From positions 7,364-71,363 of the forward strand of contig JBNKCR010000129.1 in assembly GCA_050287845.1 (NCBI GenBank): a stretch of 64,000 nucleotides of DNA, written 5' to 3'. This DNA is from Polyangia bacterium. Lineage in GTDB: Bacteria > Myxococcota_A > Polyangia > JAAYKL01. Numbering within the stretch: position 1 is the stretch's first letter; every line of letters begins with the position of its first letter. A program made the translations under genes and the position numbers. Below are positions 1 to 64,000 of this stretch, one piece after another. The notes under the pieces are model-generated. The model was not told the origin of the DNA, made no database searches, and saw nothing but the letters and a program-made list of their open reading frames with translations.

Positions 1-314
1 AGAATGTTGATGTCCTGTCCCAGCTCCTGTACTTCCGGGCGTTTTTGCAGGTGAATATTTATGTTATTCACAACTTGCGAGATGGGTGGATCGATGCGGG
101 AATCGTATCGGAGACACAGGCAGGCATCGTCGTGGTCAAACAGGCGACAGGATGCCTGCAGCACTTTCTGAATCTGTTCATCGCTGGTGTAATCAGGCCA
201 GGCCAGGATGCGAACCATTGCATCGGTCCCCATGGGCCATGGTGTGTATGCTCTGGCGATCTCCGAGAGCAGTGGTTTCTTTTTATCGGGGCGAAATACG
301 TCTTCGGATGTCAT
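1..314 (-). CDS. hypothetical protein, N-terminal fragment (gene runs past window start)
   Basis: Reverse-strand frame open from an ATG near 312-314 to the window edge (about 104 codons, MTSEDVFRPDKKKPLLSEIARAYTPWPMG...). Purine-rich AAGGAAG lies just upstream. Same strand as, and about 58 nt downstream of, the methyltransferase gene. No family recognised. Confidence 0.4.
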   Translation of the reverse strand, partial: MTSEDVFRPDKKKPLLSEIARAYTPWPMGTDAMVRILAWPDYTSDEQIQKVLQASCRLFDHDDACLCLRYDSRIDPPISQVVNNINIHLQKRPEVQELGQDINI

Positions 315-372
315 CTGCTTCCTTCTTTCAAAAATGAAATTTCATTTCTGCAAAAAATGAAACGCTGCATAT

Positions 373-1284
373 TTATTTCCATGCGGCCAGATATCCAACC
401 CAGGCTTCCATGTTGTCGGTAGTCTCACAAATGGCATATTCGTCATTTCCATTATCTTCATCAAACCAGGTGTCGATTTGTCTGAAACCGGATTCTTCCA
501 GAATATCCCGCAATTCCGGCATTGTCCAGAGGCGCCAGTCATACGTGAATGCCTTTTGCAGTTTGCTGCCATCGCGAAAGTGGAAATGGATGTGGCAGAT
601 CGTGTGATGGGTGATGGGGCAGAACTGATCCTGGTCCCAGATATAATCGAACTCGCCCATGTCGGTTGGTTCTTCCATTTTGAACTGGGCATCCGGACCA
701 CCATGCAAATCCAGAAGAAGGACGCCTCCCGGTTTGAGCGCTTTTCTGGCATTTTTAAAATAGTCCAGCAGGATTCGGCGCTGATGAAAAATGAAGTATG
801 AGAAATTGAAGGCGGCAATAACGTCGAAATGAGGTTTCGTATCCGCGTCAAGTACATCCCGGCAAAGAAGTGATATCCGCTGGGAATCTTCTTTCAATGG
901 GCGGACATTGTTTGTCATTCCCCATTCAAGGGTGTCCGCATCCAGATCGATGCCAACGGCGGTTCGGTCTGTGGCACTTTTTACCCACTGTGCACAGAGC
1001 AGTGCTGTGCCGCAGAAATCTTCCCGCAGGGTCATCGCAATTCGGTCAGATCTGGATGCGAATATTTCATCCATAAAAGACTGGGTGATTTCGGCATCCT
1101 GCACGGAACGCTGGTACAGGTCGTGTTTGTCGGCGGTTTCAGCGGTGAGAGCGATAACCGGTTTTTGATTTCGGGGTCTTTTCGTTTTCTGCTGTTTTCT
1201 TTTATTTTTCCGTGTCATATGGTCCGGAAGAATGCCAGAGTCCATCATGGATGACAAGGATTTATACCTGTTCTTCCGATTCAC
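373..1284 (-). CDS. class I SAM-dependent methyltransferase
   Basis: 303-aa ORF with methyltransferase-like motifs (EDFCGTALL glycine-rich motif I, acidic GIDLD, GGVLLLDL motif II). Basic Lys/Arg-rich N-terminus. True start may be an internal Met (1248 or 1218). Confidence 0.7.
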   Translation of the reverse strand: MNRKNRYKSLSSMMDSGILPDHMTRKNKRKQQKTKRPRNQKPVIALTAETADKHDLYQRSVQDAEITQSFMDEIFASRSDRIAMTLREDFCGTALLCAQWVKSATDRTAVGIDLDADTLEWGMTNNVRPLKEDSQRISLLCRDVLDADTKPHFDVIAAFNFSYFIFHQRRILLDYFKNARKALKPGGVLLLDLHGGPDAQFKMEEPTDMGEFDYIWDQDQFCPITHHTICHIHFHFRDGSKLQKAFTYDWRLWTMPELRDILEESGFRQIDTWFDEDNGNDEYAICETTDNMEAWVGYLAAWK

Positions 1285-1323
1285 AATGTGCGATGTTCAG
1301 CTTGGATGCTGCGTGTCTATTTT

Positions 1324-2229
1324 ATGAATATCATTACAAGAAATCCATTTCTGTTTTTACTGGTGGGCATCGTGTTCATCAGTTTCTCACCGGTGCTGGT
1401 GCTGGTTTCGGGAACAACTGCGTTGAAGGCCGGATTGTACCGACATCTGTTTGGACTCCTGTTTCTGTTGCCCTTTGTGCTGTCCAGAAAGGTGCGCTGG
1501 TACCACGGAAAATGGACGGTGCTGTTACCCGTGATGGCAGGAGTACTTTTTTTTGTGGATTTATGGAGCTGGCATATCGCCATTGGCCTCATTGGTCCTG
1601 GGTTGTCCACCCTGATTGGGAATTTTCAGGTATTTTTTGTCACGCTGATAGGGGTTGCCTTTCTCAGGGAAAGGCCGCCTGTGCGATTTTATCTGTCGAT
1701 TCCATTGGCGCTGACCGGTGTGTATTTTATTGGCAATTCAGCGGATGGCGTCGGCTCGCCGCAACTCACAGGCATGGCTCTTTGCCTGCTGGCCGCGCTC
1801 TGTTATGCCTTCTTTCTGATTATCAATCGAAAATCGCAAACGCTGTCCAAAAAAATCAGTGCGGAAATGAATCTGCTGTACATGACCCTTTGCGCTGGAA
1901 CACTGTTTGCGTTGGCCGTTGGCGCATCGGGGGAATCGTATGCGCTTCCGGATACCCGGGCTTTTGCAGCGTTGTTCGCCTATGGGCTCTTTCCGCATTT
2001 TATCGGCTGGATCATTATCATCCGGTGTCTGCCACTGGTAAATGCCACCGTTGCCGGAATGACGTTGCTGTTGCAGCCTGTGCTGACATTTGTGTGGGAG
2101 GTATTGCTGCTCGGAAGGCAGTTTGAGCCGTTACAGCTGTTCGGTGGTGCGCTGGCCATTGCAGCGATATATCTGGGAACCATGAAATCAGAGTCGGCGC
2201 ATTCCGACAGCGGGAATTCGCCGCTCTAG
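1324..2229 (+). CDS. DMT-superfamily (EamA-like) transporter
   Basis: About 300 aa, roughly ten hydrophobic helices in two halves, typical of EamA/RhaT drug-metabolite transporters. Start chosen at MNIITRNPF; ORF opens at 1288. Confidence 0.75.
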   Translation: MNIITRNPFLFLLVGIVFISFSPVLVLVSGTTALKAGLYRHLFGLLFLLPFVLSRKVRWYHGKWTVLLPVMAGVLFFVDLWSWHIAIGLIGPGLSTLIGNFQVFFVTLIGVAFLRERPPVRFYLSIPLALTGVYFIGNSADGVGSPQLTGMALCLLAALCYAFFLIINRKSQTLSKKISAEMNLLYMTLCAGTLFALAVGASGESYALPDTRAFAALFAYGLFPHFIGWIIIIRCLPLVNATVAGMTLLLQPVLTFVWEVLLLGRQFEPLQLFGGALAIAAIYLGTMKSESAHSDSGNSPL

Positions 2230-2290
2230 CCCCACAACTCTATAAAAATCACCAATCGACCGAATCTGGCGTGTGTCTTCGCAACTCAAT

Positions 2291-3616
2291 TTAGTCGGTA
2301 TTTCTTTTTCGCAGGTTGGCAAGGTGTTCGGCGATGCGTTGTTCGAATCCGGAAGGTCCTGGGTTGTAGTATCTGGTTCCAGAGAGTGTATCGGGCAGAT
2401 AGGTTTCGCCGGCCGCAAAACCGCCTTCGCTGGGGGGATATCGGTAGCCATCCCCGTAGCCCATTTCCTTCATCAGTTTGGTGGGCGCATTGCGCAGTCT
2501 GGGAGGAACCGGCAGCGGGCCATGTTTTTTGATGTCGCCTTTGGGGCCATAGATGGCGTCCACCTGTGCGTTGGATTTCGGGGCGCAGGCCAGATAGGTG
2601 CAGAGCTGTGCCATGGGATACGCCCCTTCAGGCATTCCCAGACGTTGAAAAGCCTGATCCGCGACCACGGCCAGTTGCAGCGCTCTGGGGTCTGCGTTGC
2701 CGATGTCTTCCGACGCGAAAATAATCATCCGCCGAAGCACGAACAGTGGATCATCTCCCGCCTCCAGCATGCGAAACATCCAGTAAAGCGCTGCATCCGG
2801 ATCTGAACCCCGCATGCTTTTGATAAACGCTGAAACCACGTTGTAGTGTTCTTCTCCCGATTTATCGTACAATAGCGCTTTGGCCTGAGCGGCTTCTTCG
2901 ACGCAGGCCACATCCACCACTCTGTCGTCGCTGTCCATGGCGTGATGGACACTCATTTCCAACGCGGTCAGTGCGTAGCGGGCGTCGCCTCTGGCATTCT
3001 GCGACAGAAACTGCAATGCATCAGTGTCGATGCGGACATCAAATTTGCCAAGACCACGTTGGGAATCCGCGATGGCCCGTTCCAGTACCATCAGAATATC
3101 ATCCGGACCAAGGGGCGTGAGAGTGAGCACTTTACATCTGGAGAGCAATGCCGCAATCACTGAGAACGAAGGATTCTCCGTGGTGGCGCCCACCAGCGTC
3201 ACCACCCCCTGTTCCACGCTTGGCAGCAGCGCATCCTGCTGAGCCTTATTGAACCGATGAATTTCGTCGATAAACAGAATGGTGCGTTTGCGGTAGTGGC
3301 TGCGCGCCATCCTTGCTTTCTGGATAATTTCCCGGACGTCTTTGATGGAACCACCAACGGCGGAATACGAGATAAATTCCGCACCAGTGTGGGCGGCCAA
3401 TACTCTGGCGAGAGTGGTTTTCCCCACACCGGGAGGTCCCCAGAATATCAATGACGGAATTCTATCGGCGCGAATGGCTTTTTCGAGAAACCGACCCTCG
3501 GCCAGCAGATGTTGCTGGCCTGCAATTTCCGATAATTCTCTCGGCCGCATGCGATCCGGAAGTGGCGACAATCGAATGTCGTTGTTTGCGGCGTGGACGA
3601 ACAGATCCTCAGTCAT
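2291..3616 (-). CDS. rarA: replication-associated recombination protein A (AAA+ ATPase RarA/MgsA)
   Basis: 441 aa; Walker A GPPGVGKTT, Walker B ILFIDEIHRF, and the conserved C-terminal RarA region (YPPSEGGF...YLPD). Collinear with E. coli RarA over the whole length by eye. Confidence 0.9.
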   Translation of the reverse strand: MTEDLFVHAANNDIRLSPLPDRMRPRELSEIAGQQHLLAEGRFLEKAIRADRIPSLIFWGPPGVGKTTLARVLAAHTGAEFISYSAVGGSIKDVREIIQKARMARSHYRKRTILFIDEIHRFNKAQQDALLPSVEQGVVTLVGATTENPSFSVIAALLSRCKVLTLTPLGPDDILMVLERAIADSQRGLGKFDVRIDTDALQFLSQNARGDARYALTALEMSVHHAMDSDDRVVDVACVEEAAQAKALLYDKSGEEHYNVVSAFIKSMRGSDPDAALYWMFRMLEAGDDPLFVLRRMIIFASEDIGNADPRALQLAVVADQAFQRLGMPEGAYPMAQLCTYLACAPKSNAQVDAIYGPKGDIKKHGPLPVPPRLRNAPTKLMKEMGYGDGYRYPPSEGGFAAGETYLPDTLSGTRYYNPGPSGFEQRIAEHLANLRKRNTD

Positions 3617-3637
3617 TTGGTGGAAACCGGGGAGGGA

Positions 3638-3913
3638 TTATTTGTCGCTCTTGGTTTTGATGCTGCTCAATTCGTCTTCTACCCGTGCGAGCGTCCGTTT
3701 GACTTCGTCCAGATCTGCCTGGGTGGCGACCTCCATGAATGATGTCAGTTGCTCTTTGCGGGTCCGAATGGCCTCAGAAACCTTGACGGGTACGGATATG
3801 GCTTTTTCAATGATCGTTCCCACCTGCTCGCTTTCCATGGCTTTGGTAATTACCGGCGAGTTCAACAGCTGCATCCCTTTGCTGATGGCGAGTTCTTTTA
3901 AATTGTCTAACAT
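3638..3913 (-). CDS. small coiled-coil protein (phasin-like or UbiK-like), function unknown
   Basis: 91-aa ORF 21 nt downstream of rarA on the same strand; heptad-like charged pattern (LARVEDELSSIKTKSDK). Confidence 0.45.
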   Translation of the reverse strand: MLDNLKELAISKGMQLLNSPVITKAMESEQVGTIIEKAISVPVKVSEAIRTRKEQLTSFMEVATQADLDEVKRTLARVEDELSSIKTKSDK

Positions 3914-3981
3914 GGTGTAACCCTTTCATCTGTCTTCAGAGAATCTATAGACGGGGCTCATGGTTTGTCAATCAATGAATG

Positions 3982-4998
3982 TCAAAGTGGTAATTTAAGT
4001 TGCCTGGGAATTCTGGAGAAATACACGGAGAACCCGGCTTTCTGAAACGCTATCGCACTGTTTTCTCCGGCGCCCGGACTGAGAAACACCGTTTGCACAC
4101 CACAACTTCTGGCAAACTGGATGAGCCCGGTCACATTTTCGGGCTCTCCGAAACGAAAGTGTTCTCCACGGGGAAGCATGTCCGTTTCCCGTCCGCAGTG
4201 GCAGGTGGGAATCTGACTGTTGGTGGTAAAATCTGATTTTAAAAAGGCGTCCTTCGGAACAATGACCACCCCGTCAACGGGCCACCGTCGATTCAGTCGT
4301 TTCACGGCGAGTTTTTCACCGGCGCAGATAGCGACTTCCCGCAGCAGGGCATACGACCGCCGATGGGCCCATAACGGGTATTCGCAATCGGACAGCGCTC
4401 CGACCACATCGAAAAGTGCTGTTGCGGAGTCGTACGTTGCGGCCAGCGCGATGTGCGTGGTATCAGCCTGGGCTTTAATGGCATCCAATAGTCTTGGCTT
4501 CATGGTTCTGGGAGCCGGAGGCCGCGAAAGAGCCGGGACAAAGTCGACAACCATAATATCCCACTTCCCCCGATGCACTGCCGGGCCAAGGAGAGGTGCG
4601 GTGGTTCTGATGCCGGATGTATAAAGGATTTTTTTTTCTTTAAACGTGATTTCCAGCATGGCTGCCCCGGGTCCCATCCCTGATGGCAGCAGACGCAGGT
4701 CCATTTTGCCCAATTTAAACAGGCGTTCGTAAGACACGGCAATGGCATCCATATGCTGACGCCGATTGCCAAGGGTGGCGACTGCAATATCCGAGCCGAT
4801 GATACGCCTGGTTCTGGCTTTCACCTTCATGTTCAAATCCGAAAAGAAGAGCAGTCCCGGATTCTGACTGCCGTTGAATGCCAACGGCGTTCCGGGCAAC
4901 TTAAATCCGTTGTCGTAGACTATACTTCTGGGGCGTTTGTCGGCGCTGCGTAGAAATATCAGGTGTTGGTCCAACTTTTTATCAATTATGTCATCCAC
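3982..4998 (-). CDS. hypothetical protein
   Basis: 338-aa ORF with no competing long ORF on the other strand; no diagnostic motif recognised. Confidence 0.5.
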   Translation of the reverse strand: MDDIIDKKLDQHLIFLRSADKRPRSIVYDNGFKLPGTPLAFNGSQNPGLLFFSDLNMKVKARTRRIIGSDIAVATLGNRRQHMDAIAVSYERLFKLGKMDLRLLPSGMGPGAAMLEITFKEKKILYTSGIRTTAPLLGPAVHRGKWDIMVVDFVPALSRPPAPRTMKPRLLDAIKAQADTTHIALAATYDSATALFDVVGALSDCEYPLWAHRRSYALLREVAICAGEKLAVKRLNRRWPVDGVVIVPKDAFLKSDFTTNSQIPTCHCGRETDMLPRGEHFRFGEPENVTGLIQFARSCGVQTVFLSPGAGENSAIAFQKAGFSVYFSRIPRQLKLPL

Positions 4999-5268
4999 AC
5001 CGGCAGGCTAGAAAATCAGTGTGAAAGTGTCAAGTTGCAACCGTCTATTCTCCTGGTTCCGGGGAATCTATTTTTCAGCAATCATGAAATCGTCAGCTGG
5101 CGCAATCCGGTCCCCGGCGCTCCTTTTCTTGTGTACCATAGCCGTTTTCCGTAATATGACACGTTGAATAGAATCCGGCGCGATTCCGTTATCAATAGAT
5201 GTGACGCAATTATTTGCCCCGGCAGGTCATTATTCTGAAAACATTGAGGATAGCATGCAGCGAGGAGA

Positions 5269-6060
5269 GTGACAGTGAAAAAATACGCCTGTGTCAGTTG
5301 TTTTATTTGTGTATTTCTGTTTTGTGGTATGGGTGCCATGGGTAAACAGGCCAAACCATCCGCCAGGTCTGCGGACGAGGTTCTGCAACTGGTGGACGAC
5401 AACCTCCTGAAGATGGAAGACTCCACGTACACGGTTGAACTGACAGTGGAACGGTCCGGCAAAATCGTTAAAACGATGGAATTCGAGGTGAAGCTCAAGG
5501 GACTTTTCAAAAAGCATATCACCTTCCTTGCGCCAGGGGATCTGGCCGGTACCGCCATCGTAACTACGGAGGATAAAATCACGTATGTGTTTATGCCGGC
5601 GTATCGCAAGGTCCGCCGTGTGGCATCCCATGTGAACAATCAGGGGTTCATGGGAACGGATGTTTCCGGCGAGGAACTGGGAACCGCAGCGTTGTCGAAG
5701 GGATGGAAGGGGAGCATTATTGAAGAAACGGACCAGCACTGGATTTTGAAACTGGTTCCTGAAAAAAGCACTGAGACTACCTATGCCAAAATGATTGTCA
5801 CGGTTTCAAAGCAATGGGGCGGGGTAGTGAAAATAGATTCCTACAACGGGGATGGCAAAAAAGTGAAAACACAGGAAAGGTCTAACTGGGAGTCATTCAA
5901 ATCCTCTGATGGCAAGGTAACGGTTACAATACCTACAGAATTTGTATTCACCGATCATCTGACCGGTTCACAGACACGAATGACGTTTCTGGGGTGTCAG
6001 GTGAATCAGAATATTCCGGACAGCCTGTTTACCCGACGTGCGCTGATGCGTGGCAAATAG
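5269..6060 (+). CDS. LolA-like outer-membrane lipoprotein-sorting family protein
   Basis: GTG start (alternative GTG at 5275) preceded by GAGGAG; N-terminal signal peptide; about 260 aa beta-rich protein of the type usually encoded beside RND/MMPL exporters. Confidence 0.6.
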   Translation: MTVKKYACVSCFICVFLFCGMGAMGKQAKPSARSADEVLQLVDDNLLKMEDSTYTVELTVERSGKIVKTMEFEVKLKGLFKKHITFLAPGDLAGTAIVTTEDKITYVFMPAYRKVRRVASHVNNQGFMGTDVSGEELGTAALSKGWKGSIIEETDQHWILKLVPEKSTETTYAKMIVTVSKQWGGVVKIDSYNGDGKKVKTQERSNWESFKSSDGKVTVTIPTEFVFTDHLTGSQTRMTFLGCQVNQNIPDSLFTRRALMRGK

Positions 6061-6068
6061 GAGAAAAG

Positions 6069-6902
6069 ATGAAGCCAGCTAAACGATATATACTTGAACT
6101 GTGGACGATTCTCGCGGTGCTGTGTTGTGGACTTCCGCTGCTGGCTGTATCCACAGATATACTCCTTCTGCTTCCGGGGTTTCCGGGAACGCCTGCACAG
6201 GCACAGCCATATGTGGACAGAATGTTGCGATATCTGGAGTCCGAATTGTCTCTGGCCGAAGGGAGCATGAACGGTGTGTTTCTGACAGATGGAACACAGG
6301 CATCTGAAAAACTCACGTCGGTGAAACCCGGACTTGCCCTTCTGGGGCCGTCTGTATACGCCGCACACGCCGGTAAAATGAAGATGAAAGTGATTGCCCG
6401 GATAACCGCCAATGGCCGTGGCGAGCAGCAGTATCACGTTATTGTAAAAAAAGAAGGTCCGACATCGCTGCTTTCGTTGTCCGGTAAGGTGAGTGGGACG
6501 GTGGTGCACGATGAAAAATACGTGCTGAATGTACTGCTGGACGCAAAGGTGCCCACCGGACAACTGACTTTTGAACCCAACCCGCGACCACTGCGCGCGC
6601 TGCGTAGTTTGGCCGCTGGTAAGGTTGATGCCGTCATTGTCGACGATGAAACACTCAGGTATATGGAAGAACTGGACTTCGCGGCTTCGTTGAAGAAAAT
6701 TTACACCACCGATGCGGTTCCCGCCCCATGCGTGGTGGTGATGAACGATGGACTCTCCATGGAAAAACAGCTGAAAAAAGCATTGATAGGTCTGTGCGGG
6801 GGAGAATCCGGAAAGGCGTTGTGCGAATCTCTGACTATATCCTCCATCCGTGCCGCCGGGGATGGCGACTATAAAGCGCTTTTGAGGCGATATAACCGGT
6901 AG
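6069..6902 (+). CDS. periplasmic solute-binding-like protein (PhnD/SsuA-like), function unknown
   Basis: ATG 8 nt after the LolA-like stop with AGGAGAAAAG RBS; signal peptide (ILELWTILAVLCCGLPLLAV); motifs DAVIVDDETLRYMEE and PAPCVVVMNDG resemble type-2 periplasmic binding folds. Longer ORF from 5994 rejected. Confidence 0.55.
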   Translation: MKPAKRYILELWTILAVLCCGLPLLAVSTDILLLLPGFPGTPAQAQPYVDRMLRYLESELSLAEGSMNGVFLTDGTQASEKLTSVKPGLALLGPSVYAAHAGKMKMKVIARITANGRGEQQYHVIVKKEGPTSLLSLSGKVSGTVVHDEKYVLNVLLDAKVPTGQLTFEPNPRPLRALRSLAAGKVDAVIVDDETLRYMEELDFAASLKKIYTTDAVPAPCVVVMNDGLSMEKQLKKALIGLCGGESGKALCESLTISSIRAAGDGDYKALLRRYNR

Positions 6903-7052
6903 GTTCAATCCATCCTCCTCAGTCAGTCCCGGCGCCTCCAACAATGATTCGAGTCATCATCCAATTTTTTTCATTGCCAATTTCCGTTCAGAGGTCATCT
7001 TTTTAAGGTTCACTGCATAATAAATAACTGAAATACCGGAAGGGAGGCCTCC

Positions 7053-9797
7053 ATGGCAAACGAACCCGTTGGTGTCCGTCTGAAAGAAACGGCGGAAGGA
7101 AAACGTCTGTTTCTAGAACCAAGTGTCCGATTGAATCAGTGGCGGAAGTGGGGGCCATATCTGAGTGAGCGGCAATGGGGAACGGTGCGAGAAGACTACA
7201 GTGACAACGGGGCGGCGTGGGAGTTTTTTCCCCACGATCACGCCCGTTCGAGGGCTTATCGCTGGGGAGAGGATGGAATAGGCGGTATCTGCGACAATCA
7301 CCAGATTCTCTGTTTTGCACTGGGGATGTGGAATGGGGTGGATGATATTCTGAAAGAGCGGCTTTTCGGACTGACCGGCAACGAGGGAAATCACGGAGAG
7401 GATGTGAAGGAGGTGTATCACTATGTGGACAGCACTCCCACGCATTCGTATATGCGGTTTTTGTATCGATATCCTCAGGGGAAGTTTCCCTATGCCGATT
7501 TGGCCACTGCGAAGCGCAACCGGGACAAGGATCGCAATCAGTTTGAATATGAACTTCTGGACACGGGGGTCTTTGACGAAAACCGGTACTTCGATATTGA
7601 AGTGACGTACGCGAAGCAATCCGAAGAGGATATTGTTATTCAGATTACAGCGCACAACCGGGGTGCGCAGCGAGCGCCACTCACCATATTGCCCACGTTG
7701 TGGTTTCGCAATCTGTGGTCATGGGGACTGCCGGGAAAAAACCGTCCCACCATTCAAAAATTAAGTGATACGTGTGTCAGAGCCCACAGCGATGAACGCC
7801 AGTTCGGCGATATGTATCTGTATATTGATGATGCGGATGAAGTGCTGTTCTGTAACAACGAAACCAACATGGAGCGATTTCATTGGGGCAGCAATCATGG
7901 CGCCCCTAAAAAAGATGCCATTAACAATTATATTACCCGGAAAGGTGGCAGTTACAATCTGGATCCCGACACGGGGACCAGAGCCTCCTTTCATTGCAGG
8001 CTGGAAATAGATGGCGGTGCCAGCCGGCGAGTGACCCTTCGTCTGAGCAGAACCGAGCAGGATACGCCGTTTCATGCTGCGCAGGGAATTATTACTCAGC
8101 GACAGGCGGAGTGTGACGCGTATTATGAAGAACTGTTTCGCGCAAAGAATCTGGACGACGAGAGGAAGTCCATTTCCCGGCAGGCATTTGCGGGAATGCT
8201 CTGGAGCAAGCAGTTTTATCACTATGTGGTCGAAGACTGGCTGAATGGCGATCCCCTTCCGCCGCGTCCGCCGGAGTCCCGGAAATACGGTCGAAATGCG
8301 GGGTGGAAGACCCTGTACAATGAGGACATCATTTCGATGCCGGATAAATGGGAGTACCCCTGGTTCGCCACCTGGGATCTGGCGTTCCATACGGTAACGT
8401 TTGCCCATATCGACCCGGACTTTGCCAAGCATCAGCTGCGACTGTTCACCTGCGAGTGGTTTATGCATCCCCTCGGACAACTGCCGGCATATGAATGGAA
8501 TTTCAACGACGTGAATCCACCGGTCCATGCGTGGGCCACCTGGCGGGTATACGAGATGGAGCGGGAACTGTTCGGTGTTGCGGATTCGACCTTTCTCACC
8601 CGGGTGTTCAGCAAGCTGCTGCTGTATTTCACCTGGTGGGTCAACCGCAGGGACGCTGAGGGGAACAATCTGTTTGAAGGTGGATTTCTGGGGCTCGACA
8701 ACATCAGCGCCATCGATCGGAGCAATTTGGATCTTGTGGGAAATGAAACGCTGGAACAGGCCGATGGTACGGCATGGATGGGAATATTCTGTTTGAATAT
8801 GCTGCGGATATCCGTCGAATTGGGAACGTTGAACGCAACACCGGCGACGGGGCGCGGCAACACCTATAGCGATTTGGCGTATAAATTTTTTCAGCATTTC
8901 CTGCTGATTGCCAATGCCTTCAATACCCTGGGACTTTGGGATGAGGATGATGATTTCTATTACGATGTGCTCAGAGTACCTCGGTCCACCATAAAGAATT
9001 ATCCCGGAAACCCGTCCGGCTTTGAGACCATTCCGCTCCGTATCCGATCCATGGTTGGGCTGCTTCCCCTGGCTGCTGTGGAACAGATTCCCCATATCGG
9101 CCAGCTCAGTGGGTCCACGGATTTCCGGGACCGGGTGCATTGGTTTGTGAACCATCGCCCGGATTTGACACAGAACCAGAACATTTACCTGGATGCATCC
9201 AATGATAATTTATATCTGTCTCTGGTAGGGCCGGAGCGGATGAAACGGATTCTGGCTCGCATGGTCGATCCCAATGAGTTTTTCAGTGATTTCGGCATCC
9301 GGTCGCTTTCCGCTGCACACGCATGGGAAAGGCAGCCATTTAAAATGCCTTACGAATTGTATGCCGAAGGCGGTGGGACGATTCAGCCGGAAGTAAAATA
9401 TCTGCCTGCGGAATCCGATACGGGTATGTTCGGTGGAAACTCCAACTGGCGAGGCCCGGTTTGGATGCCGGTGAACTATCTGCTCGTTGATGCATTGCAG
9501 AAACACCAGGCGTATTATCAATCACAAATCACCATCGAGTTCCCCATAGGCTCGGGTCAGCAATGCGAGCTCAGTGTGATTGCCAGGGAAATTGCGCGTC
9601 GACTGGTTGCCATCTTTCTCTCTCGCGACGGGCAGCGACCCGTGTATGGGAGTACCACGAAGTTTCAGAACGATGACAACTGGAAGGACTTCATTCTGTT
9701 TTACGAGTATTTTCATGGCGACAACGGCGCGGGGATTGGCGCCAGTCACCAGACCGGATGGACAGGTCTGGTGGCCAACCTGATACTGGAGCAGTAA
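7053..9797 (+). CDS. GH63-family glycoside hydrolase (mannosylglycerate/glucosylglycerate hydrolase-like)
   Basis: 914 aa; strong GGAGG RBS; N-terminal block WGPYLSERQWGTVREDYSDNGAAWEFFPHDHARSRAYRWGEDG characteristic of bacterial GH63/MGH proteins. Confidence 0.75.
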   Translation: MANEPVGVRLKETAEGKRLFLEPSVRLNQWRKWGPYLSERQWGTVREDYSDNGAAWEFFPHDHARSRAYRWGEDGIGGICDNHQILCFALGMWNGVDDILKERLFGLTGNEGNHGEDVKEVYHYVDSTPTHSYMRFLYRYPQGKFPYADLATAKRNRDKDRNQFEYELLDTGVFDENRYFDIEVTYAKQSEEDIVIQITAHNRGAQRAPLTILPTLWFRNLWSWGLPGKNRPTIQKLSDTCVRAHSDERQFGDMYLYIDDADEVLFCNNETNMERFHWGSNHGAPKKDAINNYITRKGGSYNLDPDTGTRASFHCRLEIDGGASRRVTLRLSRTEQDTPFHAAQGIITQRQAECDAYYEELFRAKNLDDERKSISRQAFAGMLWSKQFYHYVVEDWLNGDPLPPRPPESRKYGRNAGWKTLYNEDIISMPDKWEYPWFATWDLAFHTVTFAHIDPDFAKHQLRLFTCEWFMHPLGQLPAYEWNFNDVNPPVHAWATWRVYEMERELFGVADSTFLTRVFSKLLLYFTWWVNRRDAEGNNLFEGGFLGLDNISAIDRSNLDLVGNETLEQADGTAWMGIFCLNMLRISVELGTLNATPATGRGNTYSDLAYKFFQHFLLIANAFNTLGLWDEDDDFYYDVLRVPRSTIKNYPGNPSGFETIPLRIRSMVGLLPLAAVEQIPHIGQLSGSTDFRDRVHWFVNHRPDLTQNQNIYLDASNDNLYLSLVGPERMKRILARMVDPNEFFSDFGIRSLSAAHAWERQPFKMPYELYAEGGGTIQPEVKYLPAESDTGMFGGNSNWRGPVWMPVNYLLVDALQKHQAYYQSQITIEFPIGSGQQCELSVIAREIARRLVAIFLSRDGQRPVYGSTTKFQNDDNWKDFILFYEYFHGDNGAGIGASHQTGWTGLVANLILEQ

Positions 9798-10165
9798 TTG
9801 GGCTGCCGAAGACAACAACCTGTCACCGTATCGCTTCTCAGTTATCCGGATACGCTCCTGTGGTTCTGCCGGTGTGGCAGCATCGATTGGAAGCAGAATT
9901 CGCTGACCCAGACGGTATTCGCCTGATTTGGCTGATAAAATTGGTGCGTGCATCGATTTGTGGGGACAGGGAACGATTTTATTTTAGTGAAACTGTTTAA
10001 TTATGTTATGTATGACCTCTCTCAGGCGTCGGACAGGCAAAAAGCGACGTTTTCTATCTGCATGGATTGGCGGCCTGATGATTTTTTTGTGGGTTGACGA
10101 ATTTTTCTTTCAGAATCGACTTTCTCAGACACTTGCAGCTTTGAACTGTAACACGGAGCAGGAAT

Positions 10166-11380
10166 ATGTATTCTTCAACAATTAAGCCGAATCATCAGGA
10201 TCTGATGGGAGAAGGCAAGCAGTGGAGCGGTGGCATCGGTGCATTTGAAACCGTTCAGGCCGGGATTATTCCCTGCAGGAAGTCGGGTACCAACGGAACA
10301 GAAACGGTTTCATCCAACTGCTGGACAATCTGTTTTACCGCGGATTGGGTGGTGGTGGTGATGTGCGCGGGGGATTCTCAGATGCCACTCTCCTATGTGG
10401 CCGCGAATCGGGCGGAAAATATCGGGATGTCGGTACTGCAGTATGTGGATGTCCAGGGTGCTGCGGACACAATGGATAAACATCTGGATTCATATCTCGC
10501 CCCCGATGGCATTCTGGCGATGGATGTCATCAAGCTGGCCAAAGATGAAATACAGAAATTGGCCTCGATTTCGGAAACCAGATTCAAGGGCGCATTTCAC
10601 GGTGAACTGTACAATCTGCATAAAACGGGGCTGTCCATGGCCATTGGCGTGGTGTGTATAGACCGGTCCAGTCGCGACGCAGTGCTGTGGAAGTGTGGCA
10701 ATATCGACATCCTGTATAAGTATGGTGTCGATTATCTGTTGCAGGCGGCGTTTGAGGAGGATTCAACAGTCTGGTCCAGTAAAACCGGGTTGACGGCGTC
10801 TGCCCAGCTGTTGAAGTGCCAGGGAGTGGCGCAAATCAGCATGCGCAGCGCCGGCGCCAGGGACATGGCCTGTGCCATTTCGGAAACCAGCCTGCCGGAC
10901 TCGGAGTTCCAGCTCATTCGCACCGAGGAGGATGCCGCCTGGGTAACATGGTGTGCGACATCGGCGCCGGAAGAATTGGTGGAAATCACCAGCCAGCAAT
11001 TTGAGCACGGAAGGGAATTCACCGAAAGCATCCGGCTGGCCGAGGAAAGTGGCCATGGATTCTTTTATCTGGGCAACAGATTCTTTTCCATAGAAAATAT
11101 AGAATCAATATTCAGTGAAGGGGCTGTGGCCAGCGAGACCATGGGGCTCTGTCTGGCCAACTGTTCCCTGATAGACGATGGGTGTATTGCGCTGTTAAGC
11201 AATCTCAGATATGTGCGGTATCTGGATTTACGACACACATCCATAACCCCTGCCAGTCTCACATACCTGCAGAAATTCAAGAATCTGACATTTCTCGATT
11301 TAACTGAAACCCAAATTCGCGCCAGCCATCTTTCGGGGTTGGACTTTCCCGAAGGTATGCGGTTGAGAATCGACATCTGA
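10166..11380 (+). CDS. hypothetical protein with C-terminal leucine-rich-repeat-like segment
   Basis: 404-aa ORF; C-terminus LSNLRYVRYLDLRHTSITPASLTYLQKFKNLTFLDLTETQI has LRR periodicity. Confidence 0.5.
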   Translation: MYSSTIKPNHQDLMGEGKQWSGGIGAFETVQAGIIPCRKSGTNGTETVSSNCWTICFTADWVVVVMCAGDSQMPLSYVAANRAENIGMSVLQYVDVQGAADTMDKHLDSYLAPDGILAMDVIKLAKDEIQKLASISETRFKGAFHGELYNLHKTGLSMAIGVVCIDRSSRDAVLWKCGNIDILYKYGVDYLLQAAFEEDSTVWSSKTGLTASAQLLKCQGVAQISMRSAGARDMACAISETSLPDSEFQLIRTEEDAAWVTWCATSAPEELVEITSQQFEHGREFTESIRLAEESGHGFFYLGNRFFSIENIESIFSEGAVASETMGLCLANCSLIDDGCIALLSNLRYVRYLDLRHTSITPASLTYLQKFKNLTFLDLTETQIRASHLSGLDFPEGMRLRIDI

Positions 11381-11664
11381 TTCTTCTCGTCCAGGTTCAT
11401 GCAATTTTTCGCTCATCGATTCTGAACCCGCTGTCCCGTCGAATCAGGGGACATCAATGGATTTCTCCGCTCCGGCAACGGAACATTTGTTCGATTTTTT
11501 CCTGAGCTGCACCACCGTTGTGACGTCTTTTCCCGGGAGGGCGATGTCTTTTCCGGGGCTTTTCGCTTTTTGGTTTGAACCGGCATGTAAACTGACTATG
11601 ATGACCGCGGTTTCTATGAAATTTACGACAAGTACAACCTGCTATACGATATTGGAATAATTAA

Positions 11665-14154
11665 ATGAAATTTGACCGCTTTCTTCAACGCTGGGCGAGC
11701 ATCGTCTGCCGCTACCCTGTTCGCATCACTGTTTTTGCCCTTGCTTTTGCCCTTGCCGGGGCATTTCTCGCCACTCACATTAAAATAAAGAGTAGTTTCA
11801 CCAATTTGCTTCCGGACAATTCGTCTTCGGTCATCGATTTAAAGGAGATTTCCGCACGCATGGGGGGAATGGGCACCCTGATGATTCAGGTGGAAGGCAA
11901 GAGCCGAAACGACTTGCCGGCCATGGAGAAGTTCGCCGATGATCTGGCGAAGCGAATGGCTGCGTACCCTAAAGATGAAGTGCTTTTTGTGGACTACAAA
12001 GTAGATGCGCCCAAAGGGTTTTTCGAGCGAAATAAATACCTGTATGCCGATAAACAGGAGCTTTCGGATATTTACAAAGAACTCAAGGATTACATCGGCG
12101 ACAAAAAAGCCAAAGCCAATCCGTTCTACATCGATCTCGGAGATAACGACGACGACGAAAAAAAAGAAGCGCTGAATGTGGATGAGTACCGGGAGAAGTA
12201 CAACGAAAAGCTGAGCCGTTTCGATAAATACATTGATGGATATCTTACCAACGAGGCCGGGGATATGCTCATTGTAGTGGTGAAAACCCCCGGCGAAAAT
12301 ACCGGCGTGGATTTTGCGCTTCGCTTTGTGGACAAAGTGGAAAAGGAGATCGCCCAGCTCAATCCCAAAAAGTATTCCAAAAACATGGAGGTGTATCTCA
12401 CCGGAGAGCTCAAAACCCTCCCCGAAGAATACAACGCCCTGCGCAATGACATTCTGTTTGTGTCCAATCTCTGCGTGCTGCTGGTGTTACTGGCCGTATC
12501 CATCTATTACCGGTCGTTCAAGTTGACATTGGTTCTCAGTATTGGCCTGGTGTGTGGGGTGACCACCACCTTCGGTATTGTCTACCTGGCCATCGGATAC
12601 CTCACGGCGGCAACGGCATTTCTTGCGGCGGTGGTTTCCGGGAATGGCATCAATTTTGGCATATACTTCCTGGCGCGGTTCATTGAGGAGCGTGCCAATG
12701 GCAAACCCATGGAAGATACCATCGCCACCACCCTGAAGAGCACGGTGGTGTCGGTGGCCACGGCCGCATTTGCCGCTGGCGCCTCCTATGCATCCCTGAT
12801 GGCCACCCAGTTCAAGGGATTCAACCAGTTCGGGTTCATTGGCGGTATTGGCATGTTGATTTGTCTGGTGTTTGCGCTGACCCTCAACCCCGCATTGCTG
12901 GTTCTGATGGAACGATACTGGCCACTTTCGCAAAAGACGATAAACTCGTTTAAAAACAAAAAGAGTCTGGCGCATGTGGCCGCATGGCTGGTGGAGAACC
13001 ATTCCAGAAAGCTTCTGGTGTTCGGTGCCGTGGCCATTCTGGTATCTACCGTATCCCTGGTGATGTTTCTCCGGGACCCCTTTGAGTACGATTTTCGAAA
13101 TCTTCGCAATCAGTCTTCTCAGAAGTCCGGATCCGGTAAGCGGAGTGGCGAAGCCGAAGCCATTCTGGGAGAGCGGTCCAGTCCACACATCGTACTGGCC
13201 GACAATCTGGAACAGGTGCCTCTCATTAAAAAAGCGCTACGCAAGTATTACAAGGATAATCCTGACGAGCGCTGGCAGGCCATTAAATTCATTAAAACCA
13301 TTTACGACTATCTTCCGGGAACGGTGGCAGAGCAGAAAGAAAAAATCGATATTCTCAATAAAATCCGCGCTCTGGTGCTGAAGAACATCGATTTGCTCGG
13401 TGACGATAAAAAGCGGGACGAAATCATGGAGTTTGTTCCGGAAAAAGAGTTGTCGCCGGTGACGGTGGAAACGGTTCCCGAAGAGCTGGTGCGGCCTTAT
13501 GTGGAGCTGGACGGCACCCGGGGCACGTTGCTGCTGGTGGATATGAACGGCAGTATATGGCGCAAGGAAACCATGGAACGGTTTTCACGGGTCATCAAGC
13601 GGATTCGTCTGGAAGATGGAACAGTTATCCGTTCCAGCGGCAAGGTGGTCATCTTTAACGACATGCTCGATTTTGTGGCCAACGAAGCCCCCTGGGCCAC
13701 CCTGGGGGCGTTCATTGCGGTGCTCATTATTATCGGTATTTCTTTTCGGCGGCTCAAGCATTCGCTCATTGTGGGGGGCGCCATGATGACAGGTGTGATT
13801 CTCATGATGGGCGTTGCAGTGGCGTTTGAACAGAAACTGAACTTCCTTAATTTTATCGCCATTCCCATTCAATTCGGTATCGGGGTGGATTATACGGTGA
13901 ATATCTACGCCCGTTTCCTGCAGGAAGGGCCGGGGTCTATGGGCAGCATCCTGCGAAAAACCGGAGGGGCCGTTCTCATTACCAGCACCACCACCATCAT
14001 CGGGTATGGGTCCATGTGGTTTTCCATCAACGGGGCCATCAACTCCATGGCAAACCTGGCCAACATTGGCGAAGTTACCTGTCTGTTTACAGCCATGTTG
14101 CTGATGCCCGCCTTCGTTGCGGTGTTCGCCCACGGGTTGAAAAAGAAGGCGTAG
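11665..14154 (+). CDS. MMPL-family RND-superfamily exporter (HpnN-like)
   Basis: 829 aa; N-terminal TM helix, large periplasmic loops and two blocks of about six TM helices with sterol-sensing-like GxxxG-rich segments. Confidence 0.8.
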   Translation: MKFDRFLQRWASIVCRYPVRITVFALAFALAGAFLATHIKIKSSFTNLLPDNSSSVIDLKEISARMGGMGTLMIQVEGKSRNDLPAMEKFADDLAKRMAAYPKDEVLFVDYKVDAPKGFFERNKYLYADKQELSDIYKELKDYIGDKKAKANPFYIDLGDNDDDEKKEALNVDEYREKYNEKLSRFDKYIDGYLTNEAGDMLIVVVKTPGENTGVDFALRFVDKVEKEIAQLNPKKYSKNMEVYLTGELKTLPEEYNALRNDILFVSNLCVLLVLLAVSIYYRSFKLTLVLSIGLVCGVTTTFGIVYLAIGYLTAATAFLAAVVSGNGINFGIYFLARFIEERANGKPMEDTIATTLKSTVVSVATAAFAAGASYASLMATQFKGFNQFGFIGGIGMLICLVFALTLNPALLVLMERYWPLSQKTINSFKNKKSLAHVAAWLVENHSRKLLVFGAVAILVSTVSLVMFLRDPFEYDFRNLRNQSSQKSGSGKRSGEAEAILGERSSPHIVLADNLEQVPLIKKALRKYYKDNPDERWQAIKFIKTIYDYLPGTVAEQKEKIDILNKIRALVLKNIDLLGDDKKRDEIMEFVPEKELSPVTVETVPEELVRPYVELDGTRGTLLLVDMNGSIWRKETMERFSRVIKRIRLEDGTVIRSSGKVVIFNDMLDFVANEAPWATLGAFIAVLIIIGISFRRLKHSLIVGGAMMTGVILMMGVAVAFEQKLNFLNFIAIPIQFGIGVDYTVNIYARFLQEGPGSMGSILRKTGGAVLITSTTTIIGYGSMWFSINGAINSMANLANIGEVTCLFTAMLLMPAFVAVFAHGLKKKA

Positions 14155-14336
14155 TTTTTTCCATTCCATTTATTGCCACAGGTTTCGCGCTTTATCCCCG
14201 AAGCAGGCTTCCTTTCCATTGTCGCTGCGAATTCCGCAGGTATGACAGTTGCCCGCCTCTCAGAAGCAATGGTTCATCTCTGGGGGTCATTTATGGATTA
14301 CTTTAGAGATACTTCCGTACATCTCCGGAAGGAGGA

Positions 14337-17177
14337 TTATCCCTTTTCGGCTTTCAGCATGTGAACCACCCGTGAAATGCCGGTGACGATGATGAGACCG
14401 AGGGCGTAGGACATAATGATGAGACTGCCGGTGGAGGTTTTGATGTAGGTATCGCCCGGGCAAAGGGAATAGGAAAAGAGCAGGTTGGAAAATACCACCT
14501 GCAGCAGTAGCAGCGCCGCCGCCAGGGTGGCGGGCAGATACAGATTCGGGCGGCTATCGGGGGTCGATGGCCGCACGGTGAGTCGCACTGTCAGCCAGGC
14601 CAGCAGCAGGGGCTGCAGATAATAAAACACGAGTAGCGCAACACTCACGGGAAGAACCATTGGCATCCGGTAGCCGATAAATGCCTTGAGCACCATGAAG
14701 TTTCCGGGAGTGAACAACTGTCCCTGCATGGTGAGTGTGTGAACAAAGAACACAATAATCAGAAACGCCACATACACATGCCGTCGGAGGCTCCCTTCGA
14801 TATAGGCATTGTGTGCGTACAGCCATCTGAATACCAGTGCCGAGACGAAAAGTACGGTGAACTCTCCCCCTGTTTGCTGCTGGGTCATTACCGCAAGCAG
14901 CAGCAGTAGTAGCCAGTAGTCCCCGTGACCGGGTTTCTCTTTTTTGAGGGCCACAATCAGGAACGCAACCGTTGCCGCGAACAGCACTGCCAGCATGAGA
15001 TTGGAGTCCATGGCACTCAATCGATAAAACAGATGAAGCGAATACACCGCCGCCAGTGCGCTGTAACGAATGGGACGTCCGGCGACACCTTTGTAATGGC
15101 GGTTGATCCAGTATCCGAATCCGGCCAGCGTCACAAAAAAGAGAATACTGTGGCTGAGGGAATTGGTGCGAAGATAAATGGGTAGCTGCCTGAAAAAGTT
15201 GAGGCCGAGTTCGGGAATCTGGCACACGCCGGCAAAGGCAATGATTCCCAGCAGGGGCAAGGCTTTCACCAGCCGGTTTGCCACCGCGCCCGCGTCTGTG
15301 GACTGGTGATAATACGCGGCCGCCAGCAGTACAATATATCCCAGTGGGATAACGTATTGATAGTATCGGCACGGGGTGGCAATGACGAATGCGGTACTGA
15401 GGCCCCACAGCAGCAACGCCCCAACGCCGGGAGCTTCCGTTTTTGTTCGGGAAGCAGTTTTAAGGGCAAATACCAGATACAGCATCGCCGAGATTCCCAG
15501 TGTGGCATACAGATACAGCGCCCGTACGCCCGCAGACTGCTTGAGATACACCTGCGACGGAAACCAGTAAAAAACAAATGAAACTGCGATGGCAGCGATG
15601 GACACAATGCCGGCAGGTCGGAGAATCTGTCGGTTCAGCGCGGGATACAGGGGCATCCCCAGAAGCAGGCTTCCCGCAAACAGCCACCATGAATACGCTT
15701 TGGGCACCGTGAAAATTGCAGCCAGACAAACGATGGCGATGCCGGTGTGCCACAGGGATACGGGGCGGTTGAAGCTGGATGCCCAGAGCAATATCAGGAC
15801 TATGGCCAGAAGAATCCTGGGCAGCAGCAACAACGATGCGCTGGCATCGAATTTAATGCGATTCACCCCGGCAAGGAGCGCATCAATGGATGATGTGTCC
15901 ACGGTTTCACTGTCGCCGAACTGAGCGTTCAATGCGGTGTATAGCTTTTGCTTCTGGTCAAAAAGCTCGCGTTGGGCCAGACTGATCTGGTCCTGATATG
16001 CGGCGGTGAAAATATCCGGGAGCGATCCGCAGTTCTGGGTGGCGAGGGGTGCGCCTGTGAGCACCGATACAATGTTGACAATATCCACCTGGGGAATGGA
16101 CGCCAGCGATGTGTTTTTGATGCCTTCGCCAAAGGCCCACAGAAACGAGGTCTGTTCGTCCTTGCTGATTCCCCCATGCTGTCCGCGTTCGGTGGTGCCA
16201 TGATCACTGAGTACGAGCCACGCAATTTTTTCATTTTTAAATTCATCGGTCAGGTGGAGAAGTTCGGTTTCCAGATGCTGGTGCAGTTCCCTGAGAGGTT
16301 TGCCGTACACACCGTATTTGTGAGACATATGGCCGGTTTCTGCGATATGAATGGTAATGAGACCATTGCGTTTATCGCTGATGGCGGCTCGAAGCTTTTC
16401 CATCATGGTATCTGAGCCGTACTCCACGAAAAGCCCGAGATCCCGTCGGGTGAAGGAATCGTTAATCCCTCGCTTGAAATTGTCCAGCCATAGCGCTTCG
16501 CCGATATGATAGGTGCGCCGACCAGTCATCTGAACATTCTCGAAAATATTGTTGGCCACGGCTTCTTCGGCAAGAAAATCGGATTTTACCTGTACCAGCG
16601 ATGGCTGATCCCCGGTGCCAAGGGTGTAGACACCGGCGATGGTGAAGGTGAAGCTGTCGAGCAGCACCTTTGCCACAAAACCATCATGTTCGGCTTTGGC
16701 GTGCACTCTCTTGAGATTGCGCAGGGCGGTGTCATTGCTCAGGTCATCGTAAATGAACATTACCGTCTGAGATGCAATCGCCTGTCGATCGGTTGGCTGG
16801 GGGGCGAGGTTTGCCACTACTCGGTTCTGAAACCGGAGTTCGAACCATTCGCGTTCATTCAATAGGAACGCGAACGCTACGCCGAAACAGAAAAAAATTA
16901 TTGAGAGTGATGTAATGACCCTGGGTTGGGATAGTCTGAATTCTTTTTGCACAATAACCCCGTTTACGCCGTTTACCCGATACCGGTTGCTGCAATCTGC
17001 TGATGCTGCAGCGACGAAAAGGGATATAGCCTTAAGCCAATAAATTACCAAGGAGAAAAACCGATGAACCTGGCGCTCAGAACGGGGCGATTGGGCAATT
17101 CGCATCATCATTTCGACCACTGTCATCGGGACTGCAAATGAAAAAGGGCAGATTTGGCTTTGTTTGCACTTTTCCAA
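14337..17177 (-). CDS. membrane protein with N-terminal alkaline-phosphatase-superfamily domain (phosphoethanolamine-transferase / PigN-like architecture)
   Basis: 946 aa; TM anchor near aa 87-106; catalytic-type motifs (MFIYDDLSND, HIAETGHMSHKYG, LVLSDHGTTERGQHGG); then about 500 aa of polytopic membrane domain. Start uncertain (alternative Met at 17105). Confidence 0.7.
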   Translation of the reverse strand: MEKCKQSQICPFSFAVPMTVVEMMMRIAQSPRSERQVHRFFSLVIYWLKAISLFVAAASADCSNRYRVNGVNGVIVQKEFRLSQPRVITSLSIIFFCFGVAFAFLLNEREWFELRFQNRVVANLAPQPTDRQAIASQTVMFIYDDLSNDTALRNLKRVHAKAEHDGFVAKVLLDSFTFTIAGVYTLGTGDQPSLVQVKSDFLAEEAVANNIFENVQMTGRRTYHIGEALWLDNFKRGINDSFTRRDLGLFVEYGSDTMMEKLRAAISDKRNGLITIHIAETGHMSHKYGVYGKPLRELHQHLETELLHLTDEFKNEKIAWLVLSDHGTTERGQHGGISKDEQTSFLWAFGEGIKNTSLASIPQVDIVNIVSVLTGAPLATQNCGSLPDIFTAAYQDQISLAQRELFDQKQKLYTALNAQFGDSETVDTSSIDALLAGVNRIKFDASASLLLLPRILLAIVLILLWASSFNRPVSLWHTGIAIVCLAAIFTVPKAYSWWLFAGSLLLGMPLYPALNRQILRPAGIVSIAAIAVSFVFYWFPSQVYLKQSAGVRALYLYATLGISAMLYLVFALKTASRTKTEAPGVGALLLWGLSTAFVIATPCRYYQYVIPLGYIVLLAAAYYHQSTDAGAVANRLVKALPLLGIIAFAGVCQIPELGLNFFRQLPIYLRTNSLSHSILFFVTLAGFGYWINRHYKGVAGRPIRYSALAAVYSLHLFYRLSAMDSNLMLAVLFAATVAFLIVALKKEKPGHGDYWLLLLLLAVMTQQQTGGEFTVLFVSALVFRWLYAHNAYIEGSLRRHVYVAFLIIVFFVHTLTMQGQLFTPGNFMVLKAFIGYRMPMVLPVSVALLVFYYLQPLLLAWLTVRLTVRPSTPDSRPNLYLPATLAAALLLLQVVFSNLLFSYSLCPGDTYIKTSTGSLIIMSYALGLIIVTGISRVVHMLKAEKG

Positions 17178-17300
17178 TGATTACCATGGAGTGGGTAAAG
17201 AAGTTCACAATGAACGATTTTTACGTTAAGAGTTCCAGATAGATTACTCGGGAGACGCCCCCGGACCGGGTGCTCCCCCAGGAGACAGGGTTACTGTAAG

Positions 17301-19436
17301 ATGGCTCATTTTGGTGAAGTTTCGATTGTCGCAACTGCTCTTTTAACACTGATTGCGGTTTGGTTGGGTCTGTTCAGAAAAGATGCGAAATCTGATGATG
17401 CATTACGACGAATCATTCTGGCTGCAGCCACCATGGGGACCGTGGCTGGTGCTGTGCTGGTGTTTTTACTGGTGACCCACGATTATCGCGTTGCATATGT
17501 GCGGATGTATGCGGCTCGCTCCATGACATTGGGATATCTCGTCACCGCTCTGTGGGGAGGCCAGCAGGGGTCGCTCATGTTCTGGGCAATGCTTCAGTCA
17601 TGGTGCATGGCCGCAGTGGCATACTGGTTCAGGGAAAAGGATGAGCGCCTTATCCGGGTTGCCCTTGGAATTCTGGGGGGGATTGCGGTGTTCTTCTGGC
17701 TGCTGGTGCTGACTCAATCGAACCCGTTCAAGTTGAACGGTGAGGATCCGCTCACCAGTTCCGGTCTGAATCCATTGCTGCGGAACCCGTATATGGTGTT
17801 TCACCCGCCCACGCTGTTTCTGGGATTTGCCGGCTTCTCCATCCCATTTGCGATTGGACTGGCGGCCATGGTCCGGGGTCGGAGCGACAGCGAGTGGCTG
17901 GTGCCGCTTCGCCCGTTTGTCCTGGTGGCATTTGCCTTTCTCAGTGTGGGCAATATTCTGGGAATGGTCTGGGCATATGAGGAACTCGGGTGGGGCGGAT
18001 ACTGGGGATGGGACCCGGTGGAAAACGCGTCCCTGATGCCCTGGTTTACCGGCACTGCACTGGTGCACGCCATGATGGCCCAACGCCGATGGGGAATCAT
18101 GAAGCGCTGGACGCTTTCGCTGATTGTTGTAACCTGGCTGCTCACCATTTTTGGCACCTTTCTTACCCGCAGCGGCATCATTCAATCGGTGCATGCATTT
18201 TCTGATGCCACGGAGGGACCGTATCTGCTGGGGATCATCGGACTGGTGCTGGTGGCGTTTATCATTCTGATGATTGGGCGGTACAAGTCTCTTCATCCCG
18301 ATATGAAAGTGGAGCTCTGGTCCAGACAATGGATGTTTGAGCTGTCCAACTGGCTTTTCACTGCGGCGCTGCTCTTTGTGGGGCTGACAACCCTGTGGCC
18401 GCTGTTTCACGGGCTTCTCGAAGGGGAACAGGCCATGGTACCACCGGCCTTCTTTAACAAGTGGATGGTCCCCATTGGTCTGACGCTGTTTGCCACCGTG
18501 GGTGCATGTACGTTGCTGCCCGGGTCCAAAGCCTTGCGTCGGCCCGAAATTAGGCGCACCGTGCTGTCTCAGGCCATTGTGATTTCGATACTTTCGGCGG
18601 GCGCGGGCCTGCTGGTGGGGATACATCCGAATCTCGGTGGCGCGATGTCTGTGGCACCGGCAATCTCTGTTGGTCTGATTGTATTTGTGATGTTGTCGTT
18701 GTTCATTCAGATGCGAAAGAGTTATCTGGCGGGAAGTCGGACACGGCTTGGCGGGCAAACCGTGCACCTGGCGATGGTGTTGATGTACATCGGGTTTACC
18801 GGTGCGGGATTTGTGACAGAGAAAAAGGCCAATGTGGGTATGGGCGAATTCATGTATCTCGACGATGTGAAAATCACGTTTCTCGGATTGCGCTCCGACG
18901 TCAATTATGAGCGGGAAGCGCTGTTTGCCGACCTGGAAGTGGTGGAATCCACTGGCGCCGTTACTCTGGTTTCTCCGGCCCGTTATCTGTATCATTCTCA
19001 TCCGAAGCAGCCCACCAGCGAGGTCAATATTCTGATGGGCGTTAAACGCGATTTGTTTTTTATTCTTGGGGAAACGGAGGCCCAGACCGGGCGGGCGGTG
19101 ATTAAAGTATTGTCAAATCCACTGGTGATCTGGATTTGGCTTGGCGGTGTGCTTCTCGTGTTTGGTGCGCTACTGGCAATGTCCCGGGCAGGACTCAGAG
19201 ATGTTCTGCAAATGAAGCCCGCTATGCGGCAGCGGCTGTTTCCACTGGGCGTTGGTGCGATAGCTGTCGCGGCGGTATTGCTACCCGGCTATCTGTGGCT
19301 GGGGGTCCCGGGCGCCATAGCCTTTTTCGGTGTCCTCGGGCTTTTGACCGCTTTCGGTCTTCTCATGTATGCCGTGGTGAAAAAGACGACCATTGGGGAT
19401 GGCAATACAATTGAGCATGCGGATGACGGCAATTGA
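17301..19436 (+). CDS. ccmF: cytochrome c-type biogenesis heme lyase CcmF
   Basis: 711 aa; WWD-domain signature WGGYWGWDPVENASLMPW (aa 231-248); collinear with E. coli CcmF including the N-terminal WGGQQGSLMFW block. Confidence 0.85.
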   Translation: MAHFGEVSIVATALLTLIAVWLGLFRKDAKSDDALRRIILAAATMGTVAGAVLVFLLVTHDYRVAYVRMYAARSMTLGYLVTALWGGQQGSLMFWAMLQSWCMAAVAYWFREKDERLIRVALGILGGIAVFFWLLVLTQSNPFKLNGEDPLTSSGLNPLLRNPYMVFHPPTLFLGFAGFSIPFAIGLAAMVRGRSDSEWLVPLRPFVLVAFAFLSVGNILGMVWAYEELGWGGYWGWDPVENASLMPWFTGTALVHAMMAQRRWGIMKRWTLSLIVVTWLLTIFGTFLTRSGIIQSVHAFSDATEGPYLLGIIGLVLVAFIILMIGRYKSLHPDMKVELWSRQWMFELSNWLFTAALLFVGLTTLWPLFHGLLEGEQAMVPPAFFNKWMVPIGLTLFATVGACTLLPGSKALRRPEIRRTVLSQAIVISILSAGAGLLVGIHPNLGGAMSVAPAISVGLIVFVMLSLFIQMRKSYLAGSRTRLGGQTVHLAMVLMYIGFTGAGFVTEKKANVGMGEFMYLDDVKITFLGLRSDVNYEREALFADLEVVESTGAVTLVSPARYLYHSHPKQPTSEVNILMGVKRDLFFILGETEAQTGRAVIKVLSNPLVIWIWLGGVLLVFGALLAMSRAGLRDVLQMKPAMRQRLFPLGVGAIAVAAVLLPGYLWLGVPGAIAFFGVLGLLTAFGLLMYAVVKKTTIGDGNTIEHADDGN

Positions 19437-20124
19437 ACGAATAGACCACATATCCATTAAAGAGGTGACCAAACTGTTCGGCGCGCAGGCAGCGCTGAAG
19501 AAAGTGTCACTCGATTTCCGAACAGGGGAAACTGTGGGGATTATCGGCCAGAACGGTGCGGGAAAGTCCACGTTGCTTTCCATTCTGTCCACGGTGATGA
19601 AACCGACTTATGGGTGCATGGAAGTGAATGGCGCCGCCGCTGGTCCCCTGTTGCGCGGCAGAATCGGGGTGTTGTCCCACAAGGCATTGGTATATCCCGA
19701 GTTGACCTGCGAAGAGAATCTTACCCTTTTTGCTGATTTGTACGGAGTCAATCGAAGCACGGTTACCCGTCTGGAAAAACAACTGTTTCTGACGGAATTT
19801 TTTGCAGATCGGCCCGCTGGAGTGTTGTCGCGGGGGCAGTTGCAGCGACTTTCGCTGGCCAGGGCGCTGATTGCTTCTCCGGATGTTCTATTGTTGGACG
19901 AACCCTCTTCAGGCCTGGATGGAAAGTCCACCCGGTTGATTGAAACACTGGTTGCCGAACATCGCGAGAAGCAGGGGATTTCCCTTATGGTGTCTCATGA
20001 TCCGGCACTGGTGGCGCACTTGTGTACTCGGGTTGTACTGCTGGTTCAGGGGCAGGTGAAAGTGGAATGCGGCGCATGTGACGCAACAGAAATTGCCCGG
20101 ATGCTGGAGGAGAGAGCGCTGTGA
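19423..20124 (+). CDS. ccmA: heme exporter ATP-binding protein CcmA
   Basis: Walker A GQNGAGKST, ABC signature LSRGQLQRLSLARAL, Walker B LLLDEP; overlaps the ccmF stop. ORF opens at 19393; start at MTAIERI chosen. Confidence 0.85.
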   Translation: MTAIERIDHISIKEVTKLFGAQAALKKVSLDFRTGETVGIIGQNGAGKSTLLSILSTVMKPTYGCMEVNGAAAGPLLRGRIGVLSHKALVYPELTCEENLTLFADLYGVNRSTVTRLEKQLFLTEFFADRPAGVLSRGQLQRLSLARALIASPDVLLLDEPSSGLDGKSTRLIETLVAEHREKQGISLMVSHDPALVAHLCTRVVLLVQGQVKVECGACDATEIARMLEERAL

Positions 20125-20798
20125 ACTGGATGAAAACGGCCTGGTGTATTTTTTTGAAGGATTTGCGTATCGAGCGAAAAACCGGGCAGATTGTACCCAC
20201 TACGTTTGTGTTTGCACTGCTGGTGGTGGTGCTGTGCGCGTTTGCGTTTGATTTGAATAAAAACACGGTGTCCAATGCCGGTGCCGGGGCGTTGTGGCTG
20301 GCCATTTGCTTTTCGGGCGTTCTGGCGGTGGGCCGAAGTTACCTCAAGGAAAGAGAAATGGGCGTATGGTCCGGGCTGCTCCTGTCGCCCGCTTCGAAGA
20401 CCGGTTTCTATCTGGGAAAACTACTGGGGCTCATGGTGTTCCTGTTGTTGGTTTCCGTATTGCTTCTGCCACTGGTGCAGCTCTTTTTTCATGTGTCCGT
20501 TTTTTCCAATCTACACCGCATCGCGCCCATTCTGCTGCTTGGTATTCTCGGATTCTGCGCTGCTGGCGCGCTGTTTGGTGCCATGATTGTGAGAACGTCC
20601 GTTCGGGATCTGGTATTGGGAGTGGTCCTTCTGCCACTGATATCGCCCGTGCTGATTCTGTGTTCCAAAGCTACCCAGCTGGCCGTTTCCGGTGCAGCGT
20701 TTTCGGCGATACTGGAGTATTTGCGACTGGTGGTAGTGGCGGACGTGCTTTTCCTTGCAACTGGCATATGGTTGTTTGAGTTTTTGATGGAGGACTGA
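20121..20798 (+). CDS. ccmB: heme exporter membrane protein CcmB
   Basis: 225 aa, six hydrophobic helices; ATGA start/stop overlap with ccmA. Confidence 0.8.
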   Translation: MNWMKTAWCIFLKDLRIERKTGQIVPTTFVFALLVVVLCAFAFDLNKNTVSNAGAGALWLAICFSGVLAVGRSYLKEREMGVWSGLLLSPASKTGFYLGKLLGLMVFLLLVSVLLLPLVQLFFHVSVFSNLHRIAPILLLGILGFCAAGALFGAMIVRTSVRDLVLGVVLLPLISPVLILCSKATQLAVSGAAFSAILEYLRLVVVADVLFLATGIWLFEFLMED

Positions 20799-21025
20799 AC
20801 TGCAAATACGGATGCATCTGCAGTACCGGTATCCGGAAATTAATCGCGAGTTTCACGTTCCTTTTCTTCGCCTGCCCAATTCAGTTTTATTATCCAAATG
20901 CTTTAATTTTACTGGAATGTTGAAAAGATTGGTTAAAAATGTGCATGACTTCTTGACCAGTGTTAGATTGGAGCTAAACAAACTTCGTTCAAATCATAAA
21001 TTGTATAGCAAGACGGAGGAGTGTC

Positions 21026-21376
21026 ATGTCGACTACGACTAAAAAGAAATCAGCACCTGCAAACAAAACCACCAGGAAGGCCAGCGCCCCGAAAGCAACC
21101 GCGAAGTCTGCCGCACCCAAAAAGCAGAGTACTTCGAAAACGGCGGCCCCCAAAACGGAGGCCCCTAAAAAAGCTGCGGCAAAGAAACCGTCTTCGGGGA
21201 ATGGCACATCCAGAGCAAAGGCGCAGTCCCGATTGCGTCAGCAGAGCGACAACATTGTCACCCATGAGATGATAGCAAATAAGGCGTACGACATCTGGGC
21301 TCAGAATGGCTATCCCCATGGCATGGATATGCAGAACTGGCTCCAGGCAGAGCGGGAACTGCGCGTTCACAACTGA
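21026..21376 (+). CDS. DUF2934-domain protein with Lys/Ala/Pro-rich N-terminal tail
   Basis: 116 aa; C-terminal motif IANKAYDIWAQNGYPHGMDMQNWLQAEREL matches the DUF2934 signature; N-terminal 70 aa is a histone-H1-like basic low-complexity tract. Confidence 0.65.
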   Translation: MSTTTKKKSAPANKTTRKASAPKATAKSAAPKKQSTSKTAAPKTEAPKKAAAKKPSSGNGTSRAKAQSRLRQQSDNIVTHEMIANKAYDIWAQNGYPHGMDMQNWLQAERELRVHN

Positions 21377-21594
21377 GTCGGGTTTCAGTTCACGCGTCAT
21401 AATGAGAATTATCATTCCAAAAAATATGTTTGCGAGACGCGGTAGACTGCGCGTGGCTCATGGTCTCGGGAAATAGTGTGTAAACGCCGCTTCGTTTGGA
21501 TGGGGGGAGGTGCAATGTGGTGGTCTGTGCCGGACCGGGGAAGGCATGGTTCAGGAATGGCCTTGCCGATTCATCAACGGTATATTGACCCGGC

Positions 21595-22917
21595 CTAATC
21601 CCAATTGGCCGACTTCGTATCCCATGCGGGATCAGAACAATAGGGGCAACTGTCGCCTACCAGCATTCCTTTTCCGGCGTCGCTTTCATCCCCTTTGAGG
21701 GTCCATTTGAGCCATGCCAGAATAATTTTCGTGAAATCGCCGCTCCCGCCCTGGCCCAGGTCGCCACCGTGTCCGATGTCCTTGCTGAAATACATAATCG
21801 GATTTTCAAGCTTGCTGATGGCATCGTAGTCGCGAAGTCCATTTTCGTAGGCCATATCACTGGGGCCGCCCTGCACAAACAGCACTGGCGTGTGAACGGT
21901 CTGATAAAAGGCATTGTCGGCCGCGAACATGCCGCTGCTGGTCAGCCCCCAGTTTGTCATCCGGGGATCACCTGCGGTGCCTTCGGCCATTAATCCACCG
22001 CAGGAGAAACCGTTGGCTGAGATTTTTGTGGGGTCAAGCTTGTGATAGTAGGGACTGCAGGGTTTGTGATTCTGCTCAATCGCCCAATCAATATATCTGA
22101 TTAGCGGTGCGCCCATTGCAGTCATGTCTCCGGTATCCATGCTGCGATTGCTGGCGTCGCCAGGGGTGCCATCCGCTACAACGAAAAATCCGTAGGAGGC
22201 AATTTCACCCATTGCTGCGGAGTTGGACCCGCCGTTTCGGGAACAAGCACCCTCACCCCATACAAATATGGGGAACCGTTCCTGGGCGTCCAGGTCGGCG
22301 GGACGGTAAATGGTGCCCTCGTTGATGCCGGAATCCGGATTTGTCTCTACCACCACATCATATGGACCGCTTCCGCTGGCGTTTATGCTGCTGACTTTCT
22401 GTGAATCTGTGCAGCTTCCATCAATATCCGGGCCGTCCACGTCACCGTCCGAATCTGTATCGGTGTCGGTGTCTGTATCGGTGTCGGTGTCGGTGTCTGT
22501 GTCTGTGTCGGTATCTGTATCGGTATCAGACTCCGGAATGGTCGCGCCTTCGCAACAGCGCAGCTCTCCTTCGCAGACGCCATTTCTTGCGGTGCCGTCC
22601 CACGAAACGCAGTGGGCCAGACATTCGTATGCGCAGATATCATCTGCATCGGAGTCCGTGTCTGTGTCTGTGTCGGAATCCGTGTCGGTGTCAGTGTCCG
22701 AATCTGTGTCGGTATCGGTATCCGAATCGGTATCAGTATCGGTATCCGAATCTGTGTCGGTATCGGTATCGGTATCCGAATCGGCGTCGCTGTCCGAATC
22801 AGAGTCGTCGGACGAGGAATCGTCTCCGGTGGTGTCCACTCCGCATGTCGGAAATGCGGTACATGCGAAAATCAGCAAAAATGCATACAGTACCATTTTT
22901 ATATTTTTTAACTTCAT
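21595..22917 (-). CDS. secreted alpha/beta-hydrolase esterase with Asp-Thr/Asp-Ser repeat linker
   Basis: Start chosen at MKLKNIKMVLYAFLLIFAC (signal peptide; ORF opens at 22977). Two acidic repeat tracts separated by a six-Cys segment, then a catalytic domain with nucleophile elbow GFSCGG. Confidence 0.75.
   Translation of the reverse strand: MKLKNIKMVLYAFLLIFACTAFPTCGVDTTGDDSSSDDSDSDSDADSDTDTDTDTDSDTDTDTDSDTDTDTDSDTDTDTDSDTDTDTDSDADDICAYECLAHCVSWDGTARNGVCEGELRCCEGATIPESDTDTDTDTDTDTDTDTDTDTDTDTDSDGDVDGPDIDGSCTDSQKVSSINASGSGPYDVVVETNPDSGINEGTIYRPADLDAQERFPIFVWGEGACSRNGGSNSAAMGEIASYGFFVVADGTPGDASNRSMDTGDMTAMGAPLIRYIDWAIEQNHKPCSPYYHKLDPTKISANGFSCGGLMAEGTAGDPRMTNWGLTSSGMFAADNAFYQTVHTPVLFVQGGPSDMAYENGLRDYDAISKLENPIMYFSKDIGHGGDLGQGGSGDFTKIILAWLKWTLKGDESDAGKGMLVGDSCPYCSDPAWDTKSANWD
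22425..22821 (-). repeat. coding hexanucleotide microsatellite (GAY-ACN/AGY)n encoding (D-T/D-S)n
   Basis: Runs of gtatcggtgtcggtgtctgt-type units on the plus strand (about 22440-22520 and 22640-22800), inside esterase codons 53-185. Confidence 0.8.
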
Positions 22918-23317
22918 TATATTGGTTCCTTTCAATTTGTTTTCAGGTCCCGGTTCCATTCGGGGCGAATACTCCATAAAAAATCACAGAATTTTCAGAG
23001 TTCCAGTATCCCGACAGCAAGTGAACAGCGCAGGAATAGTGACATTATTTATGCAAAATGCTGTTTTTCGGAAACGCGACGACTGCGTCGAAAAACATTC
23101 CACGCTGGTTGGTTTCAGTCTGATTGTCGCGTCGGATGCGGATTCGGAGCATATTGACTCCATGCGGATTGTCTAATAAGGAACCCATGAGAAACTGGGC
23201 TTCTGAGCATCTTTTTTTGTAAAGACATCTCAGGGGAAAATGGTAGGATGCCGTTTTTCTGAAAATCAGAAAATCACAATGTATGAACATTCGCAAACTG
23301 GAACATAGGCAACCTGC

Positions 23318-25612
23318 GTGAGTGACGATTCGAAAATTAATGAAGTGATAGCAGAGGAGCAGGCGCTCCTCTCAAAAGTAGTAGTTCATCTGACAACCTC
23401 CTCCAGAAAATCCAGTGTTTACGCCGATTATGATGCGGAATTAATCGAACTTCGGGATGCCCTGGCCGAAGCATTGCCTGAAGATGTACCGTCTCTTGTC
23501 GAGCAGATGACGCGTCTGCAGGCCATTGCGGCACAGCGGGGTCAGGGAGAAGATGTACCGGTGGATCCGGCAAGTCCGTATTTCGGCCACATGCAATTAG
23601 AAGAGGATGGCGAAATTCGGGATGTTCTCCTTGGCAAGCGTACCTACATTTCACCGGGGGATGGCATCCGTATCGTGGATTGGCGAAACGCGCCCGTGAG
23701 CCGTATGTATTACTGCTACGACGAGGGCGATGATTATGAAGAGAGTTTTGGCGGCAAGGTGCGCAGCGGCACTATTTCCACTCGCCGATCGATTACCATC
23801 ACCCGGGGCCAGTTGAGGCGCGTGGATTGTCCCCTGGGGACGTTGGTGAAAAAGGGGGAAGAGTGGATTCGGCTGCGAGAGGCCGGTGCAAAACTTTCAG
23901 GGGGACAGGGCAGTGCCATTCGGGGAACGCGGACGGGGAAATTGGGAGTGGATGCCTATGGCGACTTCAGACAGGACAAGCATTTGCCTGAGATTTCGGC
24001 CCTGCTCGACAAGGATCAGTTTGCACTGATTTCAAGTGATGAGGATGAGCTGCTTGCGGTTCAGGGAAGTGCGGGTTCCGGAAAAACCACAGTGGGACTT
24101 CATCGCATTGCGTATCTGGCATACAGCAGAACAGCTAAAGTGAAGCCATCGAATACTGTCATCATCGTATTGAACAGCGCGCTGGCATCGTACATTGCGG
24201 ATGTGTTGCCGTCTCTTGGGGTTCGCGGGGTCAAGGTCTGGACGTTTGAAAACTGGTGCTCGCGTCTGAGAAAACGGCACATCCCCGGTCTGCCGTCTTT
24301 ATACAGCGAATGGACGCCATCCATTGTGTCCCGTGTGAAAAAGCACCCGGCGTTGCTTCGCATTCTGGATGACTGGGTGGACATGCAGGACGAGACTCTG
24401 ACTGAGAAGATGCTGAAAACGGTCAGCGGTTACAATGATGCTGCCAGGGTGGAAAAAGCATGGAAAACCATTCAACGTCTGCCCATTGAGATTCGGAGGA
24501 GACGGATGCTCAAGTGGCTCGATGGCGAAGCGCGGATTGGGAGAGATACCGGTGATGGTCTTGATATGAAAACCGCGATTGCCCTCGATTCAGCGCTGCA
24601 GCGGATGGGGGAGGTGACAGATGATGTGGTGAATGACTGGGCTGATCTGTTTACGGATAAACGCCAGTTGAAGCATATGTTCGAAACCCACGCCCCGGCG
24701 GAATTTACGGAGTCGGAGCTGGATCGTGTTCATCAATGGTGCACAGATGCATATAAAAAAATATTTGATCAGATGGACGATGATGGCGAAGAGACGATTG
24801 AGGAAGATGACCGCGCAACTATTGACAGGGAAGACGACGCCATTTTGCTCCGACTTTATCAGCTGAAAAAGGGTTGGCTGCGGGAAGGGGGAAAACGTAT
24901 CGAATATGACCACATGATGGTTGATGAAGTGCAGGACTTCAGTGCGCTTGAAGTGCGGGTGTTGATTGGCGCTGTAGGGCAGAACCGTCCGATAACCCTT
25001 GCCGGAGATACAGCGCAGAAAATTGTTCGGGAAGGCGGATTTGATAATTGGGAAGGTTTCATTGACGACCTCGATGTTCAGAATGCCAGACTGGAGCCGC
25101 TTAAGATTGCATATCGGTCCACCATTGAGGTGATGGAAGTGGCGAGAGCCGTGCTCGGACCCCTTGCGGGAGATGAATCGGTGGCCACCCGTCATGGCGC
25201 CCCGGTGGAGGTTCACCAATTTTCAGATCCGGGGCAGGCGGTAGATTTTCTGGGTACCTCGCTTCGGGAACTGTTTCTCAGGGAGCCTCTGGCCAATGTG
25301 GCGATTATTGCCCGGCACGTGAACCAGGCAAAACTGTACTATCAGGGATTGAAGAAGGCGGAAATTCCCAGATTGCGTCTGGTTGTGGAACAGGATTTCT
25401 CTTTTACCCCCGGTATCGAAGTCACTGAAATCCGGCAGGTAAAAGGGCTGGAATTCGATTATGTGGTGATGGTGGAGTGTAATGAGGATTCCTACCCGGT
25501 CACCGACGAAGCCCGGCATCTGTTGCACGTGGGAATGACCCGTGCGGCTCACCAGTTATGGCTGATAACTACCGCGAATCCGTCTCAGCTCATCCCGAAG
25601 AATCTTCTTTGA
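23318..25612 (+). CDS. HelD-like UvrD-family helicase (RNA-polymerase-associated helicase IV type)
   Basis: 764 aa; GTG start; N-terminal region with IVDWRNAPVSRMYY motif; Walker A GSAGSGKTTVGLHRIAYL; C-terminal helicase motifs (LLHVGMTRA). Confidence 0.75.
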   Translation: MSDDSKINEVIAEEQALLSKVVVHLTTSSRKSSVYADYDAELIELRDALAEALPEDVPSLVEQMTRLQAIAAQRGQGEDVPVDPASPYFGHMQLEEDGEIRDVLLGKRTYISPGDGIRIVDWRNAPVSRMYYCYDEGDDYEESFGGKVRSGTISTRRSITITRGQLRRVDCPLGTLVKKGEEWIRLREAGAKLSGGQGSAIRGTRTGKLGVDAYGDFRQDKHLPEISALLDKDQFALISSDEDELLAVQGSAGSGKTTVGLHRIAYLAYSRTAKVKPSNTVIIVLNSALASYIADVLPSLGVRGVKVWTFENWCSRLRKRHIPGLPSLYSEWTPSIVSRVKKHPALLRILDDWVDMQDETLTEKMLKTVSGYNDAARVEKAWKTIQRLPIEIRRRRMLKWLDGEARIGRDTGDGLDMKTAIALDSALQRMGEVTDDVVNDWADLFTDKRQLKHMFETHAPAEFTESELDRVHQWCTDAYKKIFDQMDDDGEETIEEDDRATIDREDDAILLRLYQLKKGWLREGGKRIEYDHMMVDEVQDFSALEVRVLIGAVGQNRPITLAGDTAQKIVREGGFDNWEGFIDDLDVQNARLEPLKIAYRSTIEVMEVARAVLGPLAGDESVATRHGAPVEVHQFSDPGQAVDFLGTSLRELFLREPLANVAIIARHVNQAKLYYQGLKKAEIPRLRLVVEQDFSFTPGIEVTEIRQVKGLEFDYVVMVECNEDSYPVTDEARHLLHVGMTRAAHQLWLITTANPSQLIPKNLL

Positions 25613-25805
25613 AACAATTTGTTGATTTTTTTTGAAACAGTTTGTTACACCGGTGGGCAGATGAGTTATATCCGTAACTGAAATGAATCACTGTGACGCT
25701 GGGGGTACGGTGTGATGGCAGCGGCTTCCTGATTTGGCGATGTATATGCACGCGAGATAACCGAATCGTCGCATGTATTGTGCACAGGGAAGGATAATAA
25801 CCGCC

Positions 25806-27194
25806 ATGCATATTCCTGAAGAACTTTTTGAACTGGTGTTTCAGAGCATCAGCGAAGGGGTTTTCACTGTCGATGAAAATTTTCGAATTACCGCATTCAA
25901 CAGCGCTGCGGAGAAAATTACCGGAATTCCGGCGGAAATGGCCGTGGGACGAAAATGTCACGAAGTGTTTCGGGCCAATATCTGTCAGAACCGCTGTGCC
26001 CTGAAACATACCCTTCAAACGGGAAATCCCCGGTCGGATGTGCGGGTGGATGTACTGGATGCCAATATGGACCCCATTCCCATTGAAGTGTCCACTGCCG
26101 TTCTTCGCGATACGGACGGACGGATGATAGGCGGCGTGGAAATCTTTCGGGATATCAGTGAAATTGAACTGCTGCGGGGCGAGCTGGGGCAGCGGCACGA
26201 GTTTTCCCGCATCATTGGTGCCAGCCCTGCCATTCAGTCTGTCCTGTCGGTGGTGCCACAGGTGGCGCAGTCTGATGCGGCCGTGCTCATCCAGGGGCAG
26301 AGCGGCACCGGGAAGGAACTGGTTGCCGGTGCCATCCACGAACTGTCACGCCGCCGTGACAAGGCGCTTGTCAGAGTCAATTGTGCGGCATTGCCGGATA
26401 CGCTTCTGGAATCAGAACTTTTCGGATATATGAAAGGCGCATTTACCGGGGCGGTGGCGGACAAACCGGGCCGGTTTGCGCAGGCCGATGGGGGGACGCT
26501 GTTTCTGGACGAAATTGGAGACATATCACCGGCGTTTCAGGTAAAGCTGCTCCGCGTGCTCGAAGAAGGGGAGTTTCAACCTCTGGGCAGCACGCGAACC
26601 ATCACCGTTGATGTGCGATTGATTTGCGCCACAAATCTGGATTTGGCGCAGATGGTCCGCGATGGTACTTTCCGGGAAGATCTGTATTACCGGATTCGGG
26701 TGGTACCGTTGCATATGCCTTCCCTGGCAGAGCGCCGACAGGACATCCCCATGCTCATCGACCATTTCGTGAAACTGATTTCGGCCAGAATGGGTAGACG
26801 GCCGCCAGGGTTCAGTCCCCGTACCATGCGACTTTTATATGAATATCATTATCCTGGAAATGTACGTGAACTGCGAAACATTCTGGAGCGCGTTCTGGTG
26901 CTCTGCAACCAGGACGTGGTGGAACCACCGTGTTTGCCCCCGGAAATATACATGCCCCGTCATTTCGAATCCGCTTCGGTTGTCCCTGGGGAAGAGGCGG
27001 AACCGGGTAGATTGGCCGCCAATAACGATTCCCTTCGGAGAAGTGTTTCGCCGCCTTACCTGGCCGGAGATGAAGCGGCGACCTTGAAGCAGGCGCTGGC
27101 AGCTGCTTCCTGGAATCGGAATCTGGCGGCAAAACGCCTTGGAATCAGTCGTACTACACTCTGGCGCCGTATGAGAAAATACGGCCTCGAATAA
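25806..27194 (+). CDS. sigma-54-dependent transcriptional activator with N-terminal PAS domain
   Basis: PAS-like N-terminus; AAA+ sigma-54 interaction domain with Walker [15 protein letters not shown] motif, arginine finger region; C-terminal Fis-type HTH ([24 protein letters not shown]). ORF opens at 25773. Confidence 0.85.
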
Positions 27195-27282
27195 ATCTCC
27201 GTTCGAAGTGCAGATGTTATAGATGTTTTTTTGAACAGTCGTTTTGTTGATTTGCCCTTCCAGATAGGGCAACCATTTATGG

Positions 27283-27603
27283 ATGTCTTTTCGGGAAAAA
27301 TGGCGGCATGCATTTGCGCTGGAACCGGCTTTGCCGCCGGAGCCGGAGACACTGCCGGGTGTGCTGGAAAAATTTGCGGCACAGGTGGTGGAACGTCGGA
27401 TGGAGACACCGGCAATTCTGTTTCTGGAGATGGCGCGCCCCCTCAATTTCATTGGCAGCCAGTTGATATTTGCGGTCACTCCGGTAGCGGGGCTGTTTAA
27501 AACGGACCACGAGCTCAACGAAGTTGCCCGTGCGCTGGAACACCGGGGTGCCATTGAGAGAATGGTTCAGCGCATCGAGCAACTTTCCCTGGAACGGAAA
27601 TGA
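27283..27603 (+). CDS. hypothetical small protein (first gene of a three-gene operon)
   Basis: 106-aa ORF whose stop overlaps the start of the next gene (ATGA). Confidence 0.5.
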   Translation: MSFREKWRHAFALEPALPPEPETLPGVLEKFAAQVVERRMETPAILFLEMARPLNFIGSQLIFAVTPVAGLFKTDHELNEVARALEHRGAIERMVQRIEQLSLERK

Positions 27604-29378
27604 CTGACTTTGAAGGTGCCAATGAAGGTCGGGTCATCGTTATCACCGATTGCGGGTCCACTACCACCAAAGCCATTCTGATTGAGAAAACAAATGGCGT
27701 GTATCGGCAAGTCTGTCGCGGAGAATCTCCCACGACAGTGGAAGCACCGGTGGAAGACGTGACTGTAGGAGTAAAGCGCGCATTGACGGACTTGTCGGCA
27801 ATCAGTGGCAGACAGCTGATCGACGAAAAAAATGACATTATCCGACCGGCCCGGGGCAGGGTTGGATGCGACTGGTATATTTCCACATCGTCTGCCGGTG
27901 GTGGATTGCAGATGGCGGTTCTGGGACTGGTGAAAAACATCAGTGCATCGTCGGCGCTGAAAGCGGCCCTGGGGGCTGGTGCAATTGTGACCGAATGCAT
28001 CGCCAGTGATGATGAAAAGGATACCCTCGCTCAGGTGGAACGGCTGCGCAGGCTACGGCCGGATATGGTGCTGCTGGCCGGAGGCACCGATGGCGGGCAA
28101 ACGACAGGCGTGGTGGAATTGGCGGAACTGCTGGCCCTTGCGGAACCGCAACCCCGATTCGGGGACAGATTTCAGTTGCCGGTGGTGTATGCGGGAAATC
28201 GGGATGTCCGTGATGAGGTAGGTCGGATTCTATCGAAAACCGCAAAAGTGATTCATACAGACAATGTGCGTCCGACCATTGAAGCAGAGACACTGACATT
28301 TGCACGGGATCGCATTCATTCGCTTTTTCTGGAGCATGTGATGCAACAGGCGCCCGGCTTTTCAAAACTTCTCGCCCTGTGTGATACCGATGTGATGCCA
28401 ACACCGTCCGCGGTTGGAAAAATGCTGCAGCTTCTTGGCGAAAAGCAGGGCATCAATGCATTGTGCGTGGATATTGGCGGCGCGACCACCGACGTATTCT
28501 CTGTAATGAATGGCCAATTCAATCGGACGGTCAGCGCCAACCTGGGGATGAGTTACTCCGCTGCGTTTGTGCTGAAGGAATGTGGTCTCGAAAATATCAG
28601 TCGATGGTTGCCGGTTGAAATGGATGAGGGCGAATTGCTCAATCAGGTAATGAACAAGACCGTTCGCCCCACCACGATTCCCGATACGGAAGAAGCGCTG
28701 ATGGTGGAGCAGGCTCTGGCCCGGGAAGCATTGAGAATATCATTGGAACAGCACACGGCGTTTGCCCACGAATTGAAAGGTGCGGTGACAGAACGCAACA
28801 TTGATGGTGGATTTTCTTCGGGTCAGGTGGCGAAGTGGCGCATGGCCAATGTGAATCTGCTGATTGGTTCCGGCGGTGTGCTTTCCCATGCGCCCTGTGA
28901 AATGCAGACCGTGGCCATGCTGGTCGATGCCTTTTTGCCGGAGGGCGTAACAGTGATTGCCAGGGACTCGGTATTCATGATGCCCCACCTCGGGGTGTTG
29001 AGTGGCATGGATGAAAATGCCGCGCTGGAAGTGTTTTTCAACGATTGTGTTATTCCGCTGGTAACGTCCGTGGTGCCGAAGGGACGATGGAAAGCGGGAC
29101 AGTCAGTTGTATCCTATCGGTTTTCGTCTGAATCCGGTCAGCATTGGTCGGGGACGCTTCGCTGGGGCGAGCTCAAAATGTGCCGTGCGCCGGATGGCGG
29201 CATGTTGACCCTGACACCGGCGCGGCATGTGGATTCGGGATTCGGTCCGGGGAAACCGGGGACGATTTCAGTTAAGCCCTCGCGCCTGGGAATATTGTTT
29301 GATGGAAGATCCCGCCCTCTGGTCAACCGGGATGCCAACCTGTGGCAATCACTTTTTAAGGAGGGGCCCCATGAGTAA
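27600..29378 (+). CDS. ASKHA-fold ATPase, glutamate-mutase-L (GlmL/MutL)-like
   Basis: 592 aa; two nucleotide-binding-like motifs in the arrangement seen in GlmL: ITDCGSTTTKAIL near the N-terminus and VDIGGATTDVFSV mid-protein. Confidence 0.6.
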   Translation: MTDFEGANEGRVIVITDCGSTTTKAILIEKTNGVYRQVCRGESPTTVEAPVEDVTVGVKRALTDLSAISGRQLIDEKNDIIRPARGRVGCDWYISTSSAGGGLQMAVLGLVKNISASSALKAALGAGAIVTECIASDDEKDTLAQVERLRRLRPDMVLLAGGTDGGQTTGVVELAELLALAEPQPRFGDRFQLPVVYAGNRDVRDEVGRILSKTAKVIHTDNVRPTIEAETLTFARDRIHSLFLEHVMQQAPGFSKLLALCDTDVMPTPSAVGKMLQLLGEKQGINALCVDIGGATTDVFSVMNGQFNRTVSANLGMSYSAAFVLKECGLENISRWLPVEMDEGELLNQVMNKTVRPTTIPDTEEALMVEQALAREALRISLEQHTAFAHELKGAVTERNIDGGFSSGQVAKWRMANVNLLIGSGGVLSHAPCEMQTVAMLVDAFLPEGVTVIARDSVFMMPHLGVLSGMDENAALEVFFNDCVIPLVTSVVPKGRWKAGQSVVSYRFSSESGQHWSGTLRWGELKMCRAPDGGMLTLTPARHVDSGFGPGKPGTISVKPSRLGILFDGRSRPLVNRDANLWQSLFKEGPHE

Positions 29379-30432
29379 TCCGGCATCGCCTGTGCTGACT
29401 GTCTGCGGCAATATGAGTCTTGCACGAACGCGTAGGATACCGCCCGGGGCAAGGATCACCGTGGAACGGCATAGCGGAGTATGCGCGACGGATGTGGTGG
29501 CAACAGCGGACGTTTCGGGGCAGATGGTGTCGGTGGATGCCGCGGCGTTATTGGGCGTGGCCAAGGGGAGAATCCTCGATTGTCTGGCAGTTGGTATTGG
29601 CGACAAAGTAACTGAAGGTCAGGTGATTGGACGACGGGATGCGCTTATGGGAATATTTAAAACCGTACTTGTATCGCCTCTGAATGGCACCGTGGAAAGT
29701 GTATCCCGGGTGTCTGGACATCTGATGATACGCGAAACATCGCATCCGGTAAATGTGCGCGCGTATATCGCTGGACGTGTTGAAAAGATAGACCAGAAGA
29801 ACGGAGTGACGGTTTCAACCACCGGTGCACTGATTCAGGGGGTCGTCGGTGTAGGCGGCGAAGTGACTGGCACACTCTGTTCGACTCGGGACGAAAATCT
29901 GGCCGGTCGAATTGTGTGTGCCTTTGAATCGATAGATGCGCAGGGACTTCGTCATTTTCGCGATGCAGGTGCGCTTGGTGTGATTGCACCGGGGATTGAT
30001 GGAAAAGCGTTGATGAATTTTTGTGGTGCGCATTTGAATCCAGCGGCGACCGGGGATGAAAACGTGGGAATTACCATGGTGTTCACAGAAGGGTTCGGTG
30101 CGCTGCCAATGGCGGCGAAAACCCGAAGTATACTGATGGCGCTGATGAACCGGGAAGTATCGATGAGCGGCGTCACTCAGGTGCGGGCGGGAGTGATTCG
30201 ACCGGAGCTGATTGGTCCGCCAGTGACGGTGGCTGATGGTGAAAATTCTCATTCTATCCCCGGGCGTCTCGTTAAAATCCTCCGGGGACGCCACATGGGG
30301 CGCGAAGCCCTTATCATGGATGAACCGGCAACCCCCCAACTTCTGCCATCCGGCATTTCTGCGCTCATCTACAGGCTGAAACTGACCGATAGCGGAGACG
30401 TCATCACTGTTCCAAGGGTAAATGTGGAGTAG
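29371..30432 (+). CDS. hypothetical protein, translationally coupled to the GlmL-like gene
   Basis: Start at MSNPASPVLT overlaps the upstream stop by 8 nt; 353 aa; Gly/Val-rich with a barrel-sandwich-hybrid-like segment (GQVIGRRDALMGIFKTVLVSPLNGTV). ORF opens at 29227. Confidence 0.55.
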   Translation: MSNPASPVLTVCGNMSLARTRRIPPGARITVERHSGVCATDVVATADVSGQMVSVDAAALLGVAKGRILDCLAVGIGDKVTEGQVIGRRDALMGIFKTVLVSPLNGTVESVSRVSGHLMIRETSHPVNVRAYIAGRVEKIDQKNGVTVSTTGALIQGVVGVGGEVTGTLCSTRDENLAGRIVCAFESIDAQGLRHFRDAGALGVIAPGIDGKALMNFCGAHLNPAATGDENVGITMVFTEGFGALPMAAKTRSILMALMNREVSMSGVTQVRAGVIRPELIGPPVTVADGENSHSIPGRLVKILRGRHMGREALIMDEPATPQLLPSGISALIYRLKLTDSGDVITVPRVNVE

Positions 30433-30523
30433 ACACACACATAGATGCGTCATTGAATTTGCTCTATACTCTACGTTCGGGAATTTGCATCGGCACAGAC
30501 AGAGGCTTCGGTCTCAGATTCCT

Positions 30524-31441
30524 TCATGTGGTTTTTGCTTTTGCGTATTCAATTTCCGGATAGATTTTTTTAATGCACGCTGGACAGATGCTGTGACTGA
30601 AAATCACGTCAGCGTGCCGGGACAGATAAATCTCCATCTGGTTCCAGTATCCTTTGTCGTCCCGAATCTGCTTGCACGACGAACAGATTGGTAACAGTCC
30701 CTGTAACGTTTGGCTTTTTTCGATGGAATCCAGCATCTGGGCGGACACAACGTATCGCTTGCGACTGACAAACTCAGTGTAATATGCGAGAAATGTGAAC
30801 GCGAGCATGAAACTGATAAAAAAGAAGTTGTAAATAAGAAATATAAACGCATTTGTTGGCACGATGACCCCAATCAAGAGCTCAAAAATGACCATGCTGC
30901 CCATGAGGGCGAAAATGGAGTATGTGAAGCCGATACCCACAGTACAGAATATGCCGCAGAAAGAAAGCACAACGCCCATGATATACGGAGAGAATACGCC
31001 GGGGGGACTGAGCGCTGTCTGGATGGTGCAGAATGTACCCACCAGAATAATAAAAAGCGTTGAACTCCACACCAGATAGGGTCTGATGGGATGCCACCAC
31101 GAGAAAGCCAGCATTGCACCTGCCAGACTCAACAGAATGATTCTTGAGGTGATGACCAGAGCGGCCTGCGGTCCAAAGAAGGGCTTGTCCAGGATGCTGA
31201 AAATACTGCCGAACAGGATCACCATGATCCACGCGACACGGACAAAATTTATCGTTGAATCAACCGTTGTCTGACGGTATTTTTTTTCGATTTGATTATC
31301 CAGAAAGTGTAACAGAAATTTGTGGAGTCGATACTTTTCGGCGTTCATATTCACATCTTCAATTGCAGTGCCTGATTGGTTCGAAACAGCCGAATCCGGG
31401 TGCGGAATAACCAGGGCGTTGTCAGTCAGCTTGAGCAGCAA
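30524..31441 (-). CDS. polytopic membrane protein with C-terminal CxxC-N(27)-CxxC tail
   Basis: About six hydrophobic helices followed by the cytoplasmic tail LPICSSCKQIRDDKGYWNQMEIYLSRHADVIFSHSICPACIKKIY. Start may be the internal MNAEKYRL (31348). Confidence 0.6.
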   Translation of the reverse strand: MLLKLTDNALVIPHPDSAVSNQSGTAIEDVNMNAEKYRLHKFLLHFLDNQIEKKYRQTTVDSTINFVRVAWIMVILFGSIFSILDKPFFGPQAALVITSRIILLSLAGAMLAFSWWHPIRPYLVWSSTLFIILVGTFCTIQTALSPPGVFSPYIMGVVLSFCGIFCTVGIGFTYSIFALMGSMVIFELLIGVIVPTNAFIFLIYNFFFISFMLAFTFLAYYTEFVSRKRYVVSAQMLDSIEKSQTLQGLLPICSSCKQIRDDKGYWNQMEIYLSRHADVIFSHSICPACIKKIYPEIEYAKAKTT

Positions 31442-31585
31442 CTATGTCCAGTGATCAAATGTGTTTCAAATTGCGGCTTTTGCAAATGAAAAGGAGCGGG
31501 TGCATGCATTTCTGGAGAAAAGGTGGCAAATGGACTGCAGGGTTATTGGTTTACTTGTCACCCGCGATGAACGGCGGCACCCCAT

Positions 31586-34500
31586 TCAGGGAGTATGCGG
31601 TTTGAACCCGCCTCCACCGGGGGTTTCGATGGTGAGGATGTCCCCGGGAAATACATCTACCGTATCACAGCCCCCCAGTGAAAGTTGCGTACCGTCTGCC
31701 CGTTGCAGGCTGTTTTTTCCCGGAGCGCCATTTTGACCGCCAAAGAGCCCTCTGGGGGCGTGGACGCGGTGACTCGATACAATGCTGACCGTCAGAGGCT
31801 CTTTGAAGGCAATGCGACGGATAGCACCGTTTCCGCCATTGAAGCGCCCCGGACCGCCGCTGCCATGCCGCACGGAAAACTGTTCCAGTTTCACTGGAAA
31901 TCGGGATTCCAGCACCTCGGGGTCCGTTATTCTGGAGTTGGTCATGTGGCATTGAATCGCGTCGGTGCCGTGAAACGATTGGCCGGCCCCACTGCCGCCA
32001 CAGATGGTTTCGTAGTATTGATACTGATAATTGCCGAAAGTGAGGTTGTTCATAGTCCCCTGGGAACCAGCCAGTTTGCCAAGGGCCTGCAACAGAACAT
32101 CCACGATGTGCTGGGAGGTTTCCACGTTGCCTGCCACCACGGCCATGGGATAGCCGGGGTGGAGTATGCATCCTTCCGGTACAATGATTTCAAGGGGAAT
32201 GAGACAGCCGCTGTTCAACGGAATGTCTCTTGTGAGTGTGCGAAAGACATAGAGTACCGCGGCATGGGTGATGGACAGGGGGGCATTGAAATTGTGTCCG
32301 GGGTTTTGCGGTGAGGTCCCGGTAAAATCAATTCGGGCGGTTCGTGCCGGCTGGTCGATATGAACACTCACACAAATCCGGTCTCCTGTATCCATTTCAA
32401 TTTCGGCAGCGCCGTTCTGCAGGGTAGTGAGCACCTCCCGCACCGATGCGGCGGCGTTGTTCTGGACGTGGGTCATGTAGTTGGTGACCACGACCGTTCC
32501 GAACTGGCTCACCAGATGACAGAGCTCCGCATCGCCTTTGGCATTGGCGGCCACCTGCGCACTGATGTCGGCGATATTGCACTGCACATCTCTGGCCGGA
32601 TGCGCAGATGCCAGAAACCGCTGTTGCAGTTCAGCTTCCTGGAATTCTCCGCGGTGGGCTATCCTTATTCCGTCGAACAGGATGCCCTCGTCATCAATGT
32701 GCACACTGTCGGGGGGGATCGAACCGGGGGTGGTGCCGCCGACATCGGCGTGATGTCCCCGGCTGGCAACAAAAAAGAGAGGCGTTTTTGCATTGGCCGC
32801 AAACACCGGCGTCACCACCGTGAGGTCAGGCAGGTGGGTACCGCCGTGATAGGGGGAATTGAGCAGGAACACATCGCCTTTTTCCATGGGGGAGTATTTC
32901 TCAATGATGGCCCTGACACTGGGGGACATGGAACCAAGATGAACGGGAATATGTGGGGCATTGGCCACCAGATTTCCCTGTGCGTCAAACACGGCGCAGG
33001 AAAAGTCCAGCCGTTCCCGGATATTGACTGACGCTGCCGTATTCTGGAGGGTGTATCCCATCTGTTCGGCCACGTTCATAAAACGGTTGTTGAACAGTTC
33101 CAGAAACACGGGGTCCACATCAGTGCCGACGGCAACCGTTTTGGGTAATGGCTTATGTCGGGTAAGGAAAAAGTGTCCGGCCGTGTGCAGCGTGGCCTGC
33201 CAACCCGGTTCAACCACGATGGTGGAATTGGGCTCGATGATAATACACGGACCGGTCAGTACCGCGCCCGGATGCAGGTCGTGGCGAAGGAAGATACTCG
33301 CATCCAACCATTTGCCGCCGGTAAAGAAACGGGTGTGCTTTCCCTCTTCAAGGATATATGAATCAGTAAGTGTTTCCGAAGCGTCTCGGGGCGTCATGCC
33401 TCCCTGACGTACTTCACACACGGCCTTGGCCACTTCGATGGGTTTTCGATTGAAAACAAATCCGAACCGGTTGCGGTGAATTTCTTCAAACTCTTTACGC
33501 ATCTGAGTGATGGCGCCGAACGGGACTGAAAGGGGGCTGTCTGTCCCTGAATATCGAAGCAGCAACCGCTGATACACCACCGGCGGTCGAAAGTGGGAGG
33601 AAAGCTCGGTGGCACACGCCCGGTTCAGTTTTTCAAATATGGCATGGAGCCCGGGGATATTTTCTTCCACCAGTTCGAGAAGTACCGAACGTTCCTTTAC
33701 CACCACGTTGTCGGCCAGTCCCATCCCCAGGGCGGAGAGCACGCCCGCTTCGGGATGGATGAACACGCGGGTCATTCCCAGCACGTCAGCTGTGCGGCAG
33801 GCATGCTGCCCCCCGGCGCCGCCGAAGCAGCACAGGGTGTATTCCCGAACGTTGTATCCCCGTTGCACTGAAATTCGCTTGATGGCCTGCGCCATATTTT
33901 CCACGGCGATGTCCAGAAAGCCTTCCGCGATGTCGGCGACGCTTCTGGATGTTCCGAAGGACCGGTTGATTTCGTCGGTCAAGGTCTCAAGCCGCAACAC
34001 CGCAGCCGCCCTATCGAGAGACTCGTCGCCGGATGGACCGAATACCTTTGGAAAATACTCGGGCAATATTTTTTTCAGCACCACGTTGCAGTCTGTCACC
34101 GTGGGCGGTCCGCCGCGGCGGTACGATGCCGGACCGGGACTGGCACCGGCGGATTCCGGTCCCACCTGGCAGCGGCCATCACTGAATTTGAGAATGGATC
34201 CGCCGCCCGCCGCCACGGTGTGAATGTTGAGCATGGGGCACTGCAGGCGGACATCGGCGATTTCGGATTCGTAGTTGAGTTCGTACTCACCGTTAAAGTG
34301 GGCGACGTCCGTGGAGGTGCCTCCCATATCAAAGGTAATCACGTTGTGATATCCGGCGGCCCGGCAAGTGGTGACTGCGCCAACGATGCCTCCGGCCGGC
34401 CCCGAAAGAATGCTGTCTTTGCCCTGAAAATGGGCGGCATCTATGAGGCCGCCATGGGATTGCATGAACATAAGCGACGGCATACCGCCATCCGGCGTTG

Positions 34501-35224
34501 CAGCGTTTGTATGCAGGCTTGATTGTACCTGCGAAACATAGCGTTTGAGGAGCGGTGACAGATATGCATCCACCACGGTGGTATCACCGCGACTGATAGC
34601 CTTGATGGATGGACTGATGCGGTGCGATACCGATATGTGATGAAAACCCATTTCAACCGCAATATCTGCAATCCGGTTTTCATGGGTCCCGTTGCGGTAT
34701 CCGTGCAACAGCACAATCGCCACGGTCCGAACGCCGGAAGACAGGATACTTTTCAGAACTCTGCGGGTATGGGGTTCATCCAATGGTGTCAATATAACGC
34801 CATTTGCATCAATCCGCTCCCGAATTTCATGGACACTTTCGTACAGGGCCAGCGGTCTCTGAATGTGCAGTCTGAATAGATCGCGGCGATGCTGATAGCC
34901 GATGTGAAGCAAATCTCCGAAGCCTTCGGTCACCAGAAGTGCCACCCGTTCCCCCCTGCGTTCCAGCAGCGCATTGGTACCTACCGTGGTACCCATCTTC
35001 ACCACTTCGATTTTGTCGGTGGTCCATGGGGAAGGATCTGCATCGGCGAGAAGTTTGCGGATGCCAAAAATGGCAGCATCCTTGTACTGCTCCGGATTTT
35101 CAGACAAGTATTTGGCGGAATGAATCTGCCCATCGGGCGAGCGGCCGACCACGTCGGTGAAGGTGCCCCCCCGATCTATCCAGAATTGCCATCGGCGGGT
35201 TTCGGAATGTTTTTTTCTGTTCAC
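31586..35224 (-). CDS. 5-oxoprolinase / hydantoinase family protein (fused HyuA-HyuB type)
   Basis: 1212 aa; N-terminal hydantoinase-A ASKHA motif [13 protein letters not shown] and a C-terminal hydantoinase-B-like half, in one polypeptide. Confidence 0.85.
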
Positions 35225-35367
35225 TGGGGTTTTCCTTCAACATCGGTCAGGCTCATGTCGCTGCATTTTGTTGCTGCTCAGCAACAGTTTTGGCGGGAAG
35301 ATAACACATTCGACAAATGGATGTCGTGCCAAATCAATGGGTGTAACGCGCCAATAGAGTGTCATCA

Positions 35368-36840
35368 TCAGGCTGGATTCGCCTGGCGCATCCGGCGTCG
35401 CAGCATGCAGCCGGTGACTTCAATGGGGTGACTGCGCAGACTTTCGTTGATGCTCGACAGGGTACGGTTGTCAACCGCTGTTTCACCGGATGAGAGTCCT
35501 TTGCCAATCACCGTTGTATCCACTGTGGTCATGAAATCGCGCAACAACGGGATGCAGGCGTTTGAAAAGAGGTAGTTGCCGTACTCTGCAGTATCCGAGA
35601 TGGTGATGTTCATTTCTTTCAGTTTTTTGCGGGCAATGGTGTTGGCAATGAGGGGCGTCTCATGGAGCGCCTCATAATATGCCGACTCCGGATAAATGCC
35701 GGCGGCGGTCATGGCTTCAAATGCCAGCTCCACCCCGGATTTGATAAACGCCACCATCAGAATACCGTTTTCAAAATAGTCCTGCTCCGGAATACTGTCC
35801 TTATCATCGCTTCTGGAATTTTCAAAGGGCGTCCGGGCGGTTTCCGAACGCCATCTGAGCAGATCCGCATCGTTGTTGGCCCAGTCCGCTATCATGGCGG
35901 CCGAGAAGTCGCCGGTGAGAATTTGCTCCATGTGTTTTTCAAACAATGGCCGCAGGATGTCCTTCAGGGTATCCGCCAGCTCGCAGGCCCGCACCCGGGC
36001 GGGATTGGACAGCCGGTTGAGCATCAGTGTGATGCCGCCCTGCTTGAGTGCATCGGTGATGGTTTCCCATCCATACTGAACCAGCGTTGCCGCATAGGAA
36101 GGGGCGATGCCGCCGGCAATCATTCTGTCGTAGCACAGGATGGATGCGGTCTGCTGGATCCCGCAGAGAATGGTCTGTTCTCCCATCAAATCCGATTTCA
36201 CCTCCGCCACAAATGAGGATTCCAGTACCCCCGCCCTATCACAACCCAATCCGCAGCAATAGGCTTTGGCCGTTTCGATTCCCCCGTTTTCCGGGTCATT
36301 CTCCCGGTGAACGGCAATGAGCGCCGGCACGCCGAATCCCCGCACATATTCCGCACGCACTTCTGAACCGGGCGATTTCGGCGCCACCATAATCACCGTG
36401 ATGTCGTCGCGAATGCGCATGCCTTCCTCGACAATATTGAATCCATGGGCGTACAGAAGCGTTGCCCCTTTTTTCATCAGAGGCATCACCGTTTCCACCA
36501 CCGCTGAATGTTGCCGGTCCGGTGTCAGATTGGCCACAACGTCGGCGGTGGGAATCAGCGTGTCACTGGTGCCCACTTCAAAGTGGTTTTCAACTGCCCG
36601 AATGTAACTGGGGCCGCGGTTGTCAATGGCTTCCTGTCGCAGGGCATAGGCCACATTCAAACCACTGTCTCTCAGATTGAGTCCCTGGTTGAGCCCCTGG
36701 GCGCCGCATCCGACAATGACAATCCGCTTACCCCGAAGACGCGCCACGCCGAAAAACTCGCTCGCATCCATCATTCGACAGCAGCCGAGTTCTCTGAGCT
36801 TCTGTGCAAAAGTCAGGGTATTGAAAAAATTCTGTCCCAT
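35368..36840 (-). CDS. ilvC: ketol-acid reductoisomerase, class II
   Basis: Start at MGQNFFNTL aligns with E. coli IlvC Met1 (MANYFNTL); Rossmann motif [12 protein letters not shown]; conserved [19 protein letters not shown] and C-terminal [13 protein letters not shown] blocks. ORF opens 24 codons upstream. Confidence 0.9.
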
Positions 36841-36964
36841 TGGTGTTTTCCTTTCACGAATCCACACGCCGATTTCGCCAGTGTGCGCACGTGTGGGGGC
36901 GGCAATTGCCAACCGTACAGAAAGTTTAGGAAAGAAGACTTGTTGCGTAAAGTGAATCTATGTA

Positions 36965-36995
36965 AATATGTAATTGCGTAATATGCAACAATAGG
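36965..36995. promoter_or_regulatory. putative LysR-type (IlvY) operator, TTGC-N7-GCAA dyad in the ilvC-ilvY divergent intergenic region
   Basis: Sequence ttgcgtaatatgcaa about 17 nt upstream of the ilvY start, fitting the T-N11-A LysR box architecture; position approximate. Confidence 0.35.
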
Positions 36996-37005
36996 ATGGC
37001 GAAGT

Positions 37006-37902
37006 ATGGACCATGGTGATTTACGAAATTTTATTGCCCTTGCTGAAACACTGCATTTTGCAAAAGCGGCAGCGCGGGTGCACATCAGTCCCTCCGCGCT
37101 CACCCGGGGAATTCAGCGGCTGGAATCCGAGGTGGGCCATACCCTCTTTGCCCGGGGAAACCGACATGTGAAGCTTACCCCGGCGGGGCGGACTTTTCTT
37201 ACTTACGCCGAAGGGGTGCTGGCGGACTGGGAGACCTGTCGTGCCACCCTGCAGAAAAAGGGCGACGTGGTGGAGGGCTCCCTCTCCATCTACAGTTCGA
37301 TTACCGCAGTGTACACCATTCTTTCCGCAGTGCTGCGTCCCTTTCGCAATCGATATCCGGCGGTACAGGTGAATCTGTCCACTGGCGCGGCGGCGGATGC
37401 CATTGGCAGGGTGCGAGACGGTCTGGCGGATTGTGCGGTGGCGGCTATGCCGGAGACGCTGCCTGCCTCGGTTTCTTTTTTGAACCTCACCACCACGGCC
37501 CTGGTGTGTATCGCCCCGGTGGGATTCAGGCGGATTCCCCGATTCAATCCGGCGGGGGGAGTGGATTGGCAGCGTACCCCCATCATTATGCCGGACAGAG
37601 ATGCGGCGCGAACCATGCAGCAGAAATGGTTTCTGGCCCAGGGCATTGCGCCGTTGATTTTTGCGGAAGTGGCCGGAAATGAAGCCATCATTGCCATGGT
37701 CAGCCTTGGATTCGGTGTGGGGATTGTTCCGGAAATCGTGCTGAATCAGAGTCCATTGCGGGAAAAGGTGCAGATCCTCAATATTTTGTCACCATTGCCC
37801 CCGTATGCCATCGGTGTTGTCTACGCAACCCGCCGGGAGACGGACCCCAGAATTGCCGCCTTCTGCGACGTTGCCCGGGAAACTGCCCTGGGAACCGGTT
37901 GA
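37006..37902 (+). CDS. ilvY: LysR-family transcriptional regulator IlvY
   Basis: 298 aa; N-terminal wHTH (LHFAKAAARVHISPSALTRGIQRLE); divergent from ilvC as in enterobacteria; collinear with E. coli IlvY by eye. Confidence 0.8.
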   Translation: MDHGDLRNFIALAETLHFAKAAARVHISPSALTRGIQRLESEVGHTLFARGNRHVKLTPAGRTFLTYAEGVLADWETCRATLQKKGDVVEGSLSIYSSITAVYTILSAVLRPFRNRYPAVQVNLSTGAAADAIGRVRDGLADCAVAAMPETLPASVSFLNLTTTALVCIAPVGFRRIPRFNPAGGVDWQRTPIIMPDRDAARTMQQKWFLAQGIAPLIFAEVAGNEAIIAMVSLGFGVGIVPEIVLNQSPLREKVQILNILSPLPPYAIGVVYATRRETDPRIAAFCDVARETALGTG

Positions 37903-37919
37903 AGCGCGGGAGTATCCGC

Positions 37920-38456
37920 TTATTCAACTTTTATAAAGCGGTCCGGGGAAACATTGCAGACGGGACAATCTTCGGTGGGTTCTCCCACGTGCACATATCC
38001 ACAGACGGAACATACGTAATAATCGCTTTCCCGTTCATCGAGCATGTGGTCAATGGCGCTCCGGTACAGTTTGCCATGCACCTCTTCGGCATCCCGCGCC
38101 TGAGAAAAGCTGATTTCCGCAGCGCGGTTCCCCTCCTCAATGGCAGTTTTGATGAACCTGGGATAAATGCCTTCGCTGATTCGGGTTTCGCTTTCAAAAC
38201 TCTCCTGGAGATTCTCCTGGGTGGATTTAATGACGCGCAGGATGCGCAGATGTTTCAGGGCGTGAATCTCCTCCGCGGCACTGATGGCGCGGAACAGACG
38301 AGCCATCTGGGGATATCCCTCCCTATCCGCCTTTTCGGCAAACCCTTTAAGACGCAACGCTGCCGTTGCTTCCCCGACAAACGCTTCGTAAAGATTGTCC
38401 TCGGTTTTCTGTTTTTCCGGTTTGAGTTTCAAAGCTTCCATTTCCTGCTCCATCAT
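37920..38456 (-). CDS. rbr: rubrerythrin
   Basis: 178 aa; ferritin-like diiron four-helix region with E-x-x-H pairs, then C-terminal rubredoxin-like CSVCGYVH...CPVC. Confidence 0.85.
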   Translation of the reverse strand: MMEQEMEALKLKPEKQKTEDNLYEAFVGEATAALRLKGFAEKADREGYPQMARLFRAISAAEEIHALKHLRILRVIKSTQENLQESFESETRISEGIYPRFIKTAIEEGNRAAEISFSQARDAEEVHGKLYRSAIDHMLDERESDYYVCSVCGYVHVGEPTEDCPVCNVSPDRFIKVE

Positions 38457-38527
38457 TTGCCATCGGTATATTGGTGATACCCGGCGATTTTATCCATGTC
38501 TGTTGCCATTGAAATATGAGTTTATTG

Positions 38528-38564
38528 CGCTGCTAACTGGTATAGTAATACCAGTTAGCAGAAT
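38528..38564. promoter_or_regulatory. perfect 13-bp inverted repeat (TGCTAACTGGTAT-N4-ATACCAGTTAGCA), candidate operator upstream of rubrerythrin
   Basis: Read directly from the sequence; about 75-105 bp upstream of the rbr start and followed by a TATAAT-like hexamer; position approximate. Confidence 0.4.
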
Positions 38565-38989
38565 TACTATAATCACAGATTCCGGATTCTCACCTGAATT
38601 TGCGATAAAATGTGTACTTTTTTCAGTGGCACACTGCGGCACAGTCGCCGAATCGGTGTTCAAACCGAATTCATCTTTAAATTCAGGCACATAACATAAA
38701 TGGAGCTAAGCAATCGGCAGTGGAATAGCACTTGCATCCGGAGTGGGCGTATAAAAAAGCCATCTCGCGGACCAGACGCTTTATTGGCCGAAACGGCCAT
38801 CCCGGGTTCGCCCGTACCGCAGGAGGGGTAAAAATTGCCATGGTACGGGCGAACCCATATTTCAGACACCCCGGTTCAGATTCCCGCAGATAATCCGCCC
38901 ATACTGTTGACGTTGCTCACCGGATTTCTTAGGTATCGCATCCGGACAGATATGCGCGGTGCGAAGAAAACCGGTGGGGATGAAGGCCT

Positions 38990-41077
38990 ATGACACAGAA
39001 CAGAACGCAGACTGAAGAAAAGCACTATCTCGATACCATACAGGGCAAGCTGAAAACGGCCTATGCATCGCTGGACCATCGGGTGAACCGGTACGCAAAG
39101 GAAATCCAGGAGCAGAAAACATATCTGTGGGAGCAGCGCAGCGACATGGATCATGCGGAAAAGGTCTCTTCGAGGCAGGCAGCGCTGCAGATGGTTCGGA
39201 GCGGAGAAATGGCGCAGAAAAGCCAGTCCCGGATAGCCCGGCTGATTCAGTCGCCCTGGTTCGGTCGAATCGATTTCAGACGCACGCCATCCGCCGATTC
39301 GTCGCGAATGATATATGTGGGAGTTCACTCCTTCTCCGACGATGACACTGGCAATATTTTCATCCACGACTGGCGCGCCCCCGTGTCCACCATGTTTTAC
39401 GACTTTGAACTCGGTCCGGCCCGATACGATTCTCCGGACGGCCTGATTGACGGAGAGCTCACCCTGAAACGTCAGTTTCGAATTCGCAACGGCGAAATGG
39501 AGTTCATGCTCGAAAGCGGGCTGAACATCATGGATGACGTTCTCCAGGAGGAACTCAGTCGCACATCGGATGAGCGGATGAAAAACATTGTGGCCACCAT
39601 TCAGCGGGATCAGAATGCCATCATTCGAAACGAAGACGCCGACGTGCTGATTATTCAGGGGGTTGCCGGGTCGGGGAAAACATCCATTGCCCTTCACCGG
39701 ATAGCGTTTCTTCTTTATCGTCACCGGGAGACATTATCATCGAAAGATATCCTCATTATTTCACCCAATCGGGTGTTCGGGGATTTTATCGCCAACGTGC
39801 TGCCGGAATTGGGCGAAGAACAGATCGCGGAGCTGGGTATGGACGACCTCGCCGACGAGCTGCTGGAGCGCAAAATAAAGTTTCAGACTTTTTTTGAAGA
39901 AACCCTGGCCCTGATGGAAAAAGGCGATGATGCGCTGCGGCAACGCATTGCGGCGAAATCAACGGTGGACTTCATCCGAAAGCTCGACGCGTATATCGCC
40001 CATGTGGAATCCACCCGTTTCGCGGCCACGGATGTATGGATTGGCAACTATGCGGTGCCCGCCTGGGTTGTCGAGCAGGCTTTCAGCAAGCGGCCGGATC
40101 TTCCGCTGACAAAGCGAATCGGATGGGCGGCAGAAGTGGTGGTGCACGAAGTCTGGGTGAAGTACCGGTATGAAGTCCCGGCGAAGGAGCGGGCGCAGCT
40201 CAAACGGGATATTGGCAAAATGGTTAAAAAATCGACGTTGCGGGCCCTGTACAGGGAATTCTTCGCCTGGCAGGGGAGGCCGGAGCTGTTCAAAGCGGGG
40301 CCTCGGGGGAAGTTGGAACACGCGGACGTGTATCCGTTGATATATCTGAAAATAAAAGTGGAAGGCATTTCTTTGCCCTATCCGCAAATCAGACATCTGC
40401 TGGTGGATGAAATGCAGGATTATACACCGGTGCAGTATGCGGTACTCGGCAAACTGTTTTCGTGTGCCAAAACGATTCTCGGCGATTCGTCCCAATCTGT
40501 GAATCCCTACAGCTCGTCGAAATCAGAAACCATCGGCGAGGTGTTTGCGTCTGCTGAATGTGTGCAGCTCCAGAAGAGTTATCGGTCCAGCTATGAAATT
40601 ACCCGGTTCGCCGGCGCCATGTTTCCGGACTTGAATATCGAAGCGATTGAGCGCCACGGTGAATCGCCGAATGTGCGGCCGTGCAAATCCCGGAAAGAGG
40701 AGATGGACACCATACAGACAGAGCTCCGTCACTTTAAACAGGGGAGCGCACGAACTATTGGCGTCATCTGTAAAAGCCAGAAACAGGCGCAGAAACTGTA
40801 TAGCGAAATTGTAACGAATTTTCCCGAGGCGCAATTGCTCACGGAAAAAAGCAATGCATTCAAAAAAGGTATCATCGTTGCGGCGGTGCACATGTCAAAG
40901 GGACTCGAATTCGACGAGGTGCTGCTGCCCAATGCATCTGCCGAAAATTATGGCAATCGGATGGATCGTCATCTGCTGTACGTGGCCACGACGCGGGCCA
41001 TGCACCGACTGACCCTGACGTACTCCGGATTGCCATCTCCCTTTATTCCCGAACCACCGCTGAACGAATCAGAGTAG
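38990..41077 (+). CDS. HelD-like UvrD-family helicase, second paralog
   Basis: 695 aa; IHDWRAPVSTMFY motif; Walker A GVAGSGKTSIALHRIAFL; C-terminal LLYVATTRA. Confidence 0.75.
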   Translation: MTQNRTQTEEKHYLDTIQGKLKTAYASLDHRVNRYAKEIQEQKTYLWEQRSDMDHAEKVSSRQAALQMVRSGEMAQKSQSRIARLIQSPWFGRIDFRRTPSADSSRMIYVGVHSFSDDDTGNIFIHDWRAPVSTMFYDFELGPARYDSPDGLIDGELTLKRQFRIRNGEMEFMLESGLNIMDDVLQEELSRTSDERMKNIVATIQRDQNAIIRNEDADVLIIQGVAGSGKTSIALHRIAFLLYRHRETLSSKDILIISPNRVFGDFIANVLPELGEEQIAELGMDDLADELLERKIKFQTFFEETLALMEKGDDALRQRIAAKSTVDFIRKLDAYIAHVESTRFAATDVWIGNYAVPAWVVEQAFSKRPDLPLTKRIGWAAEVVVHEVWVKYRYEVPAKERAQLKRDIGKMVKKSTLRALYREFFAWQGRPELFKAGPRGKLEHADVYPLIYLKIKVEGISLPYPQIRHLLVDEMQDYTPVQYAVLGKLFSCAKTILGDSSQSVNPYSSSKSETIGEVFASAECVQLQKSYRSSYEITRFAGAMFPDLNIEAIERHGESPNVRPCKSRKEEMDTIQTELRHFKQGSARTIGVICKSQKQAQKLYSEIVTNFPEAQLLTEKSNAFKKGIIVAAVHMSKGLEFDEVLLPNASAENYGNRMDRHLLYVATTRAMHRLTLTYSGLPSPFIPEPPLNESE

Positions 41078-41394
41078 TAGATTCTGTATATGTTCTTGCC
41101 ATCGTAAGCCCGCCGGAACAGCGGTCGGCCCACCCAGGGCAGTACAAATATAAATTTTTTATTCGATTGGAAAATATCTCATTCAATGGGACGATAGAGT
41201 GACGATTCGCAAAAAATAAACTACCGACTCCACAAAATGAAAAAAATGGTGTACATGAGGATTACGTTGCTGATTTATGCGAAAAAATCATCACATCCCT
41301 ACCGGCATTCTGCTTTAAGCTGCGCTGGTTAGATTACGTTACTCACATATCTGAAGCTTTTGTATCAGACATTGACCCCGGGCAATTTGGAGGA

Positions 41395-42747
41395 ATGACT
41401 ATGGATAAATTTTTTGAAACACTCAGTAGAGAAGTCAGGGAGAACGATGCCATTTCGAATGATATGTTCAAGAAGTTCAATGTCAAACGGGGGCTGCGCA
41501 ACGAAGATGGCAGTGGCGTGCTGGTGGGTCTTACGGAAATCTCAAGTGTTATGGGGTATACGAAATACGACGAGGAAGTAGTTCCTGTTGAAGGCCGTCT
41601 GTTCTATCGGGGATTCGATGTGAAAGACCTTGTTACCCTCGATGTCGAGCTTCAGGCGAAGCATTCTCTTTTCGAAGAAACGGCATATCTTCTTCTGGCG
41701 GGCAAACTTCCAGATCAGAAGGAACTTGCGTATTTCCGTCAATTGCTGGCATCCAATCGCAGATTGCCGAAAAATTTTGTGCGGGATCAGCTCTCCACAT
41801 TCCGGACGCCTGATATTATGAACGCACTGGCACGTTCGGTGCTCACTCTGTATATGTCGGATTCAAACCCGGACGACACAGCTCTTGACAATCTGCTTCG
41901 GCAGTCGGTGGAGCTGATTGCCAAAGTGCCATCCATTGTGGCCTATGCGTATCGGGTGTATCTGGAAGCTTTCAAACAGCAGAGTCTGATTATTCACAAA
42001 TCGAATCCGGAATACACCACCGCGGAGAACTTCCTGCATCTGATTCGAGATAACGGTCAGTTCACCGATACCGAAGCCCGGGTTCTCGATACGGCCCTGG
42101 TGCTGCATGCCGACCACGGTGGCGGAAACAACTCCACGTTTGCCGCGCGGGTTGTCACGTCCAGTGGCACGGACACCTACTCGGCCATCGCCGCAGCGCT
42201 TGGTTCGTTGAAAGGGCCTCTGCATGGTGGCGCCAATCTCTACGTGATGAAAATGATGGACAGTATTAAAGCCGATGTATCGGACTGGAATGACAACGAG
42301 CAGCTGCGCAGTTACATCCTGAAAATATTGAATGGAGAGGTGGGGAACGGCTCCGGAAAGGTTTATGGATTCGGGCATGCCGTGTATACCCTGAGCGATC
42401 CCAGAGCCAAAATCCTTAAACAATACGCTGAACAACTGGCCAATGAGAAAAATCGAACCGAGGAATTTGCGCTGTATGCCAAGTTGGAAGAAATTGTCCC
42501 CGAGGCATTTGCCGAGTTTAAGGGCGGCGGGAAAGTGGTGGCTCCGAACGTGGATTTCTACAGCGGATTTGTGTACGACTGCATGGGGATTCCAAGGGAA
42601 GTATATACCCCTCTGTTTGCCATGGCGCGCGTCGCAGGCTGGGTGTCCCATCGCATAGAGGAAATACTGGTTCAGCGGCGCATCATGCGTCCCGCTTACA
42701 AAAACGTCACGACCATCCGAACTCATACGCCGCTCAATAAACGATAG
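41395..42747 (+). CDS. citrate synthase (or 2-methylcitrate synthase)
   Basis: 450 aa; signature GFGHAVY and HADHGGGNNSTF active-site region; ADHEG-type catalytic His context. Confidence 0.85.
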   Translation: MTMDKFFETLSREVRENDAISNDMFKKFNVKRGLRNEDGSGVLVGLTEISSVMGYTKYDEEVVPVEGRLFYRGFDVKDLVTLDVELQAKHSLFEETAYLLLAGKLPDQKELAYFRQLLASNRRLPKNFVRDQLSTFRTPDIMNALARSVLTLYMSDSNPDDTALDNLLRQSVELIAKVPSIVAYAYRVYLEAFKQQSLIIHKSNPEYTTAENFLHLIRDNGQFTDTEARVLDTALVLHADHGGGNNSTFAARVVTSSGTDTYSAIAAALGSLKGPLHGGANLYVMKMMDSIKADVSDWNDNEQLRSYILKILNGEVGNGSGKVYGFGHAVYTLSDPRAKILKQYAEQLANEKNRTEEFALYAKLEEIVPEAFAEFKGGGKVVAPNVDFYSGFVYDCMGIPREVYTPLFAMARVAGWVSHRIEEILVQRRIMRPAYKNVTTIRTHTPLNKR

Positions 42748-43144
42748 ACTCAATCAATTCAGAATCCGCTCGTCTGGCCCGGTTTGGGGCGTCACAATCA
42801 TCGGTTCACTTTCTGTTGAAAAAATAGCGGCAACGTACAATCAGGTTTCTGCATACTCCATGCAGCAGTTTTCGGATAACTTTCCCGTGAATTGCCACCT
42901 GCATTCAGCTTTCGCACACCCTGTAAAAAGCACAGTGCACGATACAGATAGTCTGGGCTTCAATTGTAAAACACTTTTTTTAATTTGCAGGCCCATCCGG
43001 AGTGTGACTGGCATTTCCTGTGCAATGAACACGAACATACTCTTTGCCGGCGAGGAAACCGGGATGCGTTCCGTTTTTGCAGCGCGTCTCAAACAAACAC
43101 TTTTACATTTCCTTAACTATGGGGAAAGACCAGGAGAAAGAATT

Positions 43145-43807
43145 ATGAAAAGAAGAAGTATTTTTGCATTGGTATTGTCGACGATTCTGTCATTTTCAGC
43201 ATTGGCTTCTGCACAGGAAATTATTCCGTCGTTTCAACTTCGTCTCGACAATGAAATTTATCCCATGACTCAGAGTGACCCACAAAGTGAGCCACAGACA
43301 TGGACCGCCGTGTTTTATCTGAACGAGGAGGAAGCTGAGCGAAATGAAGGGGTTCAGGCCAATATTGACTTCCAGATTGGGGATTTGACAGGGGGCACCA
43401 GCTGGTCCTATTGCTACTATCTGGAGGAGAATGTTTCCGTTCCCGAAACCGGACTGATTACAGAGAAAGGTGATATCAATCAGGTGCCTTTCCGCCTGTC
43501 TGCGGACGACCAGATTCCGGGCCGGTACAAAGCAGTACTTAACGCCAGTAGCGGTGCCATCGATTTCACATATCTGGATGAAGGCACCCTGGGAGACGTG
43601 AACCTTGATGGGGTTGTGGATATCGTAGATTCGCTGCTGATTTCTCAGGACTACGTCCACACCCCCATTACCTCTACCTACGAAACGGATCTTGCGGATG
43701 TTAATTGTGATGGAAGCGTGAATGTCGTTGATTCATTGCTGATTGCCCAGGCGTACGTTCAGGTTCAAAGCGCCATCGACACAATCGCGGAATGTGCCGC
43801 CAACTGA
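43145..43807 (+). CDS. secreted protein with C-terminal dockerin-type tandem repeat
   Basis: Start at MKRRSIFALVLSTILSFSALASA (signal peptide, GGAGAAAG RBS upstream; ORF opens at 42860). C-terminus has two Ca-binding-loop-like repeats, DVNLDGVVDIVDSLLISQDYV and DVNCDGSVNVVDSLLIAQAYV. Confidence 0.7.
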   Translation: MKRRSIFALVLSTILSFSALASAQEIIPSFQLRLDNEIYPMTQSDPQSEPQTWTAVFYLNEEEAERNEGVQANIDFQIGDLTGGTSWSYCYYLEENVSVPETGLITEKGDINQVPFRLSADDQIPGRYKAVLNASSGAIDFTYLDEGTLGDVNLDGVVDIVDSLLISQDYVHTPITSTYETDLADVNCDGSVNVVDSLLIAQAYVQVQSAIDTIAECAAN

Positions 43808-44002
43808 AGCGCTGACCACTTAACTCTCCATTTTGATTCGCCTGACCCCGTTTTCTCAATACAATTGAAGCTGACGTTATCAGATGCAGAAATGCGCAGT
43901 CAGTGCCACCAAACAAAATCATTCCGAGCGTATGTGTTGGGGCACTGATGGGAGCAAAGGTGTGGGCGTTCCCACAGCGCATGACGAGGGAAAAAATGGG
44001 GG

Positions 44003-45199
44003 TCAGAACTGGGAGAAAAACGCCCATGTATCAGCGGGAACCCAGGAAGACGCGCCTCCCGGCGTTGGTGTGTTGCCACCGACGAAGATGCAGGCCCGTA
44101 CGGGGTACCCCTGTTGGCAACCTTCGAAATCAACGCACTCCGGTGTATTACCGCTACTATCAGTGGGGTCGGGCATGGCCTCGGCAAATGCATCCCGGCC
44201 CATGCCCGGGTCCGGCGCTATGCACCCGTTTGTCTTCGCAAAATCCTGCAGCGGTGGTACGCCGTACCCCGGATATTTGCAGACACTGTCGTTGATGCCA
44301 TGGGTCATATAATAGGCAACGGGACTGCTGTGCTGCTCGCAGCCACTCATTGGGCCCCCGGAATGAGCCGCAACCGCGCGAATCACATCCCCCATGGCGC
44401 AGGCCATGGCATAGGACATGGAACCGCCCATACTGAAACCCTCGCAGAAAATGCGCGATTTATCGATGCAAAGTTCGTCCTCCATTTTTGAGATCAGCTG
44501 ACGGGAAAATTCGACATCATCCCCATTGCGGTTCCACCAGGCATTGTTCAGCCCCTGGGGGGCGACAAAAATCGTACTCCCCTCGGCCAGATTCCATAGA
44601 CCATAATAGGAGCCCTGACTGACCCAATCCGACGTTTCGCCCATCGAATGATACGCCATCATTAAACGATATGGTTTATTGTTGTCGTAATCATCCGGAA
44701 TCTTGAGGTTGTATGAGCGGCTTGAGCCCGAGACATCTATGGATAGTCCGTTTCCACTCGAAAGCGTCGATGTTTTCCCGCAGCCGGCGCTTTTGTCGGG
44801 ATCACCATCTGTATCGGTATCCGTGTCGGTAACCATTTCCGTTTCCGTTTCCGTTTCCGTTTCCGTTTCCGTTTCCGTTTCCGTGTCCGTGTCGGTATCG
44901 GTATCGGTATCGGTGTCTGAACCCGTGTCGGAATCCGAATCAGAGTCTGAATCCGTGTCGGAGTCTGAATCCGTGTCGGAGTCGGAATCCGTGTCGGAGT
45001 CGGTATCCGAATCTGTATCTGTATCTGTATCGGAATTGGTATCGGTAGCTGTATCGGTATCCGAATTTGAATCGGCATCACTGCTGTTGATGTCACTAGT
45101 CTTATCTTGATTGACTAGTTCTGTATCGACGCACGTTGCCAGGGCAAATGAGATAATCATCAGAAAAAACAGATGTTTCCAGTCAGATATGCAATCCAT
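44003..45199 (-). CDS. secreted esterase (PHB-depolymerase / feruloyl-esterase-like alpha/beta hydrolase) with Asp-Thr/Asp-Ser/Glu-Thr repeat linker
   Basis: Start at MDCISDWKHLFFLMIISFALATC (signal peptide; ORF opens at 45298); about 100-aa acidic repeat tract; catalytic domain with GFSMGGSMSYAMACAMGD nucleophile elbow and several Cys. Confidence 0.75.
   Translation of the reverse strand: MDCISDWKHLFFLMIISFALATCVDTELVNQDKTSDINSSDADSNSDTDTATDTNSDTDTDTDSDTDSDTDSDSDTDSDSDTDSDSDSDSDTGSDTDTDTDTDTDTETETETETETETETEMVTDTDTDTDGDPDKSAGCGKTSTLSSGNGLSIDVSGSSRSYNLKIPDDYDNNKPYRLMMAYHSMGETSDWVSQGSYYGLWNLAEGSTIFVAPQGLNNAWWNRNGDDVEFSRQLISKMEDELCIDKSRIFCEGFSMGGSMSYAMACAMGDVIRAVAAHSGGPMSGCEQHSSPVAYYMTHGINDSVCKYPGYGVPPLQDFAKTNGCIAPDPGMGRDAFAEAMPDPTDSSGNTPECVDFEGCQQGYPVRACIFVGGNTPTPGGASSWVPADTWAFFSQF
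44797..45094 (-). repeat. coding hexanucleotide microsatellite encoding (D-T/D-S/E-T)n
   Basis: Runs of gtatcggtatcggtgtc and gtttccgtttccgtttcc units on the plus strand inside the esterase gene. Confidence 0.8.
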
Positions 45200-45378
45200 A
45201 AAAAGTCTCCCTTCTTCGGTAAACCCTCTAACCGCAACAGAACTTCGCTGCGGTGATGTATTCTCCCGCTGTCTCGGTAGGTTGCCGTGCCAATACAAAG
45301 TGTTGAGGAGAAGGAGAAATGGGTTGGGATATCTGAACTATCGGCGGATGTCAAGATAGTTGTCGCATGAGTGTTGCA

Positions 45379-46224
45379 TCATGCGGCCTCCTTAATTGAG
45401 ACTTTTGCCGGATTGAGGGACACCGTTTCTACCGGGATCCAGTTTCGTGTTTTTCCAGTCCAACGGTTTGGTTCTTTTTGTTTTGCACTCTCATAAACCA
45501 AATGTCGTTGACGCAAAATTTCTTTATCATCACCATTATGGCGCGCCTCGGGGGTAACGAAGCGGATGCCGCTGTGTAAGTGTTTTGTATTGTACCAAAT
45601 CACAAATTTCTCCATCCAGCGCCTTGCTGAATCGATGGATTCAAACGGCTTGTGAGGGTATTCTGGTCTGTACTTTAATGTTCTGAAGATTGACTCGGAA
45701 TAGGGGTTATTATCGCTTACTCCCGGGCGACTGAAAGATGCCATCACGCCAGGCTGGTCAAGTGTCGCAAGCATTGTGGCGCCTTTCATCGGGCCGCCGT
45801 TGTCTGAATGCAAAGAAAGCTGATTTGCATCTACACCATTGGCGTCAATAATCTGGACAATCATGGCAGATGAAATTTCCATACACTCACGGTCGTGAAT
45901 TTCCCATCCAATAATCTTTCTGCTCCAAACGGCCAGCACAAGATACGGATAATAAAACGTTCCTCTGACCGCTGCAGGCAAGTACGAAATATCCCAACTC
46001 CACACCTGATTGGGGCCCGTTGCCAAAAGTTCATCGGGTCGATTGTGCGTTGCGGGTTTTGAGGATTCTCGATGTTGCTGTTGTCCCTCCTCACGAAGAA
46101 TCCGATACATGGGAGACTCGGATGCCACGTACACGCCGCTATCAGCCAACCTGGGTACAATTTGATAGTTCCCTTGAAGGGTTGACCGATACGCCCAAAG
46201 AAGCGCTGACAATGGGCATCGCAT
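45379..46224 (-). mobile_element. IS3-family transposase remnant (OrfB integrase-core part only; OrfA and the 5-prime part missing)
   Basis: Integrase-core (rve) signature PNQVWSWDISYLP...YYPYLVLAVWSRKIIGWEI and the DDE region; no HTH OrfA frame upstream; transposase-like similarity starts only about 30 codons into the ORF. Confidence 0.7.
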
Positions 46225-46439
46225 CTATTCTTGACGCAAAAGAAATCGCGATGCTGGCCATTGGAAAACACAAATCGAAGATTCTTCAGCGGATAGTTGA
46301 GTCACCCCCTTCAATAATGGTACCGGCATCTTTTCTCTTTTCGCACCCTCAGACAGTTATTTTCGCAGACAGTGCAGCCGGCCAACTTCTCGATCGACAA
46401 CGCGCTGACGTGACCTGGTTTCCATCCCCTCTGAAGTAA
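46130..46439 (+). pseudogene. glucosamine-6-phosphate deaminase (NagB/6-phosphogluconolactonase family) 3-prime fragment
   Basis: C-terminal about 80-100 aa (ALTMGIASILDAKEIAMLAIGKHKSKILQRIVE...SHPQTVIFADSAAGQL) parallels E. coli NagB residues about 185-250; no upstream two-thirds of the gene; abuts the IS3 remnant. Confidence 0.6.
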
Positions 46440-46575
46440 CACGTGAACAATTCTGACCAGTGTCGTATTGATGCCGCATCTAAAACGTTTCAGCGGAAGT
46501 GGTCAAGTAAGAGTCGAATATCCTTTTCGCCCTGATTGTCTGTGAAAGGCACTATAACCGGCTCTGAGAGTTCTG

Positions 46576-47448
46576 CTACATGTGCCTGGCGAACAGTTTG
46601 CTCATGGCATCCCGGGAGATGGGGGGCTGTTTTACGAGTGGTGTGGTCTCGATTTGGGGAATCCGGTCCTGGAAAGCGTTGCCGCTGTCATCGTGGTAAA
46701 AGAGCCCCACCGGAATCTCGTCGCCCCAGGCCATGGCTTTTTCAATGGCCCGGATGCGATCGTTGGTTGGATAATCCGGGTCATCGTTGATATTCACGAT
46801 GCGGTCTTTGTACCACTTGAAGGTGTTCACTTTGTTCATGCTCACACAGGGTTGGAGAATTTCGATGTAACTGAGGCCTCTGTGCTTCACGCCCATCTGA
46901 ATCAATTCGGACAGATGTTTGGTGTCGCCTGAAAAACTGCGCGCCACAAAACGACATCCAAGGGTCAGCGCCAGCGCCGGTCCGCGCAGGGGATACGATA
47001 TCACGCCACGGGGCTGAAGCCTGGTCTGCAGTCCCATGTCACTGGTGGGGGACGCCTGCCCCTGGGTCAATCCATAAATCTGATTGTTGTGAACCATCAG
47101 CGTCACATCAATGTCCCTGCGGAGGGTATGCAGAAAATGTCCGCCACCTTCACCATACATATCCCCATCCCCGGAGTTCAGGAGAATGGTCATATCTTCA
47201 TTGGCCAGCTTGGCGCCGGTGGCGGCAGGCAGTGCACGTCCATGAAGACCACAGTATGCGTTGGCCGTGATGTACTGGGGCAGCTTGGCTGCCTGACCGA
47301 TTCCAGCCATCATCATCACTTCGTGGGGTTCTTTGCCCAGCGCTTCCAGTGCGTCCTTTACGGCGGCAAGAATGCCAAAATCGCCGCAACCGGGGCACCA
47401 TGCGGTTTCTTTTACTGTACAGATATTGAACGATTTGCACTCACTCAT
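46576..47448 (-). CDS. 2-oxoacid:ferredoxin oxidoreductase, beta (TPP-binding) subunit
   Basis: 290 aa; N-terminal Cys cluster (CPGCGDFG); TPP-binding GDG motif (NSGDGDMYGEGGGH); overlaps the alpha gene stop/start. Confidence 0.85.
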   Translation of the reverse strand: MSECKSFNICTVKETAWCPGCGDFGILAAVKDALEALGKEPHEVMMMAGIGQAAKLPQYITANAYCGLHGRALPAATGAKLANEDMTILLNSGDGDMYGEGGGHFLHTLRRDIDVTLMVHNNQIYGLTQGQASPTSDMGLQTRLQPRGVISYPLRGPALALTLGCRFVARSFSGDTKHLSELIQMGVKHRGLSYIEILQPCVSMNKVNTFKWYKDRIVNINDDPDYPTNDRIRAIEKAMAWGDEIPVGLFYHDDSGNAFQDRIPQIETTPLVKQPPISRDAMSKLFARHM

Positions 47449-49148
47449 TTTACCACCTCCAGAACCGCTTCGGTCAGGTCTTCGACAATATAGGGCCGAC
47501 CATCGTATTTCGTCATGATTTCGGGCTTGATGCCGGTGCTCTGAGCGATGATGGCTGCCAGTTGACCCGTACTGTTGCCTTCCACCGAGATGATGCGTTT
47601 GCTTTTTTCAACCGCGCTGCTGAACTGTCTGGTTGGAAATGGCCAGATATCCGTGAGATGCACGTGATTGAGATGCACCCCCCGTTCTTTCAGAATGGCC
47701 ACGGACTCTGACAGGGTATCTCCAGTGGAACCCCAGCTGACCACTGCCACTTCAGCGTCCCTTGTGCCACTGGTCTGCACATTGTACGTGGCACTCAGTC
47801 GCGCGGTTTTCCGTGCGCGCTTTTCAACCATAGCCTTTCTGATTTTCGGATCATCCGTAATGTGGCCGGTCTCCACATGTTCGTGGCTGTCGGTGAGCAT
47901 CAGATGTTTGCTCTGCCCCGGGTACGCTCTGGGAGAAATGCCTGAATCCGTAATGGCATATCGTTTGTACTCAGTCATCTGAGACAGTGTTCTGGTTGAG
48001 ATCATCGACGTTTCTGTGGGAATCCGATCCAGATTGTACTGATCAACCGTGAAGAACGAATCCGCAATATGCTGGTCAGAAAGCACAATCACCGGAATCT
48101 GGTATCGGTCGGCGATATTGAATGCCCTTGCGGTGATGTAAAAAATATCTTCCGCGTTGGTGGCGGCCAGAACCGCCCGGGGGAAATCCCCATGGCCGGT
48201 GAACGTGGAGAAGAGCAGATCGGCTTGCTCCTGACGGGTGGGAAGCCCGGTTCCAGGACCGCCGCGCTGGCAGTTGACAATGACAAGAGGCACCTCTGAA
48301 ATACCGCAGAGGGAAATCGTTTCACTCATAAGCGCCATACCGCCACCGGATGTGGATGTCATGGCGCGAACGCCCGCCATGGACGCGCCCACTGCCTGAT
48401 TCACCGCGGCGATTTCGTCTTCTGCCTGTTCTGTGACGATGCCTGCAGTCACCTCGGCATTGGCCAGGTAGGTGATAATACCGGTGGAAGGCGACATGGG
48501 ATAGCAACTGATGAATTTCATGTTCGCCGAAAGCGCTCCCAGCGCAGCGGCTTCGTTTCCGTTGAGAAACAATCTGGATGGCGCGCCGTCAATGGTTGGA
48601 AGCGAACCCAGTCTGCCCGCATGGGCTTTTCCCCGGGTGTTGCCTTCCGCTGCCGCACCGATGTTACCGGCCGAGATGGTCTCGTCCCTGAAACGCTCCC
48701 TGAAAAGGGTATTGAGAAGTTCAATATCCAGACCAAGGACACCCAAAACGAATCCCACCGCTGCGGAGTTGGAGTAAATGGGCTTCTTTCCAGTCTCCAT
48801 CGCAATCTGTCTGAGTGGGACATCGATAATCCGGGGATCGGCGATGTTCGCCTTCAGTGTAGCATTGTCAACGATCGCAATGCCATCTTTGTGGAGCGCT
48901 TCAATGTCGCTCTCCATTTTTTCCCTGTCGAGGGTGACCAGTAAATCCACCTGCTTTTTCATCGCCCACACGGGGACATCGCTGATGCGCAGTTGAAAAA
49001 AGTTATGTCCGGCGCGAATTCGCGACTCTGAATCCTGCACGCCAAACACGTGGTAACCGGCCCGCACGCAGGCCTTTCCCAGCAGTTTTCCGGTACTCAG
49101 AAGTCCCTGTCCGGCTGCTCCAGCCAATCTGATATTAATGTCGGTCAT
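47445..49148 (-). CDS. 2-oxoacid:ferredoxin oxidoreductase, fused gamma-alpha subunit
   Basis: 567 aa; N-terminal gamma-type domain (LAGAAGQGLLSTGKLL) fused to an alpha-type domain (CYPMSPSTGI, GGPGTGLPT). Confidence 0.85.
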   Translation of the reverse strand: MTDINIRLAGAAGQGLLSTGKLLGKACVRAGYHVFGVQDSESRIRAGHNFFQLRISDVPVWAMKKQVDLLVTLDREKMESDIEALHKDGIAIVDNATLKANIADPRIIDVPLRQIAMETGKKPIYSNSAAVGFVLGVLGLDIELLNTLFRERFRDETISAGNIGAAAEGNTRGKAHAGRLGSLPTIDGAPSRLFLNGNEAAALGALSANMKFISCYPMSPSTGIITYLANAEVTAGIVTEQAEDEIAAVNQAVGASMAGVRAMTSTSGGGMALMSETISLCGISEVPLVIVNCQRGGPGTGLPTRQEQADLLFSTFTGHGDFPRAVLAATNAEDIFYITARAFNIADRYQIPVIVLSDQHIADSFFTVDQYNLDRIPTETSMISTRTLSQMTEYKRYAITDSGISPRAYPGQSKHLMLTDSHEHVETGHITDDPKIRKAMVEKRARKTARLSATYNVQTSGTRDAEVAVVSWGSTGDTLSESVAILKERGVHLNHVHLTDIWPFPTRQFSSAVEKSKRIISVEGNSTGQLAAIIAQSTGIKPEIMTKYDGRPYIVEDLTEAVLEVVK

Positions 49149-49337
49149 GAGGTCTCGGGCTCCATTTTCTGTTGATATACATTGAGAATAGTATCTCGCT
49201 TTCTATATTCGCAATCACCAGAGTTAAACACATCTCAGGCTGAGTGCAACCTCACCGTCGTAACATCCGGCCTTCATCGGACAGATGCTTCGGGAATTAC
49301 ATCAGACATGAAAGTAAACATGATGCTGCGCGGCCAA

Positions 49338-49853
49338 TCAGGCGCCATCGAGACCATGACGCTCTGATGCGTCAAACCAGGCTTCGGGGTCCTGCAGATA
49401 CGCAAGGGAATCTTCGATGGAAAGCTGGTGATCATGTTCGATTTTTTTCAGAAAACCGAAGAATTCCTGTTCTCTGGGGTTCTTGCATTTTTTCACCAGA
49501 TCCGCATAGAAGTCTGCGGCGTCTTTTTCAAACTGAGCTGCCGCTTTCAATGCTTCAATATCACTGTCGTCGTGGGCTTTTGTTTCTTCAGCCTTGTAGT
49601 CGAGTTTTTCGAGCTCTTCTTTTACATTGCTGTCCTGCATTTCCAGGTTCACATCTTCTGGCCATGCGCCATCCGCCAGGAGCGTACTGTGGAGTTTGTT
49701 AATCCACCGTTTGTGGTCTTCCTCTTCCTCCGCCAGCGTTTCAAGCAGACGTTTCACCACGGGATTGGTCGAACGGGCCGCCTCTTTCAGATAGTAATCT
49801 TTTTCGCGTTGCTCATTGTCCATTGCAAATTTTATTGAAGAAATTTTATCCAT
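49338..49853 (-). CDS. ferritin-like / rubrerythrin-like diiron domain protein
   Basis: 171 aa; paired E...E-x-x-H helices (TLAEEEEDHKRW, KKIEHDHQL); no rubredoxin module. Confidence 0.6.
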   Translation of the reverse strand: MDKISSIKFAMDNEQREKDYYLKEAARSTNPVVKRLLETLAEEEEDHKRWINKLHSTLLADGAWPEDVNLEMQDSNVKEELEKLDYKAEETKAHDDSDIEALKAAAQFEKDAADFYADLVKKCKNPREQEFFGFLKKIEHDHQLSIEDSLAYLQDPEAWFDASERHGLDGA

Positions 49854-49896
49854 AACTTTGCTCCTTTACAAAAATCGATGTCCACAAAAGTGAAAA

Positions 49897-50385
49897 CTAG
49901 TTTTCCACCAGCACAACCTCATCGTATTCGACTTCAAATCGCAGTTTGTGCTTTGCTTCTTCCTGGGCCAGCGCAAGAAACAGCGCTTTAATCTCGGGGG
50001 TATCCACTCGACTCGCCAAATCCATGTACAGGCGGAATGCCTGTTTCTCCTGTTGCATGGCAAACAGCAGAATATCCTGGTACGACGGGGATTCACCCAG
50101 CTTCACAGGAACTGTATAATCCGAGAGCTTCATATCGGATGTCGCCGAAGCGCTCTCCAGTACATCTTCGCCTTCCAGAACGTCCTCAAGCTTTTTCCGG
50201 TGTTCCATTTCTTCTTCAGCGTACTCCAGAAAGATTTTTCTGATTTCATTGTTCTTCGCCCTGGCGGCCAGATCGGTATAGAGTACCGCTGAGCGCTGTT
50301 CAAGAGATATGGCATACTCCAGGATGTCCTTTGTGCTCAGGTGTCCGGTCATCGTTATATTCTCACCATTACGTAAGACAGGCAC
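49897..50385 (-). CDS. ferritin-like / rubrerythrin-like diiron domain protein
   Basis: 162 aa; YAEEEMEHRKKL and LAQEEAKHKLRF motifs; start may be the internal MTGHLSTKDI (50352). Confidence 0.6.
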   Translation of the reverse strand: MPVLRNGENITMTGHLSTKDILEYAISLEQRSAVLYTDLAARAKNNEIRKIFLEYAEEEMEHRKKLEDVLEGEDVLESASATSDMKLSDYTVPVKLGESPSYQDILLFAMQQEKQAFRLYMDLASRVDTPEIKALFLALAQEEAKHKLRFEVEYDEVVLVEN

Positions 50386-50441
50386 GGGTGTTGCGCAAAA
50401 CGCTTACGGATTCGGGCAACACTTTCGCGCCTGCGGATTCA

Positions 50442-50984
50442 TCAGAAATATCGTTTCAACAGTCCGGCAAATGCCTGACCGTGCCTTGCTTCGTCTTTGC
50501 ACATTTCATGTACGGTATCGTGAATGGCATCGTAATTCAGCTGTTTGGCTTTGGTTGCGATGTCCTTTTTCCCCTGGCAGGCGCCGTGCTCCGCAGCGAC
50601 GCGCATTTCCAGGTTTTTCTTTGTGTCTGCCACAAGCACTTCACCCAGAAGCTCAGCAAACTTGGCCGCATGTTCCGCTTCTTCGAATGCAATGCGTTTG
50701 TATGCTTCGGCAACTTCCGGATACCCTTCGCGTTCCGCCTGTCGGCTCATGGCGAGGTACATGCCCACCTCCGTGCATTCGCCCATGAAATTCTGACGCA
50801 ATCCTTCCAGTATTTCGGCGTCAACATCTTTGGCCACGCCAATGCGATGCTCATCCGCCCAGGTCATTCCGGTACCGGACTGCTCCTGAAATTTTTCTTT
50901 GGGGGCGCCGCATTGGGGGCATTTGTCCGGCGCACTGTCGCCTTCGTATACGTAACCACAAATGGTGCAAATGTATTTTTTCAT
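50442..50984 (-). CDS. reverse rubrerythrin (N-terminal rubredoxin-like, C-terminal ferritin-like)
   Basis: Start at [15 protein letters not shown] (ORF opens at 51005); CxxC...CxxC at the N-terminus (CTICGY...CPQCGAP), then a diiron four-helix region ([20 protein letters not shown]). Confidence 0.8.
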
Positions 50985-51065
50985 TTGATACTCCTCTTTT
51001 TTCAATCGGTTAATTGTTGTTGATGTGATTGCATCATTAATGTCTCCGCGCGTATTGTCAATCGC

Positions 51066-51311
51066 TCATGTGTGCCACTTGCCTGCAATCCGATGCTTCT
51101 CACACTCTTTTTCTGTGAGTTTGATCAGTCTGTAGGCGGTATCGCGCAAAATACTGTAAATCACGCCACAGGAATCATCATCCCTGTCCCGGTCGCCCTC
51201 ATCCGCCAATGCCAGCATTTCCTGGCTGAGTCGCATGGTTCTGAGCAGATTGTCGTTGTACGGTTTGTACGGTTTTGTCATCTCGCCATCCATTCTGCGA
51301 TGTATCACCAT
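51066..51311 (-). CDS. hypothetical small protein
   Basis: 81-aa ORF directly upstream, same strand, of the reverse rubrerythrin gene; no motif recognised. Confidence 0.35.
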   Translation of the reverse strand: MVIHRRMDGEMTKPYKPYNDNLLRTMRLSQEMLALADEGDRDRDDDSCGVIYSILRDTAYRLIKLTEKECEKHRIAGKWHT

Positions 51312-51635
51312 TTTTCCGCCGGCATCGCGATGGCAGGCTATTTAGCGAATGCCATGCCAGTTTAAAAAAACGTTTAATATCAACCTGTTGATTGAATTGT
51401 TGTTCAAAAATGTCTCATTGGCAGTGTCTCGGCGCGTTGCTTCCGGGGCTGTGAGACAAACGGCCGACGAGACAGATACTGCGGCGACAAATCGGTGTTG
51501 GTGCGGTCAAATCCTGCCTGAAAGAGATTGTGTCGAGGTTCGCAGTAGCGGCGGGAACTTCCATGATTACAGTGGTGAAACAGCAGATCACAATCATATA
51601 TAACCGTGCAGTTTGCACAGTGATACAGGAGAACA

Positions 51636-51902
51636 ATGATGAGCAGCCCCAAAACCTATGAATACAGGGCCAATCTTTCCCGGGAACAGATTCTGGAATA
51701 TCTCGAGAATGTTGCAGCCGGTATCCGGTCCGGTAAAGTGATATTACAAAACGGACAGGGGGAGCTGGCGCTGGAAACAACCCCCACCACCAGGCTCGAA
51801 GTGTCTGTGAAGCAGAGCGCTAAATCCACCGGTCTGAAACTCAAGTTCAAGTGGCGAAATGATACCGATTCCCGGGATGAGTCCAGTACCGCGGAGAACT
51901 GA
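51636..51902 (+). CDS. hypothetical small protein (amphi-Trp-domain-like)
   Basis: 88-aa ORF with GGAGAA RBS; pattern ELALETTPTTRLEVSVKQSAKSTGLKLKFKW resembles the amphi-Trp small-protein family. Confidence 0.45.
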   Translation: MMSSPKTYEYRANLSREQILEYLENVAAGIRSGKVILQNGQGELALETTPTTRLEVSVKQSAKSTGLKLKFKWRNDTDSRDESSTAEN

Positions 51903-52200
51903 GCGCCGCCGGGATGAGTTCTCTCCCCGGAATGCCGGGATGCGATTCCCATGGTTTTACTGATGGTGAATATTTACCGGATTTTTGAAAACGGATGTTT
52001 TATCACCGAAATATGCCGAAAAAGTGGAAACCCGGTCTTCAGCACTGTCCGGAAATGCCGATTTTCAGGGTGTCTCTCAATTGCGCATGTATCGCTTATG
52101 CGAGCAAACCAGTTGGCAGAAACATTGAACAGAACTGAAGCATTGAACAGAATTGAAACATTGAAATCATCACCATACGAACCCGGGATAATGAGAGATC

Positions 52201-53019
52201 ATGACCTTTTTGGAACCGTATTCGAGCCCGCGTGTACTTGCCACGGCCGGTCTCCCCAATGAGCAGGATCGCTTTTCAGACGCAGGGATAATTTCGAAAG
52301 CGCCCGTGGAGGTGACCCACGAACTGGCTTCGCTGCTGGCGCACCTGCATGAGCGCGTATCTCCCAACTATCGTCCGCGCGAAATCATTCTGGAGCTGTT
52401 GGCCGAGCTCGAAAGAAAATCGGCATTCACCGCCCAGCATTCGATGAAGGTGGCCACCGTTGCCCGCATTCTCGCCAAATCACTGCATCTCGATATTGTG
52501 GCCCTGGAGCGAATCAGCCTTGCTGCGTTACTCCACGACGTGGGCAAACTGGTGATTCCCATCCGCATCCTGAACAAAAAGAAAGCGTTGTCGGATGCAG
52601 AACGCCGTTGCATCCAGACCCATGCCGTATTCACCGATGTCATCCTCTCCGCATTTCCCATCTTCGATGCCATTCGGGGGATTGCCACACTGCATCACGA
52701 ACACCTCAATGGCACCGGGTATCCGTTCGGGTATGGCGGCAGCGACCTTTCCATGGAAACGCGGATTATCACCGTGTCCGACATCTTTGTTGCATTGACC
52801 GAAGATAGACCCTATCGCCCCGGCGTGACCCAATCCGCCGCACTCCACAAGCTGCAGATGCTGGCCAGTGAGGATATTGTGGACCGCAGGCTGGTGGAAA
52901 GTGCCAGGCAACATCTGCTTCCCCACAACCACTCTTCCGCCATCTGGTTTCCATCCCGGACCGCCATCTCCATCGCCCTCGATTTCGAGTCCCTGCAGAC
53001 TGCCGGAATGATTTCGTAA
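52201..53019 (+). CDS. HD-GYP domain phosphohydrolase (putative c-di-GMP phosphodiesterase)
   Basis: 272 aa; HD motif LLHDVGKL and GYP motif HLNGTGYPFG. Confidence 0.8.
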   Translation: MTFLEPYSSPRVLATAGLPNEQDRFSDAGIISKAPVEVTHELASLLAHLHERVSPNYRPREIILELLAELERKSAFTAQHSMKVATVARILAKSLHLDIVALERISLAALLHDVGKLVIPIRILNKKKALSDAERRCIQTHAVFTDVILSAFPIFDAIRGIATLHHEHLNGTGYPFGYGGSDLSMETRIITVSDIFVALTEDRPYRPGVTQSAALHKLQMLASEDIVDRRLVESARQHLLPHNHSSAIWFPSRTAISIALDFESLQTAGMIS

Positions 53020-53114
53020 TCACCTTTCTTTCAGGGACATAAGAAATATGCGACGTGCGGGTCCTGTGCTATAACAATCTCTGGTTTACAAAGCGTGACA
53101 ACAAGGGAGGTCCT

Positions 53115-53999
53115 ATGAATCGATTGGGTATCAGTCTCTGTATCTGCATCTTTGCCATCGGTTGCGGTGGCGGTAATCCAGCCATATCGGATTCGGCAGT
53201 TTCACCTGCCCGGGAAAATTCTGATGGAAACGTTTCCACGGCACCGGGAGGCGTTGATGAGTTCGGCACCAGAACCGGTGATGCATCCGGGGGCGGGGTC
53301 AGTGGTTCGAAGTTGACCCCCACGGAAACCGAAGCCGTGCTGAAACTGATTGTGCAGTCCGAAGGCGTTGGGCCAATGGCGAAGGTGGTGGTGAGAGCGG
53401 TGACTTTGGACGGAAAGAAATTTTACACGCCGGAAACGGATTCCATGGGATACACGGAAATTCTGGTGCCCAGGGGAGCGCAGTTGACGCTCACGTATCT
53501 GTCTCTGTTCACCGATGATATTCAGAAGCAGACCGTCATTCCCGACAAACCCCATGTGACCATGAAACTGACACTCACCTGGATTCCCCCCAAACCCCGG
53601 CCCATTGAAACGCCGGATCCCGGGGTGCTGATTGCGCAATCCCCATCTGCTGAACCATCTCTCATCCTGGATGGCGTGGTGTTCGATACCGGCAAATCCA
53701 CGCTTCGTCCGGAATCCTACGAGCACATTGAATCGGTGCTGGAATACCTCACATATAAACCCAGTGCGATTATTGAGCTGTCCGGTCACACGGACAACGT
53801 GGGCAATCCGAAGAAGAATCTGAATCTTTCCGAAGATCGGGCAAACGCGGTGCGGGACTATCTGATTTCAAAGGGGATAGATGGCAGTCGCATCATTGCA
53901 GTGGGATATGGCGAGCAACGGCCGATTGCGTCCAACAATACCGAAGAAGGACGCCAATTGAATCGACGTACCGAAGCCAAAGATATCGCAAAACTATAG
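53115..53999 (+). CDS. OmpA-family lipoprotein (peptidoglycan-binding OmpA/MotB C-terminal domain)
   Basis: Start at MNRLGISLCICIFAIGC with AGGGAGG RBS (ORF opens at 53055); lipobox AIGC; C-terminal domain with NLSEDRANAVRDYL...GYGEQRPI. Confidence 0.8.
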   Translation: MNRLGISLCICIFAIGCGGGNPAISDSAVSPARENSDGNVSTAPGGVDEFGTRTGDASGGGVSGSKLTPTETEAVLKLIVQSEGVGPMAKVVVRAVTLDGKKFYTPETDSMGYTEILVPRGAQLTLTYLSLFTDDIQKQTVIPDKPHVTMKLTLTWIPPKPRPIETPDPGVLIAQSPSAEPSLILDGVVFDTGKSTLRPESYEHIESVLEYLTYKPSAIIELSGHTDNVGNPKKNLNLSEDRANAVRDYLISKGIDGSRIIAVGYGEQRPIASNNTEEGRQLNRRTEAKDIAKL

Positions 54000-54222
54000 C
54001 GCCACGGGCAGGACGGTGCGACGCTTCCCCGGTGCGCCGGGATGTGAAGCCCACCGCATCGCCGGTCTGTCGCCTAAACAACGAGACGGCCTTTCGTAAT
54101 ATTATTAATTTAGCAATTATTTGTTTTCGGTAAGTACAGAAAATACGTGTAGTTTTTGGTTCGCGCAGTGGTATAAACCTTTGGAACGGATAAAAAATGA
54201 TTTTCGCAACCCCGGACCAGAT

Positions 54223-55851
54223 ATGACATTGATCCGTTTTTTATTGAGTGCGTCCCTGAAAATGACGCTGCTCACCATATTCGTGGCACTGCTCAGCGGC
54301 GCATTCAGCGGCGCCGTTGTGGCTGTGGTGCATCGGACGATTGAATCAGACCGTGAACTGACGCTGCTGCTGGGTATCGCATTTGTTCTGGCGGCGACCG
54401 GTAAACTGATTACCGGATATTTCAGTGAAGTCATGCTCACCAGAAGAGCGCAGACCGCCGTCGCCGCGTTGCGTCTGGACCTGGTTCGCAAACTGCAGCG
54501 GGTGCCGTTCAAGCGCTTTGAGGAGTTGGGACAGGCGAGGATTCTCACCACCTTCACCGACGATGTGGCGTCAGTAAGCCAGGGGCTGTACCAGCTGCCG
54601 GCATTCACCATCAACGTTGCGGTGTCTCTGGGCGGGGCGCTGTACCTGGTATATCTGTCGTGGCAGACACTGTTTCTCCTCGGCGGGCTGTCGCTCATTG
54701 GCGCCCTGGTGTATCGCTTCATGCTGAGACGTGCATGGCGGGTGTATGGCCTGGCGCGCGATGAGCGGGATCGACTGAACAATCACCTCGTTACATTGAC
54801 CCGGGGTATGAAGGAACTCAAACTGCACCGACCGCGACGTCATGCCTATACCGAAGTTGAGCTCCAACACAGCACCGACAGGCTCATGGAACTGGATGTC
54901 AAATCCCACTCGCGGTATATTCTGGCCCACAGCACCACCCATTTTTTTCTGATGGTCCTCATCGGACTGATTGTATTTGTCTCGCCCCAGCTCCTGCATA
55001 TTTCCGAAACCACGGTGACCGGATATGTGTTGATTGCACTTTTTCTGATGGGACCCCTGAGCGGGATTGCCGGCACCATGCCGGTATTCAGCCGGGCCGG
55101 GGTGGCTGTGGATCGCATCCGCAAACTGGGGATTTCATTCGATTCCGGCAAGCAGGAAAAAGCGGTGGTCACTGCAGAGGACGCCGCGTCGTTTATGGAA
55201 ATATCGCTGAATGAGGCCACATGTGTCTATGAAAGGGAAGGGGACGCCCCCTTTACCCTTGGACCGGTGAACCTGAAATTCGGTCCGGGCGAATTGATTT
55301 TTATTACCGGCGGAAATGGAAGTGGCAAGTCTACCCTCGCGAAGTTACTCACCGGTCTGTATGCACCCGGGGACGGTCAGATTCTGTGGAATGGCACACC
55401 GGTGACTGACGAAAATCGGGATGATTACCGGCAGCTGTATACCACGGTGTTTTCAGATTTCTTTTTATTTGAATCGCTGCTGGGACTGGATTCCCCCAAT
55501 CTGGACACCCGGGCGCAGAGCCATTTGAAAAATCTGGGACTCGATAAAAAAGTGCGCATTGAACATGGCGCATTGTCAACGGTGAATCTTTCAACCGGAC
55601 AACGAAAGCGGCTGGCATTGCTGACCGCATATCTTGAAAATCGACCAATCTATGTGTTTGACGAGTGGGCAGCGGACCAGGACCCGTCGTTCAGAAAAGT
55701 GTTTTATGAAGAACTGATTCACGATTTGAAAGCAGAGGGCAAAACAATCCTCGTGATTACGCATGATGACAGATATTTTCACCTGGCGGACCGACATTTT
55801 GAAATGAGGGACGGGCAGATGGCAGAACGGGACAGACAAAAAAAGGAATAG
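54223..55851 (+). CDS. cyclic-peptide/siderophore-type ABC exporter (fused permease-ATPase)
   Basis: Start at MTLIRFLL (ORF opens at 54121); N-terminal six-helix permease; C-terminal ATPase with Walker A GGNGSGKST, signature LSTGQRKRLALL, Walker B IYVFDEW. Confidence 0.8.
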   Translation: MTLIRFLLSASLKMTLLTIFVALLSGAFSGAVVAVVHRTIESDRELTLLLGIAFVLAATGKLITGYFSEVMLTRRAQTAVAALRLDLVRKLQRVPFKRFEELGQARILTTFTDDVASVSQGLYQLPAFTINVAVSLGGALYLVYLSWQTLFLLGGLSLIGALVYRFMLRRAWRVYGLARDERDRLNNHLVTLTRGMKELKLHRPRRHAYTEVELQHSTDRLMELDVKSHSRYILAHSTTHFFLMVLIGLIVFVSPQLLHISETTVTGYVLIALFLMGPLSGIAGTMPVFSRAGVAVDRIRKLGISFDSGKQEKAVVTAEDAASFMEISLNEATCVYEREGDAPFTLGPVNLKFGPGELIFITGGNGSGKSTLAKLLTGLYAPGDGQILWNGTPVTDENRDDYRQLYTTVFSDFFLFESLLGLDSPNLDTRAQSHLKNLGLDKKVRIEHGALSTVNLSTGQRKRLALLTAYLENRPIYVFDEWAADQDPSFRKVFYEELIHDLKAEGKTILVITHDDRYFHLADRHFEMRDGQMAERDRQKKE

Positions 55852-55859
55852 TATTTTTT

Positions 55860-58800
55860 ATGTTGGCATATGGAATAGATACCATCAACGAAGCTTTAAA
55901 ACGAAATGCAGAGCAGTATGGCGACGACATTGCGTTCCGATTCATCCAGGGCGGTACAGATGAAAAGAGTATCACCTACGCCGAACTGTATTCGAGAGCG
56001 CTGCAGATAGCTTCGCAGTTTCGATTGGCAGAAATCCCGTTACAGTCGAAGGTATTGATTCTGTATCCGTCCTCCCTTGAATACATCTGCACGCTGTTCG
56101 GTTGTTTTCTGGCGGGGACAACCGCGATACCGGCGTATCCACCGGTGTTCAACCGGTCACTCTCCGCCCTGCGGAATATCGTTCTCGATTCCGGAGCAAC
56201 CATCGCCTGTGTGGAATCGGCGATTCGGGAGCAGTTGCAACCGTTGCTTCACACGGAGTCCTGGCTCGAAAATCTGAACTGGATGACCCCGGAAGAAGAT
56301 GTTGACGACGCCGTCGATACGAGCGCCCTGCCAGATGTGGCGCCGGAAGACCTGGCCGTTCTGCAATACACGTCCGGTTCCACCAGTGCCCCCAAAGGCG
56401 TGATGTTGTCCCATCGAAATCTGGTGGCCAATGCCCATATGCTCATGGCGCGTGTGCAGGCGACCGCCCGGGTAGACAGAATGGTCGCCTGGCTGCCCCC
56501 GTTTCACGATATGGGTCTCATCGGGAGTATTCTGGCGCCGGTATGCGCCCGGGTGGAATCCACCCTGATGCCCCCCAGTTCGTTTATCAAAAAGCCCCTT
56601 CGCTGGCTGGAAGCGATTTCCAGATATCGGGGAACCATCACTGCGGCGCCGGATTTCGCGTACGAGATGTGTGTGCATCGCACCCCTCCGAAGCAGCGGG
56701 AACTGGTGGATCTCTCCAGCCTGCGCGTGGCCCTGAACGGGGCGGAGAAGGTTCGCGAAGACACGCTGAACCTGTTCTGTGATGCGTTTAAATCGCAGGG
56801 ATTCTCAATGTCGGCATTTGCGCCGTCCTACGGGTTGGCGGAAGCGACACTGGGGGTTGCCATCAAACGGAATGGCAATACGCCGCTTGCCCGCCGATTT
56901 GATACGGAGAAACTGAAGGAAGGGTTGGCGGTCCCGGTCGGCGGCGATGACGGCACATCCCTGGTCACCTGCGGCAAGCCCCTCGATGGCGTGGATGTGA
57001 AAATTGTTTCCATTGAAACGCGGCAAGTCGTTACACCCGGGATGATTGGCGAAATTTGGGTGCGCAGCGCCAGCGTGTCCAGGGGATACTGGCAGAAAAT
57101 CGAGTTGAGTCGTGAGATTTTTGAAGGAACGCTGCCTTCGGATGGCAGACCGGATGAGAAGTATCTGGCCACCGGTGATTTGGGATTCCTGTATGACAAT
57201 GAATTGTATGTGACCGGCCGCCACAAGGATCTGATCATTGTGCTGGGGGTCAATCATTATCCGGAAGACATCGAGAAAACAGTTGAATCCGCCCATCCCG
57301 CCATCCGGCAACATACTGTCATTGCGTTTGCGCTGCCGATAAACGGGACCGAGCGCGTGGTGGTGACCACTGAGATTGCCCGGGGCAATGAATTCGCCCT
57401 CGACGACATCATTGGTGCCATCCGCAATGCCATCAGCACCCGACATCAGTTGCCGGTGTACGATATTGTGCTGCTTCCCCAGGGAGGACAGGTGGCCAGG
57501 ACCACCAGCGGGAAGCCACGGCGCAGCGCGTCCCGGCAGAAGTACGAAGCCAACGGGTTTACGCCGCTGGGAAGCAGTCAGATGCAGCAGGGGACAGAAT
57601 CGGGTTCTCCGGCGGAAGAAATTGCAGTGGTCCAGCGGGTCATGGCGGAAGTGCTTTCGGTGGACCGGGTTTCAGCAGACGACGACTTCTTTGCCCTGGG
57701 CGGACATTCGCTCATCGCCACCCAGCTGGCCTCCCGGTTGGCATCTCTCTGGGAAAGAGAGGTGCCCGTGCGGGTGATATTCGAGCGGCCGACGGCTGCC
57801 CGGCTGGCGGGGGTGCGGCACTCGCTGCCGGTGACCGGAAAACGGAATCAGATACAGAAGGTGGACCGAAGCGGTCCGCTGGTGCTTTCCCACTCTCAGG
57901 AGCGAATGTGGCTGTTGCACCAGCTGGAACCGGATGGCACGGCATACAATGTTTCCGGTGCGGTAGTGGTGGATGGTCCGTTCAACGTGGTCCATTGCCA
58001 GACGGCGATGCAGCGCCTGGTTGACCGCCATGAAACCCTGCGAACCACTTTCCCTTCCGAAGGCGGTACGGTTTCTCCCATGATTCACTCCAATGTGAAA
58101 ATCAACGTTGTTTGTGAAGACCTGTCGAGCGCCGATGACCCGCTGGAACAGGCCGCACGCAAGGGGTCGCTGCTGGCCCACAGGCCGTTTGATCTGGCGA
58201 GGGATTTGCTGATACGGGTTGCCATATTCAAAGTTGCCGACGTTCGGCATGCCATTGTCATTTCGATGCATCATGTCATCTCCGATGCATGGTCTCTGGG
58301 CGTGGTGCTCAAAGAAATCATGGAAGACTACCTGGCATTGAACCGGGGCGAAGTTCCGACTTCGGTGGTGCCGGACATTCAGTATGTGGATTACGCGGCC
58401 TGGTTCCGGCCCGTCGTGGAAAGTGAACGGTTCAATGATGAACTGTCGTATTGGCGGAACCGACTGCAGGGCACACCGAATCTTGAACTGCCCACCGATC
58501 GGTCCCCGGGTTCGAATGTGAGTTCAGCAGGGGAAATGGAACGACTGCAAATTTCGGAAACCCTGCGCAATGAAATTGAGGATTTGGCCCATCAACATGG
58601 CGCCACGCCATTCATGGTGATGCTGCTGGCCTTTGAAACCCTGTTGTACCGGTACAGCCGGCAAACGGATTTTGCCATCGGGGTGCCCATTGCCAACCGC
58701 AATCATCATCAGTCCGAACATCTGGTTGGCACCCTGGTCAATACCCTGGCTTTCCGCGCGAATCTGAATCCAAAGGAGGCATTCAGTGCGCAACTGGAAC

Positions 58801-61775
58801 GCATCCGGGAAGACTGCCTCGATGCGTATGCCCATCAGCAGTTGCCGTTTGAGCGGCTGGTGCAGGAACTGCATCTCGAACGGCGAGCGGGACAGACGCC
58901 CCTGGTGCAGGTGATGTTTGACTACGCCAATCCGCCCATGCCAAAGGCCCGGACCGACGAATTTTCGCTATCGCCCCTGTTCATTTCGAGACGGGCTGCC
59001 CAGTTTGATTTGAGTCTGCTCACCCTGGATTCCGAAATCGGATTCGTGACAGCGATGGAATATAGGAGCGATTTATTCGATGCGTCCACCGTGCGGCGCA
59101 TGCTGGACCATTACCTGCGTATTCTGAAATTGGCGGTCACCAATCCCACTCAGCGTCTTTGTGACATGGCGTTTCTTTCTCAGGATGAAATCCGGGAAAT
59201 CGTTGCTCTCGGCGCCAGCACAAATATGAAACCGGTTTCATCGGATACCACGGTCGCGCGCATTGTGGCTGGTGCCGATGGGGTGACAGGTAAAATGGCG
59301 GTGACAGATGAAGTCGATGGGATCACGTACGGCAGGTTGATGGAACTGACTCGTACGGCTGCCGCAAAGATGGCTGCGGCCAACGTGGCAGCGGGAAGCC
59401 GGGTGGCAGTATGTCTGGAACGGTCACGGCTGATGCCGGCGGCACTGCTGGCGGTGCACTGGCTGGATGCGGCGTACGTACCCATCGACCCGCATTTCCC
59501 GGCTGAACGGGTGAGATACATGCTGTCGGAGACCACGCCCGCGGTGGTGGTCTGCGATGAGGCCACCACCGCCGCGTATCCGGAGTTGGCGCAATACCCG
59601 TGTCTGCGGATTGAAGACGTGGTACAGAGCGAGCCCCTCACGCCACCACCTCTGACCACCCGACCCGATTCCACGGCGTATATTATTTTTACTTCCGGCT
59701 CCACGGGAAAACCAAAAGGAGTGGAGATTCCCCAGCGCGCCATGCTGAACTTTCTGGAGTCCATGGCCCATACACCGGGAATGACTGCCACCGATCGCCT
59801 GCTGTCCGTCACCACCATATCGTTTGACATTTCAGTGCTCGAAATCTTTTTACCGCTGCTCTGTCAGGCCGAAGTGAAGATTGTCGGCAGCGATACGGCA
59901 TTGAACGCCCAGAAACTGCGGGGAATACTGGAAGAGACTGATGTCACCGTGATGCAGGCCACGCCGGTCACCTGGCGGATGCTCATTGAATCCGGATGGG
60001 CAGGCAGCGATTTGTTGACGGTACTCTGCGGCGGTGAAGCAATGCCCGCTGATCTGGCGGAACAGTTGGTTACTCGCAGTAAAGCCCTGTGGAATATGTA
60101 TGGGCCTACGGAAACCACCGTGTGGTCCACGGTTCAGCAAATCAGAACAAAGGAAGCCATTGATATTGGCCGGTCCATTGATCGGACCGCAGTGTATATT
60201 CTGGATGCCACAAAACAGCTTTGTCCCATTGGTGTCACTGGCGAAATCTATATCGGCGGCGCCGGCGTGGCCAAAGGATATTTCAAGCGTCCGGAACTCA
60301 CGCAGGAGCGATTTGTCAAAGACCCCTTTACCCCCGGATTCGGCGATCGCATGTATGGTACCGGCGATCTTGGACGCATGCGATCGGATGGCACATTCGA
60401 ATGTTTCGGTCGTCTGGATCATCAGGTGAAAATTCGTGGATACCGCATTGAGCTGGGTGAAATTGAAGTTGCGCTGAAACAATTGCCCGAAGTGGCGGAT
60501 GCGGTGGTCATTCCCTGGGAGGTAACCCCCGGGGATGCGCGTCTTTCCGCCTATATTATCGCAGAAGGGACGGCGCCAGAGAGCGAGCAACTGCGAAATG
60601 TACTTCGAAAATCGCTGCCGGGATACATGGTGCCCAGCTGGTTCACGGTGATGGCCCAGTTCCCCACCACGCCCAACGGTAAAATTGACCGCAAGGCACT
60701 GCCTGGCCCCGATGCGAAACTGGAAGTGCAGAGCCCGCTGAGAGTCGCCCCGCGGAGTGAGACAGAGAAAGCGCTGGCCGTCCTGTGGGCCCGGACCCTG
60801 GATGTGACCCATCCGAGTATTACCGACAACTTCTTCGATGTGGGACACTCGCTGCTGGCTGCCCGGTTGTTCGGGCAAATCGAAAAAGAGATGGGGGTTT
60901 CGCTCCCCCTGTCGGTGCTGTTTTCGCATCCCACCATTGAGATGCTGTCCGCATACATCGACGGACAGGTCGATGAACTGGGGTATTACGAACTGAAATA
61001 TGTGGTGCCCATCAAACCCCGGGGGCGCGCCACGCCGGTGTTCTGTATCCACGGCGCCGGGGGGAACGTGCTCAATTTTGAGTCCCTCGCAAGGCATATC
61101 GACGCGGATTGTCCACTGTATGCCATCCAGGCCCGTGGGGTGCATGGCACGGAAACGCCCTTTGACACCATTGAAAAGACGGCGTCGGCCTATCTGGAAG
61201 AAGTCATGGAGATTCAACCGACCGGTCCATACATTATCATGGGATACTGCGCCGGTGGGGTTGTGGCATTTGAAATGGCCAGGCAGATTCAGTTGAAAGG
61301 TGACATGGTGCGGGATTTGATTCTGATAGATACGTTCCGTCCCGGGGTTGGCTATACCATTCCCTCATTCGGCAAACGGGTGCTTCGCGCGGCGACCAAA
61401 GGTCCGGGGCATTTCTTCCGACACAGTTTCTCCAGGCTGCATCGAATTAAAGAGGACAACGCCAATCTGAAGGCGCTGAACAGGCACCTGAGCGCCGGCG
61501 AGCCGGTGCCCCACGAACTGAGGACCCTTTGGCTGACCCGGGCGTTTCTGGACTCCGTTGAAAAGTACCAGCTGCCGGTGTACGATGGGGCACTCACCAT
61601 CTTTGAAGCGGCGGATGTTCCTTCGGATCTGGTGTGCAGTGAGCCCAATCTGGGATGGGATGGATACGCTGCGTCCATCAGTTGCACCAAAGTGCCGGGA
61701 GGCCACCTCACCCTCACCGACGAACCCAACGCAAAAGTCCTGGCCACCGAACTCTGCAACCGCCTCCACCGCTGA
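55860..61775 (+). CDS. non-ribosomal peptide synthetase, FAAL - carrier - C - A - carrier - TE (single amino-acid module with lipid-loading domain)
   Basis: 1971 aa. FAAL-like domain aa 1-565 (TSGSTSAPKGV). Carrier GGHSL (Ser617). C domain HHVISDAWS (aa 804-812). A domain core motifs FTSGSTGKPKGV, FDIS, NMYGPTE, GEIYIGGAGVAKGY, YGTGDL, GRLDHQVKIRGYRIELGEIE, LPGYMVP, PNGKIDRKAL. Second carrier FFDVGHSL (Ser1664). TE with IHGAGGN and GYCAG. Confidence 0.9.
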   Translation: MLAYGIDTINEALKRNAEQYGDDIAFRFIQGGTDEKSITYAELYSRALQIASQFRLAEIPLQSKVLILYPSSLEYICTLFGCFLAGTTAIPAYPPVFNRSLSALRNIVLDSGATIACVESAIREQLQPLLHTESWLENLNWMTPEEDVDDAVDTSALPDVAPEDLAVLQYTSGSTSAPKGVMLSHRNLVANAHMLMARVQATARVDRMVAWLPPFHDMGLIGSILAPVCARVESTLMPPSSFIKKPLRWLEAISRYRGTITAAPDFAYEMCVHRTPPKQRELVDLSSLRVALNGAEKVREDTLNLFCDAFKSQGFSMSAFAPSYGLAEATLGVAIKRNGNTPLARRFDTEKLKEGLAVPVGGDDGTSLVTCGKPLDGVDVKIVSIETRQVVTPGMIGEIWVRSASVSRGYWQKIELSREIFEGTLPSDGRPDEKYLATGDLGFLYDNELYVTGRHKDLIIVLGVNHYPEDIEKTVESAHPAIRQHTVIAFALPINGTERVVVTTEIARGNEFALDDIIGAIRNAISTRHQLPVYDIVLLPQGGQVARTTSGKPRRSASRQKYEANGFTPLGSSQMQQGTESGSPAEEIAVVQRVMAEVLSVDRVSADDDFFALGGHSLIATQLASRLASLWEREVPVRVIFERPTAARLAGVRHSLPVTGKRNQIQKVDRSGPLVLSHSQERMWLLHQLEPDGTAYNVSGAVVVDGPFNVVHCQTAMQRLVDRHETLRTTFPSEGGTVSPMIHSNVKINVVCEDLSSADDPLEQAARKGSLLAHRPFDLARDLLIRVAIFKVADVRHAIVISMHHVISDAWSLGVVLKEIMEDYLALNRGEVPTSVVPDIQYVDYAAWFRPVVESERFNDELSYWRNRLQGTPNLELPTDRSPGSNVSSAGEMERLQISETLRNEIEDLAHQHGATPFMVMLLAFETLLYRYSRQTDFAIGVPIANRNHHQSEHLVGTLVNTLAFRANLNPKEAFSAQLERIREDCLDAYAHQQLPFERLVQELHLERRAGQTPLVQVMFDYANPPMPKARTDEFSLSPLFISRRAAQFDLSLLTLDSEIGFVTAMEYRSDLFDASTVRRMLDHYLRILKLAVTNPTQRLCDMAFLSQDEIREIVALGASTNMKPVSSDTTVARIVAGADGVTGKMAVTDEVDGITYGRLMELTRTAAAKMAAANVAAGSRVAVCLERSRLMPAALLAVHWLDAAYVPIDPHFPAERVRYMLSETTPAVVVCDEATTAAYPELAQYPCLRIEDVVQSEPLTPPPLTTRPDSTAYIIFTSGSTGKPKGVEIPQRAMLNFLESMAHTPGMTATDRLLSVTTISFDISVLEIFLPLLCQAEVKIVGSDTALNAQKLRGILEETDVTVMQATPVTWRMLIESGWAGSDLLTVLCGGEAMPADLAEQLVTRSKALWNMYGPTETTVWSTVQQIRTKEAIDIGRSIDRTAVYILDATKQLCPIGVTGEIYIGGAGVAKGYFKRPELTQERFVKDPFTPGFGDRMYGTGDLGRMRSDGTFECFGRLDHQVKIRGYRIELGEIEVALKQLPEVADAVVIPWEVTPGDARLSAYIIAEGTAPESEQLRNVLRKSLPGYMVPSWFTVMAQFPTTPNGKIDRKALPGPDAKLEVQSPLRVAPRSETEKALAVLWARTLDVTHPSITDNFFDVGHSLLAARLFGQIEKEMGVSLPLSVLFSHPTIEMLSAYIDGQVDELGYYELKYVVPIKPRGRATPVFCIHGAGGNVLNFESLARHIDADCPLYAIQARGVHGTETPFDTIEKTASAYLEEVMEIQPTGPYIIMGYCAGGVVAFEMARQIQLKGDMVRDLILIDTFRPGVGYTIPSFGKRVLRAATKGPGHFFRHSFSRLHRIKEDNANLKALNRHLSAGEPVPHELRTLWLTRAFLDSVEKYQLPVYDGALTIFEAADVPSDLVCSEPNLGWDGYAASISCTKVPGGHLTLTDEPNAKVLATELCNRLHR

Positions 61776-61799
61776 ATCACTGAATTCGAACAGGAAGAC

Positions 61800-61860
61800 A
61801 TCGGATACGCCTGGTTGGCGTATCCCCGGGATCGCTGGGCTCCAGTCCTGTTTTCTGCAG
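61800..61860 (+). terminator. candidate intrinsic terminator after the NRPS gene
   Basis: Perfect 9-bp stem GGATACGCC/GGCGTATCC with 5-nt loop about 28 nt after the stop, and a short T run (tgttttctg) about 25 nt further on; the T tract is not adjacent, so weak. Confidence 0.3.
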
Positions 61861-62094
61861 TGCACATTGATGTGTAGAGGAGGGGAAGACGATAATGACG
61901 GTCATTGCTTTCTGATATCGGCGCCGTTTTGCACTGCTGCTTCGGATAGATCATGATAAATTTTTAAACATGTTTCTGAAATTGGTGGCGATGAAGATGC
62001 CTCCAGAACACTCCGCCATTGTTTCAGCAATTTCTCCATCTCAGGACAGTGATCATTATAAAATTGCCACCTTGCTTCCGCTGCATCCCGCCCG

Positions 62095-62365
62095 ACTTCG
62101 TTGCTCGTCGGTCGCATACCCCGGTATGTTCCGCTCCTCGCGCCTTGCCGGTCCGGCGCAGCAAATGCCATGTTGGAAATTTTATTTCGACCACTGTCCT
62201 TAGGTCTTGCTCATAAATAACTCTGCCATTCATGCAACAAACTTGACATCCCTGCTGCGTTGCTCCTCCTCGCCATACCGCCAGTATGACTCGTTGTCGC
62301 GCCTTGCCGGATATGTCATCCTGTTACCTGAATCAACAGATTTATTTATGAGCAAACCCTTAGAC
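62095..62365. repeat. intergenic composite repeat: about 55-bp imperfect direct repeat plus about 20-bp inverted repeat (ttgctcataaataa core)
   Basis: Copy A about 62099-62155 and copy B about 62258-62312 share cgttgctc...cgcgccttgccgg; inverted copies of (c)ttgctcataaataa at about 62204-62220 and 62341-62361. Confidence 0.4.
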
Positions 62366-62444
62366 AAAATTAAATCTGAAGTTTAATTTTGTCTGATTTT
62401 GTTTTGGGGAACAGGAGATCTCCCCTGCTGGATGCATAAACCAT

Positions 62445-63116
62445 TCAATTCAGAATATGGGGCAAAACGAGGCGCAGGTCTTTGTGTGGGATTTCCACGT
62501 CGCAGAGGTTGGCGAGGGTTTGGGATTTGCAGTTGAAGGCAATGGAGAGGCCGGCGGATTTGGCAATCCAGATGTCGTTTTCGTTGTCGCCCACAAATAC
62601 GGCCTGTTCTGTGGCGATGCCCGCCTTTTCGCACAGATGACGCAACCCGTCGGCTTTGGCTTCCACGTCAAACGGGGTGTGAATGCCCCCGTCAATATCG
62701 CCGGATGCATTGAAATGGATGCGGTTGATGAGCACGTCGTCGAAGGCGAAATGGGGAAACAGCACATCGAGCACCGTCTGAATGGAACCGGACACCACGG
62801 CCACCGCCAGTCCCGCAGCCTTCAGGGTCTTAAGGGTTTCCATGGCGCCGCACATGGGTTTCAGTGTGCGACACATCTGAATGATACCGTTGCGGTTGGC
62901 CCCGGCTGCCCGAAGCAGTTTTAAATCGTGGCGAAACCATTCTTCGTAGGTGATGGCGCCGGAAAAATAGTCGTCGTAGGCCTGCTGTCGTTCTTTGGGG
63001 TCGGTATGGAACCCTTCGTGCAGGGTTTTCCAGATGTACACCGTATCGTCAACCAGGGTGCCGTCCAGATCGAAACATACAAGGGAATAGGGGAGCGGGA
63101 ATTCAGATGTGTTCAC
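62445..63116 (-). CDS. HAD-superfamily hydrolase (phosphatase-like)
   Basis: 223 aa; motif I LVCFDLDGTLVDD near the N-terminus; motif IV region VFVGDNENDIWIAKSAG. Confidence 0.75.
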   Translation of the reverse strand: MNTSEFPLPYSLVCFDLDGTLVDDTVYIWKTLHEGFHTDPKERQQAYDDYFSGAITYEEWFRHDLKLLRAAGANRNGIIQMCRTLKPMCGAMETLKTLKAAGLAVAVVSGSIQTVLDVLFPHFAFDDVLINRIHFNASGDIDGGIHTPFDVEAKADGLRHLCEKAGIATEQAVFVGDNENDIWIAKSAGLSIAFNCKSQTLANLCDVEIPHKDLRLVLPHILN

Positions 63117-63988
63117 AGTCGGTTCCGTTTTAAAAATTCTTCAATCTTAAGACTGATGAGGTCCGGATATTCCAGGGGAACAAAATGGGTGCCGCCTTTT
63201 ACCAGTAAAAATTCCCGATGGGATTTGTCGCCCCGGGTGAACTCCCGGGTGCGCCTTTGCGGAATGAGTTTGTCCATACTGCCGGAAACCGCCAGTATGG
63301 GGTTCTGGGAATCTTTTACAATGGCGGAGGCATTGTGTCTGGATGCCATCTGCTGGTAGTAGGTGTAGTGGCGGGTGGGGATGTTCACAAAGTCGCGAAT
63401 GATGGCATCCATAATCAGTTCGTCGGCGGAAGGCGCCATCAGGCCCAGTCTTCTGGCCCAGCGACTGGGATGTTCATTCTTTCGAATCATCTTGCGAAGT
63501 CTCGAGACCGCTTCTTCCTTCTGGGACAGCCATTCCACCGTCTGGGTGAGGTTGGGGCGGATGCCAATGGTTTCAAACAGGGGGTCGCTCAAGTGGGCAA
63601 ACGGTTTTCCGGCAACGCCACTGATGGCGACCAGGGCCGCAATATCGGACGACGCCAGACACTCCGCTGCCACCTGAGTCCCGAAGGACCAGCCAATCAG
63701 AATGGCTCTTCTGTGACCGTCCTGCGCCATCAACTCCTGTTGAAACCCCGCCAGCAGCGGGACATCCAGCTCCCGTTTGGCAAAGAGCGAAGATGATGCG
63801 TCGTAGCCGGGATACTCAATCATGTAGAGCGGATGATTGCTTCGCAGCACGGCGGCAAGGCTGGACCAGATAAGATAGGTGCCAAATACGCCACCCCACA
63901 TGTAGACGGGGATTCCGGAATCGTTGTCACAGATGCTGCGCACGGTGAGTTCGCAGTCACAATGCATCTTCCGGGATTCAATCTGCAT
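63113..63988 (-). CDS. alpha/beta-fold hydrolase
   Basis: 291 aa; nucleophile elbow GWSFG (ILIGWSFGTQVAAE); stop overlaps the HAD gene start; start codon lies 12 nt from the window end. Confidence 0.7.
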   Translation of the reverse strand: MQIESRKMHCDCELTVRSICDNDSGIPVYMWGGVFGTYLIWSSLAAVLRSNHPLYMIEYPGYDASSSLFAKRELDVPLLAGFQQELMAQDGHRRAILIGWSFGTQVAAECLASSDIAALVAISGVAGKPFAHLSDPLFETIGIRPNLTQTVEWLSQKEEAVSRLRKMIRKNEHPSRWARRLGLMAPSADELIMDAIIRDFVNIPTRHYTYYQQMASRHNASAIVKDSQNPILAVSGSMDKLIPQRRTREFTRGDKSHREFLLVKGGTHFVPLEYPDLISLKIEEFLKRNRL

Positions 63989-64000
63989 GGTCAGTCCATC

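Follow-up and report, generated by a model that had tools for sequence, protein, structure and literature searches.

Does a bacterium encode an enzyme with the domain order of the eukaryotic GPI ethanolamine-phosphate transferases? Lipid-headgroup transferases of the alkaline phosphatase (AP) superfamily shape cell envelopes, for instance in polymyxin resistance (EptA/MCR), teichoic acid synthesis and cellulose modification, and to our knowledge all bacterial members studied so far have the membrane domain first. Within a 64,000-nucleotide stretch of a Polyangia bacterium contig (the window), the initial annotation had described a PigN-like protein with the reverse order. We therefore analysed this protein, its relatives and its genomic surroundings.

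The locus consists of an uninterrupted open reading frame (ORF) of 946 codons on the minus strand (14337..17177). The frame opens at a TTG, and its initial 75 codons (16953..17177, minus strand) have no counterpart in any homologue; all homologues start 10-15 residues ahead of the anchor helix described below. The GTG at 16952 is the only start codon at the corresponding position, and we consider it the likely start. Thus, the most likely coding sequence, that of a PIGO-like membrane phosphotransferase, spans 14337..16952 (minus strand, 871 amino acids plus stop). The preceding 75 codons are probably an untranslated 5' region or a promoter region shared with ccmF (17301..19436, plus strand), which is divergent from the gene as originally annotated. 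Consensus scans of 16953..17177 revealed no convincing sigma-70 site. The gene is real rather than a chance reading frame, because full-length orthologues exist, one of them 94% and the others about 40% identical, with 170+ invariant positions. Contamination with eukaryotic DNA was ruled out by the bacterial flanks (MMPL, ccmFAB, sigma-54 activator) and a syntenic bacterial contig.

In its Kyte-Doolittle profile, the protein shows one N-terminal helix (residues ~12-32, 16857..16919, minus strand), then a hydrophilic region spanning 33-370 and, from 371 to 865, about 15 hydrophobic segments; the family alignment gave the same picture. A first AlphaFold model (6 sequences, pLDDT 55.7) was too poor for inference, and Foldseek searches with it returned AP-superfamily matches only. 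The second model (17 sequences, pLDDT 74.2) placed a helix at residues 10-40 and showed the layout seen in the hydropathy profile. That is, the annotated succession of a single anchor, a catalytic domain and a multi-pass domain was supported by both methods. The anchor helix is preceded by a K/R-rich stretch (MQKEFRLSQPR), which, following the positive-inside rule, suggests a cytoplasmic N-terminus and a periplasmic catalytic domain.

The catalytic domain (residues ~33-370, 15843..16856, minus strand) has the alpha/beta core fold of the AP superfamily and is of the NPP type (NPP/Phosphodiest clade, PF01663). With 23.0 bits, the protein scored right at the PF01663 gathering cut-off of 23, and the match covered residues 263-330 of the long ORF only; its relatives scored 26-66 bits. 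Both motifs quoted in the initial annotation were found, HIAETGHMSHKYG at ORF residues 277-289 and LVLSDHGTTERGQHGG at ORF residues 321-336. The family profile matched the Xac NPP with an E-value of 5e-23, and the active-site residues D54, T90, D210, H214, D257, H258 and H363 of the latter aligned with family columns 69, 104, 207, 211, 250, 251 and 259. These columns are essentially invariant among 147 relatives. The predicted nucleophile, Thr104 (the second T of FTFTIAG, 16641..16643, minus strand), aligns with Thr90 of Xac NPP; it is invariant in the core family, to which the window protein belongs, and in the ring 2 relatives, and 130 of the 133 other top matches carry T or S. The metal ligands D250, H251 and H259 lie in the motif S249-D250-H251-G-T-T-E-R-G-Q-H259-G-G (16170..16208, minus strand) and are invariant across the 147 aligned relatives, except for an R at position 259 in one core sequence.

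Measured against Xac NPP, five of the six bimetal ligands are kept (D69, D250, H251, H211 and H259), while the equivalent of D210 is Gly207. This glycine lies in the motif H202-I-A-E205-T-G207-H-M-S-H211 (16320..16349, minus strand). In column 207, the 137 proteins that fall outside the core family all have D, and the ten core members all have G. The same ten carry E205, a residue never found as E elsewhere among the 147 aligned relatives. The loss of one canonical metal ligand may have changed or weakened the metal site. Yet the joint fixation of D207G and E205 in 10/10 core members looks like ligand relocation under selection rather than decay, and the invariant Glu205 is a possible substitute for Asp207 as metal ligand.

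Sequence searches differed in their yield. Word-indexed homologue searches recovered 5 matches with the full-length query, only 7 with a 67-sequence full-length alignment, probably owing to a candidate list flooded with hydrophobic words, and 18 with an alignment of the catalytic domain. The wider family came to light through an exhaustive HMM profile search. Among its 150 best matches, the catalytic domain was followed by at least four transmembrane (TM) helices in 137, and none had at least three TM helices ahead of the catalytic domain, in line with the annotated reversal of the EptA order. The eukaryotic parallel was borne out as well: proteins named 'GPI ethanolamine phosphate transferase 3' (PIGO) from Ciona, Nematostella and Trichonephila matched the profile at E-values of 1e-19 to 1e-23 and carry the Pfam PIGO_PIGG membrane region. 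By profile comparison, the catalytic domain is thus nearer to the GPI ethanolamine-phosphate transferases than to other AP-superfamily branches, and eukaryotic PIGO proteins are the nearest characterised relatives. The label 'PigN-like' holds for the layout of a GPI transferase, but not for PIGN as closest relative, since PIGO and PIGG are closer.

One uncharacterised family is nearer than PIGO. All of its named members belong to the Polyangiales or Myxococcales, and database annotation calls these Myxococcota relatives 'alkaline phosphatase family protein' and nothing more. The PigN-like layout does occur in this bacterium, as had been proposed, but it is shared by a sizeable Myxococcota-centred family. 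At E<1e-30, the core family comprises 15 representative clusters, of which several are fragments, and a rough neighbour-joining tree nested it inside the Myxococcota radiation. Judged by these comparisons, the window protein is part of a very rare, divergent offshoot present in about five lineages. Our literature search found no paper on bacterial members.

The C-terminal polytopic domain (residues ~371-871, about 15 hydrophobic helices, 14340..15842, minus strand) matched no Pfam or NCBIfam model; in particular, PigN (PF04987) and PIGO_PIGG (PF19316) gave no match to the window protein at E<=1. Alignment with hhalign linked it to the membrane domain of the closest subgroup, the Polyangiales relatives (96.9% over 372 columns), and transitively to that of the remaining Myxococcota-group relatives, ring 3 (95.8% and 94.5%). 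On these scores, the Polyangiales relatives have a homologous membrane domain. In contrast, comparison with the PIGO-like matches reached hhalign probabilities of 0.4-6.3%, little more than the 0.1-0.2% of reversed-sequence controls, and homology to the membrane regions of PIGN or PIGO/PIGG was not demonstrable at this level. With these comparisons, the PigN-like designation could therefore not be extended to common descent of the membrane domains. PDB structure searches gave no membrane-domain match among the matches listed; the N-terminal half of the domain was modelled with low confidence (pLDDT 40-55 in the second AlphaFold model). Motifs conserved in the membrane domain are RYYQY, MTQQ and PGDTY.K. 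About 40% identity in a lipid-facing domain, together with invariant polar motifs, fits substrate handling better than simple anchoring.

How does this protein compare with known systems? With PIGO/Gpi13 and PIGG/Gpi7, and more distantly PIGN/Mcd4, it has in common the order of anchor helix, NPP-type domain (lumenal in the eukaryotic enzymes, predicted to be extracytoplasmic here) and polytopic C-terminus (~12-15 helices). Shared motifs are D-G-x-R-x-D, the T-x-T nucleophile, H-x-x-G-x-D-H-x-G-H and S-D-H-G-x(4)-G-x-H-G-G, and the short spacing between DHG and HGG is also common to both. However, the window protein is bacterial and encoded amid bacterial genes, is shorter (871 versus 920-1120 amino acids), has Gly in place of the Asp of the D-H motif with a putatively compensating Glu205, and has a membrane domain outside PF04987 and PF19316. 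The Myxococcota group (Polyangiales/Polyangiaceae/Myxococcales; 720-930 amino acids) has the same architecture, a catalytic domain 20-30% identical to that of the window protein and a homologous membrane domain, but keeps Asp207 and lacks Glu205; the window's family is far rarer. EptA/LptA, EptB, EptC, CptA, MCR-1 and BcsG show the reverse arrangement, with a 5-TM domain first and the catalytic domain last, and the domain order of LtaS and PbgA is likewise opposite. The catalytic domain of the EptA type is of the sulfatase type (PF00884), whereas that of the window protein is of the NPP type; Pfam EptA_B_N had no match in the window protein, and structural similarity was lower to EptA-type enzymes than to the NPP clade. 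In the NPPs themselves (Xanthomonas NPP, ENPP4/6/7), DHG and GSHG are separated by an insertion of about 100 residues that the window protein lacks; NPPs are hydrolases, soluble or single-pass, and have no polytopic domain.

The gene has no conserved neighbourhood: four or five lineages carry it among unrelated neighbours, namely an HpnN-like MMPL protein and ccmF; a VIT/VWA-TonB_C protein and a histidine kinase fragment; a methyltransferase, an Svf1-like lipocalin and a serpin; a methyltransferase and a radical SAM/SPASM protein; or DUF4360 proteins. The neighbourhoods indicate no acceptor pathway. Neither the window nor the related loci contained a recognisable GPI-pathway or PIGF-like gene. 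The methyltransferases were dropped as a lead, being generic and restricted to two lineages; they score well under curated cut-offs and share only 31% identity. The radical SAM/SPASM protein of locus L007 was considered as a sulfatase maturase, a reading we rejected: its best NCBIfam matches were other maturases, all far below cut-off, and the window protein uses Thr as predicted nucleophile and lacks a C/S-x-P-x-R motif.

GPI transferases move phosphoethanolamine from phosphatidylethanolamine (PE), the donor used by PIGN, PIGO and PIGG, to a mannose of the GPI precursor, and PIGO and PIGG need PIGF. Considering fold, domain order, the conserved nucleophile and largely conserved metal ligands, relationship to PIGO and the Myxococcota-centred bacterial radiation, we lean towards an inner-membrane AP-superfamily enzyme with a mode of action like that of the eukaryotic GPI ethanolamine-phosphate transferases. 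Its most likely function is to transfer a phospholipid headgroup, probably phosphoethanolamine, on the periplasmic side. The single N-terminal helix would serve as an anchor that leaves the N-terminus in the cytoplasm and the catalytic domain in the periplasm, and the ~15-helix C-terminal domain would hold the lipid substrates. A metal centre formed by D69, D250, H251, H211 and H259, with E205 replacing Asp207, would activate Thr104 for attack on the phosphodiester of a membrane phospholipid, most likely PE. Following the ping-pong precedent of EptA, LtaS and the NPPs, diacylglycerol would leave, a covalent phospho-headgroup-threonine intermediate would form, and the headgroup would then pass to an acceptor hydroxyl on the membrane's outer face, probably of a glycolipid or a lipid-linked or envelope glycan.

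The structurally closest solved proteins are NPP hydrolases and not transferases, which counts against this reading, as do the loss of one canonical metal ligand, the varied gene neighbourhoods and a membrane domain not demonstrably homologous to those of PIGO/PIGG or PIGN. The protein might instead be a membrane-embedded lipid phosphodiesterase that cleaves the headgroup of outer-leaflet phospholipids or sphingolipids with water as acceptor, like ENPP6, ENPP7 (the alkaline sphingomyelinase) and autotaxin; such an activity could serve to remodel the membrane or to scavenge phosphate. We regard this as unlikely, given that NPP-clade hydrolases are soluble or single-pass, while a conserved polytopic domain of ~500 residues is typical of PIGN/O/G, EptA and LtaS, and that the nearest characterised homologues in profile searches are transferases (PIGO).

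If the enzyme is a transferase, its donor could still differ from PE: glycerol-phosphate might be taken from phosphatidylglycerol, as by LtaS, OpgB and GacH, or phosphocholine from phosphatidylcholine (PC). LtaS, LtaP and GacH were indeed matched structurally as well. In addition, the small class-I SAM methyltransferase that adjoins the gene in two lineages could hint at methylated-PE/PC donors, one of the two having PmtA, a phospholipid N-methyltransferase, as its best NCBIfam match, although far sub-threshold (46.6 bits versus a cut-off of 390). However, these methyltransferases are generic and diverged, as noted above, and absent from the window and locus L001, and the closest characterised relatives use PE. 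Sequence features do not discriminate between headgroups, and we rate a different donor as distinctly improbable. Least probable is a lipid-binding or regulatory protein with impaired catalysis that kept the AP fold and acts mainly as a sensor or regulator, like PbgA/YejM/LapC. Those proteins have a degenerate site and an N-terminal 5-TM domain; here the architecture is reversed and the active-site residues are invariant, and an invariant Thr104, six other invariant residues and a new Glu two residues from the lost Asp are the signature of a maintained active site.

For the preferred reading, that of a PIGO-like headgroup transferase, a wider scenario can be drawn, albeit a speculative one that we consider doubtful: bacteria, mainly Myxococcota, would possess a full PIGO-type family that adds phosphoethanolamine or a related headgroup to an envelope glycolipid, and D207G/E205 would mark a re-engineered site of new specificity. 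If true, bacteria would have their own version of the EtN-P decoration step known from GPI anchors, the bacterial family would either represent an ancient sister group or donor to the eukaryotic enzymes or have been acquired from eukaryotes very early, and the D207G/E205 offshoot would have spread patchily to other lineages. The GPI-anchor machinery was recently reported to be Asgard-derived (PMC12872458), and the proteins described here are bacterial homologues that studies on its origin would need to place. For metal-site plasticity in the AP superfamily, the fixed replacement of Asp by Gly together with a relocated Glu is a natural experiment. Taken together, the PIGO/PIGN layout and PIGO as the closest characterised relative point to a modification of the envelope that Myxococcota would share with a small number of other lineages.

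The putative membrane phosphotransferase lies on the minus strand in an uninterrupted open reading frame of 946 codons (14337..17177, counted from a TTG), and both motifs cited in the initial annotation are present in it (HIAETGHMSHKYG at ORF residues 277-289, LVLSDHGTTERGQHGG at 321-336). Its 75-residue N-terminal extension is absent from all five homologs of the first search, whose N-termini lie 10-15 residues ahead of the first hydrophobic helix. Because the GTG at 16952 is the sole start codon at the homolog-matching position, we corrected the start, and the product is likely 871 aa long (14337..16952); residue numbers below refer to it. Hydropathy analysis of the single sequence and the family alignment placed an N-terminal helix at residues ~12-32 (after MQKEFRLSQPR), a hydrophilic region at residues 33-370 and about 15 hydrophobic segments between residues 371 and 865. 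The second of two AlphaFold models agreed with this layout. That is, the order of anchor helix, hydrophilic domain and multi-pass region proposed initially holds, as does the divergent orientation relative to ccmF, the first gene of a plus-strand cytochrome c maturation cluster (ccmF, a ccmA-like ABC ATPase, ccmB; 17301..20798). Convergent with the gene is an HpnN/HAE3-like MMPL/RND transporter gene (11665..14154, plus strand), whose closest counterparts are HpnN and BstA, exporters of hopanoids/sterols, with a score far short of curated cut-offs (242 bits versus 752). It is preceded by a gene for a 404-aa protein without Pfam or NCBIfam match (10166-11380, plus), and the syntenic contig L005 preserves both at 96-97%.

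Pfam matched the product with Phosphodiest only, at threshold level (23.0 bits, cut-off 23), and no NCBIfam model matched. A first structure prediction from six sequences was poor (pLDDT 55.7); the second, using a 17-sequence alignment, reached 74.2 and close to 90 within the catalytic domain. Foldseek comparison of this model with the PDB retrieved Xanthomonas nucleotide pyrophosphatase/phosphodiesterase (Xac NPP; E 6e-8). With the same model, PbgA (20.3), LtaS (19.7), EptA (19.3), EptC (18.5) and MCR-1 (18.3) ranked lower. In addition, a profile of 29 catalytic domains matched the sequence of Xac NPP (E 5e-23), and the profile alignment placed its residues D54/T90/D210/H214/D257/H258/H363 on our columns 69/104/207/211/250/251/259. 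On this match and residue correspondence, the N-terminal domain is classified as an NPP-type alkaline-phosphatase-superfamily domain with a predicted Thr nucleophile. Its DHG-x7-HGG spacing is short, as is typical of lipid-headgroup transferases.

A word-indexed search of 5.8 billion clusters returned only five relatives (one 94% identical, four ~40%), a one-genome-per-species scan two loci, both in Myxococcota MAGs, and a metagenome scan two further loci. When 1.84 billion representatives were searched exhaustively with the profile, 15 proteins had E-values below 1e-30, with 617 under 1e-10 and 1957 under 1e-3; shells and domain-order counts rest on the best 150. Among these, the core family, the protein's own offshoot, comprises about five lineages (E <1e-150 for full-length or near-full-length members, 1e-28 to 1e-87 for fragments), with one fragment, 69% identical, from a Chitinivibrionales MAG. 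One of the four clusters of the second shell (720-800 aa, E 1e-58 to 1e-75) is named, as a Polyangiales 'alkaline phosphatase family protein', and in the large third shell (800-930 aa) all named members or relatives are Polyangiaceae, Polyangiales or Myxococcales. Proteins of the eukaryotic shell (900-1125 aa) carry the Pfam PIGO_PIGG membrane region, and those from Ciona, Nematostella and Trichonephila are named GPI ethanolamine phosphate transferase 3. Judged by a simple rule on hydropathy, four or more TM helices come after the catalytic domain in 137 of the 150 best matches, and in none do three or more precede it. The proposed likeness to GPI ethanolamine-phosphate transferases is therefore supported: the domain order is theirs, and they are the nearest characterised homologs. 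The nearest type, however, is PIGO/PIGG and not PIGN as initially suggested, and the layout, first noted for a single bacterial protein, is common to a whole bacterial family. In a rough, unrooted and unbootstrapped neighbour-joining tree of catalytic domains, the core family was sister to the second shell inside a prokaryote-like cluster, with the eukaryotic PIGO sequences apart.

Neither residues 371-871 nor the equivalent region of Polyangiales relatives matched Pfam or NCBIfam models, and every match listed in the PDB structure search was to the catalytic domain, none to the membrane domain. Profile-profile comparison linked the membrane domains of core family and second shell (96.9% probability, 372 columns), second and third shell (95.8%), and the last 260 residues of core plus second shell with the third (94.5%; reversed-sequence controls 0.1-0.2%). 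Against the PIGO-like eukaryotic matches, probabilities were 0.4-6.3% and scores of 26-28 only modestly exceeded controls (14-16), so that homology of the membrane domain to its eukaryotic counterpart is unproven.

Across 147 aligned relatives, columns D69, H211, D250 and H251 are invariant wherever aligned, except for one Glu at D69; three relatives have neither T nor S at T104, and a single one, a core sequence, lacks His at H259. Column 207, the counterpart of NPP Zn-ligand D210 and the Asp of the H-x-x-G-x-D-H-x-G-H motif, is Asp in 137 of 137 non-core proteins and Gly in 10 of 10 core members. All ten carry Glu205, which never occurs among the 137. We infer that a metal-binding carboxylate was relocated by two residues in an enzyme probably still under selection, which speaks against a pseudoenzyme and points to a changed metal site or specificity.

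The related loci represent four or five independent lineages with differing, non-conserved neighbours: MMPL and ccmF in the window and L005; a VIT/VWA/TonB_C protein and a kinase fragment in L001; a methyltransferase, an Svf1-like lipocalin and a serpin in L002/L003/L006; DUF4360 proteins in L008. In L004/L007, one and the same locus, the homolog (1360-3870 in L007) lies in an apparent operon (765-4805) with overlapping stops and starts, flanked by genes for a class-I SAM methyltransferase (765-1367) on one side and a radical SAM/SPASM protein of 312 aa (3867-4805) on the other. A small methyltransferase is also encoded about 1.3 kb upstream in the L002/L006 lineage. The two lineages' methyltransferases are class-I enzymes of a generic kind that share 31% identity and fall far short of every curated cut-off, and this association is only a lead. 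Rarity and patchy taxonomic spread suggest a stand-alone gene that moved horizontally.

Elsewhere in the window, an ABC exporter gene (54121-55851, plus) directly precedes that of a 1971-aa NRPS (55860-61775, plus). In the NRPS, Pfam recognises a condensation domain, a thioesterase and two stretches each of the AMP-binding and PP-binding types; a DIP2-like AMP-domain match follows the N-terminal AMP-binding stretch. The arrangement resembles a compact NRPS locus that may make a lipopeptide. Genes for 2-oxoacid:ferredoxin oxidoreductase subunits (46576-49148) suggest an anaerobic lifestyle and adjoin an rve-type integrase ORF (insertion-sequence transposase; 45379-46224, minus). A PF13941 'MutL'-family protein, not mismatch-repair MutL (27600-29378, plus), is encoded near a fused 1212-aa hydantoinase/oxoprolinase A+B protein (31586-35224, minus). 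Two UvrD/Rep-like helicases (23318-25612 and 38990-41077, both plus) have long N-terminal regions without Pfam match. Further genes encode a 914-aa GH63/MGH1-like glycoside hydrolase (7053-9797, plus) and a 315-aa protein that ends in a dockerin domain (42860-43807, plus); a 460-aa ORF (21595-22977, minus) has no family match.

The superfamily background comprises NPP chemistry, the ping-pong mechanism of EptA/MCR-1 and LtaS, which runs via a phospho-threonine intermediate, and the use of phosphatidylethanolamine by PIGN/O/G. Combined with the anatomy of the protein, this makes a periplasm-facing lipid-headgroup transferase the most likely function, somewhat more probable than not. A membrane phospholipid would donate its phospho-alcohol headgroup, probably phosphoethanolamine, and the enzyme would hand this to an acceptor on the periplasmic side of the inner membrane, with the polytopic domain as a lipid-binding platform. 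The leading structural match is itself a phosphodiesterase, and a lipid phosphodiesterase performing hydrolysis only is an unlikely alternative. Slightly less probable still is the same transferase chemistry with another donor or headgroup, given that the nearest characterised homologs are ethanolamine-phosphate transferases. A non-catalytic role like that of PbgA seems very improbable beside the apparent carboxylate relocation.

Enzymes of this kind are already known in eukaryotes. In the literature searched we found no description of a bacterial family with the PIGO-type layout, nor, in the sources searched, of its distinct membrane domain or of the D207G/E205 offshoot. According to a recent study (PMC12872458), the GPI pathway is of Asgard ancestry, so that prokaryotic relatives of GPI enzymes are not unexpected in principle and bacterial ones are less surprising. 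A bolder and rather improbable reading would make the family a GPI-like system of bacteria for phosphoethanolamine decoration, linked in evolution to the eukaryotic enzymes.

What the first reader, a model, noticed from the sequence alone, without database searches (positions are those of the whole stretch)
21595..22917. Secreted esterase whose linker is encoded by a hexanucleotide microsatellite (Asp-Thr / Asp-Ser repeats)
Between the signal peptide and the GFSCGG hydrolase domain are two long acidic dipeptide-repeat tracts, about 60 and 35 residues, encoded by near-perfect (GAY-ACN)n repeats. Such DNA is prone to slipped-strand length changes, so linker length may vary between strains or cells. 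A second gene at 44003..45199 has the same organisation, suggesting a family of surface- or cation-tethered hydrolases.
Basis: seen in the sequence. Interest (0 to 1): 0.55.

Follow-up and report, generated by a model that had tools for sequence, protein, structure and literature searches.

The report
Esterase on acidic Asp-Thr stalks
This gene encodes a probably lipid-anchored, cutinase-like esterase held on two long, strongly negative Asp-Thr/Asp-Ser spacer tracts that flank a small, undescribed six-cysteine defensin-like module; it is a lineage-specific version of the flexible linkers that polysaccharide-degrading bacteria commonly use, not a true DNA microsatellite switch.

Summary
The ORF is real (window 21595..22917, minus strand, 440 aa).

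The catalytic domain is cutinase/PETase-like (fold match 2FX5, Foldseek E=1e-16). It belongs to a family of more than 1400 proteins, mostly from Polyangia (Myxococcota).

- **Architecture is typical.** Most members have lipobox, a 100-190 aa low-complexity linker, then the enzyme. Here Asp-Thr/Ser replaces the usual Gly/Ser/Thr/Ala.
- **Not a microsatellite in gene 1.** Synonymous sites are scrambled. The longest perfect hexamer run is 20 bp, no more than codon shuffling gives.
- **Gene 2 differs.** Gene 2 (44003..45199) is an unrelated feruloyl-esterase-type enzyme and does carry a perfect 49-bp (GAAACG) run.
- **Stalk lengths look conserved.** Three orthologues have 145-156 aa from anchor Cys to enzyme.
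- **One length difference seen elsewhere.** Two otherwise identical cassette-bearing proteins differ by a 16-aa in-frame indel in the stalk.
- **The module recurs.** It sits on varied carbohydrate-active enzymes, has no Pfam family, and resembles the core of fungal defensins (hhalign 87%).

Verdict: a new variant of a known kind, of moderate interest.

The parts
21595..22917 (-). Gene 1: complete CDS (440 aa plus stop) of the acidic-stalk esterase
   Evidence: ORF list and sequence. The frame runs continuously from the signal peptide through both tracts into a domain with homologues at E=1e-128.
22861..22917 (-). Signal peptide MKLKNIKMVLYAFLLIFA plus candidate lipidated Cys19
   Evidence: Of 65 full-length-looking homologues, 39 also meet it. 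A second Cys (C25) sits just before the acidic region, so the exact site is uncertain.
22639..22839 (-). Acidic stalk 1 (aa 27-93, net charge -33; strict D[S/T/A] run aa 38-91; 8-aa / 24-bp super-repeat DSDTDTDT)
   Evidence: AlphaFold pLDDT is below 50, i.e. predicted disordered.
22534..22638 (-). Six-cysteine module (aa 94-128; Cys core CAYECLAHCVSWDGTARNGVCEGELRCC at 22552..22635)
   Evidence: The module recurs: 16 hits at E<=1e-3 among 1.84 billion representatives and two copies in locus L002. Alignment is A5. No Pfam family covers it. Its profile matches fungal cis-defensins.
22423..22533 (-). Acidic stalk 2 (aa 129-165, (DT)13 core, net charge -18)
21598..22422 (-). Catalytic alpha/beta-hydrolase domain, cutinase/PETase-like. 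Inferred triad: Ser305 (22003..22005, in GFSCGG), Asp354 (21856..21858), His383 (21769..21771)
   Evidence: PDB sequence hits 9k0h/9w68/9hl5/2fx5 at E=3e-12 to 2e-10. AlphaFold pLDDT above 90. Foldseek finds 2fx5 at E=1.3e-16, TM 0.83. S305 and H383 are invariant and D354 is nearly invariant (at least 90%) in 46 family members.
44003..45199 (-). Gene 2: exported feruloyl-esterase / PHB-depolymerase-family esterase with the same linker style (nucleophile Ser256 at 44432..44434)
   Evidence: PDB 8jh8 feruloyl esterase at E=2e-44 over the full domain. Not homologous to gene 1 beyond GFSxGG.
44798..45100 (-). Gene 2 acidic tract (aa 34-134: DS/DT, then DT, then ET repeats; aa 24-137 has net charge -45)
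44836..44890 (-). True hexanucleotide microsatellite (GAAACG)n, encoding (Glu-Thr)n, inside gene 2
   Evidence: Tandem Repeats Finder: period 6, 9.2 copies, 97% match. Perfect period-6 run of 49 bp, P=0.0015 against synonymous-codon shuffles.

Best explanation
Gene 1 encodes an exported, probably lipid-anchored, cutinase/PETase-like serine esterase.

How it is built and how I think it works:
- The enzyme is held away from its membrane anchor by about 147 residues.
- Those residues are two intrinsically disordered polyanionic (Asp-Thr/Asp-Ser)n stalks on either side of a small disulfide-rich, defensin-like module.
- The stalks act as extended spacers that resist compaction through charge repulsion. 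They are the local equivalent of the Gly/Ser/Thr/Ala/Pro linkers in most family members and of the polyserine linkers in lipoprotein carbohydrases of Saccharophagus.
- The six-Cys module most likely serves as a binding or targeting module.
- The enzyme most likely removes ester groups from plant cell-wall polymers (acetyl or feruloyl esters, or cutin-like polyesters) at or near the cell surface.
- The repeat is kept by selection on the protein, meaning its composition and length. It is not a mutational switch.
- In-frame slippage or unequal exchange is how such tracts arise and occasionally change length in the lineage.

Shown here: the ORF, the tracts, the fold, the triad residues, recurrence of the module, the family architecture, and the degeneracy of the DNA repeat.

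Inferred: lipidation, surface exposure, substrate, the module's function, and the stalk's physical behaviour.
For: Enzyme identity:
- The catalytic domain matches the P. mendocina cutinase-type lipase and PETases by sequence and fold. S305 and H383 are invariant and D354 nearly invariant.

Family architecture:
- More than 1400 homologues exist, named Polyangiaceae/Myxococcales where named. Most have a lipobox Cys at about aa 20-25 and a 100-190 aa low-complexity linker before the enzyme.
- Gene 1 meets the lipobox rule at C19.
- Orthologues in L002, P0035 and L005 use (D-x)n linkers. L002 and P0035 have the same stalk-module-stalk order and nearly the same lengths, 145-156 aa from anchor to enzyme.

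Linker style is lineage-wide, not gene-specific:
- Gene 2 in the window has it.
- Four adjacent genes in L002 have it: a GDSL esterase, the orthologue, a second PETase-like esterase and a GH10 xylanase.
- So do the module carriers P0123, P0127, P0128 and P0130.

Substrate context:
- Orthologues are fused to CBM6 or ricin-B lectin domains.
- The L002 orthologue sits beside a GH10 xylanase.
- Gene 2 is feruloyl-esterase-like.
- L002's genome belongs to an anaerobic Polyangia order enriched in plant-polysaccharide enzymes.

Stalk properties:
- Residues 20-165 carry net charge -54 and are predicted disordered.
- Staphylococcal Ser-Asp repeats were shown experimentally to be highly extended, compaction-resistant stalks because of charge repulsion (PMC10367597).
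- S. degradans anchors carbohydrases through a lipobox plus a polyserine spacer of about 110 aa (PMC3124978).

DNA:
- Codon shuffling shows the DNA repeat in gene 1 is no purer than the amino-acid repeat requires.
Against: - Lipidation is only a pattern match. Orthologues P0035 and L005 have non-canonical boxes (SMC, PMC), and gene 2 looks like a signal peptidase I substrate (ALA|T).
- The window protein does not reach any Pfam threshold, including PF12740.
- No activity, localisation, glycosylation or metal-binding data exist.
- In this window gene 1 is not inside a carbohydrate-enzyme cluster. It lies between cytochrome c maturation (ccm) genes, a DUF2934 gene and a UvrD-like helicase.
- Stalk-length conservation rests on three sequences.
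- The module's function is a guess from its partners.
Confidence: 0.6

Rival explanations
1. Length-variable contingency tract. The repeats exist because slipped-strand mispairing generates stalk-length variants between cells or strains, which tunes how far the enzyme reaches.
For: - Gene 2 has a perfect 49-bp hexamer run.
- L002 has an 18-bp x 4.8 tract at 100% match and a 36-bp x 3.1 tract at 95%.
- P0127 and P0137 are identical except for a 16-aa (2 x 8 aa) indel in the stalk next to the module.
- Staphylococcal SD-repeat regions vary between isolates (PMC5902956).
Against: - Gene 1's tracts have scrambled third positions and at most 20 bp of perfect periodicity, equal to the shuffled expectation.
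- The unit is a multiple of 3, so there is no on/off switching.
- Three orthologues with entirely different repeat units keep similar stalk lengths.
- The P0127/P0137 difference could be an assembly collapse.
- The only close relative of gene 1 (L010, 93% aa identity) is cut at the repeat, so no direct comparison exists.
Confidence: 0.2
2. Cation-binding tether. The poly-Asp tracts bind Ca2+/Mg2+ and bridge the enzyme to lipopolysaccharide, exopolysaccharide, mineral or pectin surfaces.
For: - Asp makes up 35% of the 146 residues, with net charge -54.
- Orthologue repeats of the D-x-D-x-D-G type (L002, P0035) resemble calcium-binding loop motifs. That resemblance is from my own knowledge and is only a lead.
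Against: - There is no hit to TSP3, RTX or other calcium-binding repeat families in Pfam.
- Most family members do the same job with uncharged Gly/Ser/Thr linkers.
- Nothing was measured.
Confidence: 0.2
3. Mucin-like glycosylated stalk. The Thr/Ser of each dipeptide is O-glycosylated, as in staphylococcal SD repeats modified by SdgA/SdgB. This would give protease resistance and stiffness.
For: - Every second residue is Thr or Ser.
- SD repeats are glycosylated, which confers protease resistance (PMC8561734, PMC10367597).
- Cellulase linkers are often O-glycosylated (PMC3490864).
Against: - None of the 30 larger window ORFs scanned with Pfam, including those flanking either gene, matches a glycosyltransferase family.
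- No protein O-glycosylation system was looked for genome-wide, because only a window is available.
Confidence: 0.15
4. Freely secreted multidomain enzyme. The Cys after the signal peptide is not lipidated. The acidic tracts are simply interdomain linkers joining a small binding module to the catalytic domain, as in Cellvibrio-type enzymes.
For: - Non-canonical boxes occur in orthologues P0035 and L005, and gene 2 has a signal peptidase I-like site.
- The module-linker-enzyme order is typical of secreted carbohydrate-active enzymes.
Against: - Gene 1 itself meets the lipobox rule, as do 39 of 65 homologues and L002's orthologue (VIGC).
- A 75-aa stalk upstream of the module has no obvious role if nothing is anchored at its N-terminus.
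Confidence: 0.25
5. Assembly artefact: a collapsed or chimeric repeat that creates a false ORF.
For: - Short-read contigs break at these tracts. L010 ends 40 nt from tract 2, and P0035's contig is only 2 kb.
Against: - The frame is intact through both tracts into a highly conserved domain.
- Independent assemblies (L002, L001/P0035, L005) show the same architecture and similar lengths.
Confidence: 0.03

Closest known systems
Ser-Asp (SD) repeat 'R region' stalks of staphylococcal Clf/Sdr adhesins
   Same: - Long Asp-containing dipeptide repeats lie between the anchor and the functional domain.
- They are highly charged and disordered.
- They were shown to be extended and compaction-resistant (PMC10367597).
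- They are encoded by degenerate short DNA repeats and are length-polymorphic (PMC5902956).
- NCBIfam Clf/Sdr models hit the tracts compositionally.
   Different: - Those proteins are Gram-positive and use a C-terminal LPXTG anchor, not an N-terminal lipobox.
- They are adhesins, not enzymes.
- Their repeats are Ser-dominated, not Thr-dominated.
- Scores are far below family cut-offs (47 bits against 1150).
- No SdgA/B-type glycosyltransferase is evident in the window.
Lipobox plus polyserine-linker carbohydrases of Saccharophagus degradans, Cellvibrio and Teredinibacter
   Same: - These are Gram-negative plant/algal polysaccharide degraders.
- An N-terminal lipobox is followed by a spacer of about 100 aa that places enzymes at the cell surface.
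- Small modules sit between linkers (PMC3124978).
   Different: - Their linkers are neutral polyserine.
- Here the linker is polyanionic (35% Asp, no Pro). That is also unlike typical bacterial cellulase linkers, which are about 35% Pro (PMC3490864).
- The phylum differs.
Bacterial cutinase/PETase-like hydrolases (Pfam PF12740; 2FX5 P. mendocina lipase, dsPETase05, HaloPETase1, IsPETase)
   Same: - The fold matches (TM 0.83 to 2FX5).
- The G-x-S-x-G-G elbow and Ser-Asp-His order are shared.
- The C-terminal W-x-x-W/L helix and a C-terminal Cys pair are shared.
   Different: - Identity is only about 20-23%.
- The invariant motif is GFSCGG, with Cys after the nucleophile, not G[WH]S[MQ]GG.
- The window protein does not reach the PF12740 threshold.
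- It forms its own large subfamily, centred on Polyangia, that carries N-terminal stalks.
Fungal/invertebrate-type cis-defensins (eurocin, plectasin, micasin) and free myxobacterial defensin-like peptides
   Same: - The module core a-Y-x-C-x-x-H-C-x-S-x-G-G-x3-G-x-C aligns without gaps to eurocin AYQCSEHCRALGGGRTGGYCAG (PDB profile E=0.005; hhalign probability 87%).
- Cis-defensins are known in Myxococcota (PMC11561630, PMC8819291).
   Different: - Here it is a domain inside 180-800 aa (lipo)proteins that carry enzymes, not a free peptide.
- It ends in CC instead of CxC, and the first Cys is closer to the second.
- It is acidic, not cationic.
- The AlphaFold model shows no helix at CxxxC. Its nearest solved folds are beta-defensins, at non-significant scores.
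CE1-type feruloyl esterases / PHB-depolymerase-family esterases (for gene 2)
   Same: - There is a full-length match to feruloyl esterase 8jh8 (E=2e-44).
- It carries a GFSMGG nucleophile elbow.
- It hits TIGR01840 and e_dPHAscl_type1.
   Different: - It falls below the NCBIfam cut-offs.
- It carries a 100-aa Asp/Glu-Thr/Ser tract at the N-terminus.

Membership tests
Cutinase/PETase-like alpha/beta hydrolases (PF12740 clan) | Alpha/beta-hydrolase fold superposable on solved members | tested here: met
   The AlphaFold model has pLDDT above 90 over aa ~160-440. Foldseek finds 2fx5 at E=1.3e-16 (TM 0.83), then dsPETase05, HaloPETase1 and IsPETase.
Cutinase/PETase-like alpha/beta hydrolases (PF12740 clan) | Ser-Asp-His triad with the nucleophile in G-x-S-x-G | tested here: met
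   S305 (GFSCGG) and H383 are invariant and D354 is at least 90% conserved in 46 members. Ser and Asp align with those of 9k0h. His is offset by 2 residues in the phmmer alignment.
Cutinase/PETase-like alpha/beta hydrolases (PF12740 clan) | Score above the Pfam PF12740 gathering threshold | tested here: not met
   There is no PF12740 hit at E<=1 for the window protein. Many homologues carry precomputed PF12740 hits, but the hit is 'faint' for P0035.
Cutinase/PETase-like alpha/beta hydrolases (PF12740 clan) | Polyester/cutin or PET hydrolysis | not testable with these tools
   This needs an enzyme assay.
Bacterial lipoproteins (signal peptidase II substrates) | Basic N-region, hydrophobic region, and lipobox [LIVMFWSTAG]2-[LIVMFYSTAGCQ]-[AGS]-C at positions 15-35 | tested here: met
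Gene 2 does not fit.
Bacterial lipoproteins (signal peptidase II substrates) | Actual diacylglyceryl modification and surface exposure | not testable with these tools
   This needs labelling, globomycin treatment and protease shaving.
Microsatellite contingency (phase/length-variable) loci | Long perfect tandem array of a short unit | tested here: not met
   For gene 1 the maximum perfect period-6 run is 20 bp, no longer than codon shuffles give. The feature is met for gene 2 (49 bp, P=0.0015).
Microsatellite contingency (phase/length-variable) loci | Unit length not divisible by 3, or promoter location, so that slippage switches expression | tested here: not met
   Units are 6, 18 or 24 bp and lie inside the CDS, so the frame is always kept.
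Microsatellite contingency (phase/length-variable) loci | Observed length polymorphism among close relatives | tested here: inconclusive
   The closest relative, L010, is cut at the repeat. A different cassette protein shows a 16-aa indel between identical proteins, but assembly collapse is not excluded.
Staphylococcal Sdr/Clf MSCRAMM adhesins | A-domain, B repeats, LPXTG anchor; score above the NCBIfam cut-off | tested here: not met
   Only the repeat region is hit, at 24-47 bits against cut-offs of 999-2500. There is no LPXTG motif.
Calcium-binding repeat families (TSP3, RTX and similar) | Match to the family profile | tested here: not met
   There are no such Pfam hits at E<=1.
Cis-defensins (CS-alpha-beta) | CxxxC ... 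GxC ... CxC motif and profile similarity | tested here: inconclusive
   The core CxxHC...GG...GxC matches (PDB profile E=0.005; hhalign 87%). The terminal CxC is replaced by CC, and the model lacks the helix.
Beta-defensins (trans-defensins) | C-x6-C-x4-C-x9-C-x6-CC spacing, the beta-defensin fold, and profile similarity | tested here: not met
CE1 feruloyl esterase / PHB-depolymerase esterase family (gene 2) | Full-length sequence similarity to a solved member, and a GxSxG motif | tested here: met
   8jh8 at E=2.1e-44 over residues 5-267. GFSMGG is present. It is below the NCBIfam cut-offs (68.7 bits against 150).

The most novel reading that the evidence does not exclude
The stalk-module-stalk unit may be a portable, lineage-specific display or targeting cassette of anaerobic Polyangia. 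In this reading:
- A six-cysteine domain descended from, or ancestral to, CS-alpha-beta defensins has been recruited as a new carbohydrate-binding or envelope-binding module on many different carbohydrate-active enzymes.
- It also occurs as three-copy mini-proteins.
- It is held on polyanionic Asp-Thr/Ser stalks whose length is adjusted by in-frame repeat gain and loss.

This would be the first defensin-type domain found embedded in bacterial enzymes, and a new binding-module family.
Probability: 0.2. Interest if true: 0.7.

Novelty: new variant of a known kind. Interest (0 to 1): 0.45.

Why it matters
- **Linker chemistry.** Low-complexity linkers decide how far, and how stiffly, surface enzymes are presented to insoluble substrates. 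A stalk that is extended by charge and contains no proline, placed on plant-polymer esterases, is a different physical solution from Pro/Thr, polyserine or glycosylated linkers. It could be useful for enzyme display engineering.
- **Annotation gap.** These tracts break short-read assemblies and mislead gene callers. One orthologue is annotated as a 254-aa protein in GenBank although the ORF is 437 aa. Secreted enzyme repertoires of these uncultured Myxococcota are therefore probably under-annotated.
- **The module.** The undescribed six-Cys module, shared by esterases, GH30, GH88 and beta-helix proteins, is a candidate new binding module. It may also link to myxobacterial defensin-like peptides.
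- **The enzyme family.** The catalytic family is a large, uncharacterised branch of the PETase/cutinase fold.

Tried and rejected
- **Source genome.** An exact look-up of the window protein in public assemblies found nothing. The source genome is not among the GTDB representative genomes either.
- **Module searches by word index.** The exhaustive HMMER search did work.
- **Tools unavailable.** The afdb50 fold library was not available.
- **Paralogy of gene 1 and gene 2.** Rejected.
- **Beta-defensin homology.** Rejected at profile level.
- **Calcium-binding repeats and Sdr membership.** Rejected.
- **GC-content explanation for Asp-rich linkers.** Rejected. L005 (67% GC) and L006 (62% GC) also have D-x linkers.
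- **Literature on Asp-Thr repeats.** Searches for Asp-Thr / Thr-Asp / DT repeats found nothing relevant. A search for Asp-rich linkers in glycoside hydrolases or lipobox proteins found no precedent.
- **Overlapping ORFs.** The plus-strand ORFs over the tracts (22310..23176 and others) are antisense or frame-shifted readings of the repeat and have no support.
- **P0128.** Its catalytic part has no PDB sequence match.
Full report
**1. What is in the sequence**

The finding's coordinates are exactly one ORF on the minus strand, 21595..22917 (440 aa plus stop). An AAAGGA-type ribosome-binding site lies about 10 nt upstream of the ATG at 22917. The protein reads as follows:
- MKLKNIKMVLYAFLLIFA-C19, a signal peptide with a candidate lipidated Cys.
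- A short hinge.
- Acidic region 1, aa 27-93. Its strict D[S/T/A] run is aa 38-91 (54 aa), with an 8-aa super-repeat DSDTDTDT.
- A six-Cys segment, ICAYECLAHCVSWDGTARNGVCEGELRCCEGATIP, aa 94-128.
- Acidic region 2, aa 129-165, with a (DT)13 core.
- A 275-aa domain containing GFSCGG.

Residues 20-165 contain 51 Asp, 34 Thr and 15 Ser out of 146. Their net charge is -54. Tandem Repeats Finder reports the tracts with periods 6, 12, 18 and 24. The module between them was not noticed.

**2. Is it a microsatellite?**

At the DNA level it is not, for gene 1.
- Period-6 arrays match only 72-84%. The 24-bp array matches 80%.
- GAT/GAC and ACC/ACA/ACT/ACG are interleaved.
- I permuted synonymous codons among positions with the same amino acid inside each tract, 2000 times. 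The observed longest perfect period-6 run is 20 bp in both tracts, which is ordinary (P=0.18 and 0.43).
- Codon identity at lags of 2-8 codons is also ordinary.
- Only a 26-bp exact repeat in tract 1 is mildly unusual (P=0.015).

The periodicity is therefore a property of the protein. The DNA has had time to randomise at silent sites.

Gene 2 is different. It has a perfect 49-bp (GAAACG) run (P=0.0015) and an 18-bp periodicity (P=0.0005). All units are multiples of 3, so slippage can change length but not switch the gene off.

**3. The enzyme**

- Pfam gives no significant hit for the window protein.
- phmmer against PDB sequences finds PETase-like hydrolases 9k0h, 9w68 and 9hl5 (E about 3e-12 to 9e-12). 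It also finds the Pseudomonas mendocina cutinase-type lipase 2fx5 (E=2e-10). These matches cover the whole domain.
- An AlphaFold model built on 46 family sequences is confident over aa ~160-440 (pLDDT above 90). It has no confidence over aa 21-156.
- Foldseek places the model next to 2fx5 (E=1.3e-16, TM 0.83), dsPETase05, HaloPETase1 and IsPETase.
- In the family alignment G303-F-S305-C-G-G and G382-H383-G-G-D-L are invariant. D354 is at least 90% conserved. This is the expected Ser-Asp-His order.

**4. The family and its linkers**

A search with the catalytic domain alone returns 1425 proteins at E<=1e-3. The best is 73% identical. Named ones are Polyangiaceae, Myxococcales or 'Deltaproteobacteria' metagenome-assembled genomes.

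Full-length members typically have a lipobox Cys at aa ~20-25 and then 100-190 residues rich in Gly/Ser/Thr/Ala/Pro before the enzyme. Of 65 such members, 39 fit a PROSITE-type lipobox rule, and gene 1 fits it at C19. A long low-complexity spacer after a lipid anchor is therefore the norm in this family. What is unusual here is its chemistry.

The same (D-x)n chemistry occurs in orthologues from related lineages:
- L002 is from Zodletone genome Zod_Metabat.76 (accession prefix JAFGQN). Its orthologue is 70% identical in the catalytic domain. It reads VIGC lipobox, (DSDxDG)n, module, (DxDSDG)n, enzyme.
- P0035/L001 is 66% identical and has the same order.
- L005, a Polyangia genome, has a 150-aa (D-x)n linker without the module.

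Stalk lengths in residues:

| Orthologue | Anchor Cys to module | Module to enzyme | Total anchor to enzyme | Source |
|---|---|---|---|---|
| Window gene 1 | 75 | 44 | 147 | |
| L002 | 71 | 45 | 145 | |
| P0035 | 89 | 39 | 156 |; stalk 2 and total counted by hand after a script error |

These lengths are similar despite completely different repeat units.

Other orthologues carry a CBM6 domain (L013/L006) or ricin-B lectin domains (Sorangium, L008) in place of the cassette.

**5. The linker style belongs to the lineage, not the gene**

L002's 6-kb contig holds four adjacent exported enzymes, each with (D-x)n tracts:
- a GDSL esterase preceded by the same stalk-module-stalk cassette;
- the orthologue of gene 1;
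- a second PETase-like esterase;
- a GH10 xylanase.

In the window, gene 2 (44003..45199) uses DS/DT/ET tracts. Its catalytic domain matches feruloyl esterase 8jh8 at E=2e-44. It shares only the nucleophile elbow with gene 1.

The paper describing the Zodletone genomes lists JAFGQN among its accessions. It places genus JAFGQN01 in a new anaerobic order of Polyangia that is enriched in cellulose, xylan and pectin enzymes, including GH10/GH11 (10.1101/2021.07.06.451402).

The window itself looks like ordinary chromosome from such an organism. It carries ccm genes, a sigma-54 activator, a 2-oxoacid:ferredoxin oxidoreductase, an OmpA-family protein, an NRPS and a dockerin-bearing protein.

**6. 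The six-Cys module**

An exhaustive profile search of 1.84 billion representatives found 16 proteins at E<=1e-3. The consensus is C-x-[YF]-x-C-x2-H-C-x-S-x-G-G-x2-M-x-G-x-C-x3-[LQ]-x-C-C-[DE].

Carriers:
- small lipoproteins with three tandem copies (P0121, P0122, P0129);
- lipobox, (D-x)n, module, then a beta-helix protein (P0123);
- GH30 (P0130);
- GH88/105 with a Gly/Ala linker (P0131);
- an unassigned domain (P0128);
- Cys-rich proteins (P0127, P0136).

P0019, P0123 and P0130 share the JXR76_ locus-tag prefix, and P0019 appears to be the annotated, truncated product of the L002 orthologue. One genome therefore probably has at least four module-bearing proteins.

No Pfam family covers the module. 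What it resembles:
- Its profile hits one PDB sequence, the fungal defensin eurocin (E=0.005). The alignment is ungapped: aYeCldhCvsiGGtvmegtCeg against AYQCSEHCRALGGGRTGGYCAG.
- hhalign against eurocin, plectasin and micasin gives 87% probability.
- hhalign against beta-defensins gives 1%.

I therefore call it defensin-like with unresolved topology.

Free cis-defensin peptides are known mainly from Myxococcota. The published census discarded proteins longer than 130 aa and required the complete cysteine-stabilised helix motif (PMC11561630). By my reading, the module's terminal CC in place of CxC would not meet that requirement. That census would therefore not have seen this module.

**7. Length variation**

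- The closest relative of gene 1 is L010 (93% aa, 89% nt identity, syntenic). It is a contig that ends 40 nt from tract 2, so no comparison is possible.
- P0127 and P0137 come from two assemblies and sit in the same 90% cluster. They are 100% identical at every aligned residue. They differ in start call and in a 16-aa indel, DADSDSDSDADSDSDS (two 8-aa units), in the stalk just upstream of the module.
- Some tracts in L002 are 95-100% perfect 18/36-bp arrays.

Tracts of this class do expand and contract in frame. Gene 1's tracts are old and degenerate.

**8. Mechanism**

The best-supported reading (confidence 0.6) is a probably lipid-anchored, cutinase-like esterase presented on polyanionic, disordered, extended stalks. 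A small disulfide-rich binding module is inserted in the stalk, and the enzyme acts on ester-bearing plant polymers.

The stalk physics is inferred from experiments on staphylococcal SdrC Ser-Asp repeats. Those behave as highly extended, compaction-resistant stalks because of electrostatic repulsion (PMC10367597).

The anchoring logic is inferred from lipobox plus polyserine carbohydrases of Saccharophagus degradans (PMC3124978).

The rivals are length-variable contingency, cation tethering, O-glycosylated stalk, free secretion and assembly artefact. Each is scored separately in the rival explanations.

**9. Novelty**

Low-complexity linkers, lipoprotein carbohydrate enzymes and acidic SD stalks are all known. 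An Asp-Thr/Ser stalk on Gram-negative plant-polymer esterases is a new variant, and I found no description of it in the library. The recurrent defensin-like module on carbohydrate-active enzymes appears undescribed.

**10. Limits**

- There is no biochemical evidence.
- Lipidation, surface exposure, substrate and module function are all inferred.
- Stalk-length conservation rests on three orthologues.
- The defensin relationship rests on a 22-column match.

Noticed in passing
window 22534..22638 (-): A six-cysteine module of about 32 aa lies between the two acidic tracts. It recurs on diverse carbohydrate-active enzymes and in three-copy mini-lipoproteins. It has no Pfam family, and its core matches fungal cis-defensins (eurocin).
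   Followed up: yes
window 44836..44890 (-): A perfect (GAAACG)n hexanucleotide microsatellite encodes (Glu-Thr)n inside gene 2. It is the only tract in the window that is a true microsatellite.
   Followed up: yes
window 42860..43807 (+): This ORF carries a type I dockerin domain (Pfam E=3e-9) directly upstream of gene 2, in what looks like a Myxococcota genome. No cohesin partner was looked for.
   Followed up: no
window 45379..46224 (-): An IS3-family transposase (rve integrase core) lies immediately next to gene 2. Gene 2 may therefore sit at a mobile or rearranged spot.
   Followed up: no
window 21026..21376 (+), repeat at 21137..21170: A small DUF2934 protein has a Lys/Ala/Pro-rich, histone-H1-like N-terminal half that contains a 15-bp tandem repeat. 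It converges on gene 1's 3' end.
   Followed up: no
L002 1629..2942 versus protein P0019: The GenBank annotation of the Zodletone orthologue starts at an internal Met (254 aa), while the ORF with lipobox, stalks and module is 437 aa. Acidic-repeat N-termini appear to be trimmed by gene callers.
   Followed up: partly
L010 (Ga0316576_10181852), position 1; L001 (2046-bp contig): Short-read contigs carrying these genes end at or near the acidic tracts, so repeats of this type fragment assemblies and hide full-length proteins.
   Followed up: partly
P0127 versus P0137 (L025 377..1630): Two otherwise 100%-identical proteins from different assemblies differ by a 16-aa (2 x 8 aa) in-frame indel in the acidic stalk next to the module. 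This is either strain polymorphism or assembly collapse.
   Followed up: partly
L002 1..5936: A compact cluster of four exported enzymes all carry D-x repeat linkers: a GDSL esterase, two PETase-like esterases and a GH10 xylanase.
   Followed up: yes
window 55860..61775 (+): A 1971-aa NRPS-type protein has two AMP-binding domains, a condensation domain, two carrier domains and a thioesterase. It follows an ABC exporter (54121..55851).
   Followed up: no
window 21998..22011 (-), family-wide: A Cys immediately after the catalytic Ser (GFSCGG) is invariant in this subfamily. PETase-like enzymes have Met or Gln at that position, and the role of the Cys is unknown.
   Followed up: no

What the first reader, a model, noticed from the sequence alone, without database searches (positions are those of the whole stretch)
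23318..25612. HelD-like helicase, first of two paralogs in one 18-kb stretch
764-aa UvrD-family protein with the N-terminal extension and DWRxP motif typical of HelD. A second copy lies at 38990..41077. The two proteins are clearly related but diverged. Two HelD-like genes so close together is unusual and raises the question of sub-functionalisation.
Basis: partly seen in the sequence, partly recalled or inferred. Interest (0 to 1): 0.45.

Follow-up and report, generated by a model that had tools for sequence, protein, structure and literature searches.

The report
Two different-class HelD RNA-polymerase recyclers
The gene is a genuine HelD-type RNA-polymerase recycling ATPase of the little-studied "class III" kind found in myxobacteria. 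The second copy 13 kb away is a class I-like HelD of separate ancestry, not a recent duplicate, so this is a modest extension of known biology rather than a new system.

Summary
Both ORFs exist as described: 23318..25612 (+, 764 aa) and 38990..41077 (+, 695 aa). Both are HelD-family RNA-polymerase (RNAP) recycling motors, not ordinary UvrD helicases.

- **ORF1 is class III.** It carries the published class III hallmark DWRNAP (DWRX[A/S]P). Its family is essentially confined to Myxococcota and falls below every NCBIfam HelD cutoff. Its predicted fold matches B. subtilis HelD best, then M. smegmatis HelD.
- **ORF2 is class I-like.** It has DWRAP, passes the NCBIfam HelD_BACSU cutoff, and belongs to a ~690-aa clade spread across Gram-negative phyla.
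- **They are distant homologs.** Identity is about 24-28%, but the two align end to end.
- **The pair is conserved; the proximity is not.** Two sister MAGs carry both genes on separate contigs, each with its own conserved neighbours. None of 80 other class III loci has a second helD within 10 kb.
- **They evolve at different rates.** Across the three genomes the class III copy is 85-87% identical and the class I-like copy 65-66%.

Multi-helD genomes, typically one large and one small isoform, were already known. A class III plus class I-like mix in one genome departs from the published rule that classes follow taxonomy.

Two unreported class III features are leads: a conserved GGQG linker, and an acidic loop at the position of the class II PCh-loop.

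The parts
23318..25612 (+). ORF1: class III HelD (764 aa, GTG start), an RNAP-recycling SF1-type ATPase
   Evidence: ORF. HelD_BACSU is the best NCBIfam family at 178 bits, below the cutoff. B. subtilis HelD is the best PDB match by sequence and by fold. The homolog family lies in Myxococcota.
23318..23572 (+). ORF1 secondary-channel arm (SCA, aa 1-85): helical hairpin with helices 3-28, 38-51 and 54-75, and a tip at L53-D56
   Evidence: AF2 model. The family-conserved tip is LRDxIAEAxxED(V/I)PxL(V/L)EQM, with E55 and D56 invariant. The class III profile aligns E55/D56 to B. subtilis D56/D57.
23480..23485 (+). Codons for the invariant acidic tip residues E55 and D56
   Evidence: Invariant in 44/44 family members. 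They align to B. subtilis HelD D56/D57, whose mutation together with E60 abolishes rifampicin protection (PMC12802891).
23573..23872 (+). ORF1 N-terminal globular beta domain (aa 86-185), which carries the Trp-cage motif
   Evidence: Beta strands 90-185 in the AF2 model. Aligns to B. subtilis HelD residues 97-181.
23678..23695 (+). DWRNAP (aa 121-126): the class III form of the HelD DWR motif, with one extra residue
   Evidence: 116 of 120 close homologs have DWRxAP. 142 of the 150 best library representatives have DWRx[AS]P and none has DWR[AS]P. Definition in PMC8655204.
23873..23983 (+). Linker insertion (aa 186-222) absent from ORF2 and class I, with the conserved motif LxGGQGxAxR...GxLGV; predicted disordered
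   Evidence: Gap opposite ORF2 in hhalign. Near-invariant L193, G195, G196, G198, R202, G207, L209, G210. pLDDT 34-45. Present in 31 of 49 full-length class III representatives.
24065..24088 (+). Walker A motif GSAGSGKT (aa 250-257) in domain 1A
   Evidence: Invariant G250 and A252-T258.
24248..24892 (+). Clamp arm (CA, aa ~311-525): all-helical insertion that splits domain 1A, in place of the helicase 1B domain
   Evidence: AF2 helices 310-518, pLDDT above 90 for most of the arm. Aligns with the CA region of B. subtilis HelD and the CO region of M. smegmatis HelD.
24767..24823 (+). Acidic loop DQMDDDGEETIEEDDRATI (aa 484-502) at the exit of the clamp arm, just before the conserved LDxEDDAILL motif
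   Evidence: 11 D/E among the 27 residues 476-502. The family segment is 17-110 aa and always D/E-rich. ORF2 lacks about 36 aa here. The M. smegmatis PCh-loop tip D482-D485 aligns onto it at low posterior probability (PMC7749160).
24893..25609 (+). Second half of domain 1A, with Walker B DEVQD (aa 536-540, nt 24923..24937), plus domain 2A, with YRST, GLEF and TRA motifs
23222..23259 (+). Conserved upstream block AAGACA-N17-TAGGAT, about 60 nt before the ORF1 start; a candidate promoter
   Evidence: Conserved in four related genomes. Coordinates. It was not picked up by the consensus scan, whose hits were not above chance, so it is only a lead.
38990..41077 (+). ORF2: class I-like HelD, small isoform (695 aa)
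   Evidence: HelD_BACSU 516.9 bits against a cutoff of 419. 6wvk_H at 2.8e-109. Foldseek 6wvk_H at 8.2e-44, against 1e-24 for M. smegmatis HelD. DWRAP at nt 39368..39382, Walker A at 39659..39682 and Walker B at 40406..40420.
38990..39253 (+). ORF2 long secondary-channel arm (aa 1-88): helices 5-48 and 55-87, with tip R50-S-D-M-D-H-A-E-K58
   Evidence: AF2 model. M53, D54, E57 and K58 are invariant in 37 family members.
37920..38456 (-). Rubrerythrin gene transcribed divergently from ORF2. In the two sister MAGs it lies directly upstream of helD only in GCA_016935665.1.
   Evidence: Pfam Rubrerythrin and RUBY_RBDX. Same arrangement in L004 and L005. In GCA_016937015.1 (L006) rubrerythrin genes lie about 9 kb downstream instead.
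41395..42747 (+). Citrate synthase, the conserved downstream neighbour of the class I-like helD
   Evidence: Pfam. Same adjacency in both sister MAGs, at 83-86% identity.
25773..27194 (+). PAS / sigma-54 activator / HTH_8 gene, the downstream neighbour of the class III helD in two of three sister MAGs
   Evidence: Pfam. Same adjacency in GCA_016935665.1 and GCA_016937015.1, at 79-81% identity.

Best explanation
**What the genes are.** ORF1 (23318..25612) encodes a class III HelD. This is an SF1-helicase-derived ATPase that binds RNA polymerase (RNAP) rather than unwinding DNA. ORF2 (38990..41077) is a second HelD of a different class: a class I-like small isoform with a longer, B. subtilis-type secondary-channel arm (SCA) and no GGQG linker or acidic clamp-arm loop.

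**Inferred mechanism for ORF1.** This is by homology with the solved class I and class II complexes.
1. [quoted passage not shown] 2. The helical clamp arm (CA) inserted in domain 1A enters the primary channel and forces the clamp open.
3. Together these expel DNA and RNA from stalled complexes.
4. ATP binding and hydrolysis by the intact Walker A and Walker B motor drive release and recycling.

**History of the pair.**
- The two are distant homologs, not a local duplication.
- Both were already present in the common ancestor of this MAG lineage, each in its own syntenic context.
- Their 13-kb spacing in this genome results from rearrangement.
- The class III copy is the lineage's conserved resident factor. 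The class I-like copy evolves about 2.6 times faster and probably entered the lineage by old horizontal transfer from other Gram-negative bacteria.
- Non-redundant roles are likely, but untested.

**Shown versus inferred.** Shown: gene structure, family and class membership, motifs, predicted fold, distribution, synteny and rates. Inferred: RNAP binding, recycling activity and any division of labour.
For: **HelD identity.**
- HelD_BACSU is the best NCBIfam family for both proteins. ORF2 is above the cutoff.
- All 44 ORF1-family members hit the HelD and HelR models best. UvrD, PcrA and Rep score only 42-52 bits against cutoffs above 900.
- B. subtilis HelD and then M. smegmatis HelD are the top PDB matches by sequence.
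- The same order holds by predicted fold. The ORF1 model has pLDDT 84.7 and pTM 0.79; the ORF2 model has pLDDT 77.

**Class III assignment of ORF1.**
- DWRNAP is present.
- 116 of 120 homologs and 142 of the 150 best representatives have DWRx[AS]P; none has the class I/II form.
- The family is Myxococcota-restricted among the 80 GTDB loci recovered.
- The SCA is shorter than in ORF2 and B. subtilis HelD.
- These match the published class III definition (PMC8655204, PMC10719064).

**Class I-like assignment of ORF2.**
- 120 of 120 homologs have DWRAP.
- The HelD_BACSU cutoff is passed.
- The Foldseek E-value for B. subtilis HelD is 8.2e-44, against about 1e-24 for M. smegmatis HelD.

**Motor intact.** Walker A, Walker B and the YRST, GLEF and TRA motifs are invariant.

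**Shared ancestry of the pair within the lineage.**
- GCA_016935665.1 and GCA_016937015.1 each carry both genes.
- Local synteny is conserved around each gene: ccmF-ccmA-ccmB-DUF2934-helD(III)-sigma54 activator, and helD(I-like)-citrate synthase.
- GC and GC3 of both genes match their neighbours.

**Rate difference.** Class III pairs are 85-87% identical and class I-like pairs 65-66%, in all three pairwise comparisons. Citrate synthase is 83-86% identical over the same genomes.
Against: - No experiment or solved structure exists for any class III HelD (PMC12802891, PMC10719064). RNAP binding and recycling by ORF1 rest on homology at about 19-20% structural-alignment identity.
- Foldseek TM-scores are only about 0.4-0.5. 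This is expected for a protein with multiple flexible arms, but it is not a rigid global match.
- I built no reference phylogeny with Firmicute class I, actinobacterial class II and M. xanthus class III sequences. Class assignment therefore rests on motif, HMM scores and distribution.
- Orthology of the class I-like genes across the three MAGs is inferred from the conserved citrate-synthase adjacency. If they were independent acquisitions, the rate comparison would be void.
- The taxonomic placement of the window's organism is indirect: NCBI labels of relatives ('Deltaproteobacteria bacterium') plus the affinity of the class III family for Myxococcota.
- Deltaproteobacterial RNAP carries lineage-specific insertions near the HelD contact sites. 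It is not known how a class I-type arm fits them (PMC8655204).
Confidence: 0.82

Rival explanations
1. ORF1 is an ordinary SF1 DNA repair or replication helicase (UvrD, PcrA, Rep or helicase IV type) that unwinds DNA. The HelD resemblance would reflect only the shared helicase core.
For: Pfam reports only the UvrD-helicase, UvrD_C and AAA_19 domains. Public sources name the relatives 'DNA helicase II / PcrA' or '3'-5' exonuclease'. PcrA and UvrD structures follow closely behind HelD in the fold search, at E about 1e-18.
Against: - UvrD, PcrA, Rep and helicase IV NCBIfam scores are 40-52 bits against cutoffs of 543-1144. HelD_BACSU scores 178 bits.
- The match to B. subtilis HelD includes the HelD-specific N-terminal domain.
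- The absolutely HelD-specific DWR motif is present and invariant.
- The position of the 1B domain is taken by a roughly 210-aa helical arm.
- The whole protein aligns end to end with a bona fide HelD family.
Confidence: 0.04
2. One or both genes are the helicase component of an anti-phage defence system (Gabija GajB-like, NERD+UvrD, or a DRT-associated helicase).
For: PADLOC gives weak hits. ORF1 hits NERD+UvrD at 69 bits and GajB at up to 45 bits. ORF2 hits GajB at up to 64 bits.
Against: - The hits cover only helicase-core segments and are far below the HelD scores.
- No GajA, NERD or reverse-transcriptase partner is adjacent. The neighbours are ccm genes, a sigma-54 activator, rubrerythrin and citrate synthase.
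- The neighbours are stably syntenic in sister genomes rather than forming a variable island.
- An integrase lies 4.3 kb downstream of ORF2, but it is an insertion into otherwise conserved synteny.
Confidence: 0.03
3. The two HelDs are functionally redundant, and the class I-like copy is decaying or dispensable after horizontal acquisition. On this view its faster divergence reflects relaxed constraint, not a distinct role.
For: The class I-like copy is only 65-66% identical among sister MAGs, against 85-87% for class III. Its SCA (59%) and 2A domain (50%) are the least conserved parts.
Against: - The ORF is intact, with every ATPase and HelD motif invariant.
- It is retained in all three genomes next to the same neighbour.
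- The linker and 1A-1 segments remain 87-97% identical.
- Its clade is widely maintained across Gram-negative phyla, including complete genomes.
- All helD copies examined in other multi-copy organisms are expressed (PMC8655204).
Confidence: 0.1

Closest known systems
Class III HelD (Larsen et al. 2021, PMC8655204; examples Haliangium ochraceum Hoch_0025, Sorangium cellulosum SCE1572_03860, Myxococcus xanthus MXAN_5482)
   Same: - The DWRX[A/S]P motif is present. ORF1 has DWRNAP, exactly as reported for H. ochraceum.
- The host range is Deltaproteobacteria/Myxococcota.
- The domain order is SCA, Trp-cage domain, split 1A with clamp arm, then 2A.
- The SCA is shorter than in class I.
- At 764 aa it fits the 'large isoform' size range.
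   Different: - ORF1 and about two-thirds of full-length relatives carry a conserved GGQG-containing linker. I did not find this described.
- The family has a D/E-rich loop at the clamp-arm exit, whereas M. xanthus class III HelD is described as lacking a PCh domain.
- Here the class III gene coexists with a class I-like gene, which was not reported for Deltaproteobacteria.
Class I HelD, Bacillus subtilis YvgS/HelD (PDB 6WVK, 6ZCA, 6ZFB)
   Same: - It is the best solved-structure match for both ORFs.
- ORF2 passes the NCBIfam equivalog cutoff, has DWRAP, and has a long Gre-like SCA with an acidic tip (D52, D54, E57).
- ORF1 shares the overall architecture and two acidic tip residues.
   Different: - ORF2 is about 80 aa shorter, mostly in the clamp arm, and comes from a Gram-negative clade.
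- ORF1 has the extra residue in the DWR motif, a shorter SCA, the GGQG linker and the acidic loop.
- ORF1 scores only 178 bits against the 419-bit cutoff.
Class II HelD / HelR (Mycobacterium smegmatis HelD, PDB 6YXU/6YYS; Streptomyces HelR)
   Same: - The family and core are the same.
- ORF1's acidic loop sits at the same topological position as the PCh-loop. The tip DDED 482-485 is aligned onto it by the profile search, at low confidence.
   Different: - HelD_MYCSM and HelR scores are far below their cutoffs: 85-134 bits against 750-1100.
- ORF1's loop is about 30 aa shorter than the PCh-loop.
- The class II SCA is shorter.
- No rifamycin-associated element was looked for or found here.
E. 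coli helicase IV (the original 'HelD') and UvrD/PcrA/Rep
   Same: They share the SF1 1A and 2A ATPase core and its motifs.
   Different: - They have no DWR N-terminal domain.
- They have true 1B and 2B domains and unwind DNA.
- NCBIfam scores here are 40-65 bits against cutoffs of 543-1168.

Membership tests
HelD family (RNAP recycling motor, all classes) | [quoted passage not shown] | tested here: met
   ORF1 has helices 3-28, 38-51 and 54-75, then beta strands 90-185. ORF2 has helices 5-48 and 55-87, then beta strands. Both regions align to the B. subtilis HelD N-terminal domain.
HelD family (RNAP recycling motor, all classes) | The absolutely conserved DWR (Trp-cage) motif in the N-terminal domain | tested here: met
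   ORF1 has D121-W122-R123 and ORF2 has D127-W128-R129. Both are invariant in their families.
HelD family (RNAP recycling motor, all classes) | Domain 1A split by a helical clamp arm in place of 1B, followed by an intact 2A | tested here: met
   All-helical insertions lie between Walker A and Walker B: aa 311-525 in ORF1 and aa 284-465 in ORF2. HelD chains are the top fold matches.
HelD family (RNAP recycling motor, all classes) | Intact ATPase motifs (Walker A, Walker B and the others) | tested here: met
   ORF1 has GSAGSGKT and DEVQD. ORF2 has GVAGSGKT and DEMQD. YRS[ST], GLEF and TRA are invariant.
HelD family (RNAP recycling motor, all classes) | Binds RNAP in the secondary and primary channels, releases nucleic acids, and has no helicase activity | not testable with these tools
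   This needs biochemistry or cryo-EM. No class III protein has been tested (PMC12802891).
Class III HelD | DWRX[A/S]P: one extra residue after the R | tested here: met
   ORF1 has DWRNAP. 116 of 120 homologs and 142 of 150 representatives have DWRx[AS]P. ORF2 does not meet this feature (DWRAP).
Class III HelD | Found in Deltaproteobacteria/Myxococcota | tested here: met
   Nearly all named relatives, and nearly all of the 80 GTDB loci, are labelled Myxococcota, Polyangia or Nannocystis, or carry the older or generic labels 'Deltaproteobacteria', 'Proteobacteria' or 'Pseudomonadota bacterium'. One MAG is labelled 'uncultured Enterobacterales' and two carry no taxon.
Class III HelD | [quoted passage not shown] | tested here: inconclusive
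   It is shorter than ORF2's: the descending helix is 22 residues against 33. It is also shorter than in B. subtilis HelD, which needs about 13-16 extra residues in the alignment.
Class III HelD | No PCh-loop or PCh domain | tested here: inconclusive
   There is no 56-aa PCh-loop. However, ORF1 has a 19-aa D/E-rich loop at the same topological site, and relatives carry up to 110 aa there.
Class I HelD (NCBIfam NF041464 HelD_BACSU) | Whole-protein score at or above the 419-bit curated cutoff | tested here: met
   This row refers to ORF2, which scores 516.9 bits. All 37 family members hit this model best. ORF1 scores 178.3 bits and does not meet the cutoff. The best E-value among its 44 family members is 5e-64.
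Class I HelD (NCBIfam NF041464 HelD_BACSU) | DWR[A/S]P motif, a long SCA with an acidic tip, and no PCh-loop | tested here: met
   This row refers to ORF2. It has DWRAP and helices 5-48 and 55-87. Its tip is D52-M-D54-H-A-E57-K, with M53, D54, E57 and K58 invariant. It has no insertion before the E-H-A-D-V-Y-P motif.
Class II HelD / HelR (NF041465, NF041254, NF041258) | Score at or above the curated cutoffs (750-1100 bits) | tested here: not met
   ORF1 scores 85-106 bits and ORF2 scores 114-134 bits.
UvrD/PcrA/Rep/helicase IV | Score at or above the curated cutoffs, with 1B and 2B domains | tested here: not met
   Scores are 40-65 bits against cutoffs of 543-1168. A helical arm replaces 1B.
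Gabija GajB and other defence helicases (PADLOC) | A full-length match plus a partner gene (GajA, NERD or RT) adjacent | tested here: not met
   Only partial helicase-core hits of 69 bits or less. No partner gene in the neighbourhood.

The most novel reading that the evidence does not exclude
The large class III HelDs, ORF1 included, may not simply be 'class I-like without a PCh-loop'. They may use two additional RNAP-contacting elements that have not been described.

1. **An acidic loop at the clamp-arm exit.** It would act like the class II PCh-loop, as a nucleic-acid mimic reaching toward the active site. It could clear nucleic acids, or RNAP-targeting antibiotics of the kind myxobacteria themselves make.
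2. **A conserved but intrinsically disordered GGQG linker.** It would fold only on the polymerase.

In this lineage the class III factor would be the housekeeping recycler. The co-resident, faster-evolving class I-like HelD would serve a separate, condition-specific role. That would be a true division of labour between two HelD classes on one RNAP.
Probability: 0.25. Interest if true: 0.55.

Novelty: new member of a known kind. Interest (0 to 1): 0.3.

Why it matters
HelD proteins rescue stalled RNA polymerase. In Gram-positive bacteria they also protect it from rifamycins. Class III is the one class with no structure and no biochemistry, so this locus is useful in four modest ways.

- **A well-behaved class III sequence.** The AF2 model is confident, the sequence is a compact 764 aa, and concrete conserved elements are now mapped for mutagenesis: the E55/D56 tip, DWRNAP, the GGQG linker and the acidic loop.
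- **A natural two-class case.** A class III and a class I-like HelD must share one Gram-negative RNAP here. That bears on how HelD arms accommodate the beta and beta-prime lineage insertions, and on whether multiple isoforms divide labour.
- **An annotation gap.** Class III HelDs fall below every NCBIfam HelD model and are being named 'ATP-binding domain-containing protein', '3'-5' exonuclease' or 'DNA helicase II'.
- **A wider class I-like distribution.** A ~690-aa class I-like HelD clade occurs in genomes of Gammaproteobacteria and in several other Gram-negative phyla. The 2021 survey could not confirm this.

None of this overturns current understanding.

Tried and rejected
**Led nowhere.**
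- **Class II reference sequences.** I used the last homolog search with a 95-aa M. smegmatis HelD fragment taken from a PDB alignment, hoping to recover full-length class II sequences. These were meant for a three-class tree and a profile test of the PCh-loop. Only fragments of 166 aa or less came back, so no reference phylogeny could be built.
- **Promoter and terminator scans.** Consensus scans around both genes gave counts no higher than shuffled controls. I therefore could not test for the convergent dual-promoter rifampicin sensor described for B. subtilis helD (PMC12802891).
- **Upstream alignments.** Alignment of upstream regions from sister MAGs did reveal short conserved blocks, but their function is unknown.
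- **RNA features.** tRNA and Rfam scans of the whole window found nothing.

**Considered and rejected.**
- **Conserved linkage of the two genes.** None of 80 class III loci has a second helD-like gene within 10 kb.
- **Local tandem duplication.** The genes are only 24-28% identical and belong to different classes.
- **Recent horizontal transfer of ORF2.** GC and GC3 match the neighbours, and synteny with citrate synthase is shared by sister MAGs.
- **Defence-system helicase.** PADLOC hits are weak, cover only the helicase core, and have no partner gene nearby.
- **Misassembly joining the two genes.** Two assemblies carry both on one contig.


Full report
**1. The observation**

The window has a 764-codon ORF at 23318..25612 (+, GTG start) and a 695-codon ORF at 38990..41077 (+, ATG start). 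tblastn of both proteins against the window finds no third copy. Both genes lie on one 160-kb NCBI contig and on one 22-kb Logan contig, so the arrangement is probably not an assembly artefact, though the two assemblies may share reads.

Pfam sees only the generic UvrD-helicase, AAA_19 and UvrD_C domains in both. BLASTP between the two gives 27-28% identity in two blocks. A profile-profile comparison of their families gives 100% probability over 661 columns at 24% identity, from the N-terminal arm to the C-terminus. The stated facts hold, with one correction: ORF1's motif is DWRNAP (aa 121-126), not DWRxP. ORF2 has DWRAP.

**2. Both are HelD, not ordinary helicases**

- **NCBIfam.** The best family for both is NF041464 HelD_BACSU. 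ORF2 scores 516.9 bits, above the 419-bit cutoff. ORF1 scores 178.3 bits, below it. UvrD, PcrA, Rep and helicase IV score 40-65 bits against cutoffs of 543-1168.
- **Solved structures, by sequence.** ORF1 hits B. subtilis HelD (6wvk_H, 1.7e-32, including the N-terminal block 85-168), then M. smegmatis HelD (4.7e-17), then PcrA. ORF2 hits 6wvk_H at 2.8e-109.
- **ORF1 model.** The AlphaFold2 model, built on 44 homologs, is confident (pLDDT 84.7, pTM 0.79). It shows a helical hairpin (3-28, 38-51 and 54-75), a beta domain carrying DWRNAP, and a 1A domain split by a helical arm of about 210 aa. The rest of 1A and 2A follow.
- **Fold search.** Foldseek ranks B. subtilis HelD first (4.7e-29), then M. 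smegmatis HelD (about 1e-22), then PcrA and UvrD (about 1e-18). ORF2's model (pLDDT 77) hits B. subtilis HelD at 8.2e-44 and M. smegmatis HelD at about 1e-24.
- **ATPase motifs.** Walker A, Walker B and the other ATPase motifs are invariant in both families.
- **Defence systems.** PADLOC gives only weak hits of 69 bits or less to the helicase core, and there are no partner genes nearby.

**3. They belong to different HelD classes**

Larsen et al. (PMC8655204) define class III HelD by an extra residue in the Trp-cage motif (DWRX[A/S]P). Their examples include DWRNAP in Haliangium, and they place the class in Deltaproteobacteria. A 2022 review (PMC10719064) adds absence of the PCh-loop and an intermediate SCA length.

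Evidence that ORF1 is class III:
- ORF1 has DWRNAP.
- 116 of its 120 closest database relatives have DWRxAP.
- Its N-terminal 230 aa were searched against 1.84 billion representatives. That search returned 743 hits at E<=1e-3 and 129 at E<=1e-30. Of the 150 best, 142 carry DWRx[AS]P and none carries the class I/II form.
- A scan of one genome per GTDB species returned 80 loci. Nearly all are labelled Myxococcota, Polyangia or Nannocystis, or carry older or generic 'Deltaproteobacteria', 'Proteobacteria' or 'Pseudomonadota bacterium' labels. One is labelled 'uncultured Enterobacterales'.
- All 44 aligned family members hit HelD_BACSU best, yet below the cutoff. This explains their generic public names.

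Evidence that ORF2 is class I-like:
- It and all 120 of its listed relatives have DWRAP.
- The relatives are ~690-aa proteins from Gammaproteobacteria (Halomonas, Alkalilimnicola ehrlichii, Marinobacter), Desulfobacterota, Nitrospirota, Acidobacteriota and others. Many are labelled 'HelD family protein' by NCBI.
- No Myxococcales names occur among the top 120.

**4. Anatomy and differences between the two**

| Feature | ORF1 (class III) | ORF2 (class I-like) |
|---|---|---|
| SCA helices | 3-28, 38-51 and 54-75; descending helix 22 residues | 5-48 and 55-87; descending helix 33 residues |
| SCA tip | LRDxIAEAxxED(V/I)PxL(V/L)EQM, with E55 and D56 invariant | R-S-D52-M-D54-H-A-E57-K, with M53, D54, E57 and K58 invariant |
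| GGQG linker | present, aa 186-222 | absent |
| Acidic loop in the clamp arm | present, aa 484-502 | absent; about 36 aa missing here |

B. subtilis HelD needs about 13-16 extra residues in the arm when aligned to the class III profile. That alignment puts E55/D56 opposite B. subtilis D56/D57. Those residues, together with E60, are required for rifampicin protection (PMC12802891).

ORF1 has two elements that ORF2 and class I lack.

- **The GGQG linker.** This is a 37-aa linker (aa 186-222) between the N-terminal domain and 1A. AF2 predicts it as disordered (pLDDT 34-45). Even so it has near-invariant L193, G195, G196, G198, R202, G207, L209 and G210. It is present in 31 of 49 full-length class III representatives.
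- **The acidic loop.** Its sequence is DQMDDDGEETIEEDDRATI (aa 484-502), just before the conserved LDxEDDAILL motif. In relatives this segment is 17-110 aa long and always D/E-rich. Topologically it lies at the exit of the clamp arm, about 40 residues before Walker B. That is where M. smegmatis HelD carries its PCh-loop (448-503), whose tip D482-D485 reaches the active site (PMC7749160). The class III profile search aligns that DDED tip onto the acidic loop, but only at low posterior probability.

The literature states that M. xanthus class III HelD has no PCh domain (PMC8655204). I therefore treat the acidic loop as a lead, not a finding.

**5. History of the pair**

Two sister MAGs each carry both genes, on separate contigs:

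| Genome | Class III copy | Class I-like copy |
|---|---|---|
| GCA_016935665.1 | P0002, 87% identical to ORF1 | P0123, 66% identical to ORF2 |
| GCA_016937015.1 | P0003, 86% | P0124, 65% |

- **Class III synteny.** The class III gene keeps the context ccmF-ccmA-ccmB-DUF2934-helD-sigma54 activator.
- **Class I-like synteny.** The class I-like gene keeps citrate synthase downstream in both. Rubrerythrin lies directly upstream in GCA_016935665.1.
- **Intervening region.** The DNA between the two blocks differs between genomes.
- **Other class III loci.** None of the 80 class III loci elsewhere has a second helD-like gene within 10 kb.
- **Base composition.** GC and GC3 of both genes match their neighbours.

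So the pair is old in this lineage, and the 13-kb proximity is incidental.

Over the same three genomes the class III proteins are 85-87% identical and the class I-like proteins 65-66%. Citrate synthase is 83-86% identical and the sigma-54 activator 79-81%. The class III SCA is its most conserved part (93%), while the class I-like SCA (59%) and 2A domain (50%) are its least conserved. This fits a tightly constrained resident factor alongside a faster-evolving accessory one. It could also reflect relaxed constraint.

**6. Mechanism**

This is inferred by homology with the class I and class II cryo-EM structures (PMC7749167, PMC7749165, PMC7749160).
1. The SCA enters the RNAP secondary channel, anchored by the Trp-cage.
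2. The clamp arm enters the primary channel and opens the clamp and the RNA exit channel.
3. Nucleic acids are expelled.
4. The ATPase cycle drives release of the factor.

For ORF1 every step is inference. No class III HelD has been studied experimentally (PMC12802891, PMC10719064).

**7. Comparison with what is known, and novelty**

Genomes with several helD genes, typically one large (~740-850 aa) and one small (~680-720 aa), are already described. That includes up to three copies in Deltaproteobacteria, and all copies examined were expressed (PMC8655204). The 764-aa plus 695-aa pair fits this pattern.

- **What departs from the literature.** The 2021 survey says multiple helD genes segregate by class according to taxon. 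Here a class III and a class I-like gene coexist in three related genomes.
- **What extends it.** Class I-like HelDs turn out to be widespread in Proteobacteria, including Mb-scale genome records. The 2021 survey could not verify this.

Both points are incremental. The finding is a new member of a known kind, with two structural leads of moderate interest: the GGQG linker and the PCh-like acidic loop.

**8. Limits**

- I built no reference phylogeny. The attempt to fetch class II sequences failed.
- Promoter scans were uninformative.
- The organism's taxonomy is indirect.

**Verdict.** Interest is 0.3.

Noticed in passing
window 38804..38856: A perfect 15-bp inverted repeat (GGGTTCGCCCGTACC ... 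GGTACGGGCGAACCC, 23-nt spacer) sits in the rubrerythrin-helD intergenic region. It lies inside a roughly 40-nt segment that is absent from the two sister MAGs, so it may be a small inserted hairpin or REP-like element.
   Followed up: partly
window 23153..23181 and 23222..23259: Two sequence blocks upstream of the class III helD are conserved across related MAGs: the second in all four genomes compared, the first in three of them. The first contains TTGACT on the + strand and TAGACA-16-TATGCT on the - strand. The second reads AAGACA-N17-TAGGAT. They could be promoters, possibly divergent or overlapping, but the consensus scans were not above chance.
   Followed up: partly
window 38906..38939: A conserved block, TTGACG-N17-TAGGTA, lies about 50 nt upstream of the class I-like helD start. 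It is shared with both sister MAGs and is a candidate promoter.
   Followed up: partly
window 21595..22977 (-): A 460-aa ORF with no Pfam or PADLOC match lies between the DUF2934 gene and the class III helD. It is absent at this position in GCA_016935665.1 and GCA_016937015.1. It may be an inserted gene or a spurious ORF.
   Followed up: partly
window 45379..46224 (-): An integrase-core (rve, rve_3) gene, probably an IS element, and the adjacent 431-aa ORF (44003..45298) interrupt the citrate synthase-dockerin-PFOR synteny seen in GCA_016937015.1.
   Followed up: partly
window 55860..61775 (+): A 1971-aa non-ribosomal peptide synthetase (AMP-binding, Condensation, AMP-binding, PP-binding, Thioesterase). 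This is secondary-metabolite capacity about 15 kb from the class I-like helD. No link to the HelD genes was established.
   Followed up: no
window 37899..38477 (+) versus 37920..38456 (-): There are overlapping ORFs on both strands. Only the minus-strand ORF has Pfam matches (Rubrerythrin and its rubredoxin-like domain), so the 192-aa plus-strand ORF is a shadow ORF.
   Followed up: yes
window 27600..29378 (+) and 31586..35224 (-): A PF13941 'MutL'-family ATPase (hydantoinase and glutamate-mutase-accessory type, not the mismatch-repair MutL) and a fused hydantoinase A/B (oxoprolinase-like, 1212 aa) lie between the two helD genes. The MutL-like gene also follows the class III helD in GCA_016934495.1.
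   Followed up: partly
P0144, P0149, P0167, P0188 and others (relatives of ORF2): Class I-like HelDs of about 690 aa are encoded on Mb-scale genome records of Gammaproteobacteria, such as Alkalilimnicola ehrlichii MLHE-1 and several Halomonas. The 2021 HelD survey could not confirm this distribution from complete genomes.
   Followed up: partly
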